A DNA stretch of 63,768 nt, counting the filler, from Collodictyon triciliatum (Eukaryota), in NCBI GenBank assembly GCA_043381765.1. It is 5 parts of 5 records of this genome, joined end to end, with 100 filler letters (N's around TTAATTAATTAA, not from the genome) between each part and the next. Parts side by side here need not be neighbours in the genome. Positions count along the whole stretch, not along the records: positions 26,688 to 39,900 come from JBHJMP010002022.1; 4 more parts are not named here. One strand, written 5' to 3'. The notes beneath the pieces are model-generated. The model was not told the DNA's origin and ran no database searches. It was given only the letters and a program-made list of their open reading frames with translations. Position numbers and translations under genes: made by a program. This document shows positions 1 through 63,768 of this stretch, one piece after another; the stretch's first letter is position 1; every line of letters begins with the position of its first letter.

Positions 1-1550
1 AGAAAGTAGGGCTTATAATATAGGGAAATCAGCGGCCAACTATCAGACCGACTCACTCCACGCCCAAGAAATTGGACAAGAAGGAACACAAAGATACCTA
101 GGAATCTACAAAGACCAAGGAAACCAAATAGCAAAACCGAAAAAGACAGGGACGCAAGAAGAGATGTATATGTGAATCAAAAAAAAAAAACTATGCACGA
201 CAAACCTAAATGTCAAACACCTCTTCCAAGCAATCTATGAGTTTGCTCTATCAGTTCTAAACTACCATATCTGATTTGTCGACTTTAGCATGGGTGAATT
301 CAAAGATGGATTTAATAGTAAGAAACTTCCTGAAGAGCGAAAAAGTCAACTTTAAAGCTGCAAGCATACAAAGACTCTACTTACCCAGAAATGAAAATAG
401 AGTGGGGCTTGCCAGCATTGAACACAAAGCAGAAATATTGCTCATAAACTTCTGCCGCTACCTAAGCGGCATCTCGATGAACCACAGGAAAACAGCTTTC
501 CTCATGATGCAGAGAAAAGAAATATCCCCACTCGCTCATATTAAGGAAATACTAGCGGCTGAATACCCGAGGCTTGAACTCGAAAAGTTTAGCAACACGA
601 AGCTACAGAACACTCAAGTACAACACCTAAAAGAAAGCGACAGAAAGAAAACACTCCACTCCCTATTCTACAAATCCCTAGAGGAGAACATCCAAAAGAA
701 ATATTCCAACAAATGGCTGACGAAAGGAATCAGTTCTCTGAGGGAAGGTGCTACATGGTTTGCCCTACAAGATGGCTATGTATCCTTTAATAACATAACA
801 AAATACAACACTTCTGAGATACAAAGGAACCTTCCCCACGTAGCAGGAACATACACTCTTAACCCACCACCCTCCGCTAGGCACCATAACGAAGTAGTCT
901 GATGCATCCTCAAACACCTAACCCTCAAATACAACTTCTCAAAAGACGAAAGGCTCAAAAGGCACAGAATAATAAAATTAATAGCAAACCAAAACGCCGC
1001 GATACACTCTAACTGCGACTTTGACCCCAAACTCCACACAATCGCTATTAGACCTGACCTAGAAGTCCACGGTAAGATTCACAAAACCGTACACATAATT
1101 GATCTGGTGGTAGTAATGCCAGGAAAACAAGCCAAAAAAAAAAAAAAGAACAAGAGAAAGTAAGTATGTGACCCTAAGGAGAGACCCAGCCAAGAGATAC
1201 CACATGAAAGCAGTAGTGCTCCCATACATCACCCTCTGGGACGGTAATGTCACCAAGAAAACTCGGGTATCAGAGGCATCCTGGGCATAACTGACAAAGT
1301 ACACGAATGTATCTAGAAAGTGGTAATGGGTGAAACTATGGGTATAGTATTCAGAACACCCAACAACAAAAATGACTGGAAAAATTAGAGAATGCATGAA
1401 AACATATTTGCCAATAGATTATCCAGACAGGAAAGCGACTACCAACGAAGAACTCCCCAAATCCCATCCCTGCAGAAGATTCCTTCTGGACTACTTGCGA
1501 GAATCAATAGGATTCCAACTTACTCAAGACCACTGAATAAAACTGGAAGT
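1..1550 (+). mobile_element. Decayed non-LTR retrotransposon (3' part: RT thumb region and restriction-like endonuclease; R4/Dong/NeSL-like RLE type)
   Basis: Fragments 'QRYLGI' (~90-107), 'SIQRLYLPRNENRVGL' (matches the RLYLPRxxGGRGL motif), 'RHHNEVV' (RHN/D motif) and 'IRPDL' (PD-(D/E)xK-like). Stops and frameshifts are present, there are no introns, and AATAAA lies near 1536. Confidence 0.75.
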
Positions 1551-2759
1551 AGTTAACTTTGTGATAAGTGTGGTAGGACGCTACTGTGGAGCTGATGTTG
1601 TATGCCCTGCAACAATAATCTATACCGCCCTCATCTTTCGCCCCTCCTGGGTGGCAGATGATTCCAAATGGCGCATGCCTGTCATTCTTTGTTGTTGCGT
1701 GTGCAGGGACGTGTGTGTGTGTGTGTGTGTGCCGCGTATAGCACCGGTCGCTACTTTGTACATGCGCCGAGCAGATTAAGCACTGCCAGTGTCATCCGTG
1801 GTCGTTGAAGACCGCCGAACAACACTGCTACTCTCGAAGAAGCAAAATTCCAGGCCGCCATATACCCACATCACTGTGCAGCGTCTGCCTGAAGTACATG
1901 ATTCTCCTTGCATCGTGGAAGCCGTTCCGAAAAATTAATCGTCGTGCTAGCCCAATAAATACGTGACTGGAGTGTCAACTTGCTGCACTTCTCACTTGTG
2001 GTTGCCGAGCGTCCGTATCAGTTTATGTCGGCCTTGTCTGTGGTCAACACGCCACGTCACCTGGCTGTTTCAACACCCTTTCACACTTTGGAGCATGCGA
2101 TCCGTTCTGTTTGTGCTGCTCTGCGTACGCTATGTGTGGGCTCGTTTTATAAGTACAGCTGCAAACAAGATATCGTGTGTGTGCCCTCTGCGCGATGCAA
2201 ACGGTTTCTGTGTGTGTTTGTGTTTGTGGGACTGTCCTTGCAGTACTTGGCCGCCCGGGGCATTTGCTCCGCCGCAGCGAGAAAAGCCGCATGGTAACCC
2301 GCGGGCACGAGGCCCTTGTGGGTTTTGCTCTCGTAAGCTCTAAACTCATGTAGTCATGTGCCGGCATTGCTGCGTGGCATCCCGATGAATTAACAAACTT
2401 ACTGTTCTTGTAAACCGTGATGCCAGATGGCCAAGGACCTAGTCAATAGGATGTTTGGCCTATATATGAAGTCGACGCGCTCTCCACAGTTTTTCACTTG
2501 TGGTTGTACAATTATGGGCACATGCAGAGAGGCAGAGATCTAGTGAGCAGCAGCGCTTATTGAGTCAGCTTTGTCTCTTTGTCCCAATGTGTTATTGTCA
2601 TATGGTTTAGTGTCGGTGCGATTATACCAGCTTTGACATTTCCTACCTGCCCTGGCCACATGTTAGTGGACTGAGGGCGGCAGAATCGTGGGCTGGTCAC
2701 TATCGACACCGTTAGTTTGCTCTGTGAAGAATTAGATGAGGCAAGCGTATCGATTCAGA

Positions 2760-3200
2760 CGCATGCCACATAGGAATCTTCACCTGTAATTAGGCATTGA
2801 ACAATGTTGTCAGAAGGAACGCTCTGTCCATTGCTTTCTACAAATACAGGATGTTATTCCAGCCGTCTTCATAGTGAATGTGGGTGTCGGTTCTTTTGGT
2901 ATGAAGTCGACATGGACATTGAACACGAATGACTGATTATTTTTATGATGCTGCCAGAAGGTTTCTCGCTGTGAACGAAATCTCGGAAGAGTTTTGACTT
3001 GATTGGCCCATCATGGATATCACCCCAAGCTTCGATATCTTCCTGGGCATTGTGATTCCAATACATCCCCAGGGCAGCAAAATATCAACTCCACACAAGG
3101 CAAGTGTGTTTATGGGACATTCTGCGAGCTTCCTGTGGCTTGTGGGCTTATCCAATTCTGGAGTTGACATTGAAGGGTTGCAAACATCTTCACTGTGAGC
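2760..3200 (-). mobile_element. Possible highly decayed CACTA/EnSpm-like transposase fragment
   Basis: Minus-strand fragments in different frames: 'LAECPINTLALCGVDILLPW', 'WGDIHDG', 'SFVFNVHVDFIP'. They resemble the order Y.P..L...G.E..L..W / DI.DG / L.LNVDWF.P of Transposase_21-type proteins. Weak, by-eye match. Confidence 0.3.
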
Positions 3201-3594
3201 AAATCCTTGGTTGCGATACGACTCCGCGCTTATCCGCCCTAAATCTTGGGCGATATCTTGGGCGACAAGGCATGACGAAAAACAAAAAACAAAAAACAAA
3301 AATAAAACAAGAAAGTCGACGTTTTTATGAACAAGGGGAGAACACAAGTTCTTTGCTTTATTTCATTTCGGCACCCTGATATGTGTGCCTTTGTTAGTTC
3401 AAGTGAAGAATCTATGAGCCTGCAATTATCACGTTACACACTCCGGCTTACAAATATGTGTGACTCCTTCCTCACCCAAGTGGATGTATAATCATTTCAT
3501 TTTTTTAAAAAATGTTGCAGAAGTATGATAGAAGTAATAAAAAAAAATAAAAAAAGGATTTATCAAATAAAGTCAGTGGTATGAAATAGTGCCA

Positions 3595-9711
<6,117 letters not shown>

Positions 9712-9800
9712 CTCTTTGTTGGTGAAGTGTGAGAGTCAGTTTTTCTTTTCTTTTTTCTTTTAAAGTTTTGTTTCGGCTGATTATAACAATTCGTGTCTTG

Positions 9801-9881
<81 letters not shown>

Positions 9882-10902
9882 GTGGTTGCCATTCAACTCG
9901 CTTGTGCTCCATGGAAAAAGGAACTAAGGAGAAACGCAGTCAACAAAAATGACTATCCCTTTATCCTTTTTCCTTTTTCTTTTTCTTTGTCTTTTTTCTG
10001 AGAAGATCTGCGCTGGTCTATGCAGCTTTTGCTATGCAGGCGAGGTGTCATGGCGCTTGGTGCTGCTGGTGCCACAAGCCGAAATGGTACGAGGCTCGCC
10101 TCTTTGCTCCCACCAACAAGCAACCTGAAAGCCAGCGCGTTGCAGTTGAGGTGAAGGAGGAATCCACAATGCGACTTACATCCGTATATTTATCTATCTA
10201 TGCGTGGCAATTACCACTCTGGCCCCACGGCTTCTCTGTCTGCAGACGAAACGCAAAGGCAACGGCGCAGTGACGTGCTTCAGTTGCATTTGGCGCTGTC
10301 TTTGCCCGCCGGCTTTTGACAAGAAACTTCACAACGCAACGCGCAAAAGCAACCGCAACGCCTCGTTCGTCTTTGAAACAGAAAGGAAAAACGCGTTGTT
10401 TCTGGCTCCAGAATGTATTCATACCATATTGGTATATACGTTGGGCTCAAAATAGTAGGGGTTGTTCTTGCAAAGAATGGGGCTGTGCAAAAGGGATTAT
10501 CTTTTAGTATATCATGTATATATGTTTATCTATAATCGACTCTATTAATATTTGCACCTTTTGAATGCAGATATATAAAGCAAACAGATAATCAAATTAA
10601 ATTCCGCATATAGAAGTATTTTTCTTTTTCTGGTGTAATCGGCGGTGCAAAAAAAAAATCTCATTTCTGTGCTTATCGTTTTGACAACAACCTGTTGTGT
10701 AAAGATTTTTTTTTTTTATTCTTCCTTTCAGCACCCTCTGTGTAAAGATATTATTCCTGTGAGAAGGATGGAATGGTCTGGCTACATTCTCATGTTTTCT
10801 CTTGGTGGCTACTTTTATCGGGGCGTATTAATGGATTCTACATTAACTTAAGCTGTTGCAGCTGCGGCTCCTGGGTTCTAAAAGGCTGCATCTTTTTCTC
10901 AA

Positions 10903-13135
<2,233 letters not shown>

Positions 13136-13245
13136 CTAAAAAAAAATAATGTGAATTCAGTAAAAAAACAAAAACAAAAAAAACAAAAACAAAAACAAAA
13201 AAAACAAAAACAAAAAAAAACAAAAACAAAAAAACAAAAACAAAA

Positions 13246-13345
13246 NNNNNNNNNNNNNNNNNNNNNNNNNNNNNNNNNNNNNNNNNNNNTTAATTAATTA
13301 ANNNNNNNNNNNNNNNNNNNNNNNNNNNNNNNNNNNNNNNNNNNN
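13246..13345. other. Artificial contig spacer (44 N + TTAATTAATTAA + 44 N)
   Basis: Six-frame-stop linker inside an N run; identical structure at three other positions. Confidence 0.97.
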
Positions 13346-13570
13346 TTTTTTTTTTTTTTTTTTCTTTTTCTTTTTTTTTTTTTTTTTCTTTTTTTTTTTT
13401 CTTTTTCTTTTTTTTTTTTATTATCGTTTTTTTTTTTTTTCTTTAAAAAATTTTTAAAAAAAACCCCCCCCCCCCCCCCTCTTCCATCTATGCATTAACC
13501 TTTCTTTCGATTTCTTTTTTCTATTCTTATTTTCAATTTCCAATTACAAAAATATCTGCATACTTGTCAG

Positions 13571-16500
13571 TTGCCATCGACGTATCCAACGTAATGTTGA
13601 GAGGCACAGTTCTCAGGAATACAGATTATGTCTATGGAGTTGTGATATTTACTGGGCAAGATACAAAAATATTCCAGAATTCGAGAGCTGTTCCCTCGAA
13701 AAGAAGTCATCTTGAGAAGCAAATCAACTCCATGCTCATCTACATTTTCATCGGGTATTGAATGAGATGGCTATGACACCGCAAGCATGATAAATAAACA
13801 GATAAATACATACATAAATGCAACATTTTTTTTTGGTATATGGTAATTGTGCCTCTCAAAAACAGAGAAATCTCTTCTTTTTTAAAAAAATTTTAAATAA
13901 TAATACAGACTTGGCCTTCTATGTCTATACTTCATGATTGCGCACATACTTTGGGTTGAGCAGCACCAGTCAGTAGCGTTTCTTAATTCTTTCTCATCAA
14001 ACCATCATCTCCTCCCTACATAAGTTTTACAATATCCTTAGATAAGCTTAGTGAATATAATTATAACCTTATGTTCACTTGTATGTCATTTCGATCTTAT
14101 ATATAGGTATAGGATAACCATTTTCGCAATCTCTATTTTATCATACATTACATTAGGGAGGACGTTTGGTACCTAGATAACCTTTCCTTTGATAGAGGGA
14201 TTAACAGCTCCTCCTCATTTATCACATTCTTAATTCTGTACAACAATCTGACTCCGATATCATTATATGTTTCCATGGAATTTGTGAGGTATTTTTGATT
14301 TATTACCTCAGAATACATCTATCTAAACACAAAATCGGCTAAAATAAAGTATCCTTCAAGATAAATATCTAAATATATTCTACCTTTATATTAATCTGCC
14401 TATGAATCCTGCTTAGACTCTACCAAGCAAAGTTCATAGACCAGGACTTAAACATGTACCACGTCGAAAAGGATACCCCAGCAAAGGCCCGTACATCTAA
14501 TCTGAACGAAGAACTAGGTCAAATTCAATATGTTCTGTCTGATAAGACTGGAACACTCACTTGCAACGAAATGCGGTTCTCAAAATGTTCCGTTCGAGGC
14601 CAGCTCTATTTTATGAGCCAAGATAACGCTCCAAGTAGTCCCCAACCTCTTCACGACCAGGTGAGCAATTTACACACTTTTTTTTTTTGCAGCAAAGCAT
14701 TTATAAAATGAAACATTTACGCATGTGTGTGATTATTTATGAACCAACCAACAAATATATCATTCAGGAATTGAGCGCTCCTCCTGGTTCAGCATACATC
14801 AGAAATAGCCACGAGCACGCATATGACGAACAATCAGATTTCATTCACGCTGCAAAGAAGAGATCTGAAATGACCCATTTTTTTCTTCTCGTTTGTGCTT
14901 ATATTTCACGACTTTATACTGTTTTGTCCTTTCAACATATCAAAGAGTGTTATGCAACATGAAAAATTTAGCACTTTTTTTTTAATCAGAATATGCTATA
15001 ATCTTGAACTAAATTCGTATCAGGTGATGTCTGTATGTCATACTGCTATTCCATCTAGAAAACGAAGGATTCAAAATAACGCGGATGACATTAGTCATGA
15101 AATTGAATTCCAATCTCCAAGTCCTGACGAAGTTGCCTTGTTAAAGTATTGTCCTGTGAATACCGTATCTTGACTGTGATGTATATAATGTTATGTCGAG
15201 TAGTTGTTTGTCATGCTTAAAATTTCCAACTCTTAGTGCTGCAAGAGAGGCAGGATACATTTTAGAGGAGCGTACTCAATCGTCCAGTTTGTGTTCAATA
15301 TTAAAATTTAGAAGAAAAATTACCCATGCGTGACATCCGTTTCTTTTTTATTTTTATGACAAGGACAAAAAAAAAATAAATAATCAGAAACAAAGTGTTT
15401 CGTTGTAAATGTGAAGGGTTTAGAATAAATCAGATATACTCACTTAGTATTATCTAACCAATGTTCTTATTACAGTTATTCTGAGAGTTCATGGCGAGAG
15501 AATTGTGTTCCAGGTTTTGAATATTAACGAATTCAATAGCACAAGAAAAAGAATGTCAATCATCGTGAAATCCCCTGATGAAAGAATATTTATGTTCTGC
15601 AAGGTAATTACTCTAAATAGCATACAGTCTCGTTTGATTATTTATACTATGCGCATGTAACACATAATGGAATAAATTTATTTCAAGCAAAATACTGAAA
15701 ATCAATATTTTTTTCTGATTCAGCATATTTCCTGACCACATTACTGAGATTAAAAAAAAACAATAATATGCATTAATTAGGGTGCTGATACTGTCATGAT
15801 GGAACGTATCGCGCCCAACCAACCATCACATGCCGAGACCATGTCCCATATTGATGGATTCGCTGAGGAGGGGCTTCGAACCCTTGTCCTTGCTATGGTA
15901 AAACCCTAATATCACAAATGAACCGTACGCATTATATATATTTGCTAGTTGAACGGCTCACATTTTCTTTTGCTATCAAGGCTGAAATAGAGCAGGATGA
16001 TTACAGTGAATGGAGCCAATTATTTACCTCTGCGAGTACATCATTATCAAATCGGCAAATACACATGGACGATGTAAGAGCGGAATACCATTCTGTGTCC
16101 GGTTTTATAATTTTTCTTTCATCTTTTCTTCTTTTTACATGATGAAAATTTATGGAGAAAATTACACTACCCGTTCGTCTGGAAATAAAAAAATCCTCGT
16201 AACCAAAAATATGTCGTGCCTCGGCATTCCTGGTAAAGGTGGCGTCTCTAATTGAAAAAGATATGGTTTTGTTGGGAGCAACAGCTGTCGAAGACCGTCT
16301 TCAAGAATCTGTGCCTGAAACAATTCAGACATTGATGCGCGCCGGTACTGTCACATTATAAGTTTTGAATATCTTACTTTTACTCAATATTTGATATGTA
16401 TCATTCTGTCATGCTTGCTTAGCTTTTTCACATCACATTTTTTGTGAGTCAAGGTATTCGTGTATGGATGCTCACTGGTGATAAGCAAGAGACTGCAGTC

Positions 16501-19500
16501 AACATAGCACATTCGACAAGATTGTTTCATCAAGAGATGCACATTATAAAAATCAACACCACTGATGAAGGAAAGCTAATGAGTGCAATCGGTGCAGGAA
16601 TTAAAAAATTTAGTGAGCAGTATGAAAAGGTTTCATACTTTCTATAGAGCAAAATACATATCTTTACTATTATCTGTACCCTATAAGAATTCATTTTCCT
16701 CTGTTTTTTTCTCATGTTGCAATCATTTTAATACTGATTCACTTGAAAAAAAATTGATATATATATATATTTAGAACGATACACTATTTGGTCTTATTGT
16801 GGATGGATCTACACTCCAAGTAATTCTGAAAAGAAAAGATATTCAAATAAAATTCTCACGTTTGATGAAAATTTGTACGTCTGTTGTCGCTTGCCGTGTT
16901 AGGTAATGCCCTGAATTTTAATTATTTGTATAATCAATGTTCATTACACACGCACAAGGACCCTGTCTCTTCTTTCTTTTCCTTTCTTTTTCTTTTTCTT
17001 TTTCTTTTTCTTTTTCTTTTTCTTTTTCTTTTTCTTTTTCTTTTTCTTTTTCTTTTTTTCTTTTTTACTTTTTATTTTTTTCTCTATCTTGAGTAACTAA
17101 TTATTTGAATAACTTTTCTTAGTCCTTCACAAAAGGCAGAAATTGTAAAGCTGGTTCGATCATCTGCAGACCCTGAGGTAAAAAAAGCTTTAGAAATATG
17201 AAGAAAATAACGATAATCATAAAGGATTATTTCAGAATTGAGTGTGAAACTATATAATTTCCTTCTGTCAAGTACACACTGAAATGCCTTTAAATTTTCG
17301 AAATATCATGTAGCCATTCACCCTCGCAATCGGAGATGGTGGCAACGATGTGAATATGATACAAGAGGCGCATATTGGCGTCGGTAAGCAAGCAATACGC
17401 GGCTGAAACTTTCACCTGATTCTTTACTTTGAAAATACTAAATTAATCTCGTTGAAAATTTACCTTTCACTTGCTTATATTTGCATTTCAGGTCTTAGTG
17501 GAAAGGAAGGAATGCAGGCTGTCCAATCAAGTGACTTTGCCGTGGGTCAATTTCGGTTTCTCAAAGATCTTCTATTGGTAGATCCCTTTATCATTATCTA
17601 TTTACATTCACTTAACGAGTCGGTATGTTGTATATGACGCGACAAAATCTTTTTGGGACACATATTAGCTTCCTTTTTAACTCAAACGATCAAGGTTCAT
17701 GGAAAATGGAATTACTACCGCATGTGCAAATTCGTTCTTTACTCGTTTTACAAAAATGTCACCTTTGTTTGCGTCCTTATTCTTTTTACGATGGACAATG
17801 GATACTCTGGAACTACATTATTTGATAGTTGGCTGGGTGCTGGATGGAATGTTGTATGGACATTTCTTCCAGTTATTGCCTTTGCAATTACAGATAAGGA
17901 TTGTTCGTAAGTTACATTCTGATTTAAGGTCAACTTATATTAATTTTCATGAAATATTACAAGCCTTGTAACCTAATCCGCCCTTAGCCGAACGCTTCTG
18001 AACCTACTTCCTCATTTGTACATGTACGGTCCTTTTGGAGTAAGTTGGACAATAGCGAATTCACTTGAAAACTACACTCGCAATAGAGTGCAGCCGATAG
18101 TTATTACCACGAATTTATTTATTCTCTATTATTTTCTTCGATTATCTTATTTGGTCGCAGATTTCTATAAATGAGCAAATAGAAACTTAATTCGAGTAAG
18201 GCATATGTCCTTCAAATAATCCATGCACGATTTTTTATGGGTTTTAATATATACCTGCCTAAATCAGATGGGATTTTCACTTGAAATATTTGGAAAATGG
18301 GTCCTGAGTGGGGTGGTTCACTCCATCATAATCTACTATGTCGGAAAGAACGCATTTAATGTAATTGTTTTCCTTTCATGAATAATCTCTGTATATACCA
18401 ACCTTTTATTAGCATCAATTACTCACTCCACTATGATTTATGTAATTTTCAGTCAATTATCTCTTCGAAGGGTTATTCAGATGGGATGTATATGTATGGG
18501 ACAATAATAAATTGTGCATTAATGCTTGTAGTCAACGCAAAGGTTTAGAAACTATTCAAAAAATCTTTGACTCATTTTACCTTTGAAAAGAAAATGATAA
18601 GCCTTTCTTCTGTGTCCATCAAATTACCCTAAATTTTAGATTTTGATGGAGTCTGTGTCATGGAATGCAGTGTTTGTGGGATCCGTTTTCCTTAGCGTTT
18701 TATCCTGGTTCCTTTTCGTTGCTGTATATTCATTCACATTTGCAATAAGTCCGGATTTCTACCACGTAGGCGTAGAAATGTTTTCAAGGTCTGGGAGCTA
18801 ACATTCATGTAATTGCATCTCTTTCTTAAAAATTGATGCATCCAATCAACCATCATTACACAATAGAACTGCATTCTGGATTGGGCTGCCATTGATCCCC
18901 ATCGTTTGTTGTATCGTTGAAATATCCATTAAAGTGTAATAGTCCTCATCGCTTTTTCTATTTTGTCCCTCTGTTTTCATCAAGCCTCGCCTCTATCATA
19001 CCAAATTATATCTAGAGTGGTCAACACTACCCTAATTTTCCTAATTTAAGATTACATTCGTCTATACGGCCATCCCCGATGGATATCTCGCGCGAAATAG
19101 AACATTTCAATTTGTATTATTAAATTAATATAATGAACACATTTTCACTCTTGGCTTAATCCCATCGCATGACATGTCTGATTAAGCCACATACACAGAC
19201 TCCCTCACTTGAAAAGAATCGTGTTGAGCCCTATTGAAGTTGAGCATGAACAACCTGCAAACCGCTCTCCCAGAGTTGCATTTTCCTCCGAAATCACTGA
19301 CGCAAACGGAATTAAGAGGTCAATATAAAGCCTTTTTCTACTTAAATTCATTTCATTTTTTTTTTTTTTTGTAGAATACAAAACCAATAAAAGGGAAACG
19401 CTCCAATAAATTAACTTCGAACAATTATATATAAATAATTACCAATATAGGAGCCTTAGCACCCAAGAAGAAATGGTTATTTATATTTCAATTCGAAATG

Positions 19501-19681
19501 AATAAAAACGTATTTGTATTAGAACATATATATTCATAATCATCTTGACAAAAAGAGAAAAATTCCAAAAATAATTTAAAAATAAACAAAACGAAAGTAA
19601 ACCGGAAGCATAAACGAAATCGAATAAAAACTGTTGGGTATATGTACATAGATGACTATTAAAATTTATCCCACTTTTGTC

Positions 19682-19780
<99 letters not shown>

Positions 19781-20484
19781 TTTGTTTCTTAATTATAGGA
19801 CCGGCAACCAGACGGAACCCAAACAGAACTCGGGGACATCTCTGAGGACAGTGCACAACTTATCTTTCGGTCAGAAATGAGCCGATTTTCGCTTGAATTT
19901 ATCAACGATACAAAATTAGAAAAGCACTTTCGGGTATTATGAGCGTTCACATGTTATTCATAATTTTTAGATATGAATCGATGCGCCATATAAGACATCT
20001 CTCCTCTGTTTTTCATTTCATATCACTTATGACTCTCTGCAAGACAATTTCTAAATTACATTTTACAAAATCACTTAATTGACCAATTTTTTTTTTTAAA
20101 AAAAAACGCTCGCAGTACTTCCATTTCTCTGTCTCCTTTCGATTGACTCGTATCGTCTGGCTGCTGGCATATTTGCTTTATTTCCTTAGTTTCCTTCTGT
20201 ATTTCAGAAATAATGAACATGGGAGAATTAGTTCTTATGGAAGAATCCTTACCATACTTATTTCTGGTAGGTTTTAAACGCATTACAATTTTTTTAGGAG
20301 CAAAAACATGGAATGAATATGAAACTATTTTTAAATATAATAGGTGCGTATACCAATTATGTTTTTGCGGTAACGAGGAAGAAATACTACCAGGAGACCG
20401 TTGGCGGAGCCTTTATAATTGGCGCTATCGTTATGGTGGCCATCAAATTACTGTGGAAACATATATTCAAAGAATCATAAACAC

Positions 20485-20580
<96 letters not shown>

Positions 20581-23531
20581 CAATATCCGCTTCCTTTTTT
20601 TTTTAACCCTTCCCTTTGCCCAGAGCCTACTTTAACTAACGTTTTTTGATTGTAAAAAACAAGGAACTGATCACTGAGAATCCAGAAAGACTTCTCTTCC
20701 AATCAATAACTCCATTATTTGGATTTATTGCTGGCGGATTACGGTTCAAATATGCATTGCCACTTGTTCTTGTCCACCAGATCATCTTCTTTATAGAATC
20801 ATTGTAACAATTCCATATGTTTTGGAGAATTTTTGAAAGCGAGTATATAAATTAGCTTCTCACCTTTCTAAACTTGCTAATATGATTTCACCTGGTGAGT
20901 CCATCATAGCTTCTAAAATTTTATCTTATCTGGGCGTTGCATCAAGATCCTCTGGTGTCAACGTTGTCCTTGTAAATTCCATTTTTATCTTCCTGATTAC
21001 TGGAATATCTGGATATGGAGCCTACTTCAGCGAAGTGTCGATGAGGCGAGATTTCTTATTACAACAGAAACTTCGTAGAGAGAAAAAAGTCACAAGGGTA
21101 TGTGTTCATATTTCTCTGATCTGATGACGTAGACATTATGTCACATACATCCATCGAAAAACTTTATTCGCTTCAAAGCTGAGTTATGTTGATTAATCCT
21201 TCTTTTTTTTTCTTTTTCCTCTAATTTATGTAAAGGATATTCTTGAGAATATGTTACCATCATTCATCGTCAACAAAATGCAGGATGGTGCGCGAGTGAT
21301 TGCAAATAACGAGGTTGTTCTTTCTCTCTTTTTTTTTTTTTTTTAAAAAAAAATAATAATAATTTGTTTGAAGTATTTCTACTTCACTGAACCCAATCAA
21401 ACATGTAACGATCCGCACACCAGCACTCAATATGTCTCCTGGATGTTGTTACTGAAAATTCTTAATCGCCTATATCTAAAATTGCACACCATGTTATTCG
21501 TATCTAAAATAAGTAACTGCTCAAATATTACTCAGAAAAGCGTGTCCGTGCTGTTCTGTGAAATACAGGACTTTGCAGACATCGTGACTGACTCTTCTCC
21601 AAGTGAATTTGTTGCACTACTTGATAAGATTTTTGATCATTTTGACTTTTTGTGTGGAAAGTATGACGTTCAAAAGATCGAAACTGTTGGTCCTATATAT
21701 ATGGTAAGCTCGAAAATTGCTCTTTTGACGAATATGAACTTCTTTTCTATTACCATCCTCTTTTATTTAATTTTTTCAATTTAATTATTGTTCACTAACA
21801 ATGGTGGTTTTGCTAATCTTGGTTCAATAAGGCATGTGCTGGCCTTCAACATTCTGATTCGAACCACGCATTGGCTGTGACCAAACTGGCGGAAAACATG
21901 CTGGAAGATTGTCATAAATTCATTCGGACAAACGGAGAACCAATCAAGTGCATTTTTCACCTTATTTATCTTCTCATTGTATATCGTGTCTTTTTGCATA
22001 AGCTCTTGTCTGTGTATCCTTACGCTATCTTAAGGAACCATAATATGGTAAATTATCAACACAAAGCTACAACCTTAATTACATAATCAGTATTCAATTT
22101 ATCTGCTGTCATAGGGTGCGTATTGGCATAAACACAGGTCCTGTTGTGTCAGGTGTTGTCGGGAAAAAAAAACCACAATATTGCTTATTTGGGGATACGG
22201 TAATCGCACATGCACTATATTTGCTTAAATTGCTCAGGCTTTTTCTTCTCAAGGCGCTTACAGAGTCTCCTACCCAGGTGAACACAGCCTCTCGAATGGA
22301 ATCCACTGCGCCTGTATCATCAATCCAAGTGACTCCGTCGACCTTCAAATTTATCTACACTTCGTATACCGCTATCGAGAGACAAGTGATAAAGAGAATA
22401 AAATTTCTTGGGATTAGTGCCGAACTGACTATATCATTATCTTTATCGTATTTCCTCCTCCAATATCTATCGAATATTTATCCTTAGCCGTAATAGGTGA
22501 CTGTTAAAGGAAAAGGTCTAATGAAAACATACATCATTCGCCCAAAACTAAGAACTCAAGCCTCAGTAGCATCCAAAATGATCCGTTCACGAAAATCAAT
22601 TGTATTGTTTACTAGAATATTGATAATTTGAAGTCATACTAGTCATTTATCATCTTGTTTTGTTTCGTCTTCTTTTTGCCTTTTTTTTTCTTTAAAAAAA
22701 AAAAGAAAGCAAACCTCACCAAAGTCGACATATGTCTTAACGAAAACAAAATAAATGACAATTTTTAGGCGGCAGTCAAACAAAGGAGAAGTTTTATCCC
22801 AAATTTAATTCCTAAACACATATTTGAGGTATGATTGCTTTAAGGAACCTTATTTGATTATATCGGGAATTTATCCCTTCAGTTTTCCTTCATATTCATG
22901 CTAAGTGATTCTCTATAGGAAGAAGACTTGGTCGACGAATCAGAAATATATCCGCTCTCTTTGCTTTTCAAGTCTAGAGACTTAGAACAAGCATACAACA
23001 GCGAAATCAAAGCTACTTTATTCAAGAACTTCCGATATAACCTCGTCCTCTTTATCCTTCTGTATGGCTCTACTCAGATGAACAATGTGATGCAGCACAA
23101 GACTTTCCATATTCTGTTTACTGAAGTCTTTGAGCTATTTATTTCTATGGTTATCTACTTAATAGGATTGCAATTTACATCATGTATGAGCATGCGAATT
23201 CATCTGACATGAACATCTCATTGACAATTATCCGGCTTATTTTTGTTGGTATGCTTTTTTTTTTGGATGATATCTATTTCCTTTGTCTTCTTTTTTTATT
23301 ACATAAAATACAGAAATATAGTAACTATGAATGATGAAGATAGAAACGTATTCTTTGATATTTTTTAAACCGAAAATCATCAACATTTATATTTAAGGAT
23401 TTGGTTTGGTATTTGTGTTTATCAATCGAATGCCAAGATTGGAGGGATACCTATCTGAAATTGCGGCAGTTATGTACCTGTACCTCGGCATCATTCTATC
23501 GATCAACTCATCTGTTAAGGTAGAAATATAA

Positions 23532-23562
<31 letters not shown>

Positions 23563-24209
23563 TTCATGTATTACGGGTCTGAATGACGTATTCTTTATGG
23601 GTAAGTTTTCTCATGCATTCAAATATTTGAATCATTTAGAGAATGAAAAATAACCCGTTACTCTCATAGGGAGAAGAAATAGGCGTTTTGACCACACTAG
23701 GAGTTACACAAGCCATAAGCTTTTTCTTCAATTATGGTGGCCTCCACTTCCACCAAGCTTTCAAAGTATGTTTGGGTATTGTGATTACCCTTTTGGTTGT
23801 TATTATAAACACCACTTCAAGGCATTCGCATCCGATGAGCAATCCAGAGTGGTACAAAGTAGGACCAGGAATCATGATTACATATCTCGTCATATATTTC
23901 GTCCTCAACGTAATCTCCAAATACTCGAAGGTACTCCCCCCTTATTCCCTTTATTCGATTCAAAAAAAAAATACTCCAAGTTACTTGATAGCATCATGCA
24001 TATACCATCGGCCACTTTGTCGACAAAACTAATTTTGGCGTGCATATCCTTTTTACGTATGATTATGACTCATCTCAGCTGTGTGTTGCAGGACCGATAC
24101 AACAGACGAACGTTTTTGTTGAGGACCTCCATCTCGAGAGAAATGAGACACTCCAACGATCTATTGAACTCAATGGCACCTCGAGGAGTTCTCCATCAAC
24201 TAAAGGTTA

Positions 24210-24305
<96 letters not shown>

Positions 24306-26217
24306 GTATTTATCTATTATGTCACTCTTTGGCCTTTTCTCTACATTCACTCGGCGAACAATCTACGATTAAAGAGTCTGTGTTACTTAACCGTCAATTT
24401 GTATCGGAATTATTAGACTGGGTCTAAAGTGGTTGCTCAGGTGTACGACAATGTCGCTATTTTATTTTCTGACATAGTTGGATTCACAGACAAATCATCC
24501 AAAAGCGAACCTCAGATGGTTTGTAGTTGATTCTTGATGGGAAATGAGCAAGAAAAAAACGTGGATACATTTTTCAACAAACGAGGTTTAACTCTTCGAC
24601 ATGAACATAAGATTGTTGAGCTTCTATCGACCCTTTTCAGTCATTTTGATGTTCTCACGTCCATCCATGAAGTATACAAAGTGCAAACGTATGTATTCAC
24701 GCATATGTGCTCTAATGGCCATCTAGTTAATCTTGAAGTTAAATCAATTCATATCTTTGACCTTTTTTTCTTTCAAAATGAAGAAGTAATATAAGATGAT
24801 AAACGATTGTCATGTGCATTGTAGAATTGGAGACGCTTATGTGGCAGTCGCAGGCATTCCTATTAATGAGACAGATGAAGTCGACACAGCGTCATCCTGC
24901 AAAAACATGATGGATTTTGGCATAGGAATGATTCGCGCTGTATTAGTTCCATACAAACATCAAATATTTGATAAGTGAAGTCTATGTTATCGATCACTTA
25001 TTTATTGGCTGTAATTGCCGCTTCTCCTCTTGATTTTTCTAACTCTTTCCTTTTTTTTCTTTTTCATTCATTTTTCTCTCCACTCTCCTCTCAGATATCT
25101 CAAATGCATACACCAGATAGCCAACCGGTCAAGATTCGTATTGGATTGCACTATGGGAAAATAGTTGGAGGTTCTGAATATTTGTTTCATTTCTAATATC
25201 TCTTTTCTTTTTCCTCTTTTTTTCTTTTCTTTCTTTCTTTTCTTTCTTTCTTTTTTTCTTTTTTTCTTTTTTTCTTTTTTTCTTTTTTCTTTTTTTCTTT
25301 TCTTTCTTTCTTTTTTTCTTTTCTTTCTTCTTTTCCTCCTTTTTTCATTTCTTTCTTTTCCTCCTTTTTTCTTTTCTTCTTTTTCTTCTTTTTCTTCTTT
25401 TCCTCCTTTTTTTCTTCTTTTTCTTCTTTTTCTCCTTTTTCATTTCTTTTTCTTCTTTTTCTCCTTTTTCATTTCTTTTTCTTCTTTTATTTATCCTTTC
25501 TTTCCTTATCTGTTATTTTTCACATACAGGATTCCACCAATCCCATATCGAGAAAGAATAATTATTTGGTTTCTATCGCTATATAACGGACATATCCTTG
25601 TGTTAGGACGAGATATACACCATCTTATGAGGGTCTAATCTTATGCATACAATAGGTGTCATAGGCCGAAAAACTCTTCGGTTCGATATTTGGGGCAGGG
25701 ACGTTATAATGGCCGCCACCATGGAGTCGAGTGGAACCCCAGGTTTTTTTCTATTTCCCTCATTATTGATGTTATCATCGTTAAATATTTATTTTCAAAA
25801 ACAAAACAAAAAAGTGGAGCTATCAAAATACCGAAATAAACGAAAAAAGCGGTTCACATGTGCCGGAAAAAAAACTTTATGTATATTTATGAAATTTACT
25901 GTATTTGCCTATTATCAATGAGCTCTTAATTCAGAAGAAGCTCCCTCTCTTTCTATTCTTTCATTCCTTTTTTCACAAAATGCCCGCAACCTTTCTGAGC
26001 CAAATACATATATATATATATATGAACTCGGCAATCGTGTGTTGGTGTACGCTCTTTGGTTTACCTACATTTCACAATTTCAACAGGCAAGCTGCATATG
26101 AGCGAAGCCTTCATGGAACAAATTGAAAAAGACTTTCAGATCGAGTCATGTCGTTATACAAGACTATCGAACGAAAGAGTTCTCAAGACATTTACCTACG
26201 ACCCCAACTCCACATAA
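13571..26217 (+). CDS. Bifunctional P4-ATPase (flippase)-guanylyl cyclase fusion, ~47 introns; N-terminus lost at the contig start
   Basis: P4-ATPase motifs: [28 protein letters not shown] (DKTGT from 14541), [46 protein letters not shown] exons continue in frame through 19051-19113, 19199-19318, 19451-19475, 19799-19933 and 20116 onward. They lead into TM cluster 1, cyclase C1 ([21 protein letters not shown]), TM cluster 2 and C2 ([19 protein letters not shown]). TAA at 26215-26217. Confidence 0.9.
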
Positions 26218-26511
26218 TTTTTTTCTCTTCATACTTTTTTATTATTATTATTATTACTATCATTTTCTGTGTGTGCGGCCCACCCCAACGTCCCACTCCA
26301 TCTACATCCACCGCAAACGCTCGCTCCTCTTCTCTTTGCGCATATGGCGGTGTTCCGCGCAGGAAACACTCAAGGTTCATATACGTGCCCGATGAAAATA
26401 AACGGTGTCATGCGAATCTCCCCGAAAAGAATGGCACGTCTCAACCTTCACCTATGACACTTTAGCGTTGTTGCTATTCTTGCCTCGGCATCCGCTCCTG
26501 CCTGAGTATCT

Positions 26512-26542
<31 letters not shown>

Positions 26543-26587
26543 TCTACAAAAAGGTCGGCTAGGGGGGGCGGCCCTCTTGCCCCCGCC

Positions 26588-26687
26588 NNNNNNNNNNNNN
26601 NNNNNNNNNNNNNNNNNNNNNNNNNNNNNNNTTAATTAATTAANNNNNNNNNNNNNNNNNNNNNNNNNNNNNNNNNNNNNNNNNNNN
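26588..26687. other. Artificial contig spacer
   Basis: 44 N + TTAATTAATTAA + 44 N. Confidence 0.97.
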
Positions 26688-26939
26688 CGCTCCAATGATT
26701 CACCCGAACGAGAAATCAATGTATCCAGGCTGGAAAGCCTCGCACAATACAACTTCCTGAACAGCCTGCTGAAACATGCTCGCATTCTTCGCTACTCTGA
26801 CCGCAAGCGAAGAGAGATGTGGGAATGTGTCGTAAGATATCTCCCACAGTATATCCAACCCTGGTGCCCACGCAACCAATCAACCAGTTGGGACGCCCTC
26901 CTGACCAGCTCGCTATCACTGATTTCTTTCCAGTGCTAG
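26688..26939 (+). other. Open 3' end of an unidentified ORF at the contig start (possibly a repeat/retroelement tail)
   Basis: 84 codons open from the first base of the contig to a TAG, followed by A-rich sequence. No recognisable motif. Confidence 0.2.
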
Positions 26940-27544
26940 CCTCTCCACGGTAGTGTCTTCTCCTACTCGCGTTTGCTCTCAACAACACACACCTGTCTCC
27001 CTTGTACAGTTCTGTTTCCTTACAAAGTCAAAAAAAAAAAAAAAGAATCATATAACTTCCGACTCTAACAGAAAAAAAAAAGAGAGAATAATCGATAGAA
27101 ATAGAATGAAAAATGGAAAGAAAAAAGGAAACAGAAATAAGGAAAGGAAGAGGTAAGAAAGAAAAGAAAATGATACAATAAAAAGAAAAAGAAAAAGGTA
27201 AGTCAAAGCCGCTATTATTTTGCACAAACTGAACGGAATAATATAATGGAAATAATGGGAAAAAGGAAGTAAACGAAAAGAGTGGGAGAAGGAAGGGGGA
27301 ATATACCACGATCAACCTGAAAATAAATGGACGAGAATGATAGGTCATGTCGCCATCTTGTAAACTTCCATCCCAATGCTTGAATTGAATTAAAAGAGAA
27401 GAAGCCCCCACCCCCTTAAACCTTTTTTTTTTTTTCATACCAATTACTCAATTCTATATTGATTCTGTCCTATCTCAATTCTCCAAGAAGCCGTCGTTAA
27501 CGTCGGTGCTTGACCCAAAGTGATCGTTTTGCCTCGACAGAAAT

Positions 27545-30258
27545 ATGGTAGCTTGAAGCCTTTTCAGCCTTATATGTGATTCTACTTACTTATGTAACCA
27601 TAGCCGTGCATCTCTTCATTGCCCACTTTTATGGTTTGAACTTATTTTTGTTTGATTTTTGTGCCTTTTAATAGCTACCCGAGCGAACTTAATATTGTTT
27701 TATTTTGGCGCGCCGTTCTCTTCTTTTCCTTCTCACAGGTCAGCCTTGCTGGTGATGAACTACACGGTCTCATGAACCGGAGACACAACATCCGCAATGT
27801 AGCTTTGATAGAGTCTGCAAACAACACAATATCATTATTAATTGAATCACTCGCGATTAACCGTGGAGCTACTCGATTCGAAAAAGCCAAGGATGCCCAA
27901 CTCGTAGATTATCCAGAGGGCAGAGAAAAGCGAATCGTCGTCCCTCAATCCCCAAACAACTTATTATACTTCTTGTTGCCCGAAAATGTGCCACTGCCTG
28001 AAGAAGCTTATGGGCGTGAGTTTTTGATTAATGTCATCGATTCTCCTGAACACATGGGTATTGTATCGAGGGTGGCAGCGAGTCTACGCATTACAGACGG
28101 GCTTCTGGTAGTGGTTGAATGGGATGAAGGACTTACCGTACAAGCCGAGACTATTCTGCGACAGGCTCTGAGTGAGCGTATTGTCCCTACATTAGTTATC
28201 AACAAGTTAGACCGAGCCTTTCTGGACCAGAAGCTGGACCATGAGGACATATACCAAAAAATATGTTGCATCATCGAATCAGTGAACGCAATCATTTCTA
28301 CCTATCGTGATGAGGCAATGGTTGACCTACAAGTCTACGCATAGAAGGGGAACGTTGTCTTCTCATGTATGCAAGACGGCTGGGCATTTACACTTAATCA
28401 TTTTGCACGGACGTATGCGTGCAAGTTTGGCATGGATGAAGGGGTGATGTGCATGCATCTATGGGGTGACTCTTTCTATAATCCAAATGCCAAAAGTTGG
28501 GCAAGAGCTGGAGACAAGATGTTTAAGCGCGCATTCTCTCAATTAGTACTGGACCCTATTCAAAAAATTGTTGATGCCATAATGAACGAGCAATCGGAAA
28601 CTCTGGGAAATATGCTCTCCACTCTTGGCATTAAACTTCTTGCACAAGACCATGACCTACAAGGTAGGCAGTTAATTAGGTGCGTGATGAAAAGGTGGAT
28701 GCCAGCTGCAGACACCTTGCTTGAAATGGTGATTCTAAATCTACCATCGCCCGCCAAGGCACAGCGCTATCGTGTCGATGTTCTATACAGTGGTCCTATG
28801 GACGACCCTGCAGCCACAGCCATCCGCAACTGTGACCCAGATGGCCCTCTTGTCATGTACATCTCTAGAATGGTCCCCCGATTCAATAGCCCCCATTTTT
28901 TGGCGTTCGGTCGTGTATATTCTGGCACAATCCGATCGGGAGCCAGGATTCGTATTTATGGACGAAAGTATCACCCGGGGAAAAAGGAGGATCTATTTAT
29001 CAAGCCCATTCAGGACCCTGTATTATTCATGGGTGATTGTGTTGAAAGTGTCGATTTTGTTTCTTGTGGGAACATCGTTGGTCTGATGGGGATCGACCAG
29101 TATCTTGCAAAGTTCGGTACTTTAACTGACCTTGAATCTGCCCATCCAATCAAGAGTATGAAGTACTCTGCTTCGTCAGTTGTTAACATTCCCATCGACG
29201 TTCAGGACCCTGCTCAGTTGCCCAGACTTGTTGAAGGGCTCAGGCGATTGTGGAAGTCCGATCCTCTTATCCAGTGCGACACCAATGCTGCTGGTCAGTA
29301 TGTCTTGGCTGCTGAGAGCAAGCAGCATCTAGACTTGTGTCTAAAGGACTTTGAGGAAAACATCATGGCTGGTGTGCAGTTAGTTAAGTCTGCCCCTTTT
29401 GTGTCTTTTCGAGAGACGGTTACCTCAAATTCTTCAGTGGACTTGATGAGCAAGTCACCAAACAAGTGTAACCGTATATATTGCAGGGCTGAACCATTAC
29501 CTGATGGCCTCTCCGAAGATATTGAAGCTGGAAAAGTCAATGCCAGTGACAACCCCCAAATTCGTGCAAGGTACCTCGCAGAAAACTTTGGGATGGATAT
29601 CAGCAAAACCCAAAGAATTTGGTGTTTCGGTCCTAGAGGAACAGGCCCCAACATCCTTATTGATGCCACAAAACATGTGCAAAACTTGCTGGAAATTAAC
29701 GAATCAATCATCTCAGGTGTACAATTAGCGACGAAGGAGGGTGTGTTGTGTGAAGAAGAAATGCGTGGAGTCTGCTTCAACGTATTAGATGTTGTCCTTC
29801 ATCAAGATATATATAAGCGTGGAGTTGGCCAGATAATACCAAGCGCTCGTCGTGCATCGCTTGGCGCAGTGCTGATGGCCAACCCTCGTCTGATGGAACC
29901 CATCTACCTCGTCGAAATCCGATGTCTTGTGTCGGTTGTTGATCAAGTCTACTCTGTTCTCAGTCGCAATCGTGGTCAAATCATCGAAAAGAACCAGTGC
30001 GGAAGTGTATCCAAGTGCAATATCAAGGCATACCTCCCTGTGACAGAGTCCTTCGATTTTACCTCCGAACTTCACGACCAGACATCTGGCCAAGCATCTT
30101 CCCAGTTCACATTCGACCACTGGTCTATTATTCACGAATCTCCTCTCGAGCCAGGGAAGGCTGCTGATCTGGTCGCTGCCATTCGCAAAAGCAAAGGTCT
30201 TGAAGAAAGCATCTGTGACATATCTGTTTTCATGGATAGTTTTCACCCGAAAGTTTAG
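27545..30258 (+). CDS. EEF2: Divergent elongation factor 2 (eEF2) paralogue: degenerate GTPase motifs, no diphthamide His, one in-frame TAG at 28342-28344 (possible young pseudogene)
   Basis: ATG at 27545, then a GT-AG intron (27548-27738), then 'VSLAGDELHGLMNRRHNIRN'. Colinear with eEF2 throughout (FLINVIDSP, LRITDG, NKLDR, GWAFTL, SKSPNK, IWCFGP, PRLMEPIYLVEI, KAYLPVTESF, FDHW). The two ORF-track pieces are in the same frame. Confidence 0.9.
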
Positions 30259-30650
30259 GTCATGCAACATAAAAAGCATAACCTAGCTTCTACTATTACA
30301 TCCGTTGTTGTTGTTTTTTCTCCTATGATGACAAAGTACATCATTTCTCTCTTTCCACCTTTGCATGGTTTATTGGGCAATGCCCAGAAGAAAAGCGAAC
30401 AAACCTACTTTAATCTTATGATTGCTCTATTTCCTCACCCACCCTGGACAGCCGTTTACATGCCCGGATTCGGAAATCTCCTCGCGCGCTTTGTACCCTT
30501 TTTCCACAAATAGATCAACTAACCCGAGCCTACACGTTTTTTTTTTTCTTACGGTTTCGCCCTTTGTCCCTGTGGAGCCGATTTCTCTCCATGAAAGTTG
30601 AGAAAGGATAAGGAAATCCGGGGCACAAAGAAGGCCGAGCGAATCAAAGC

Positions 30651-30954
30651 ATGAAGACGCAACGAAGAGTGTATACTTTGCTTTGGACCATACGACTGAA
30701 GAAATCAACAGGTGGGAAAGATCGGGGCAAAAAGAGAACTGAAAGACAATGAAAAGACATGTTCGCATACTCGCACACAAACGCACATGATCTTTGCTTC
30801 GTCATTGTCTGTACAGAATAACAAATACTAGTGGGGAGATGGTGATGTGCTCGTAACATCGGGTTGGTCGGTGCCTAAATGGTTTGGAGTTGTCTGTGGT
30901 TTTTGTGACGAGTGCCGTTGTTGTTGCTGCTTTTTGCTTAGTTTTTTTTTTGTT

Positions 30955-31009
<55 letters not shown>

Positions 31010-31443
31010 TTTTTTTTTTTTTTTTTTGTTTTTTTTTGTTTTNNNNNNNNNNGTTTTGTTTTTTGTTTTGTTTTTTTGTTTTTGTTTTTTTGTTTTTGTT
31101 TTTTTGTTTTTGTTTTGTTTTGTTTTACTTTGTTTTCTTGACCTTTACCTGTGCTTGCTCTGTTTTTTTATATATTCTTTAGCACAACATAGACACACTC
31201 CAGTTTATATTAAATTGGAATGACCCACCTCCTCACTAAGTTTACTGTTTCTGTATGCAAACAAAATGGTGTGCAGGCAAGCGAGGAAATTAATTAAAGG
31301 TCGCATGCTCTATTGGAGTGACACTTCTTATCCTTTTCCTTTTCCTTTTTCTGGGAGAAAATATGCAGTTACTTCATTATAATATTCTCATTTATGCATG
31401 TTCGAATGGAATGATGAAAATGGTTCTGCAATATCCGCTCCAA

Positions 31444-31476
<33 letters not shown>

Positions 31477-31581
31477 TTGTGCTATGAACGATTATTTTAC
31501 AATTAGAACGCAAATATTCGATGCCATTTATTTAAAGGAATGGTGGTTTTTTTATTTTGCAGTAACGTATAACATACTAAA

Positions 31582-31640
<59 letters not shown>

Positions 31641-34600
31641 CACAAGGTTCTCTCAGGGGCGAAGTAAAGGATATATTTATCCCTATAATCTCAAAGATAA
31701 ACATATGGGTAACAAGGGATCAAAGAGTCCCACGCTTGGAAAGGAAGATCTTGGCGTTGGTAAGAAATAATCCCAACCTAGATACCTATTATTATCACGT
31801 ATTCAATGCTGGCTTGCAACATTCATCGTATAAAAAACATCACTTGATTGATATTCGCCACTTTCCCCCCGCCAACCCTGTGGTCAGATGTGGCTCAGAC
31901 GATCGTGACAATTACTCCCATAACGCACGAAGTAAAGAAAGTCACATATGAGAACTTTCTGCAAGAGTTTGCCAATTATATCGCTCAGGTTGAGTTCTAA
32001 TCCAAAATTCTGAGGTTGTGGGCCTTATCCTAACACCTTTTCTGGCTTAATCTATGCAGAATAAAGTCCAAGATGAACGTGGTGTATCATATGACGATGT
32101 CATTCCTTTTCTATCAGGAGGGCTTCAAAAGGTAGGAAAATCAAGATATTTTAGGCCTGATTGCTTTAGCCTTACACCTACGATCTAATAGAATAGTACT
32201 TGATTCATTTTAAGCCTTCATTCTATGCTTCATTCAATTTACCCGTAAATTATGTACAACTCCCTCAACAAAGGACGTGTATACCTCTCCTCTATTTAAA
32301 TTACTATACTATAGTCTCGTTCTGATGATAACAAGTATGAGCTGTATCTTGCAAATAAAAAAATTGGAGACTTGTCATGTAAGAATAATTTGATGGGTGT
32401 GTGAAAGGATGATGTCAAAGCTGAAGTTGTTGTATATATAATTTACCCTTTAATCGTCTTAAAAAATATCTCATTTACCTGCTATTTTTTTTCAAATGTA
32501 AAAAACAATTAAAGTTTACTCAAATTTTCAATTCTATTATATAATTAATGCATTTAGCCTGATTAAGTGCAAATTACAGTTTCCAGGGTAACCGATTGCT
32601 TTACTCTGGTCTTGAAATCGATGGGCCATATTCGGGCGAGTCAAGATTTCTTTCACCGAACTGTGGTTTCATATCCCATACACACAATTGTATTGAAGGA
32701 TTGCAAGCTTACGACAAAATCAGTCTCGTATGGTCACTTGAAAACGATTTAAAGCTATTTGGACTTATACTTATGAAATTACGTAGCATACCCCTATTCA
32801 TACCAAGCTTTTATTTCAATTCCTCTAATTACCCTCCACTTTTCAGCAAGATTTTCTACCTCCTTTACAACGAGGATATCATGCCACTCTCTGATCTAGA
32901 TCTATCCTCCAATTTGTTTGATGACGAAGTAAATATATTATTTTCAAAATTATTGTTTTATGCATTAATTTTTTTTAAAAAAAAAACGATAATTCCCTCA
33001 ATATATGAATATAATAATTTCAGGTATTTTTTGGAATTAATTTTATAAATTATCTATTTATTTTCTCTTCTCCCTTTCTGTCTGCGTAATAATATGTTTT
33101 ATCTTCAAATACAGGCAGGACCTCCATTACTGGAAGCCCTTAAGACAAACAAAACTCTAAAGTTTTTAGATTTGAGCAGCAACAGATTTGCAGCCCTCAC
33201 TCATGCGTCATTGGCAAAAATTCTTATTGTAAACCAAACGTTACGAAAGTATTAGATTATTAGACTCATCTTTTAACGATGTAATTCAGATAGTTTATAG
33301 TGTATCTCGAGACAAAATGCTTGAATCATGAATCATTTTATTTTTGTTAAAAAAAAGAAGGATGTGTAGTTTTTCTTAAATTTTGAATTTTTTTTCTACC
33401 AGTATCAACCTTTCAAGTAACCTAGGAAATGAGAAAAATATGGATTTGGTTGTTGACGGCTTAAAATATAATACGTCTATGCGCATGCTCAAGCTCGATT
33501 TTCATATATGTTCAACCCCGGTATTATTGAACAAAATGAAGCATTACACCCAAAGAAACGAGGTTGGTGTATATGTTTTGTTGGAATATGATTATATGTT
33601 CCAATTATGACATCTGAAATTTCATTTGTTGATAAACTAAGATGATGTATTGTATACCATATCTTAACCACCATTATATTTAGACAATATCGGATATTGT
33701 CGCTAAATTGGTAGAATATTCGATCCATAGAGCATTTGCTTCAAAAATAAGGCCTACAAACCAGAGCGGACCCGATCATAATCATCATTTTTCTTGTATG
33801 AACTACCTGTGTGCTGTAAAATTTTAAAAGAATGAGGGAAAATAGATGTCCTTATTAGGAATACCTTTCTTCGATGTGTGACATAAATCCTTCTTAATTC
33901 TGCTTCACAATCCACGAAACGTCGTAGCCAAACTAGCGAGAGATCACCGCAACCATATTCCAAGGTATCCCACTGCAACAACAAGCGCTCATCCAGCCTC
34001 TGGCAGTAGCAATAGCCCTGATTATAGTAAGACCATTTACAAGCCACTCAGTCCAAGCACTGAATCGCATTCACTACCATCATATTTTCATACATGTGTT
34101 ATGCAAGAATATCTATTATGGCCTTTCATACGGATAAGCGCGCCTTTATCTAGGCGCATCATTGAGCGATACTGTCTCAGTCTACTCGTCGGCTTACAGT
34201 CCAAGGTCAACGAAAGGGGACCCATCTAGCCAGCAATCTGTGCTGTCTCGAAGGACGAAACAATACGGCCCATCAAATTCTACATCAACCCCATCCCATT
34301 CAGAAGTCTCTGCATCACACACCATACAAACAGCACCATACCAAGACACCAGTCATAATATACAAACCACTCGTTCATCCCAACCAAAAGAACAAGATGA
34401 TCAAAGTATTCAATCCCCGGTGACTCCAAAGAAGCTATATTCTACTGCAAAACCAAAGAAAGATGGAGAATCGGTATATACTCGGGAAGGGGTGAACCAT
34501 ACTCCATCGCAACTTCCTGCACCGAAGAAGACTCCATCCCCATCTGCCTCCCCAGCAACACCAGCACTTCCATCGCTACCTTCTGGAAGACCGAATTCCC

Positions 34601-36774
34601 AAGTCTCCCCATCAAACAGCAATACAAAGGTATGGGATGCCTAATTCTCATAGGATAGTACTTTTTTTTTTCATATGTTCTTCCTTTCGATTTGCACAAG
34701 ATAGTGGAGGTTTTGGCTTGGGTTGAATTGGAAACCGACACATCTTTATGCCTTTTTATGCTTAGTTTTGATACTGGTTTTTATTGCTCTTATGCGATTA
34801 CTAATATGATTGAGCGTTGGTTATTTTTTATATTCCATCAATAGACTCTTCTTTTTAATGCATACACCTGTAAAAGTCCTTTTAATCCTGTAATAATAAT
34901 CTTAGATTGCACATCCTCGTTCTCATATTGTGAAGACAAGTAAGTGTTTATAATTCCTCTTTTTTTAAAAAAAAAATACATAAATATTTACAAGAAAAAT
35001 TAAAGGCTCCAAGCTTTACCATTTTTAAGAGATTTTTTTTGTTCCAACGATTTGATCGGCTGATTAATGAATGTAATGCTTTTCCACATGCTTTGAACGT
35101 GTGGCACTAAAAGAAAAAATTCGCTCTTTGTTTGGTTCTTTTGTTATTGTAATAATAATGAATATAATAAATATACATACAAGAACTAACTCGATAAATC
35201 ATCACTAGCTCTCTCCGAAGGCGATAACAGCGTACATGCCTCTTCAAGGTTCAACGTAGGTCTGGTTGAACTGCAGGGACGCCGTTCAGCTATGGAAGAC
35301 TGTAGTGTAATATTTTCATACTTATATTCACAACCCTTAGGCCATTTCTCTCCATGCACCAACATTTTGTACCCTTTTTTTTTTCCGTATTCATTTATAT
35401 ATCTTGTGATTATAAGGAAAAAAAAATATATCTTGTGATTACATAGTCAGAAACTTAATTCAACCAGGTTGTGTTTGGCAACTTCCGAGGTCGAGCCGAC
35501 GAAGATTACTTTGCCATTTTTGATGGACATGGAGGAAAGGAGGTGTCCACATATCTTTCTCAGAATCTACATGATTTTCTTACAAAATCCATGGCCGCAG
35601 CGAGCGATATTTCTTCGTGCTTAACTACGGTAATCTTTTCAATTAGACATATATGTAAATGTGGAAATTGCATATCAACAACATAATATGGAATTATTCT
35701 GCAAGGATATCGCCTTCTTGCCCAGCTAACAAATACTAAATTCTTGCCTGGACCTAGGCATTCGAAACACTAAACCAGTCGCTTCCAAAGAGAAATTCTC
35801 ACTGTGGGAGCACTGCTGGTGTTGTTCTTGTCAAAAGAGAGACTATTTACGCAGGTGAGTAAAACTATACTCCTAGCTCAACCATGTCACATGTTGTAAT
35901 AAAACACCCATCCGTCTAGTAATGTATCATTTTGAAAAAAAAACTGCCTCAGATATTGCGATATTCGACTTAATTTTCTATTTAAATACTACGAATGAAT
36001 GATCATCCACATAGCAAATGCTGGCGATACTCGCATAATCTATTGCAGAGAAGGTAACTGCAGCGTCGTTTAATCATAAATCTTCGATGCGACTGAAGGA
36101 ATACCTACAAATGTCTGACTGACAAATCGCAATCGTCATTATCCCTTTCCAGGTGTACCCAAGAGGCTAAGTGTGGACCACCGGCCAACTTTACAGCAAG
36201 AATTCCAGAGAATACATGATTTGGGAGGCCAAATAATTAATAATCGTGTCAGTGGTACTCTTGCTGGTTTGTTTATTATCTTAAACTGATATATTTGCTT
36301 GCTAAACTTACACTTTTACTTGAGGGCTCGCAAGCTCTATAGTCAGTTTAGTCTAATTCACACATACTTTACAGTCACCCGAGCTTTTGGAGACTTCTAT
36401 CTCAGACCTTATGTTATCTCGAAACCGCACATCAGCATGCAAACCCTCGACTTTTCGGACCGCAGTTCCGAGGTAGAATATAATCCATTTGACTTCTATA
36501 TAACATCATCATCATCTCGATTGTATCTATTAAGTACTTTTCGGCTAAAATATATATATATATAGTTAAAATAATAATTTATCTGCAGGTCATAATCATC
36601 GCATGCGACGGCGTTTGGGATGTGATGTCTGATCAAGAAGTGGCGTCAATTGCCCATAAGTTTCTCAAATCAGGAAATCCAAATATCGCTGCAAAAGCCG
36701 TTGCCGAAGCCGCTTACCAACGAGGAAGCCCTGATAACATTTCAGTAATGGTGATAGAGGCATTGAAATCATAG
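30651..36774 (+). CDS. Multi-exon LRR (RNI-like) + Ser/Pro/Thr-rich linker + PP2C (PPM) phosphatase; 5' end uncertain
   Basis: LRR exons 'LSDLDLSSNLFDDE' and 'LKTNKTLKFLDLSSNRF'; linker exon ~34154-34629. PP2C motifs: GRRSAMED, YFAIFDGHGG, GSTA, ANAGDTR, DHRP, VTRAFGD, IIACDGVWD, GSPDNISV. TAG at 36772-36774. An in-frame splice path from LRR to PP2C can be drawn. Confidence 0.8.
35397..35441 (+). mobile_element. Ultra-short poly(A) retro-insertion with 16-bp TSD (intron of the PP2C gene)
   Basis: ATATATCTTGTGATTA (35397-35412) + TAAGG(A)n + ATATATCTTGTGATTA (35426-35441). Confidence 0.55.
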
Positions 36775-37165
36775 TCCTTGGCATAATACAGCAGTTTTCT
36801 GAATGTGGGCTTGTTTTTCTTTTCTTTTCTTTTCCACATCTAGTTTTCTTAAGAAAAGAAAGAATAATAATCGTCATTTGTTGAGGCGTGAGTGTTGTAT
36901 GATGAATCCATCATGGGAATGCAAAGATGTAAACTTTGTCATCTTTATGCAGCTAGCTCCTGTTGTTTAGAATAAGAATAAAGAGACGAAATATGTCGAC
37001 ATTCCCCTCTGCTTTATCGCACGCTTGATTATGATTATTATCTCGCGTGTGCTTATCCTTTTCTTTGGTGTTGGTTTTATCACGGAAGAAAGAAGATGTG
37101 TGGACAAAGCCTCCTGGGACTCTGATTCGGCCGAACGGCTCCTGGGGAGCGACGAGGCGCAAGGG

Positions 37166-39701
37166 CTACTCCATGTCCACAGCTTTCTTGCCCACACTTG
37201 CAGCGCCGCGCGTGCCGGACTTGCCTTCTTTCTCGCGAGGAAGGTCCTTCTCCAGGCTGGACGTGGACGAGGACGCGCGCATCTTGCCCTTCTTCTTGCC
37301 TTTCGTCTTTTTGTTCATCCGCTCCAGGATGTTGGATGCCTCCTGCTTGATCTGCCGGCGGTCGAGAACCTCTTCTTCGTCGTCCTCCTCGTCGCTGTCA
37401 TCTTGGGGCACTGGGCAGTAAGTGCGGAGAGCAAAGCCAAGAGCAGTTATTAGAAGAAAGAAACAAAAGCATGTGTATCTTTTAAATAATAATAATAATG
37501 AAAATAAAAATAAAGGAGTGGAGGGCGCTCCATTTTGCATTACGAATTACGCATTTATTTGCCACAGGTAAGGACAGGACGGGGAAATGAGAAAAGAACA
37601 TGGAAAAGGAAATATATAGGTGCTACTGGATTTGAAGGATGGGACGGATAGAAACATACGTTCTTCCACATCGTCCACTGTGGGGACCTTGACACGGACG
37701 TTGAAGTGGGGGATGTCTTCCGTTCCAACATGTTTCTAGGGGAAAAGGGGATGCAGGACGCGGATATTGGCTGTTAGGATGAGTGAGGAACCGAAGGGGT
37801 CTGCGTGTGTGTGTGTAAATCGTCAATAAACTCACTGCGCCCGGCTTGTCCGCAGCAGATGATGCAGGCTCCCCGGCAACTGCGATGGGCTCTTCAGACA
37901 CGATGGTCTCCATAACCTTGGCAAGCTTCAACTCACACAAGGTCAGCACATCGACCACAGTCTCATCAGACATGGGGACAGGTGGCTGCTCCACTCGGAT
38001 AGAATCCAAACGGTCTGCGAGGTGTTCGATACCGGCCTGATTGAATGACTAGGGTGAGTCTCTGAGTCATATTTTTTTTCCTTTATTCGATGAGTCTCTG
38101 AGTCATATATTAGTTACTGTCAGTGTATAAGGTGTGCAATTATTATATCACTCTACCAGTGCCTAGGCTTTGACTCATTCTTTTTCGGCTAATTATTTTG
38201 GTAAAGTCTTGCTTCATTATTTATGTATATATGTATTTGTTTTACCTTCACGTTGACTAAAATCTTTGCGATCCTCTCATACTTTTGGCGATTACGCTCA
38301 CACTTGGAATTTGCTTCTGAAAGGTGGGTTTCGAATTCATCCACAATCCGACGGCTACCGAGTGAACCAGAAGCAGAGTACTTGATTTCTTCTAATTTTG
38401 CCTTCATTTGCGACTATCACACAAAGAGGATAATTACAAACTGGCCTTTAGAAACAGGCTGCATCGCCTGCTTTCGACAATTATTTGCATATATACATTA
38501 ATATATGATCAAATATACTTTCTCTTCGTTCAATGTTTCAATTCTTGTTTGAGCTTCTTGTTTCAAGGCTTGTAAGTTATTGTGCGTTTCCTCCTATGAA
38601 CGCGTAATGTTTCTCTCTTGAGTAATAATATTAAGAATAAATTGCGTGTCATAACCTTGCTGCACTTTGAATCGAATAAAGGAAGAAAAAAAAAAAAGAA
38701 GTTGAGTGTCACAAGTTATTTAAGATGGTTACAAGATCAATCTAAATATGATAAACGGGACTATGTATATTACCTGAGTGAGGAATTTTTGAATGACTTC
38801 ATTAACATCAGAGACGCCTGTCGCCTCCTTGATTTTTCGGAAGGCATCTTCATAACTTGTGATCTTCTTGGACTGTTCTTCTTCTCGTCTGGTCTCTTCG
38901 GTCACTGTGGATATATTGGTTTCATATAAGTATGCGATGGCTCCAATACCAGGTTTGTTTACTTTTGTGTGCGCCAATGATATTGTGCTGTGTCTAATTT
39001 CCCGTATTATGTTCGTTTTTACTTTGTTCTTTGCGAAGTTGTCTTTCCCGTTCCTCTTCTTTCTGTCGCTGCTCGTTCTGCTCAGCTCTCTATGAATCAT
39101 TAGGATTTGTTACGATATATTGCCGAATTCTATTAAATGCTTAGGTTGGAAACAAGACCCAGTGATAGTGTAATGACTATGAATTATTTAGTTTCTCAGT
39201 AGAATTCTAATTTTACTCTTTTCTCCATTCGATCATTCATTTCCTTCTTCGCTTTAACCATCTGTCTCTTTTCTGATAGCTCAGCCTCTCGAGTTTTTCT
39301 CTCTTCCTCCATGGTTTGTTCAAATCTGGCCAGCTCAGCCTGGATGAGTTACAGCGAACAAAACATCAATAGACCACTCATGTGTGTGTGTTTGTTTTTG
39401 TTGGTGTTAACCTTGGACGCTAGTTGCTCGCTAGAGCAGGACACTGAAAAAAGAAAGAAAAAGAATGACAAACCAGTGCAACGTCTCGAGCGTGGTTGGC
39501 GTCTCGGCACATGACCAATAACTCTTCATAGTCGTGCTCTTTAGCCTTTGTGGCCCGCTCGATTGCTTGGAGCTGGTTATCAAAAGTCAACCGCTCTTCT
39601 TGAAGGCGCTTCACGATTTGCTGGTACGTCTTTTTTATGCTGATGGCTTCGTTATACTTGATCATCGCCTTGTCCAATCTGTTTTCTAGGGCGCGGATTT
39701 G
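37166..39701 (-). CDS. CCDC151: Outer dynein arm docking/assembly coiled-coil protein, CCDC151/ODAD3-like; 5'-truncated at the contig end
   Basis: Exons 'IRALENRLDKAMIKYNEAISIKKTYQQIVKRLQEERLTFDNQL', 'ITSYEDAFRKIKEATGVSDVNEVIQKFLTQ', 'KYERIAKILVNVK|AGIEHL' and an acidic 'DDSDEEDDEEEVLDRRQIK' tail. Confidence 0.8.
38055..38108 (-). mobile_element. Ultra-short poly(A) retro-insertion with perfect 18-bp TSD (CCDC151 intron)
   Basis: TGAGTCTCTGAGTCATAT at 38055-38072 and 38091-38108 flanks the reverse complement of TCGAATAAAGG(A)7. Confidence 0.75.
38639..38714 (+). mobile_element. Short poly(A) retro-insertion with decayed 16-bp TSD (CCDC151 intron)
   Basis: CCTTGCTGCACTTTGAATCGAATAAAGG plus an A-rich tail, between AAATTGCGTGTCATAA and AAGTTGAGTGTCACAA (13/16 identical). 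Confidence 0.65.
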
Positions 39702-39786
39702 CTATGGTAGGATTCATATAGATAGCTTGAATTGAGAGGTACGAATCCCAGGGTAACTCTGATACAGAGAAAATACTTGATATGGC

Positions 39787-39900
39787 TTCTTTCATTCTTT
39801 CTTTCATTCTTTCTTTCATTCTTTCTTTCATTCTTTCTTTCATTCTTTCTTTCATTCTTTCTTTCATTCTTTCTTTCATTCTTTCTTTCATTCTTTCTTT
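39787..39900. repeat. (TTCTTTCTTTCA)n 12-mer tandem repeat at the contig end
   Basis: Direct reading. Confidence 0.95.
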
Positions 39901-40000
39901 NNNNNNNNNNNNNNNNNNNNNNNNNNNNNNNNNNNNNNNNNNNNTTAATTAATTAANNNNNNNNNNNNNNNNNNNNNNNNNNNNNNNNNNNNNNNNNNNN
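39901..40000. other. Artificial contig spacer
   Basis: 44 N + TTAATTAATTAA + 44 N. Confidence 0.97.
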
Positions 40001-41755
40001 TTTTGTTTTTTGTTTTTTGTTTTTTGTTTTTTGTTTTTTGTTTTTGTTTTTGTTTCTATTGGTAAAATATGTCTGGCATTATGATCCAATCACTCAATTC
40101 TTTACATGCGCGATTTTATACACCATTCGAAAGCATCAAATAACATATCGGACACCGAACGAAGCCCGAGGGAACCCGCTTCGTTCCCTCAATATCACGC
40201 GTCGACGTAAAAAAAAAAAAGCAGGTATATTGCGTCTCAAAGGAAAAGAAAGAATGCTTGCTTTAAGATAGTATTTCTTTGTGTCTTAGAGAGAACTTTC
40301 ACGCTTCCAATTGGAAAGTTTGTCAACCCCATGGCATGCTCGATACCCCAGACATTTCCTCATCAATTGCTAGTTTATTGCATAACTTCATTACCAATGC
40401 TCCGTACTTCAAAAAAGAAAAACGATTTTTTCATGTCATATATCAACTGAACCATAATATACAATACCTTCCAAGGAACTGCCTTTTTTTTTTATCTTGT
40501 GCATATTGAAAGAACAATAGGGAAAAAATTACCCCACAGATAAAAGGGATTTGGGGTGTGTGTTATGTGCAATCTGCTGCTCAATTACCACCCACTCGTA
40601 CTTTACATTTATAGTTTCCTGAGTTTGTTATCTCTCATTCACCAATTTATAGTCGCAATGGCCCCGTCTGTCGATGGCATGTAGGGTGCTGTCATATCAT
40701 TTTATTTTATTTTATTTTTTGCATGGCATTGAGGTCTTTGTAAACCCACTTATCTATAAAGTATTTTTTCGGCCTCGCCATTATACCCCTGACCAGCCAC
40801 TCTTCCTTCCCAGCTGTTTTGCCATCATCGCCTTGGTGGGAGGTCAGAATGTCATCATACATTTCCCGTGGATATTGGACATTGAAATCGGTGCGGCGTC
40901 GACAAGAGAAGACCCCGAATTCTTTAACAAATCAGTAATTGGTGCAAATAACTCAGCCATGAAAGCCTGCCATCCCGCTGGTCTTGCTTGCCGAAGAGAT
41001 ACTTGCAGATTGTGAGCCGCGTTTGAATATGATTGCTAGCCTTTCCATCCTGCACAAAATTGAAAGGAAGAAAAAAAAAGTGATTGCTGGTCTTTATTTT
41101 TGGCGGAAAAAATGCGGTCAGGCAGCTCATCGAAAAAAATAACAGACTTCGGCTGGGCGATTTCTTACGTTTTTTTTTTTTTTTTGGCAAGGCGCCTGTC
41201 ATTTAAAAATAAAATGTGGTTTTGTCGTGTGGCTGGAAGGAAAGGAAATCTCAAAGCCAACTTCAAGCTTGTCCATCCCATTTTGTACAAGCCACCAGCT
41301 GATGAATTAGACCTAATCCGCCTTCAGAAGTTTTGATTGACAGATGGATTGATTTCACGTACATCCATATATAGTATCATATAATAATCATAAAATGTCA
41401 ATCACATGCATATATAGTCGTTGCAGTTGCGCAGCAATTACAGCCTCAAAATCTATTTTCCAGCAATAGACACATTCACATAATCCTCCGACAAGCCAGA
41501 TGGATCTGTGATCACCCGATAAACCGATCAACGCAGCGACTTCATTTGAGGTGCTGCAATGCCCCAGCAACAAAAACCAAAACACGAGCGCTAAAACCAA
41601 AACAACTAGAAAAAGAAAATAAAAGCATAACAACAAAACCCTTTCACGAGGTCAAAACCAAAACAACCAAAAAAAAAAAGATTTAAAACACTAATCAAAA
41701 TAAAAGCAAAACAACAAAAAAAAAAAAAAACCAGATCAAAAAAAAAAAAAAAAAA

Positions 41756-41830
<75 letters not shown>

Positions 41831-42004
41831 GGTTCAAACGAAAAAAAAAAGTTCAGTTGAAAAACAAAAAAATCAAAACCAAAAAGAAAGAGAAACAATA
41901 CAAGCCCAAAACACGACCAATCATAAAGCCAAAGACCTATCATAAAAGCCAAAGCCAACTGCCTGCGGAACTGCGGAGCAAAGCGCCAGCGCCACGCCAC
42001 GCCG

Positions 42005-45000
42005 ATGGACCCTTCGTTCAGCGCAGTCGGAAGCGGGCTCCCAACGCACGTGCCCGCGGCTGCCCCGACCACCCGGCCGAAGCGCCACTCGGAGGGCAAC
42101 GCGCTGCACCGCTTCGCCTCCGAGAATCTCGCCCGAAGCACCCTCCAACAGCAGCAAATGATACCAAATCCGGCCGGCGGCGGAGGCGCCTTCCAACCCG
42201 CCGCAAACGGCCTCGGCTCTATGGCCCTGCAGCCTATGCGGTCGCGCAGCGGCTCAAACACGTCGGCGTCGATCGCACCGAGTGCGCAGCCGTCGTTTCT
42301 GTCGTCGCTGCAGCCGTTCGACGGCGGGAAATACTCGGCCGCACACACGAACACGCCGGCGAAAAAGGGCTCCATTGCCGGCTCCCAAGCCAGCCGCACA
42401 GCCCAGTATCCCGCCCCGCACTCGCACTCGCGCGACCAAATGCGAGATTCGGACCACCATCGCGGCTCCACGTTCACAAATCCCGGCGGTGGGCAGCTTA
42501 TGGGCGGCTCCGTCTTTGCCTTTGCCGGGCTGCGCGCAGAGAACATGCCCGTATCTGCCCAGGGACCGGACGAGGCTTTGGATGAGGAGGAGCTCAGCGC
42601 CCTTGATCTGCGCTTCCGGGACCAGACGCTGGAGCACACGTAGGATGCTCTCTTGCTGCTTTGTTTTCTTTTTTATTTGATTTGATTAGATTTGATTTAA
42701 TCATTTTAATTTATCATTCATGTTGATTTGACTCATCGATGCGCCTCCCTTGTTCCATCGTCTAGGTATGAAGAATACTTTTGGGAAAAATTTCACTTGG
42801 AATTACGAGCTTTTTGGGGATGGTGTGAGTTTTTTATTTTTATTTATTTATTTATTTATATATTTATATATTTTGGGACAGAGAGAAAGAAAGAAAGGAA
42901 ACTATAGTTACCTTAATCTCTCCTGTGATGAACGGTTTTTTGAATTGCTCTTGTTTTTGGGTTCTCGTCGAACTGATATCACTCCAATCCCATCTAGCAA
43001 TCATCTCGTTCATCATATACACTGGAATCCTCGTTGCTCTGCAGACTGACAAAGTTTCCATCACAATCATCATACATGGCCTTCTGGTTTTGGCTCCCAT
43101 GACACTTATTTACAAGTTTGGAAACAAGGACTATCTAAGTCATCAATGGTGCATGGCTGCTCATTCTATGGCCATTATATCGAGCACCATCGGTTCTGTA
43201 TTGGTGATATCTCTTCTCTATTTGGATACTGTGGGGAAAGCAGTCTCTCTTGGTGGGATAATTATGATAATGAGCTGTCTTGTCCCCAATATGAGGTTTC
43301 TATTTTAATTACACCCTTCTCTTGTCTTTTTTCTCACCGTTTAATTTCCCAAAAAAATAGAAGAAACAATATCATCTTTTCTTTTTTTTCTTTTGCCAGC
43401 TTTCTAAAATAAAATTATATAGAATATCTTTCGTCCACACAACCGCCATTAATGTGATTGTGTACGCTGCATACATCGCAGCACTATGCTTCTCTGATGA
43501 CGGTTTTTCTAATCCCCTTCAAACTGCGTTACAATTGGCGATTTTATTCGCTGTCTGTCTACTGAATATTCGTGTGGCGCGCTTGGTACATTTTATTCCT
43601 TATGTATCTCTTTACACATCCCTTTCATGGCCTGCTAATGCTCACTTTAAGGCATTTTTATCAAACTTTGCATGTATACCTGACTTTTTTTGATAACGTC
43701 TATGAACTCTCAATTTTTTTTAAAAAAAAAGTGGGAAAGGCACTTCCGATTTGAGTTCATGTATTCCCGTCGAATCGGTGGGGAAAATGAGCGACTCCGT
43801 CTTCAGGTACTAACCTATTTGTGGTTTGGATGATGTGTCTTCGATTTTATATATGATTGTTGAAACTAACCTCCACTTTTTTTTCTCCTTCAGAGAGAAC
43901 ATATTTACAATTCGATTAATATACGCGCAAATTTCTTTGCAGGTTTGGAAGCTAGAGCGTAACTCTCTACGAGAATCTGATGTATTAGACATGGAGTCGC
44001 CCATCGAAAAAGCTGTATCAATTTTAAAAGATGTGATGTCCAGAGTCGGTATGTCTTTTATATACGATTCATCATAAAACATACAACCTAGTTGAGTTTA
44101 CTAGCCCTTCCTGAATTTATTAATTAGCTAGTGTATTCTAAACCTCTTTTTACTCTTTTTTTTCATTATTTTCATTATTTTCATTATTTTCATTATTTTT
44201 TCTCATTTTCTAGGGGACGCTGAGGCCCAGTGTCTTGACCAAGTACTTAAAGTAATCACACAACATCAAGATATGTTGAGACCAAACTTCACGGAACAGT
44301 TTGAGCAGGGGAAAAGTATGTCTTGATTTAATCAACCACATATATCTTTATATGTTTTGATGAAAACTCACGCTCTCTTTTTTTTCTCTCTCTCTCTCTG
44401 GTTTGGGTATATCAATTAGCCATCGATGGAGATGTTGAGAATTGGTTATTTTATGAGCTTGCCTCTCGCGAAAAGAAACCTCTCAGTCGCCAAAATTCTG
44501 TCGGTGATTCTCGTCGTTCGATGACAGCGTAAGTCAATATTCTTCTTTCATTTCGACCTTTCCAGCAGATAATGTAATCGAATTTTGTATCATTCCAATT
44601 ATTCTAGGAGCATCAGAAGATTGTCCGCATTGTCAATTATCCCCACAGTCACACCAGAGTATACCACAACTTTTTGCCATATTTTCTTTTTTCTTTTTCT
44701 TTTTTTCTTTTTTTCTTTTTTTCTTTTTTTTCTTTTTTTTCTTTTTTTTCTTTTTTTCTTTTTTTTCTTTTTTTTCTTTTTTTTCTTTTTTTCTGTTCCA
44801 TAGCTTTGTTGCGCTGTGCTCATGCGCACCCTCATTATATTTCGTTTTATTCATGATTTTATTTATATTTTGCTAGGGAGGAAAATTTACTGGAGCAGAT
44901 GCTAAGTCATCAGATTCCTTGGAACTGGGACGTTTTTGAGATCAACAGCATTACCCATGGTGTGAAATATAGAATAACTCAAAATGGCTATAGCTTATTG

Positions 45001-47831
45001 TTTGGTATGCGAGAAGATTTCATCAAAGTTTTGAGACACATCCTTAATCAATTTAGGCCGTCCGCTCTATTTTGTTGTCATGTACCTTTTCAAAAAGTAT
45101 GATTTCTTCACTCGATTCAAAGTGGATGAACACAAGCTTCAGAACTTTATCGGTGCTGTAGAAGACGGCTACAACAAGAAAGTCCCGTATCATAACAACA
45201 TTCATGCCGCCGATGTGATTTTTTCTTTTAATACTTCACATCCACATATGCACCTACATCTGCAACTTTTACTGTCCATATTTATTGAATTCAAAAACTA
45301 AAGAACTTCAAACTTACTCAAGGTTGTCTTGAGTTTGCATCACTTGTTCAGCGTTGGGAAGCTTGCAAAGTACAGTCAAGTGTTATATGACTTTTTTTTA
45401 AAAAAAAAATACATTTATTTAATCATAAAAAATATTGAAATATACTTCAGCTTCGTCTATCGACCAGAAATTTATATGGCCTGTTTTATTTTTCTGCAGG
45501 CATGTGTCGGAATTAGAACTAATGGCTGGAATACTGGCTGCTGCTGTCCATGATTATGGACATCCAGGCTACAATAACGCATTTCAAGTAACTAATCCTT
45601 CTAGAAATGACCAAAGATACAGCATCATATTCTGAATCATGCTAATTCCCAATTTGTGTATATAACCTTTCTATTTTATAGATTAACTCTATGTCAAAGA
45701 AAGCATTAATATACAACGATAAATCGGTTTGTCTTGATTGTTTATTTCCTCTCCGTCTTCGTTCTGGGAAACGTATACTTGAGGCTCCATCATTTCATAA
45801 TAATTTGCTCAGCTTTCAATCTTTAACGATGTGTAGGTTTTGGAGAATTTTCATATTTCTGCTACGTGGATGCTTATGAAGGAACCTCGCAACGACTTTT
45901 CATTTATGTTTTCAGAGAAAGAGTATGAATTGATATCAATGATAGGACACTTTGGGAATTAAAGTCGGTATAGATTGATTTAAGTACCAATAATTTTGTT
46001 CCTACAGAAAAAAAGACTTGCGAACCCTGATGATTGACATGGTGCTTGCAACAGATATGGCATACGTATGCATCTGACCCAATAACAAGTTAATTGTGTG
46101 TATCTTTGAATCGAATAAAGGAAAAAAAAAGTTAATTGTGTGTATATTTTTGCATACTGCCATTCCATTTATTCAGAGCTCTTTATCTTTTTCTTTTCTA
46201 GCATTTTGATGCACTGTCAGACATGAAAACCAGAATTGCCGCCGGAGGTATGTTTAATGCCTCACCTTTATCTCATTATTGCTCTTTTCTTTTCTCAGTG
46301 TATATCTCAAGATAATTTATCTTGCTGCTGGTGTTGCGTCAACTTGGAGTTTTTGATTTAATTTGACTTGATTTGGAGTCAGATTACCTTCTGTATCATT
46401 TTCATTCGTCCTCTAATTTTCACATACTAGATTTTAACTTTGAGGACACGCGGAATAAAACCCTACTCATGAAAGTTGCGTTGAAAGTGGCAGATGGTAA
46501 CTCTTACCCTTCGTCTCATTATTTTTGATTTACTTCAATTGAGGAAAGTTAATAAATTAGAAACTCATGAACATGATGTTATCCTATAATGGCATAATAC
46601 CAACGAACTGTAACTACGAATAGTTGGTCACGTTGCAAAGAGAGAAGACTTGCATGACAAATGGACAAATTTGATTCAATCTGAATTTTACCTTCAGGTT
46701 CGTTGATATATTTATATATGATGATTTATCTTTTATCGTTCCTACATCGCCTATGAGTGAAATTATTTAAATAAACCAGGGAGATAAAGAAAAGAGCTGT
46801 GGATTGCCCGTATCGCCCTTTATGGATCGAGATAGCTCGTCTATTCCAAAATCCCAGGTAACTTATCTAGCAGGCTAAAAGGGAATAAAAGAAGAAACAC
46901 CGGCCATACTCCAATCCATATCATGCTCACTGTATTTTTTGCTGGATGCTATTTCTCGCTCAGATTGGATTCATCAATTTTGTCGTTTTGCCCTTGTTCG
47001 AGGCATTCAATTTTACTGGAGACCACGCCACGCTTGTGCAGCAAATAAAAAAGAATCAAGTGCTTTGGGAAGCCCGGTTCGCTTTTTTCTTCTTTTTTTC
47101 TCCTTTTTTTCTTCTTTTTTTCTTCTTTTTTTTCTTCTTTTTTTCTTCTTTTTTTCTTCTTTTTTTCTTCTTTTTTTCTTCTTTTTTTCTTCTTTTTTTC
47201 TTCTTTTTTTCTTCTTTTTTTCTTCTTTATTTCGTATTAATTGCTTTACTGCTGCCCACCAAACTAATCGCCATTTTTGTTTTGTTTTTTTTGTTTTTTT
47301 ATTTTTTGTTTTTTGTTCTCTCTCCGCAGGCTGAAATTGGAGCCACTTTCACCAAGGACGCAACTAGGCCAAACAACACTCCCATCGATTTCAATGGCCC
47401 CGCAAATCCTGCCTCCGATACCAACCCGCCAAGAATCGCGCCCGGAGATGGAAACAGAAAGCCCTGTAGAAAGGGAATTTGAGTCTGAAATTATGAAGGT
47501 TTGTGCAGACTTGCCACACTTTTAAACCTCACATCACAACCATCATACACACTCTCACCTACTCGACATTCCAGGGAGACCCGTTTGATGTTGAAGAAGT
47601 CAGCCCGGTACCGAGGACTGGTGCGATGCCGCCGCCATCTGTCGTAGTCGTGAGTTGGTTCATTCATCGCTCATAAAGACATGTAGTATTGCCGCGCAAT
47701 CATTCGGTTGTGCATATGCGGGACTGACTCGCGGTGTGGATCCAATATTTGACCAGTGTGTATTCATGCTGCTTCTTTTGCTCGGAACACAGACTCCTGT
47801 GCGATTGAAGGATGGCCCATCCCAGGATTAA
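42005..47831 (+). CDS. Class I cyclic-nucleotide phosphodiesterase with low-complexity N-terminus and multi-TM anchor
   Basis: GC-rich first exon 42005-42639 and hydrophobic exons at 42766-43590. Motifs: 'DMESPIEKAVSIL', WNWDVF, PYHNNIHAAD, AAAVHDYGHPGYNNAF, LENFH, VLATDM, LKVAD, EFYLQGDKEK, SQIGFINFVV. TAA at 47829-47831. Confidence 0.9.
46087..46145 (+). mobile_element. Ultra-short poly(A) retro-insertion with perfect 17-bp TSD (PDE intron)
   Basis: AAGTTAATTGTGTGTAT (46087-46103) + CTTTGAATCGAATAAAGG(A)n + AAGTTAATTGTGTGTAT (46129-46145). Confidence 0.8.
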
Positions 47832-48340
47832 GTCGCCGAGAATCACTATTCACCGCACCCGACTCGGCTCATTCTCTCGCTCTCATTCACACATCCCAGC
47901 TCAACTCACAACTTCCGCCCTTACTTTCTCTGTGCTTTCCTGCGTATCGATATTTTCCCTCGTCTTTCCTGAAAACAGCCATTATAATGTTTTTCTCTGC
48001 TTTTCATGTAGTATATTGACTCCCTTTACCACGCACCTGAAGCTGTCCACTTTAGGCCTCCTGCTAACCAATTTACATATATCCACCACAGAAGAAACCC
48101 GCAAAGTAAATCTACCGCGAATATCCGCCGTTGCTGTTGATAATTTTTTTTTTTTTTTTTTTGGATTTGATTTGATTTCTGTCCTCAAAGTCCGCAGCTC
48201 CTTAGCCGCCAGATTCATTCACGACGCAAAGGAGCGAGTGTGATTTTCCCGCCGACGATTCGCATCCCACAAAAGATGGCGAGGCGGAGAAAGAGCCGTG
48301 CTTGCTCACAGACGCAGTTTTAATCTGTTCAGGAGGCGCC

Positions 48341-51300
48341 TCACCATTTGATGGAGAGCGGGTTCGAGATCTTTTCCCTTGCATGGTATTGGGTATGAAG
48401 CAGATGCCTACGGCGGGCATTAGTGTGGGGTGGAAAAAAGTGAGTCTCGTTGCCCCTAGCATTTATATGTATGAATATGTATATATGCGCCAGACAAAAG
48501 CACAAGGACGATAAGAATAGAACACAAGAGCAGAGAAAACAACGACGCACCGAACGGGCTCCGACCCAGGTAATCCGCCCAGCCACCGGTAAATCGGCTC
48601 AAGAAGCGGGTTCTGCTCCGGATGCTGCAGTGCTCGTTCATGGTATATGCCTTCCAGTCGTGTGATAAGCTCCTTGTTGGTCTCCGGCGCAGTGGCGCTG
48701 ATTTGCCCGCCTCCGTTCAGACACCCTTGGGAGTTTGATGTTATGTTGAATGTCTTGTTTTCTTATGTTGGACTCTTTCTTGCTATTATTATTTTTGATG
48801 TTTATTTGCCCGGTGCAGCCGCTGGAATTCATATGCTTACCTGAAGGACAGGCCATAACCTGATGCATAAAAGCTGCATTAGAATTTGAGCAAAGCTCCG
48901 TGTGACCAGAATTACTGGGGAGATGGAGCCCAGTGGCGATAATTATGGGGATATGCAAGATGCGTGCACACGGAAGTGAAAATACACTCGTCGTTTTCAT
49001 TCTCGTTCATATCTGCCAAATTCAGTCACCTCGACAAAGTCGTAGTCAGACTTCCCCATCTTTAATTTGCGTATGATGGTCTGGATGTTGCGGAATCCAT
49101 AAGCAATGGCGAAACGCAGCTTGACCTCTCCATTCACCTACGCAGCATGACGAAAGTAAGCCCCAAGAAGAAAAGAAACGACAGAAGGTGTATCGCCCTT
49201 GGCATTTTCTTTTATGGTTAACAAACATTAGACTGGAAGAAAAAAAAAAACATCGACGCATTGGGATATAAAAATATGCATTCTTATACGGCGATGTCTT
49301 TGAATGGAGATGGTGTTCTGAGAGCGACCTACTTCGATATTTGCGGTCTTCACATCCGAGTTTCTTCCTTGTTTGAATTCGACGGTATCGATGTCTATTC
49401 CGTAAAGCTGCTTTGCGGTGGCTCGAAGGACATACTCCAAATACCCACCCGAACTCCCTTTCCATCCATACAAAACTTGGGAATTTACAGGGATGCCCTG
49501 GACACTGGTGAGCATGGTCGAAGAAGGATTGATTTTAATTACAGAAGTACAAATCGCTTGGGTATTATCAATTCCCTCCATGACTTGTGTATGCTTTTAC
49601 GCTTCTTTCAATCTTATTTGTTTGCTATTTTTCGGGTTTGAAAAGAGGTTTGGTTCTTGTGTGGAGCATTATGTGTGACCACAACGAAAATAATTACAGC
49701 GAGTCGTCAGGTGATTCTTCTATATCTTGGAAATTCTCTTCAGATTCTTGTACAAACTGAAGGAATTCTCCAGTGGTTAGTACGCAATCAATATCCCGTG
49801 TTTGAAGGAGGTCGTCATAAAAGTCGTCCCTGGAAGCCTCCAGTTTTTTATCATAGCATGGCATTACAGCTATGTGATAAATCAAACCAGCACTAAGAGC
49901 GAAGGGAGCCAAATCAGTCAAATGGGTCAGATGTATATGAATCCAGTTGTATAAAAAAAGGAGATATTTTCTAAAATTTTTCAGTAGAAATCCTCTTGAC
50001 CATTTAACAAAGGGAACTAAGAGGAGTGCGGAAATGAGCAATATATTTTGAATCATCCATTAAATAATGAAACTGAAGTTAATCATTACTTCACCTGAAA
50101 GAGCTATTTTCGATTACAAAGCGTTTCACCAAGGAACCTATTATTTGCATGGGCGATTTGACTGTCGTGATGTAAGGAAGAACGTCCATTCCATGTGTCT
50201 TTTCGGCGTAACAAATCCATCCTATATCGAAGGATATTGTGTCCTCTTGGTTTTTTTCTCTAGTTGTTTCGTTTTTCATTTTTTTTTCCTTTTAATTTTT
50301 TCCTTTTTCATTTTTTTTCGTTTTTCATTTTTTTTTTCGTTTTTCATTTTTTTTCGTTTTTCATTTTTTTTCGTTTTTCATTTTTTCGTTTTTCGTTTTT
50401 CGTTTTTCGTTTTTCGTTTTTCGTTTTTCGTTTTTCGTTTTTCGTTTTTCGTTTTTCGTTTTTCGTTTTTCGTTTTTCGTTAAAGAGCCTAAATGCACCA
50501 GCAGATATTTAAATTTCAAGTATTGAACCCTTTTAAACCCAGACCCGCCAATGACTTCGTATTCTACAGAAAATTGCAACTACCTGGGCACTCTGAGGTC
50601 AAAAGTGGGAGCGATCCTTTTGTTTCCTTCTCTGATATTCTCTTAACAAAATCTTTCTGAACCTGTGGAAGATTTGAATAATTTTTTTGCAATAGTGTCA
50701 CGTTCTTAATAAATAAAAAAATAACATGGCATAGTAGTGAATTAGAAAAATGGGTTAAGATAATTTGGTAGATGATTGTTGATTAGATGTGCACTTCGAT
50801 TAGCGAAAACGCATAAGCAGATGACGCATCAAAAATATGAGACACCCCTTTTTTCCTCAAAAATCCAACCATCTTTCGAAAGGTCTAAATCGGTCAGTAA
50901 AATGCTCTAAGTTGAATGTCATTTATATATACCGAAATTATGGGATGCAGTTACTTTTGAAATGAAAAGAATTTAACAAAATAAAATACGGCACGTGCTT
51001 TAAAATGGAACATGTATAGCTATTATAGAGACGATAAAGTAAAAAAATTTAATAAAACCAGAGCTAATGGCATGTGGTAGTGTGCTGCAACAGCGGCAAT
51101 TGATTGCGGAGATATAGTGGCAACGATTTTCTTTTCCTTCGCATTTAAAACATTTACAAATTCATCCAAACTTTGCTGAGATATTAATACTGTCTCCGCA
51201 GAAGTGACGCATCCGCTGGTTCATACATAGAGAAAGGATAACGGATAAAGGATACGATTGTATACATTTGATGGGTGAGAATAACGAATCAGGATACTCC

Positions 51301-51925
51301 ATATATCGTTAATGTGACTATTTAACATCAAAAAATCTTTGTTTGCTATCCCATGAGTGAAAGCAAAGTAAGTCCTTCGATACTGAACGATCTATCTGCT
51401 AACTTTTTTGCCATTTAATATTGTGTTACTGACCTGCAGGCCAGACAATCTGCAAGCGATATTTGAGCTTTTTCGAGCTTTCTCTTTTCCCCGGACTCTA
51501 GCACCTGAAACCGGCCCTCTTCATTTGTGATGATTTCTGCAACCTTTTTGAGTCATACGTTTTTGTTAACAAAAATTCAGCAAAGACTCATCATTTGCTG
51601 GAATATGGCCTTCAAGAGGTGGGATTGGTGAAGAGCTTTATGAAAGAAGTATGAAAAGAAATATAGACTTATTTTTCAATAAAATAGTTGTAATATATGC
51701 CAAATAATATGATGCAAAAAAAGGGGAGAAGGAAAGCATATGCATGAGACCAGAACAAGACATGTGAGGAATAGATAAAAAAAAAAAATAATAAACTTGT
51801 GAAGCAAATGTTGCCTGCGTTGTAGTCTTCTCTATTTCCACTGGCTTGACGCATGCTTGCGAAGGTGAAATAAAGTCGTTCAGGTCGGTCAGCTTCAGTG
51901 CTCCAGAAAGCTGTTTCTTTGCCAT
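48341..51925 (-). CDS. NAR1: Cytosolic Fe-S assembly factor NAR1/CIAO3 (iron-only hydrogenase-like)
   Basis: Motifs: '[22 protein letters not shown]', [77 protein letters not shown], and C-terminal HTQYHAREK...IKW*. Confidence 0.93.
50383..50480. repeat. (TTTTTCG)n tandem repeat in a NAR1 intron
   Basis: Direct reading. Confidence 0.9.
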
Positions 51926-53099
51926 TGTCCCTTTTGCAATCTTTCCCAGCCTTTTTTCGAAGCAGCCACCCAGTTGGTTTCTTTCTTCTTTTCAATTATT
52001 TTAATTGTTATTTGGATTCGGGTTCACGCTTGTGAACCGCTCGGACAAATAAATAAAGAAGAAATAACAGATTAAAAAAAATGTATCAAAAAAAATAAAC
52101 ACGGCAGCCAATGTGGGTTCGGTTCGTGAGCGACGGAATCGCGTCGATTGAGTTCCTGTGGCTGATTCGTCTGCTGCATATGAGACGGGATTACAATGAG
52201 TCGTATGTGGCGGAGAGCGGATTAATGAGATTGAGAGAAGGGAGCGCGCTTTGTGATTGATGTGGAACCTTTACATATCTGGAAAATAAGTTTTTGTATG
52301 CTTAGAGTCAGTAATTAGGTTCAACATTTCATCAAATATTGTGCAATTATCATTAAGTATTAATAAAATATAACATTAAAACCATGGGTGATTCCGCAGG
52401 GCGGAGATTTATATGCTGTCGCATATACAAACACAACGGCGTTGTTGTCGCTGCAACTACACAATACAGAGAAATAGACATATTTGGATGAATCAACGGC
52501 TTTCAGAGAAAAGAAGCGAAGCTGAAACTAATCTGGAAAATTTACCGAACCGTTGTCCAGATTTGTTGTTTCCTCCGCCGATCACAATCTTTTGCATTCG
52601 ACAACCACTTCCCAAGGCGCCGCCTGGATCGCATTCACAAAACAGCACCAGGAAAATGTTCTTTTATATTATAGTGACTGTATGAAACGCAAAGAACAAA
52701 AGAATAGAAAGTAACACAGAAAGCAGAATATTGGCAAGACTGGTTCAAAAGCCTGATAGATTTAAAAGAAAAAGTGTTTTTTTTTTTTTTTAAAAAAAGG
52801 GGCTTGCCCAAATGGCCTATTGGACACCTCGCGAATGAAGCTTAAACTTAGAGATTCATGTACTTATACTTTTGTTGATAAAGAATACACAAGCACTGTG
52901 ACACAAGTTGAGAATGATTGGAATCGGATCAAAGAAAGGCAACCACACGGGCAAGAACAGGAGCAAAGAAAGAGTGCGTACGCGAAAGGGGTTTGGCGTC
53001 GAGGAAATTGCTGGTTTGCCTTTCTCACAGCACAAAGTTTACTAGATAATAAGTTGTTTTTTTTGTTTGTGAAAACTTTCACAGTGGTTCCTGGAATAC

Positions 53100-53104
<5 letters not shown>

Positions 53105-53130
<26 letters not shown>

Positions 53131-53206
53131 CATTATCATTATCATTATCATTATCATTATCATTATCATTATCATTATCATTATCATTATCATTATCATT
53201 ATCATT
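53105..53206. repeat. (ATCATT)n tandem repeat at the contig end
   Basis: Direct reading. Confidence 0.95.
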
Positions 53207-53306
53207 NNNNNNNNNNNNNNNNNNNNNNNNNNNNNNNNNNNNNNNNNNNNTTAATTAATTAANNNNNNNNNNNNNNNNNNNNNNNNNNNNNNNNNNNNNN
53301 NNNNNN
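53207..53306. other. Artificial contig spacer
   Basis: 44 N + TTAATTAATTAA + 44 N. Confidence 0.97.
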
Positions 53307-53529
53307 TTTCCTTTTCCTTTTCCTTATTCCTTATTCCTTATTCCTTTTTCCTTTTTCCTTTTTCCTTTTTCCTTTTTCCTTTTTCCTTTTTCCTTTTTCC
53401 TTTTTCCTTTTTCCTTTTTCCTTTTTCCTTTTTCCTTTTCTTTTCCTTTTAGCACCCTCAAATTTTGAAAGGTCTGATACGAGCCATCAAGATTATACAG
53501 TACTTTGAACAGCACCTTCTTGAAAACGA

Positions 53530-55995
53530 ATGAACTGGCGGGGAAAAAATGGCATTAGTCAACAAATATCCAATTTCGAAGGTGAAGTGATTGACGGCGA
53601 TGCCGAGCTGGGGACAAACGCAAACGCAAACGCAAACGCAAACGCAAACGCAAACGCAAACGCAAACGCAAACGCAAACGCAAACGCAAACGCAAACGCA
53701 AACGCAAACGCAAAGTATAAATCACTAATGTTTGACCTTAATTTCTTTGCCTACGTAAATCCAAGTGATTGTATCGGGGCATATCTTTTTGGGAAGCAGG
53801 CAAATATGTTTTTAACCAAATATTACTATCGAAACAGAATTTTATCGCACGGCCTGTTTGTCATATGGGCTTTTTCATCTTTAATAACTGTCCTTTTCTT
53901 CAGTTATCGAAGCTCTATATTCGCTCTCAGTGGAGACATAGCTTGCCCATTCGGAATAGCTTTTCAAATACTTACAATTTTGAAACTTAATGTGAAAGTC
54001 GTGCGAGAGGTTCTTAATTCGTTCGAAACAATATTTCTGATTCTTGTTGCCGCTATTCAATTATACACCTGCTTCGACATGATTGGTTGGTCATCTTCAT
54101 CCATGATAAGATATGCGTTTTTGATGGTCACATTTTTTTCTGCTATTTTGGGTGAAGCATTTCCAATATCGAGTCGTTCGTTCGAAAGAAAGTGGAAAAA
54201 ATTAATGACAATCAGACAAAAACTAAATGTTGCTGCGACCATAAATGAAGATTCAATCGAGGCAGATGAATTACTCGTAGATTCAGAATTAATCGAAAAA
54301 CTTCGGCAAACGATCGACGTAACGAACTGTCATATTCTTGCTCAAATAGTCTCAAAGAAAATAGAACAGAGTGACAAATGGTCATTCAAACAGAAATTTT
54401 ATTGGATGTTAAATAGAAGCCTTCTTTTTACAGACCTGCTTTATTTGCTTGCATATACAATAGCACTGTTTATGACAATTTATTCATATATGGTATTCAC
54501 TACCGGATCGGCATCGATCGAAAGTGATGGATTGATAAATATTTTTTGGCTTCGATTCAAAATGACTGATTTATTTCGGGCCACATGCATGACAACTACC
54601 AGCTACTTTTTGAAAAAGATTTTCACTATAATCATTAACCCGTTTCACCTCACCAGCGTGCAGAAATCCCAGGTGATAATTCCAGTAATACAGGACTGGG
54701 TCGTGCTTCTGGATGAAGATTGTAACGAAAATTATCAGAATTTTTTGGAGAACTACCAGGAAAGGTCTGATTTAGTGATGCCAGTCACCTTCAATCAAGG
54801 AGACAGTTCACCACCTCTCTATCCAAGGGTCATAGAAAGTGGCTCTCCCTCTGCTTCAAGAAAAAGGGAATGGTATCCCACGGTCATAATGTCAGCTAGT
54901 GGTAAAGGGGACTTATTAGATACAAAGCTCAGCCTGGCTGACAATATTTCCCCAAGATTGAACGTGAAAACAAAGAAATTGAGAACACATTTGAGAAGGC
55001 ATTTCATAAAGTACATTTTGATTTGGGCCACTGGTATTACACTACTTTATATTTTCTTTATTACAGGACTTGCTGATGTTCATTTGGCTAGTGTCCCGTT
55101 CATCATTATCACGTTTCTGATGATCTTATTGCAATTACTGGATCTAATTAGCTCCATAATTTATTGCATTTTTACAAGTTTTGAGTCACTTTACCTTCTT
55201 GCAAATCTCATTACATTTACGTGGTGCTCTTCATGGTATTTTCCAAAAAGCAATGGCCCCTGGATATTCGTCTTCATGACATTGACACTCCTTGTTGTTG
55301 GAAACTTTTCGTTGGATGCAAGACCCACATCTATAAGGAATACAAAAGACATAATCGATAAAATTAGAAAGCTGCGGTACTCGAATAATTTCTCTCAAAA
55401 AGACAAAAAGCTACAGATGATTTTGAGTCAGTTTGTCGGTCGCTTGCAATTGCATAATAATTCAACAGTAACCATATCACCAAATGTACCACAAAAAGGA
55501 AAACGCAGTTTAGCATGGATTGTTGAAGATGTAGATGGGATTTCCCCACAAAAGCAGCAGACCCAAAATATTCGGAAAGAAAAAGTTTGTCACAATCCAC
55601 ATGATTTGGAGCCCTTCCACCAAGATGAAGCCAAATCGAATCGTAACATGCATGCTTTTAAAGATTGGTTTGCCGAGGCCAAAATATTGCACATGCTGAT
55701 GGGAAATGGAAAATCGCTTTTAGCCTTTTTTGCTTTATTACCAATACTAAGCCTATACTCAATGGTTGACTCTGAAATCATACATAACCCTAATCCTGGG
55801 CAAGTCTATATCGGAGGCGCAACTTGGGAAAATATTTCCATAGTGAAGGCTACGCTGGGTAATATGATAATTTTTTTGACAAAGAGACTCGTAATCAGCC
55901 TATTTTTTCCAGAGAGGTGCATATCGATTCAAAGGCCTGTGCTGAGGATACCGTTAACCAACCAAATAATTTCTCTGCTTCACTCCCAACCATGA
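53530..55995 (+). CDS. Intronless 821-aa multi-pass membrane protein of unknown function, two homologous halves
   Basis: Single long ORF with two hydrophobic clusters. Paired motifs: SFETIFL/SFESLYL, EAFPISSR/DARPTSIR, PFHLTSVQKSQVIIP/PERCISIQRPVLRIP. Conserved with the adjacent paralogue. Confidence 0.85.
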   Translation: MNWRGKNGISQQISNFEGEVIDGDAELGTNANANANANANANANANANANANANANANANAKYKSLMFDLNFFAYVNPSDCIGAYLFGKQANMFLTKYYYRNRILSHGLFVIWAFSSLITVLFFSYRSSIFALSGDIACPFGIAFQILTILKLNVKVVREVLNSFETIFLILVAAIQLYTCFDMIGWSSSSMIRYAFLMVTFFSAILGEAFPISSRSFERKWKKLMTIRQKLNVAATINEDSIEADELLVDSELIEKLRQTIDVTNCHILAQIVSKKIEQSDKWSFKQKFYWMLNRSLLFTDLLYLLAYTIALFMTIYSYMVFTTGSASIESDGLINIFWLRFKMTDLFRATCMTTTSYFLKKIFTIIINPFHLTSVQKSQVIIPVIQDWVVLLDEDCNENYQNFLENYQERSDLVMPVTFNQGDSSPPLYPRVIESGSPSASRKREWYPTVIMSASGKGDLLDTKLSLADNISPRLNVKTKKLRTHLRRHFIKYILIWATGITLLYIFFITGLADVHLASVPFIIITFLMILLQLLDLISSIIYCIFTSFESLYLLANLITFTWCSSWYFPKSNGPWIFVFMTLTLLVVGNFSLDARPTSIRNTKDIIDKIRKLRYSNNFSQKDKKLQMILSQFVGRLQLHNNSTVTISPNVPQKGKRSLAWIVEDVDGISPQKQQTQNIRKEKVCHNPHDLEPFHQDEAKSNRNMHAFKDWFAEAKILHMLMGNGKSLLAFFALLPILSLYSMVDSEIIHNPNPGQVYIGGATWENISIVKATLGNMIIFLTKRLVISLFFPERCISIQRPVLRIPLTNQIISLLHSQP
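53617..53712 (+). repeat. (AACGCA)16 coding hexamer repeat encoding poly-(Asn-Ala)
   Basis: Perfect 96-bp tandem repeat in frame within the 821-aa ORF. Confidence 0.95.
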
Positions 55996-56015
55996 GCTTT
56001 TTCCTCGAATGGTTC

Positions 56016-56123
<108 letters not shown>

Positions 56124-56621
56124 CTGCCGCCATTAGTTGAGTTTCACATAGTTGATAATAAATTTCATACAGGCTCGCCATATAATATTCAAAAATATTA
56201 AAGTTCAAAAATATCGAGAGTTTATATAAATACTCATATCGCAGGTGGCGATAGCACAAACAATACGCGGAGTCATGCAATCCGGACGTTGCTCATGGCT
56301 ATTGATACGTTCGATAGTAATTGCACTCATAATTTTTTTTTTGAATCTCTGGACGTAGACTGAAAAGAATAATAAAGTATCTTTGAGGTGGAGGGGGAAA
56401 ATGGCTGAAGCAAGCTCGAGTTAAACACTCGCAATTGAAATAGATGCTGAGGAAAACGAAGATGAGATGGGGAGCAGTATCACAAAAGAACAAGTACAAG
56501 CAGCATCCCACGCTAGTGCGGACAAAAAAATATTCAAAATGTAAATAATAACAATCCACCACCCGAGGACAAAAGAGGTGGGGGTAAAAATGCGTCACTT
56601 TAGTGGGACTTTGCTGGAGAA

Positions 56622-58890
56622 GGACTACTGGTTGACATGAACTTTCTCGAATACATTGAATCTAATAATTCCATAGGCCATTTTTTTTTCGGCAGTGGAG
56701 TGATGAAGGGTCTCAACAAATATTTTTAACGCAACCGTTTTGTCATTTTTATTTTCTTTGGGATATGGTTAGCGTCAGTTTTCATCTGCGATATGTATAT
56801 CGTGACGAGAGGGGGTATATTCAATCAAGTCGCCACAGTCTTTGGTCCAGTTGTCGTAATCTACGAAATCCTGGTTATCATGAAAATGAACAAAAGGGTA
56901 GTTTTTCAAGCCTTGACATCTTTTGAAACGTCATTTTTTTTATTTTTTATTTTATTTTATTTTTTTTGCTATTAGACATGATTGTGGAGACGTTTACTTG
57001 TTGTGATCAATTAGGACGGGCCACTCCTCCAGTTGTAGGATTTATAATGTTTGGTCTCTCAGATTGTTGGGATATTGATGGAGGCTCTTCCAAGACCAGT
57101 TAAGAGGTTTGTCCATAAGTGGAGATTGCTGATGAACCTTTGGTATGAATTCAACCGAGATGCAAAGACACAAGAAGAGTGGTTTGTCATAGACCAAGGA
57201 GTACGTGATACGTTGCGATGGAAGACTGAGTTGGATAAGATCAGATCGAACATAAAAGAAACAAACTGCCATCTTTTATCATACCAAGTTCAGAAGCGAA
57301 TAGATTGGAATGAAAAATGGTCATGGAAGAGCAAAATCATGTGGACATTCAAAATTATCGGCGTTTCCTCGGACTGGATGGTTCTTGCATGGCATCTTGT
57401 GGCTGTGTTTGTTTCATGGTTTACATATGTTGTTTTTCTCACTAAAGTTACCATGGTAAGTAAAAACAGACATATTCAAATATACTGGATGCGATTTATC
57501 ATGAGCGAGGTATTTCGGTCCACTTGCGTCACATCCATAATATTCTATACGAAAAGGATGGTCACTATTGTTCTCCATCCTCTCCATTTATCCAGTATAC
57601 TGAAATCACAGATTCTCATACCATTTATACCAGAGTGGGTTTTGCTCATGAATCAGTACCAACGGTAAGGGTATGAAAACATTCTGTTCAATGGCCTTTC
57701 AGCAGATGATGGGATTCTGGAGAAGTGATAGAATAGAATGAATTTACATGAAGGAAAGAGTGATGAAGTCCATGGCCTACATGTAGGCCCTACACAAAGA
57801 CTAGTATATTCCATCGTGATGATATCATCTAGTGGGCGTGGTGAGATTTTTGAAATGAAAAGACCGTTGCTAAGTTAATATACAGACAATTACATGAAAA
57901 CCACTCGGTGGGAACGGTATTTTCTGAAGAAGACTCTGGAAGGTATTTGTTATTTGGGGTGCTGGTATCTGTATGTTGCATGCGTTCTTTCTAAACGGCT
58001 CCAAGTCAGTTCAGTATGCCAGTATTCCCTTTTTTTTTTTCTTTTATCGTATGCGTCCGTCTGTCTTCAGTTTTGGATGTTCCGGCCTCTACATTCTTCA
58101 GAATTGTATCTGGATTTGAGATGCTTTTTTTTTGTTGGGTAATCTATTGATTTTCTCATGGGTGGCATCCTGGTACTTTCCAGACAGTGACGGGCCTTGG
58201 GTCTTACCTTGGTTCCACTAGCGTTGCTTGTGGTTGTCAACTTTATTATAGATGCACGACCTGTTCCTATACGCAGCGCCAAAAAGAAATTATTTGATTT
58301 TCATACAAAGTTTTACTTGTCATCCGGCAATTCCAATGTCGGACATTCTTGCATGCAAACAATATTCTAGAGTATAGTCTTTTTGCTATTGTGAGAGTGG
58401 CGTGGAGTGACCCCAACAATAACCCACACTCACCCAAACAATTATATGAAAGCAGCATATATGATGAAGCGGAATGCAACAATCTCGATTTTAGCCCAAA
58501 TAACGAGGTCAATCAACAACCATAGAGGAAGGTTCTGGGCCCAACTGATAGGTTTCTCTTCACACACGCGATAATTGGCAATCTAAAGAATCTCATTATA
58601 TTTATGGGATTCCTTCCACTTTTCTAGTTGTATACATTGGTGGACTTCAGTCTTTTTATGAATGCCAATCATGCAGAAATCGAAACGGGCGGAGCCACAT
58701 GGGTGAACCGCCCTTTGTTGAAGAACGGGCTTGGGAACATGCTCATATTCCTTTTGAAACGCCTTACACTGAGTATCTTGACCCAGAAAGATGCTTGACC
58801 ATACAACGTTCTGTTCCTCGCCTCCCTTGGCATAATTCTGTGGTTTCTCTCCTTGTGTGGTGGAGGTTCCTGTGGAAAACAGATGAATAA
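56622..58890 (+). pseudogene. Disrupted tandem paralogue of the 821-aa membrane protein
   Basis: Colinear fragments: 'DMNFLEYIESNNSIGHFFFG..KYF*RNR', 'ALTSFETSF', 'EALPRPVKRFVHKW', 'ETNCHLL', 'HPLHLSSILKSQILIP', 'IIDARP', 'DPERCLTIQRSV'. Many stops and frameshifts. Confidence 0.88.
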
Positions 58891-58940
58891 AATTTCTTCG
58901 AACATAAAAAATAAACTCAATCAAGCTCTTGATGTCTTTA

Positions 58941-59062
58941 TGTTTTGATGCTTTGATGTTTTGATGTTTTGATGTTTTGATGTTTTGATGTTTTGATGTT
59001 TTGATGTTTTGATGTTTTGATGTTTTGATGTTTTGATGTTTTGATGTTTTGATGTTTTGATG
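58941..59062. repeat. (TTTTGATG)n octamer repeat
   Basis: Direct reading; other tracts are (TTTTCTCA)n at ~60539-60698 and (CTTTT)n at ~61616-61726. Confidence 0.9.
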
Positions 59063-59291
59063 CCTTTATCGCCAGCCAGCCCTCATTTCATCGTTGTGAG
59101 TGCCAACTACATCGGTCCGCAGAGGAATAAAAATAAAAATATAAAAATATAAAAAAAGGAGATATTCTGCAAGTGCCTCAAGAAGTTTTTTTTTTTTAAT
59201 TTTTTTCTCAATCTTTTGCTCTCGACTCTAGAGCGAGTTTGACAAAACTACGAGCCAGTTTCATTTTTTTCTTTTTTTATTATCTGTCGCA

Positions 59292-62200
59292 ATGTGCGGG
59301 TGTAGACGTGGCGTGCATGTTTGGGAAGAAACCAAAGACAAAGTGGAAGTTAGCACAGCAACTACTAAAGCCTGGGTTGTGGGGACGGATTCGCCAAGAA
59401 GGAGGGTGATTCACTTGGTTTTTTTCCTCCTACTTTATAGGTCAAGCGAGAAGTAGTTGCTCAAGTCGGCCAGAAGTTTGCCATACCGCAAGTCAAGTCA
59501 CTCTAGGTTGTGAGGAATGAAGTAATTGCCTTTTCTTTGTTCTATTTTCTTTTTCTTTTTCTTTTTTCTTTTTCTTTTTCTTTTTCTTTTTCTTTTTCTT
59601 TTTCTTTTTCTTTTTCGCTACTATTATTACTAGCACTATCGCTCCTTTTTGACTAACCTTTATGCTGTACGAATAGACGTTCAGTTCGATTTTTCACACC
59701 CTTGCGTCTCCTGCTGTTTCTGGTATTGGTGAATCTGCTAAACTACTTTGACCGTGGAGCAGTTGCAGTTTGTTGTTTCTTTTCTTTTCATTCTTTTCTT
59801 TCTTATGTTTCTTTTCATTCTTTTCATTCTTTTCGTTCCTATTCCACTATCGTATAACTCAATCGAGCTTCTAAGCAGCTGTTAATACATAAACGTCATT
59901 ATATACTCTTTCTACGTCTTTGACTCTTCATAGGGTGTGCTTACCGATATTGAGGAAGAGTATGGCCTGAATGACACTGCGGAAGGCCTCCTTGCAGGTT
60001 CTTAAGTATAAGGAAGACAATGTGTCTGTGATATGCATATTTCTACCTTGTTTATTTCATGTGTTGCGATATTTTCTCATCACATTTTTTCTTTTTCTTT
60101 ATTCATATAATGTGAAGGTTCTTTCATGGTGGGGTTTATGATAACGAATCCCATTTTTGCACACTACTCTCACACATATCGGCCGACCTATCTAATGAGC
60201 ATTGGACTCGGCCTTTGGTCGTTTGCTACTATCGCCTCAGGTTTCTTTGAGGGATGATACATTCTTGGAGCTCTGTCTCTTATTTTATTTGATAAAATTA
60301 TTCAACAGCAACAACATATTTATGTTAAGCTTTGTAGCTATGACACTTTTTATCAACGGCATTTTCTCATCCAGCATGATACATTCACTAACATATTTTT
60401 TCGGGTATACACTAAAAAAAACTAATACTATTAAATTGCCAATCATAGCCATATCCCCAAATTTTTATTTTCTGGCTTTTTGCCGCATGGTCACTGGTGC
60501 TGGAGAAGCATCATTCGCTGGTTTGATTTTTGTTTTCTATTTTCTCATTTTCTCATTTTCTCATTTTCTCATTTTCTCATTTTCTTTGAAAAGAAACCAA
60601 AAAAAAAATTTTCTCATTTTCTCATTTTCTCATTTTCTCATTTTCTCATTTTCTCATTTTCTCATTTTCTCATTTTCTCATTTTCTCATTTTCTCATTTT
60701 TTTTTTATTAACGTGAGAAGTTTACTCGGTTTATGTTACCTTATTTATTCGACAGCAAGGGTTTAGTTTCCTTTTTTTTCTTTTAATGACGCATTTACTG
60801 TATGCTAGGATTGGCCCCAACATATATACATGATAATGCACCAACTGAATCAAGAACTGTGAGTAGCACTTTTTGAACTGTGGTCGGATGAAAATATGGA
60901 TTTATCCATGAACCTTTGTTGTTAATGTTTTCTTTTAACTAAATTTTACAAAATGCATACTTTTGCCCATTCCTGATCACCATAATTTCCGACATAGAGT
61001 ATGCATAGGTATTTTTTTTAATTTGATACTAATCATAATGTGAAATAGAAATGGCTTTCGATGTTCTATGCTGCCATTCCAGTTGGAGGAGGTTACATTC
61101 ACACATATTCCTTATATTAAAAAAGAAGAAAAATAATGATGAATCGATTTCTAAATGACGCCACGAGTTTGAAGTGGTGTGAACATGCAAAAAAAAAACT
61201 TTTGTGTTCAATAATTGCATGCAAGATTTATGGTGCTTATTGTATCATTTCTTTGCGAAGCAATGGGATATGCTATATCTGGGGTTATCTCTCAATATTG
61301 GTACTGGCACGCTGTCTTCTACATTGAAGGTTTGTATTTTTATAGTCGTTTAAATATGTGGTCTGACTTATATACCATTTACCCTGATTTGACATGCTTT
61401 CGACAGGCTTTTGTATGCTGCCACTTGCTATCATATGCAAATATTTGCCTATCGAGTCGTCACCCACGAAGCATTCAAGCTGTGATACCGATGACGTATG
61501 TCTTTCTACTTTTATCACAGGAAGAAAAATGCATAATATCTTTGTCCAACTTGGGCCGATTTCAATTTCTTAAATTTTCTTCTCAAAAAAACCACACGTA
61601 GGCAATAAAATCGTCCTTTTCTTTTCTTTTCTTTTCTTTTCTTTTCTTTTCTTTTCTTTTCTTTTCTTTTCTTTTCTTTTCTTTTCTTTTCTTTTCTTTT
61701 CTTTTCTTTTCTTTTCTTTTCTTTTCAATGATTACACCTTCTAAATAGTTGAATCTTGTTATTTGTAACATAAAAACAGGACACAAACGAAGAGAGAGAA
61801 AGCGACAGTCTTTTGTCCGACCACGCTGAAGCGAAGAGCATCGTCGTTGATAAATCCATATCTCAGTCGCTCAAACAACTTCTGCACTGTCCAGTATACC
61901 TCTTTGTCGTCTTCGGATATGCATCATATACGTTTGTGATTGGCGCGTTTGCTTTCTGGTGTCCGTCTTATCTGGAGGAACGCTTCAACTTGGACAAGAC
62001 AACCGCAAACTCTGGTATTTTTTTATTTTTTTATTTACGTATTTACGTATTCACGTATTCACTTATTCATTTGTGATTAGTTTTTGGCTCAATCACCGCT
62101 TTGGCGGGGCTCTTTGGCACGAGCTTTGGAGGCTGGTTTCTAGACCGGTCTTTGAAAACGCTGCCAATCGATTCAAGAGACGACCCAAGAGTTGGATTGC

Positions 62201-63133
62201 GCGTACACTTTCTTCAAATATTATAATACTCAATCCATTGATCAGAAATAATAAAGGAGAGAGAATATGTCATGAATATTTTATGGAATGCACACCACAG
62301 AAAGAAATCTATCACTTTTTTCTTTTTAGCTTCCATATGATAATAATCACAAATATTCCCTTGCAACACAAAAAGGTTTCTATGGTGGCCATCATGATTG
62401 CACTTCCGGTCACTGTGGGTGTTTTTTATGCACCCGACCCTGCAATATTCTTTATTGCCATGGGTGCTGCAGAATTCCTTATATTCAGCGTAACCGGGCC
62501 GATAAATGGGGCCATTCTCAGGTTCTGCTCTTTCATAATAGCTTTATACCCTTTATACATTTTGTTTTAATAATACTAAAAAAAGAGCTGATGAATTTTT
62601 GTGAGTTATTGTCAAGTAATATTCTTTCACCGGACTCTTTTTTTTCTTTTCTTTTCATTACTTTTTTTTTTTGGGGTGAATCTGTGAATGATTCAAAGCT
62701 CTGTTCCCCCATGGCTGCGCTCCTTCGCTATGGGAACATCAAACATGGCCATCCATCTCTTTGGTGATCTGCCATCTCCGATCGTAGTCGGGGTGTGTCC
62801 AAGCATTAAAGATTTAATATAAATATTTTAGTCACACTTATTATTTTTTTGGTTCATCTTATCGCATTAGTTTTTATGTTTTTGTATTCATATCGTGTTC
62901 GTATTCACATTCGTAAAGAAGGGAGCAATTACAGTCATATGATTACATAGGCTATCTCTGACGCGACAGGGGATAAGACTTTGAGCCTGGCCATATGCGC
63001 ACTCTGGAATTTTTGGACTGTGTTGCTTTGGTACTTTGGTATTCGCGCCTTTGTGGACGTGGCGAATCGGCCTGGTAAAAAGAGAATCGACGCTGAAAAT
63101 GAAGAGCAAATTCTGTATGATACGCACAGCTGA
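59292..63133 (+). CDS. Spinster-like MFS transporter (multi-exon; start approximate)
   Basis: Motifs: 'LVNLLNYFDRGAVA', 'GSFMVGFM..PIFA', 'CRMVTGAGEASF', 'WLSMFYAAIPVG', 'FVIGAFAFWCP', 'IHLFGDLPSP'. TGA at 63131-63133. Confidence 0.9.
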
Positions 63134-63677
63134 TTTCCTTCGTGATTTTTTTCCCTCTCACTTTTCTTTTTTTTCCATGAATCTCAGACGACATGCCCTT
63201 TCATTCCTTTGTGCATAGTTGTTGTTGATAAGCTTGTCGATTTACATTTAATCCAAAATACGTGAAAAAGAACACCATAAAAAAAAAAAAGCAAACCACC
63301 TTGACTTGAGAAAATTGCTTGAAGAACCTATTCAAGGGAAAGTGCATCACCATGATTTATTTTACTTTATTTTCAACCAAGCCACTTTCTATTGATTCTG
63401 AAAAGATTCTCTTCAAGGAATGCATTCAGAACAGGTGATTTCATTCCTTAAAAATCAAAGGCTCTGGCCTTTTGAGCCGGATGCTCATTTTACAAAGCGT
63501 TTGACAGAACAATCGACGGAATGCGTAGCCTTCGGAGCCGAACTCATGAAGCAATGCCAGCCAGAATCCAACCAAGAGACTTCTCTTATTTTCCACTTTT
63601 TTTTCAACAAGGCTTCCAGCCTTCTCATTTATTCGTTTGAATGTTACTTTTTTTATGGTATTTCTTCAATAGAAATG

Positions 63678-63746
<69 letters not shown>

Positions 63747-63768
63747 AAAAAAAAAAAAAAAAAAAAAA

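Follow-up and report, generated by a model that had tools for sequence, protein, structure and literature searches.

A gene fusing a P4-ATPase flippase to a twelve-helix guanylate cyclase-like module on a separate branch of the P4GC family

The window, that is, the whole 63.8-kb stretch of DNA analysed here, consists of five pieces joined end to end by artificial N44-TTAATTAATTAA-N44 spacers. One piece, at 13346..26587, contains no Ns and carries what is very probably one protein-coding gene, a P4-ATPase–guanylate cyclase (P4GC) chimera, visible from transmembrane helix (TM) 3 of the flippase to the stop codon. The gene is 5'-truncated at 13346 because an artificial spacer cuts there, and ~225 N-terminal codons, including TM1-2 and the A-domain DGET motif, fall outside the window. 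The comparison of residues 1-~225 of related proteins with the whole window by tblastn yielded only chance-level matches (E >= 0.1). The first exon in the window begins at 13571, right after the acceptor AG, and the reading frame ends with ...TYDPNST and TAA at 26215-26217. The extent proposed in an earlier note on this DNA, 13571..26217, was thus exact. Elsewhere in the window, one PDEase_I exon was found with Pfam. Neither CDC50 nor a cNMP-binding domain turned up when Pfam was run on 13 long ORFs and, among the 310 ORFs with 55 aa or more outside this piece, on 265. Neither Rfam families nor tRNA genes (ARAGORN) were found in the window.

The gene model was built with our own spliced-alignment dynamic programme, which permits GT..AG introns only, guided by the full-length related proteins P0003 and P0004. 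It contains 48 exons, 47 GT-AG introns, and 1795 codons on the plus strand (13571..26217), with no internal stops. The two guides gave the same numbers of exons and introns, again with no in-frame stop. The alignment with P0004 scored 5846, while the two controls, the reverse complement and a shuffled query, scored 114 and 90. If retained, 44 of the 47 introns would bring in an in-frame stop. The model agrees with several properties proposed earlier: the standard code (1795 sense codons, then TAA), a very high intron density (47 introns within 12.6 kb), and the lack of Asn-rich inserts (no run of Asn exceeds 2, and 4.2% of the residues in the model are Asn). The splicing pattern in vivo is predicted from this alignment. 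The features are listed in Table 1.

The introns of this gene are rich in simple repeats and pyrimidine tracts. The octamer RTATCYTT occurs 29 times in the window, where 14.6 are expected, and none of 100 shuffles reached 29. Inside the introns of the gene it occurs 7 times, where 2.1 are expected, and 6 of 500 shuffles reached 7.

Table 1. Features of the P4GC gene and their positions in the window
Feature	Position	Strand	Evidence
3' part of intron (long T/C tract) and acceptor AG (13569-13570)	13346..13570	+	sequence reading
P4-ATPase module, exons 1-22: TM3-TM10, P domain, N domain	13571..18935	+	alignment, Pfam, hydropathy
TPISLYV, flippase signature (TM4 PISL)	14251-14271	+	motif-to-genome mapping
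DKTGTLT phosphorylation motif	14541..14561	+	motif-to-genome mapping
11-residue flippase signature	15526-15558	+	motif-to-genome mapping
KGAD, split by intron	15601-15789	+	motif-to-genome mapping
TGDKQETA	16474-16497	+	motif-to-genome mapping
11-residue flippase signature	17332-17364	+	motif-to-genome mapping
YSFYKN	17740-17757	+	motif-to-genome mapping
Linker, exons 23-26	19051-19113, 19199(or 19217)-19318, 19451(or 19460)-19475, 19799-19933	+	spliced alignment
PRVAF, clade-conserved linker motif	19269-19283	+	
SLEFIND, clade-conserved linker motif	19889-19909	+	
First six cyclase TM helices M1-M6, exons 27-30	20116..21097	+	hydropathy peaks at residues 951-1090; alignment
First catalytic domain, exons 31-36, mammalian C2-like	21236..22601	+	PF00211; motifs
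KIETVG, base-recognition Glu, first domain	21674-21691	+	
16-residue motif with Asn/Arg, first domain	22179-22304	+	
Inter-domain segment and M7-M12, exons 37-41	22769..23930	+	hydropathy peaks at residues 1401-1557; alignment
Second catalytic domain, exons 42-48, mammalian C1-like	24092..26217	+	PF00211; motifs
LFSDIVGFT, metal-binding Asp motif, second domain	24462-24488	+	
11-residue motif, other half of metal-binding Asp pair, second domain	24687-24855	+	

The visible flippase module is 67.6% identical (602/890) to P0004 residues 225-~1105 in the spliced alignment. PF13246 and PF16212 match raw ORFs of the window, the latter with 100.6 bits at 17638-17907. The P4-ATPase motifs DKTGT, KGAD, F..RKRMS, TGDK, GDGxND, and the TM4 PISL are all present. 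The earlier note had listed DKTGT, KGAD, TGD, and GDGxND as retained, and these motifs mapped where it placed them. Its description of the flippase as catalytically intact holds for the P and N domains, whose motifs are canonical, but does not extend to the A-domain DGET motif, which falls outside the window. The solved structures matched best by the ATPase half of P0004 were ATP8A1 (848 bits) and Drs2 (798 bits), and lower scores were obtained for ATP8B1 (747 bits), Dnf1 (626 bits), ATP11C (604 bits), and Neo1 (408 bits). These matches place the N-terminal module among the P4A-type phospholipid flippases, close to ATP8A1/Drs2.

In the cyclase module, PF00211 matches on four raw ORFs represent two separate domains, the first at 21347-21781 and 22044-22484 and the second at 24531-24791 and 25631-25918. 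Two sets of six hydrophobic helices were observed by hydropathy, as expected for the 12-TM cyclase proposed earlier; together with eight hydrophobic segments in the visible flippase part, the tally over the visible gene is 8 + 6 + 6. The first catalytic domain of P0004 aligns to IIC2, bacterial cyclases, and guanylyl cyclase chains in PDB, and the second to the C1 region of AC5, AC9, and AC8. By these alignments, the two catalytic domains stand in the reverse of the order seen in mammalian adenylyl cyclases. The metal-binding Asp motifs of the window gene are confined to the second domain, and TIGDAY is also present. The window cyclase shows a guanylyl-type signature: Glu and Cys, Asn/Arg, and two metal-binding Asp. 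The Glu and Cys pair is the pattern of guanylyl cyclases, with the roles of catalytic residues known from the literature on transmembrane adenylyl cyclases and guanylyl cyclases. The window cyclase is predicted to be GTP-selective, as read from these two residues only.

Related proteins show the same fusion. In a search of transcriptome proteins, seven of the 17 proteins found carry PF16212 and PF00211 together. TransDecoder rates the ORFs of P0003 (2063 aa) and P0004 (2038 aa) as "complete", and both run from PhoLip_ATPase_N through Guanylate_cyc. Since these single transcriptome ORFs hold both modules, the fusion is transcribed in relatives. The window model is 68.6% identical to P0004 residues 225-2029 (1227/1788 aligned), with similar values in the ATPase half (67.6%) and the cyclase half (69.6%), and both halves rank P0004 and P0003 alike with nearly equal identity. 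The full protein is estimated to be ~2020 aa. None of the database proteins searched was identical to the window model. The window clade, as used below, contains nine rows: eight database proteins and the window model. In seven of these eight proteins, flippase sequence precedes the cyclase on its N-terminal side. The exception, P0002, is a 930-aa "complete" ORF of the cyclase half only; cyclase-only products may exist in this clade, or the P0002 contig may be partial. The P0003 isoform P0001, which the tree does not include, is fused as well. The clade proteins and P0001 come from at least five Trinity gene groups.

If this architecture is taken as real, it is rather unlikely, yet conceivable, that the flippase serves as a sensor or scaffold rather than as a working pump, or that the cyclase makes cAMP. 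In favour of this reading, DGET is not in view in the window gene, just two residues point to the nucleotide, and several lineages carry a substituted phosphorylation Asp or DGET Glu (Table 2 of PMC13466520). However, every flippase signature checked in the visible part is canonical, YSFYKN included, and relatives keep DGET (P0003 and P0004) or DGES (P0007). Within the clade the two halves are equally conserved, and in comparison with P0006 and P0007 the flippase half is the better conserved of the two (52% and 50% against 40% and 40%), which argues for constraint on the pump. For the nucleotide, the guanylyl-type Glu and Cys pair speaks against cAMP. A working pump joined to a GTP-selective cyclase is the reading that we prefer.

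The two modules are connected by a linker of ~120 residues. PRVAF and LEF.ND in the linker are kept in P0001 and P0003-P0005, and are weaker in P0006 and P0007. PRVAF is reminiscent of G(Y/F)AFS, an autoinhibitory motif in the tail of ATP8A1/Drs2p pumps; when the 59-residue P0004 linker was compared with PDB to probe this resemblance, no matches were returned. The four junctions proposed earlier (19113/19199, 19318/19451, 19475/19799, and 19933/20116) were all recovered by the spliced alignment. The spliced frame is open through the linker into the cyclase, in agreement with the claim of one fused gene with no stop after the last ATPase helix. Conservation of the linker is low, which leaves its exact exons uncertain: alternative in-frame acceptors are present at 19217 and 19460, so that the micro-exon may be 16 or 25 nt long, and a direct in-frame splice 19319->19852 bypasses it.

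It is quite improbable that the locus comprises two adjacent genes, a P4-ATPase ending within 19114-19798 by read-through/polyadenylation and a 12-TM cyclase with a promoter in a linker intron, the open linker frame being incidental. Such an arrangement would fit the weak conservation of the linker and the cyclase-only ORF of P0002. The many GT/AG sites make some in-frame path not unlikely, and three were found. If intron 23 is retained, a stop appears three codons past 19113; this would end the ATPase early, and a stand-alone flippase isoform is therefore possible. On the other hand, PRVAF and SLEF.ND.LEK.FR, on the two sides of the linker, occur inside single ORFs of relatives with the same spacing (53 residues in the window gene and about 55 in P0004). 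The predominance of fused proteins in the clade, isoform P0001 included, also speaks against two genes. Furthermore, the cyclase half lacks a separate upstream region: the frame downstream does not open before the acceptor 19799.

An assembly chimera, with two loci misjoined at about 19690-19780 in intron 25, which is largely an (ATT)n microsatellite of a kind prone to mis-joins and lies exactly between the modules, is highly implausible, as the piece has no Ns, the exons flanking the repeat are the two ends of one linker in relatives, both halves match P0004 and P0003 with the same ranking and near-equal identity, and at most two paralogous P4GC genes would have been joined, leaving the fusion itself real.

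The single fused gene belongs, by its sequence, to the known P4GC family. In the cyclase tree, 38 fused rows are separated from eight non-fused 12-TM cyclases (SH-aLRT 99). In the ATPase tree, 39 halves with a cyclase after the pump are separated from nine stand-alone P4-ATPases by a short branch (SH-aLRT 89). Separate phylogenies of the two halves had been called for earlier, and in both the window gene groups with the fused family. By these trees, each half descends from the fused family and not from a stand-alone gene, with weaker support from the ATPase tree. Within the family, the cyclase tree sets the window clade as sister to every other P4GC sampled (SH-aLRT 93), which suggests a separate deep branch, although AU tests (IQ-TREE, LG+F+G4) do not reject alternatives to this position. 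The window gene is only 33-40% identical to P0149 and P0171, representatives outside its own clade. In the accessible part of the PMC13466520 sequence files, none of five clade motifs, LEFIND included, occurs even once. Cys at the purine-selecting position (CLFGDTVN) occurs only twice in the same part of these files, where most sequences have Ser or Ala. The group labels that we assigned (oomycete-, bicosoecid-, haemosporidian-, and ciliate-like, and "long6") are short-motif matches to the PMC13466520 FASTA and may be wrong.

The earlier note described the chimera as characteristic of alveolates and reported in oomycetes, which agrees with Wiser 2026 (PMC13466520); that survey adds bicosoecids and concludes that P4GC is confined to alveolates and stramenopiles. 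The well-populated window clade lies outside every group of this latest survey, and it bears on where and when the fusion arose. For the earlier note's idea of a lineage in which flippase-coupled cGMP signalling is undocumented, the pertinent observations are the absence of the five clade motifs from the named sequences of the survey and the outer position in the cyclase tree, which is not significant. It is conceivable, although we lean slightly against it, that the host is outside alveolates and stramenopiles (a myxogastrid-like amoebozoan or a rhizarian, for example) and that the window clade is sister to all described P4GCs. If so, the fusion would predate the ancestor of stramenopiles and alveolates, or would have moved between supergroups, and by either route the 2026 conclusion would be overturned. 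The EF2-like copy in the window groups with sequences lacking names, and its closest functional relative is P0020. P0020 is 70.8% identical to Acanthamoeba EF2 and 64.6-68.9% identical to the EF2 of named fungi, animals, and a plant, a weak hint towards Amoebozoa from a comparison limited to these groups. Atlas searches gave no usable match for P0004 and only generic EF2 clusters for P0020.

P4GCs are the entry point of the cGMP signalling behind motility, invasion, and egress of apicomplexans. To our knowledge, the communication from pump to cyclase in P4GCs is still unsolved. For the window protein, enzymatic activities, nucleotide specificity, a CDC50 partner, and coupling between the modules are predicted as follows. 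The two catalytic domains would pair into one active site, with the second providing the two metal-binding aspartates and the first the Glu/Cys that select GTP. The Asn/Arg of the first domain would stabilise the transition state, and cGMP would be formed. If Plasmodium GC-alpha and Toxoplasma GC are a guide, the flippase module, together with a CDC50 subunit from a gene elsewhere, most likely acts as a gate for the cyclase output or is needed for it. Changes in membrane lipids or ions could in this way lead to a cGMP signal. According to the title of PMC7858053, cGMP synthesis requires both PfGC-alpha and its P4-ATPase activity. The window protein is compact (~2020 aa) and insert-free, with canonical motifs, and its clade has an animal-type Glu/Cys pair; it is therefore an attractive subject for biochemical and cryo-EM work on the coupled enzyme.

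Physarum polycephalum was weighed as a possible host. In its favour, PMC4758236 describes Physarum introns full of simple repeats and pyrimidine tracts, like those of the window gene, and RTATCYTT is in excess as given above. Against it, a preprint gives 20,899 U12-type introns for Physarum, roughly 12% by our own division, whereas none of the 47 donors in the window gene is of the U12 type, and the proteins searched included none identical to the window model. Mammalian AC5, AC8, and AC9 share the two six-helix bundles and the two class III catalytic domains acting as a pseudo-heterodimer, and PDB matches to mammalian 12-TM adenylyl cyclases had E values of 1e-52 to 1e-59. They differ in having Lys/Asp (for ATP) instead of Glu/Cys (for GTP), the opposite domain order, and no fused flippase. 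Dictyostelium GCA is a similar two-domain guanylyl cyclase without the ATPase region, according to PMC6592433. ATP8A1/Drs2p, P4A flippases that pair with CDC50 and the best solved-structure matches of the P0004 ATPase half (alignment residues 11-1090), share with the window flippase all signatures of the P and N domains as well as PISL in TM4. Unlike in these pumps, the C-terminal tail of the window pump runs on into the cyclase. The closest systems are the known P4GCs (Paramecium/Tetrahymena GC, Plasmodium GC-alpha/beta, and Toxoplasma GC), which have the same order of 10-TM flippase, six TM, cyclase, six TM, and cyclase. Their catalytic domains are likewise swapped, and both window halves group with them on the trees. 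The inferred length of the window protein fits the compact proteins of ~2000-2100 aa that are common among the matches listed. Unlike most of the known P4GCs in the accessible sequence files, the window clade has Cys, not Ser or Ala, at the purine-selecting position.

The locus is a real P4GC gene, and the earlier note was correct in reading it as a fusion of a flippase and a guanylyl cyclase. The flippase and cyclase peptides are visible in short exons among the stop-to-stop ORFs of the + strand. Pfam matches on the unmodified window ORFs are PF13246, PF16212 (100.6 bits) and, in four ORFs that represent two domains, PF00211. The 64-residue exon 21521-21712, used as query, matched two transcriptome ORFs. 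One of the two, the database protein P0001 (88% identical to this query), has PF16212 (PhoLip_ATPase_C) and PF00211. Its own search of longer proteins gave 17 matches among 4215 candidates: seven with P4-ATPase domains and PF00211 (P0003-P0009), nine plain P4-ATPases, and one with the cyclase only. Neither search returned a 100% identical protein.

The gene model was built with a protein-to-genome dynamic programme (GT..AG introns, three phases, affine gaps), which aligned 13346-26587 to full-length relatives. With either fused relative, P0004 or P0003, the result is 48 exons, each between an AG and a GT, which cover query residues 225-2029 and 229-2057, respectively. Guided by P0004, the model contains 5379 coding bases and no stop, and 1227 of the 1788 aligned residues are identical. 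Between the acceptor at 13569-13570 and the TAA stop (26215-26217), the encoded protein has 1795 residues. The true query scored 5846, versus 114 for the reverse complement and 90 for the shuffled query. Introns are 77-485 nt (median 141) with 28.6% GC and exons 16-261 nt (median 107) with 41.0% GC; if retained, 44 of the 47 introns would create an in-frame stop. Microsatellites such as (ATT)n and (CTT)n, or T/C tracts, flanked by splice signals, form the bulk of several introns.

Four artificial spacers (N44-TTAATTAATTAA-N44) divide the 63,768-base window into five pieces of ~13.2 kb each, the last ~10.5 kb, and there is one 10-N gap besides. Features should not be read across the spacers or the gap. 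The P4GC gene is entirely within piece 2 (13346-26587), a stretch free of N. The sequence 5' of its first exon in the window, 13346-13570, is the T/C-rich tail of an intron, and the N-terminal ~225 residues of the relatives, comprising TM1-2 and the DGET-bearing A-domain, have no counterpart anywhere in the window. The 5' cut is a product of window construction, not biology.

No stop follows the last ATPase helix, as had been claimed from the sequence, and the proposed junctions hold an open frame through four linker exons into the exon at 20116. In-frame alternative acceptors are available at 19217 and at 19451/19460, and a direct in-frame splice 19319->19852 is possible without the micro-exon; thus, the fusion does not depend on any one doubtful site. 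Retention of intron 23 would end the flippase three codons on, and a stand-alone flippase isoform is possible by this route. The assembly could conceivably be mis-joined at the intron 25 repeat, (ATT)n, but the exons flanking this repeat correspond to opposite ends of a single orthologous linker. The two halves also share their relatives, with the same level of identity (pump/cyclase, 67.6/69.6% to P0004 and 65.7/64.7% to P0003).

The linker is weakly conserved apart from PRVAF and S/T-LEF-ND-LEK-F, which are found within single ORFs of relatives at equal spacing. PRVAF, conserved in the window clade, recalls the autoinhibitory tail motif G(Y/F)AFS of ATP8A1 and Drs2; the P0004 linker, searched against the PDB, had no match. 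In two isoform pairs of relatives, P0004/P0005 and P0001/P0003, each from one Trinity gene, the flippase part is identical and the linker and cyclase half differ. Either the assembly has collapsed paralogues, or a single pump is combined with alternative cyclase modules.

In P0003 and P0004, Pfam matches the complete series from PhoLip_ATPase_N to Guanylate_cyc. In the part within the window, the gene retains flippase signatures (48 residues of motifs and YSFYKN), and hydropathy indicates 8 + 6 + 6 membrane segments. The solved structures that best match the P0004 pump half are ATP8A1 (848 bits) and Drs2 (798); ATP8B1, Dnf1, ATP11C, and Neo1 score lower. Its first cyclase domain aligns with IIC2, bacterial cyclases and guanylyl cyclases, and its second with C1 of AC5, AC9 and AC8. 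A swapped order of catalytic domains is typical of protist guanylyl cyclases, and P0004 has this order. In the window gene, the first domain has KIETVG and a 17-residue motif, and the second has LFSDIVGFT and TIGDAY; these residues presumably recognise the base, stabilise the transition state and bind metal, by the roles described for adenylyl and guanylyl cyclases. The gene is apparently functional.

With P0002, the cyclase half of a relative, as query, exhaustive HMMER searching matched 48,164 proteins (E <= 0.001). We examined 157 rows (148 new proteins among the best 150 matches, P0001-P0009, and the window model), of which 96 also matched the flippase half of P0004. In the FastTree of cyclase halves, built from 145 of the 157 rows after rows spanning <600 query positions or having >1500 residues were dropped, the window model joins P0002-P0007, P0140, and P0176 in a clade of nine rows (support 100). 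A site-heterogeneous quick tree of 46 hand-picked representatives splits 38 fused rows from eight non-fused 12-TM cyclases (SH-aLRT 99); in it, the remaining 29 fused rows form the sister group of the window clade (SH-aLRT 93). Under LG+F+G4, constraining the clade to join one or the other of the two large groups lowers the log-likelihood by 10.4 or 10.7 units; with AU p = 0.089 and 0.062, neither alternative is rejected. The ATPase-half tree has 49 rows, leaving out P0001, P0005 and fused rows of <300 bits or <800 positions. It sets 39 pump halves followed by a cyclase apart from nine stand-alone P4-ATPases on a short branch (SH-aLRT 89), and the window clade is among four deep lineages without a resolved branching order. 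As the earlier note proposed, separate phylogenies were made, and each half groups with the fused family, the ATPase half with weaker support. The gene is an additional member of the known P4GC family. The hits P0181 and P0014 stand for a different family of flippase fusions. In P0181, the cyclase is N-terminal to the P4-ATPase, and this protein groups (SH-aLRT 96, ATPase tree) with a P4-ATPase of [Pythium] brassicae that carries ion-channel and cNMP-binding domains in fusion.

Features of the window by position
Feature	Position	Strand	Remark
LRR exons	6290-6980	-	piece 1
Tyrosine-kinase-like protein kinase exons	10906-11981	-	piece 1
Artificial spacers	13246-13345, 26588-26687, 39901-40000, 53207-53306
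RTATCYTT in gene introns	14032, 14349, 16658, 22014, 24044, 24751, 25592	+
Repeat or T/C tracts in gene introns	16950-17080, 19690-19780, 20480-20600, 24210-24350, 25180-25560
TM10, last flippase helix	18874-18930	+
Linker exons after TM10	19051-19113, 19199-19318, micro-exon ending 19475, 19799-19933	+	then exon at 20116
PRVAF	19269-19283	+	~50 residues past TM10
EF2-like frame	27640-30258	+	intronless; in-frame TAG 28342-28344
10-N gap	31043-31052
PP2C exons	35459-36771	+
ODAD1 (outer dynein arm docking) exons	38732-39701	-
Membrane-like ORFs	42829-43690
PDEase_I exon	45429-45632	+	E = 5e-10
Narf/Fe-hydrogenase-like exons	49697-50291	-
823-residue ORF	53524-55992	+	intronless
Similar ORF	57048-57665	+	1 kb downstream
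OATP-like transporter exon match	61774-62073	+

Membrane-like ORFs accompany the PDEase_I exon, which is on a different piece from the P4GC gene and matches the cyclic-nucleotide phosphodiesterase family, another cyclic-nucleotide signalling component in this genome. The leucine-rich-repeat and kinase exons of piece 1 may be one LRR-kinase gene. The ODAD1 exons imply a flagellate stage. The 823-residue ORF is rich in hydrophobic stretches and has no Pfam match; the similar-looking ORF downstream points to a tandem family of unknown function.

The EF2-like frame has degenerate GTPase motifs and is sister, on a very long branch (1.72), to the EF2 protein P0020. A processed pseudogene, or a paralogue that is evolving fast, is the probable explanation. 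The EF2 references compared with P0020 were those of Acanthamoeba, fungi, animals and a grass, with none from alveolates, stramenopiles or rhizarians; its identity was 70.8% for Acanthamoeba, 68.3-68.9% for the two fungi, 65.1-66.5% for the five animals, and 64.6% for the grass.

The current survey (Wiser 2026, PMC13466520) reports 177 P4GC genes from 132 species, all of them alveolates, oomycetes or bicosoecids and none from other groups. In its sequence files, the five motifs of the window clade, LEFIND among them, have no occurrence and CLFGDTVN has two. By these motifs, the window clade is absent from the survey, and it is possibly basal to the surveyed P4GCs. Among the papers listed by text search, none reports a P4-ATPase–cyclase fusion in Physarum, Amoebozoa, Rhizaria or Cercozoa. 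The Physarum genome paper (PMC4758236) mentions cyclases whose domains are 'involved in ... calcium export'; these are possibly P-type ATPase fusions. The U12-type 5' splice-site word RTATCYTT occurs 29 times in the window versus 14.6 in shuffles, and seven times in the GT-AG introns of the gene versus 2.1 expected (at least seven in 6 of 500 shuffles); none of the seven intronic copies is at a donor used by the gene model. The repeat-filled, pyrimidine-rich introns and the two-fold excess of RTATCYTT recall Physarum; the lack of U12-type donors in the gene (0/47) speaks against it.

Follow-up and report, generated by a model that had tools for sequence, protein, structure and literature searches.

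A young eEF2 duplicate without most of its GTP-binding motifs in Collodictyon triciliatum, probably a formerly selected derivative that is freshly broken

In a 63,768-nucleotide window of the Collodictyon triciliatum assembly GCA_043381765.1 (five joined parts, filler included), record JBHJMP010002022.1 carries an eEF2-like gene whose product has lost the P-loop, switch I, the G3 glycine and G5. It is a lineage-specific gene of recent origin, duplicated from canonical eEF2 in a diphyllatean-like freshwater protist. On balance, we regard it as probably a formerly selected, non-GTPase derivative of eEF2, of which the copy in the assembly has probably only recently been broken.

Organization of the locus

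As in canonical eEF2 (PDB 1n0u and 7old), the encoded protein has a five- or six-domain order (G, G', II, III, IV, V, all colinear with eEF2) and a matching length (840 codons, compared with 836–842 in canonical eEF2). The coding region aligns as one tblastn segment (27739-30243) with 62% identity to its nearest canonical copy, a protein designated P0002. The initial annotation had confined the feature to 27545-28400, which is only the first third of the gene, the actual end being the terminal TAG (Table 1). Homology to eEF2 begins in the alignment at exactly V2, and of 13 genomic eEF2 loci, 10 have AG immediately before codon 2. The choice of the ATG at 27545 as the start is a guess: the sequence contains a second ATG followed by GT, and the open stretch 27640-27738 holds no in-frame ATG. 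Homopolymer and microsatellite tracts were the only repeats in the flanks of the gene, which showed no transposon structure, and an Rfam search of the stretch returned no match.

Table 1. Features of the eEF2-like gene (positions count along the whole window; a slash marks a putative exon-intron boundary)
Feature	Position	Strand	Remarks
Candidate start codon, one-codon first exon (ATG/GTAGCT)	27545..27547	+	putative, read from sequence
Putative phase-0 intron after ATG	27548..27738	+	polypyrimidine tract and CAG at 3' end: ...ttctcttcttttccttctcacag/GTC
Alternative start (ATG/GTTTGA)	27631-27633	+	second ATG/GT in sequence
Exon 2, 839 codons and terminal TAG	27739..30258	+	colinear with eEF2 from residue 2 to the end; one internal TAG
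G1/P-loop site, ESANNTIS instead of AHVDHGKS	27811..27834	+	alignment; exon-2 residues 25-32
Switch I/G2 site, EKRIVVPQS instead of ERGITIKST	27925..27951	+	alignment
G3/switch II, DSPEH instead of DSPGH	28039..28053	+	alignment; His retained, Gly gone
G4, NKLD, kept	28201..28212	+	alignment
Premature in-frame TAG, codon 202 of exon 2 (203 of protein)	28342..28344	+	aligns to E or D of canonical QVYP[ED]KG
G5 region, FSCMQDGW instead of FSAGLHGW	28360..28383	+	alignment
Domain III hot-block core, AAESKQHLDLC instead of AGAGELHLEIC	29308..29340	+	alignment
Domain IV loop, SPNKCN instead of SPNKHN	29455..29472	+	alignment
Diphthamide loop, LHQDIYKRGVGQ instead of LHADAIHRGGGQ	29797..29832	+	alignment
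Terminal stop TAG	30256..30258	+	4 codons past canonical end (DSFHPKV* vs DKL*)

The frame was originally taken as intact; its 834 aligned codons are indeed colinear with no internal gap, but a premature TAG interrupts it where the core G domain ends, and owing to this codon a full-length protein is not encoded in this assembly under the standard code. Two readings that would remove the interruption were considered and rejected. TAG is unlikely to be reassigned as a sense codon because the terminal stop of the gene is itself a TAG, located where a stop is expected, and neither TAA nor TAG occurs in a frame of 823 codons at another place in the window. A 12-nt intron around the codon (GTCTACGCATAG) would be too short and would remove aligned conserved residues. 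The first ATG 3' of the premature stop lies within the G5 region (28369-28371) and opens a 629-codon frame.

Origin within the eEF2 family

A maximum-likelihood tree (27 sequences, 836 columns, LG+G4+F) placed the copy inside the eEF2 clade as the sister of P0002 with a UFBoot value of 100, on a branch over 100-fold the length of the P0002 branch (0.80 versus 0.0000026 substitutions per site). The 90% cluster of P0002 includes a Diphylleia rotans protein. At 23 states derived in P0002, the copy shares 11, is ancestral at 4 and has another residue at 8. Among the 80 eEF2 DNA loci listed, the closest to P0002 was only 72% identical to it. A second protein, P0133, had drawn attention as a possible relative through a shared 'ESVNA', and was dismissed since it is 70% identical to P0002 and 55% identical to the window's protein.

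The proposal that the gene resembles eEF2 more than Snu114 or EFL1 was borne out: searched against the PDB, its G domain matched eEF2 with E = 1.2e-42, a Snu114-type chain with 1.6e-20 and EFL1 with 3.1e-19. Across Snu114-type chains the E values ranged from 1.6e-20 to 1e-19, and the window's protein has no N-terminal extension, its homology starting from residue 2. For the EFL1 domain PF25118 the score was 26.9 bits against a cutoff of 30.9, and the 840 codons contain no insertion. The putative intron after the ATG matches the arrangement of those 10 genomic eEF2 loci out of 13, which would favour a DNA-level copy over a retrocopy. With respect to retrocopy hallmarks, the splice-acceptor context directly before codon 2 is retained and the flanking repeats are only homopolymer tracts.

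Loss of GTPase motifs and other functional sites

All seven aligned relatives have AHVDHGKS at G1, ERGITIKST or ERCITIKST at switch I, DSPGH, NK[LM]D, and S[AG]GL or GSGL at G5. The substitutions initially noted in the eEF2-like copy (ESANNTIS, KRIVV, DSPEH and SCMQ, with only NKLD surviving) were all confirmed in place. The losses extend to the diphthamide histidine, a site invariant in 124 canonical eEF2s that is here a lysine (H693K, 29815-29817; HQDIYKRG versus HxDxxHRG). What the protein retains is NKLD, the switch II histidine and, in domains II and IV, the majority of the invariant residues. In Pfam scores, from P0002 to the eEF2-like protein, GTP_EFTU falls from 164 to 53 bits, EFG_IV from 109 to 67, EFG_C from 82 to 67 and D2 from 47 to 38, all above their cutoffs, whereas EFG_III falls from 53.1 to 18.6 and does not reach its cutoff of 27. 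Because the nucleotide pocket, the diphthamide histidine and much of the canonical sequence in domains III and V are lost, the copy would be unable to serve as a GTP-driven translocase.

The damage had been described as concentrated on the catalytic motifs. Such a concentration is present: the hottest 60-residue window comprises residues 20-79, with 45 of 60 positions replaced (317 of 834 overall), a density reached in none of 5000 permutations. The damage is, however, not confined to this block, since it also affects the diphthamide histidine and domains III and V, and invariant sites are replaced in every domain; domain III contains another hot block, residues 512-541, with 18 of 30 replaced. 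A compensated frameshift behind the 20-79 block was rejected, given the single in-frame tblastn segment and differences that are mostly point replacements.

Constraint on the reading frame

Relative to P0002, the 317 replaced codons amount to 38% amino-acid divergence, with zero internal gaps. We simulated neutral change to the same divergence, using parsimony guesses for the ancestral codons. Under a JC model the simulated genes carried a mean of 15.4 stops (minimum 6) and under the empirical substitution spectrum a mean of 17.3 (minimum 8); none of the 300 runs of either kind had one stop or fewer, against the single stop observed. Codons 1-201 contain no stop where 4.9 were expected (an outcome seen in 2 of 500 simulations), and codons 203-839 none where 11.5 were expected (0 of 500). 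The 202 unambiguous one-step changes comprise 129 transitions and 73 transversions, and 102 GC>AT compared with 59 AT>GC changes; as this spectrum is mixed, RIP-like or other single-type hypermutation was rejected.

The replacements are also conservative. Their mean BLOSUM62 score exceeds the neutral expectation with an overall z of 6.1 (0 of 200 simulations). By domain, G' (z = 3.5), II (3.6), III (3.3) and IV (3.6) depart from neutrality, with 0–1 of 200 simulations reaching the observed value, whereas G, V and the C-terminus (0.7 each) are no more conservative than neutral. Of the 279 sites that are invariant in 124 canonical eEF2s, 89 (32%), spread over every domain, are replaced, compared with 203 of 512 variable sites (p = 0.03). 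In G', II and IV, 18 of 113 invariant sites are replaced and 110 of 290 non-invariant ones (p = 1.5e-5); in G, III and V the counts are 69 of 161 and 83 of 193 (p = 1.0), and the invariant sites of the two groups differ (Fisher p = 1.8e-6). The domain-by-domain picture is not fully coherent: domain V appears unconstrained by BLOSUM62 and by invariant sites yet keeps 82% of its Pfam score, and domain III shows the reverse.

These results bear directly on whether the locus is an ordinary, neutrally decaying pseudogene. Such a fate would account for the in-frame TAG, the loss of all catalytic hallmarks, the replacement of 32% of universally invariant sites, an AT-biased and transition-rich spectrum typical of mutation pressure, and the orthologues not found in the protein collection and JGI metagenome contigs described below. 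Neutral decay nonetheless predicts 15–17 stops, with none of the 600 simulations below six, and leaves the absence of any indel across 834 aligned codons, the conservative replacements and the strong heterogeneity between domains and blocks to be explained; it would need a mutation process nearly free of stops and indels, and the inferred spectrum gives no sign of one. We therefore consider neutral decay very improbable.

Occurrence in other sequence collections

The check for orthologues sharing the G1 loss, which the initial annotation had proposed, found none in the protein collection or in JGI metagenome contigs. In 5.8 billion proteins, including a Diphylleia transcriptome set, a near-length search found no orthologue with the same losses (best match 62%), and two shorter-length searches gave nothing above 66% identity (one of them among the best 120 matches by score, where short fragments may be hidden); the degenerate motifs were absent from the 8 of 20 short protein matches that were aligned. 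Six protein-specific peptides matched as patterns 78 times in the JGI contigs, none of which was confirmed.

At the nucleotide level, contigs of 151 nt with 0–3 differences from the locus came from two freshwater DNA runs, and two metatranscriptome runs of different studies yielded contigs of 220 nt, identical over 27888-28107, and of 252 nt, with two differences over 28587-28838. From these DNA and metatranscriptome contigs, the sequence of the eEF2-like copy exists in nature. The two RNA-library contigs flank the premature TAG, one on each side, and give a weak hint that the locus is expressed, as DNA may be present in such libraries; the matching contigs do not extend over the TAG, the putative intron or either flank. 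The four population differences listed, two nonsynonymous (M450K and R579H) and two synonymous, are too few to interpret.

Discussion

The history that we favour would begin with a lineage-specific duplication of a canonical eEF2 gene at the DNA level, after which the canonical functions would have been lost, together with the nucleotide pocket, the diphthamide histidine and a large share of the canonical sequence in domains III and V. The copy would then have diverged extremely fast, its frame nonetheless kept open and translated through most of this divergence and residual purifying selection acting on G', II, III and IV. Given that some 16 stops are expected neutrally and no second one has appeared, any unconstrained phase was likely shorter than about a fifth; by our estimate, the frame would have been open for more than about four fifths of the divergence. 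Lastly, a single premature TAG would have arisen, most likely inactivating this copy, or only this allele, very recently. The original proposal, that the copy was for a time selected as an eEF2-shaped protein that does not hydrolyse GTP, thus draws support from the deficit of stops and indels, the conservative changes and the spared invariant sites, but applies to a frame that is now interrupted. What was selected may conceivably have been a nucleotide-independent, eEF2-shaped protein using the II/IV scaffold, for example in the ribosomal factor site, much as canonical eEF2 does when ribosomes are idle, an identification that we make only tentatively. Points against the favoured history, besides the TAG, the orthologues not found in the protein collection and JGI metagenome contigs and the uneven domain picture, are that invariant sites are replaced at a rate close to that of variable sites, near the expectation for loss of all function, and that the rate asymmetry with P0002 would also fit near-neutral missense change.

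The gene could instead encode a pseudo-GTPase paralogue that functions today, the TAG being explained by read-through, by faulty assembly or by an allele that is heterozygous or specific to the strain, or the product being the 629-codon protein started at 28369, without most of the G domain. The retention of the open frame and the domain constraint would suit this reading, as would a single lesion in 839 codons and the RNA-library matches on each side of the TAG, and a G-less product of this kind would fit the confinement of constraint to domains 3' of the stop (G', II, III and IV). We nevertheless judge it unlikely. The TAG is present in the assembly with no matching contig covering it, its reassignment is improbable for the reasons given above, and the 5.8-billion-protein collection contains no such predicted protein, the Diphylleia transcriptome set included; for the shorter product, moreover, the G-domain part would be unneeded, yet its frame was kept free of stops (none, where 4.9 were expected; 2 of 500 simulations). 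A more specific form of the functional reading is likewise doubtful: a dedicated nucleotide-independent eEF2 mimic in a CRuMs protist, a young paralogue deprived of P-loop, switch I and diphthamide but selected for full length and for the domain II/IV scaffold, that parks on ribosomes or acts as a decoy, with the TAG put down to error, read-through or an allele of the strain.

A further explanation holds that the duplicate, copied from a very highly expressed gene, remained transcribed but was useless, with selection acting only against harmful (truncated, misfolding or ribosome-jamming) products until the stop arose; this would have preserved the frame and favoured conservative replacements although no new function existed. 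The rate asymmetry with P0002 (0.80 against practically zero) is compatible with the near-neutral missense rate that it implies, and the replacement of invariant sites almost as often as others overall, the loss of all functional hallmarks (the G motifs, the diphthamide histidine and the domain IV loop tips), a constraint seen as conservative changes and not as retained functional residues, and the orthologues not found in the protein collection or JGI metagenome contigs all point the same way. It leaves unexplained both the sparing of invariant sites in G', II and IV (18/113, against 69/161 in G, III and V) and the twofold faster change of the block from the P-loop to switch I. This domain-specific sparing and the hot block look like a shift of function and not general maintenance of the fold, and we consider a useless duplicate distinctly unlikely, although it is a hard model to distinguish by sequence alone.

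Duplicates of eEF2 have been reused outside translocation before. Snu114/EFTUD2, which bears an N-terminal acidic extension, and EFL1/Ria1 are ancient and pan-eukaryotic and keep a nucleotide-binding G domain. The window's copy likewise arose from eEF2 by duplication, but it branches inside eEF2 beside the copy of one species and matches those families at about 1e-20, compared with 1e-42 for eEF2. Among other translational-GTPase relatives, Ski7 has been retained without GTPase chemistry. According to Narrowe et al. 2018 (PMC6143161), which also cites aSelBL as a relative retained without hydrolysis, archaeal aEF-2p is a second EF-2 beside the bona fide one that keeps G1–G5, so that GTP hydrolysis is expected, lacks the diphthamide histidine and conserved domain IV loop residues, is judged translocation-incompetent, and is old and conserved in several archaeal lineages. 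This aEF-2p resembles the copy reported here in being an extra EF-2 without the diphthamide histidine and with altered domain IV loop residues, but the latter lacks G1, G2, G3 and G5 and is young, so far single, and interrupted. Both aSelBL and Ski7 are conserved families from the SelB or eRF3/Hbs1 branches, whereas the window's copy derives from eEF2. In the published literature we found no eEF2-derived GTPase-dead case, and none of the eEF2 duplicates Snu114, EFL1 and aEF-2p without a nucleotide pocket. Idle ribosomes are known to hold an eEF2-shaped protein in the factor site, the kind of state that the storage role first suggested for the copy would require; in the available portions of the studies concerned (PMC13541302, PMC11063288), however, the occupant is the normal, GTPase-competent eEF2, and no dedicated dead paralogue is described.

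The weight of the finding is limited by its being a single locus in a fragmented assembly, with a premature stop and no orthologues found in the protein collection or JGI metagenome contigs. Were the copy a dedicated mimic, eEF2 would for the first time have given rise to a pseudo-GTPase, and the locus would serve as a natural experiment showing which parts of the factor are important in the absence of GTP. More generally, a copy without pocket or diphthamide that was held open by selection would reveal an early, otherwise unseen stage, which could lead either to a new eEF2-shaped factor or to the slow, selection-braked death of a duplicate whose parent gene is highly expressed, and the locus offers a concrete object for asking if a GTP-free eEF2 body can occupy ribosomes.

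Loss of the nucleotide pocket and of the diphthamide site

Alignment with seven relatives, all of which carry the canonical G-motif forms, bore out exactly what the initial annotation had read in the eEF2-like gene, namely that G1, switch I, G3 and G5 are replaced and only NKLD is kept. The damage, which had been placed at the catalytic motifs, does peak there: the most-changed 60-residue window spans residues 20–79, from the P-loop to switch I, with 45 of 60 residues changed, a count reached in none of 5000 permutations. However, of 279 sites at which 124 canonical eEF2 sequences never vary, 89 carry a replacement, spread over every domain, a second hot block lies in domain III (18 of 30 residues changed in 512–541), and the diphthamide histidine is lost, with the neighbouring loop reading SPNKCN instead of SPNKHN. 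When compared with solved structures, the G domain is closer to eEF2 (E = 1.2e-42) than to Snu114 (about 1e-20) or EFL1 (3e-19), as had been proposed.

Features of the eEF2-like gene and of the rest of the window
Feature	Position	Strand	Detail
Start codon of the initial annotation	27545	+	candidate ATG followed by GT; alternative at 27631
G1 / P-loop	27811-27834	+	canonical AHVDHGKS, here ESANNTIS
Switch I	27925-27951	+	canonical ERGITIKST, here EKRIVVPQS
G3	28039-28053	+	canonical DSPGH, here DSPEH
G4	28201-28212	+	NKLD kept
In-frame TAG	28342-28344	+	aligns to E or D of QVYP[ED]KG
G5 region	28360-28383	+	canonical FSAGLHGW, here FSCMQDGW
Lys replacing diphthamide His	29815-29817		canonical LHADAIHRGGGQ, here LHQDIYKRGVGQ
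Terminal stop TAG	30256-30258	+	four codons beyond canonical eEF2 end
Poly(T)-rich tract	30942-31040		inverted pair with poly(A)
Gap	31043-31052		10 N
Poly(A) tract	31571-31646		inverted pair with poly(T)
Leucine-rich repeats	6290-6775	-	exon-sized open stretch
Cyclase catalytic domain	21347-21781	+	profile positions 6-68
Cyclase catalytic domain	22044-22484	+	profile positions 101-130
ODAD1 coiled coil	38732-39109	-	exon-sized open stretch; outer dynein arm docking
Iron-only hydrogenase large subunit, C-terminal domain	49697-50059	-	exon-sized open stretch; Nar1/hydrogenase-like
823-codon frame	53524-55992	+	(Asn-Ala)n repeat near start, many hydrophobic stretches; no Pfam match
Spacers N44-TTAATTAATTAA-N44	13246-13345, 26588-26687, 39901-40000, 53207-53306		join five contigs of about 13.2 kb

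Gene model

The gene is situated on the third contig, at 26688–39900, where tblastn with the nearest relative as query returned a single in-frame segment (27739–30243) and no second eEF2-like copy elsewhere in the window. In frame 1 from 27739, 839 codons run colinear with eEF2, starting at residue 2 and continuing to the end. The reported absence of frameshifts stands, but an in-frame TAG had been overlooked, and the gene, whose noted span stopped at 28400, actually runs to its terminal TAG. Because CAG, together with a polypyrimidine tract, immediately precedes codon 2 (GTC) and the open stretch 27640–27738 contains no in-frame ATG, the putative gene model comprises a one-codon first exon followed by a phase-0 intron. 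Of 13 genomic eEF2 loci taken from metagenomes, 10 (L007, L031, L036, L040, L042, L046, L058, L060, L061 and L065) have AG directly before codon 2, where the match begins (residue 2), which suggests that an intron at this position is common among eEF2 genes. Its apparent retention argues for a DNA-level duplicate and not a retrocopy. TAG probably does not encode an amino acid here, since the gene itself terminates with TAG and the 823-codon frame elsewhere in the window has no in-frame TAA or TAG.

The 2.5-kb uninterrupted exon contrasts with the two adenylate/guanylate cyclase matches, which probably belong as separate exons to a single intron-rich gene. Directly downstream of the eEF2-like gene lies the poly(T)/poly(A) inverted pair (60–76 nt, about 540 nt apart). 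The ODAD1 match indicates a flagellated organism. Since the window consists of five joined contigs (13245, 13242, 13213, 13206 and at least 10462 nt), whose ends fall within microsatellites or homopolymers, features from separate contigs should not be read as adjacent.

Probable selection on the reading frame

Compared with P0002, the nearest canonical eEF2 protein, 317 of 834 aligned codons differ (237 by one step and 80 by two, by parsimony), with no internal gap. Neutral divergence was simulated as unconstrained nucleotide substitution from the parsimony-reconstructed parent to equal amino-acid divergence. Jukes–Cantor substitution produced a mean of 15.4 in-frame stops (minimum 6) and a strand-symmetrised spectrum estimated from this same gene 17.3 (minimum 8), and under neither model did any of 300 runs yield one stop or fewer. 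Codons 1–201 contain no stop against 4.9 expected (2/500 runs), codons 203–839 none against 11.5 (0/500 runs), and even the hottest block, 20–79, none against 2.9 (18/500 runs). Plain decay was rejected given this deficit and the absence of internal gaps. Among 202 unambiguous changes, transitions outnumber transversions 129 to 73 and GC>AT outnumbers AT>GC 102 to 59, an ordinary spectrum, so a peculiar stop-avoiding mutational process is not indicated. We infer that selection protected the reading frame during most of the divergence and that the lone TAG arose late or represents an allele or an error. The earlier view of selection rather than uniform decay thus holds in that selection acted, but the frame is now broken and decay is broader than was claimed.

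An equally sober explanation is a useless, still-expressed copy, kept open only because truncated or misfolded products are harmful and selected against. It is also conceivable that a product lacking the G domain initiates at ATG 28369, although this would leave the openness of the upstream 201 codons unexplained.

Constraint by domain

Replacements are more conservative overall than in neutral simulations (mean BLOSUM62 0.00 versus -0.52, z = 6.1, 0/200 simulations), in keeping with the original description. Invariant sites have changed more often in G, III and V (69/161) than in G', II and IV (18/113; Fisher p = 1.8e-6). They are spared relative to other sites in the latter group (110/290 other sites changed, p = 1.5e-5) and unspared in the former (83/193, p = 1.0). 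The G domain has been released, with G', II and IV still constrained, and only these domain statements are robust; the measures conflict in domain III, which is conservative by BLOSUM yet has lost invariant sites and Pfam score, and in the reverse sense in domain V. Across all domains, the proportion of changed sites is only slightly lower among invariant than among variable positions (32% versus 40%, p = 0.03), which weakens any strong claim of function.

Conservation of each domain (Pfam bits for P0002, then for the eEF2-like protein)
Domain	BLOSUM z	Invariant sites changed	Pfam family and bits
G	0.7	44/95	GTP_EFTU, 164 to 53
G'	3.5	4/23	
II	3.6	9/46	D2, 47 to 38
III	3.3	16/38	EFG_III, 53 to 19 (below cutoff 27)
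IV	3.6	5/44	EFG_IV, 109 to 67
V	0.7	9/28	EFG_C, 82 to 67
C-terminus	0.7	2/5	

Origin, relatives and expression

A protein search (8000 candidates scored, 3741 significant, best 120 listed) gave P0002 (62% identity), P0003 (59%) and P0004 (53%) as the closest among the matches listed, the remainder of the best 120 of 3741 being 47–51% identical to the eEF2-like protein. Proteins of Diphylleia rotans and Rigifila ramosa fall within the 90%-identity clusters of P0002 and P0004, respectively. A diphyllatean-like (CRuMs) flagellate is accordingly the most likely host, in line with the freshwater metagenomes in which near-identical fragments occur. The maximum-likelihood tree (27 sequences, 836 columns, LG+G4+F, 1000 ultrafast bootstraps) places the eEF2-like protein as sister to P0002 with support 100, on a branch of 0.80 substitutions per site versus 0.0000026 for P0002; essentially all change since the duplication fell on the eEF2-like copy. 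At 23 sites derived only in P0002 among diphyllatean sequences, the eEF2-like protein is derived at 11, ancestral at 4 (within the chance agreement seen at P0003-derived sites, 10/53) and in another state at 8. It follows that the duplication postdates the split of the P0002 lineage from D. rotans, the two eEF2 proteins being 92.6% identical.

Orthologues with the G1 loss, searched for among predicted proteins and JGI metagenome contigs, were not found. The near-length search (best 120 of 3741) contained none with the same losses; among shorter proteins, residues 1–240 gave 20 matches, with degenerate motifs in 0 of 8 aligned, and for residues 241–839 the best 120 were all at most 54% identical, a ranking in which short fragments would stand lower. 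Six protein-specific peptides produced 78 pattern matches in the JGI contigs, none confirmed. P0133, another eEF2 relative, is locally similar but nearer P0002 and was rejected as an orthologue.

Contigs matching over 151 nt with 0–3 differences occur in two freshwater DNA runs, each belonging to a separate study. A 220-nt contig of one metatranscriptome run matches 27888–28107 without any difference (depth 5.6), and a second such run, from a different study, has a 252-nt contig at 28587–28838 with 2 differences; since RNA libraries may contain DNA, these are only a weak hint of transcription. All matching read contigs lie outside the TAG, the putative intron and the flanks. The four listed population differences (M450K, Q454Q, R579H and T665T) are too few for any test.

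Discussion

The motif loss first noticed is real and beyond chance. Its interpretation is half right: selection acted and the damage peaks at the GTPase centre, but function is unproven. The literature outside subscription-only papers and supplements yielded no eEF2-derived pseudo-GTPase in eukaryotes. Snu114 and EFL1, which retain nucleotide binding, arose from eEF2 long ago. The nearest published analogue is archaeal aEF-2p, which lacks diphthamide loop residues, keeps G1–G5 and is conserved across lineages (PMC6143161); the same paper cites aSelBL as a superfamily member that has lost hydrolysis. Two reports place canonical eEF2 on idle ribosomes (PMC13541302, PMC11063288).

In the best-supported reading of the sequence, a young eEF2 duplicate has lost its nucleotide pocket and translocase hallmarks, and its G domain diverged at a near-neutral missense rate; the copy, kept open and partly constrained, and thus presumably translated, for most of that time, would have been selected and then broken, and now has one premature stop. 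The spared domain II and IV scaffold would fit a product that still docked, as an eEF2-shaped body, on the ribosome without GTP.
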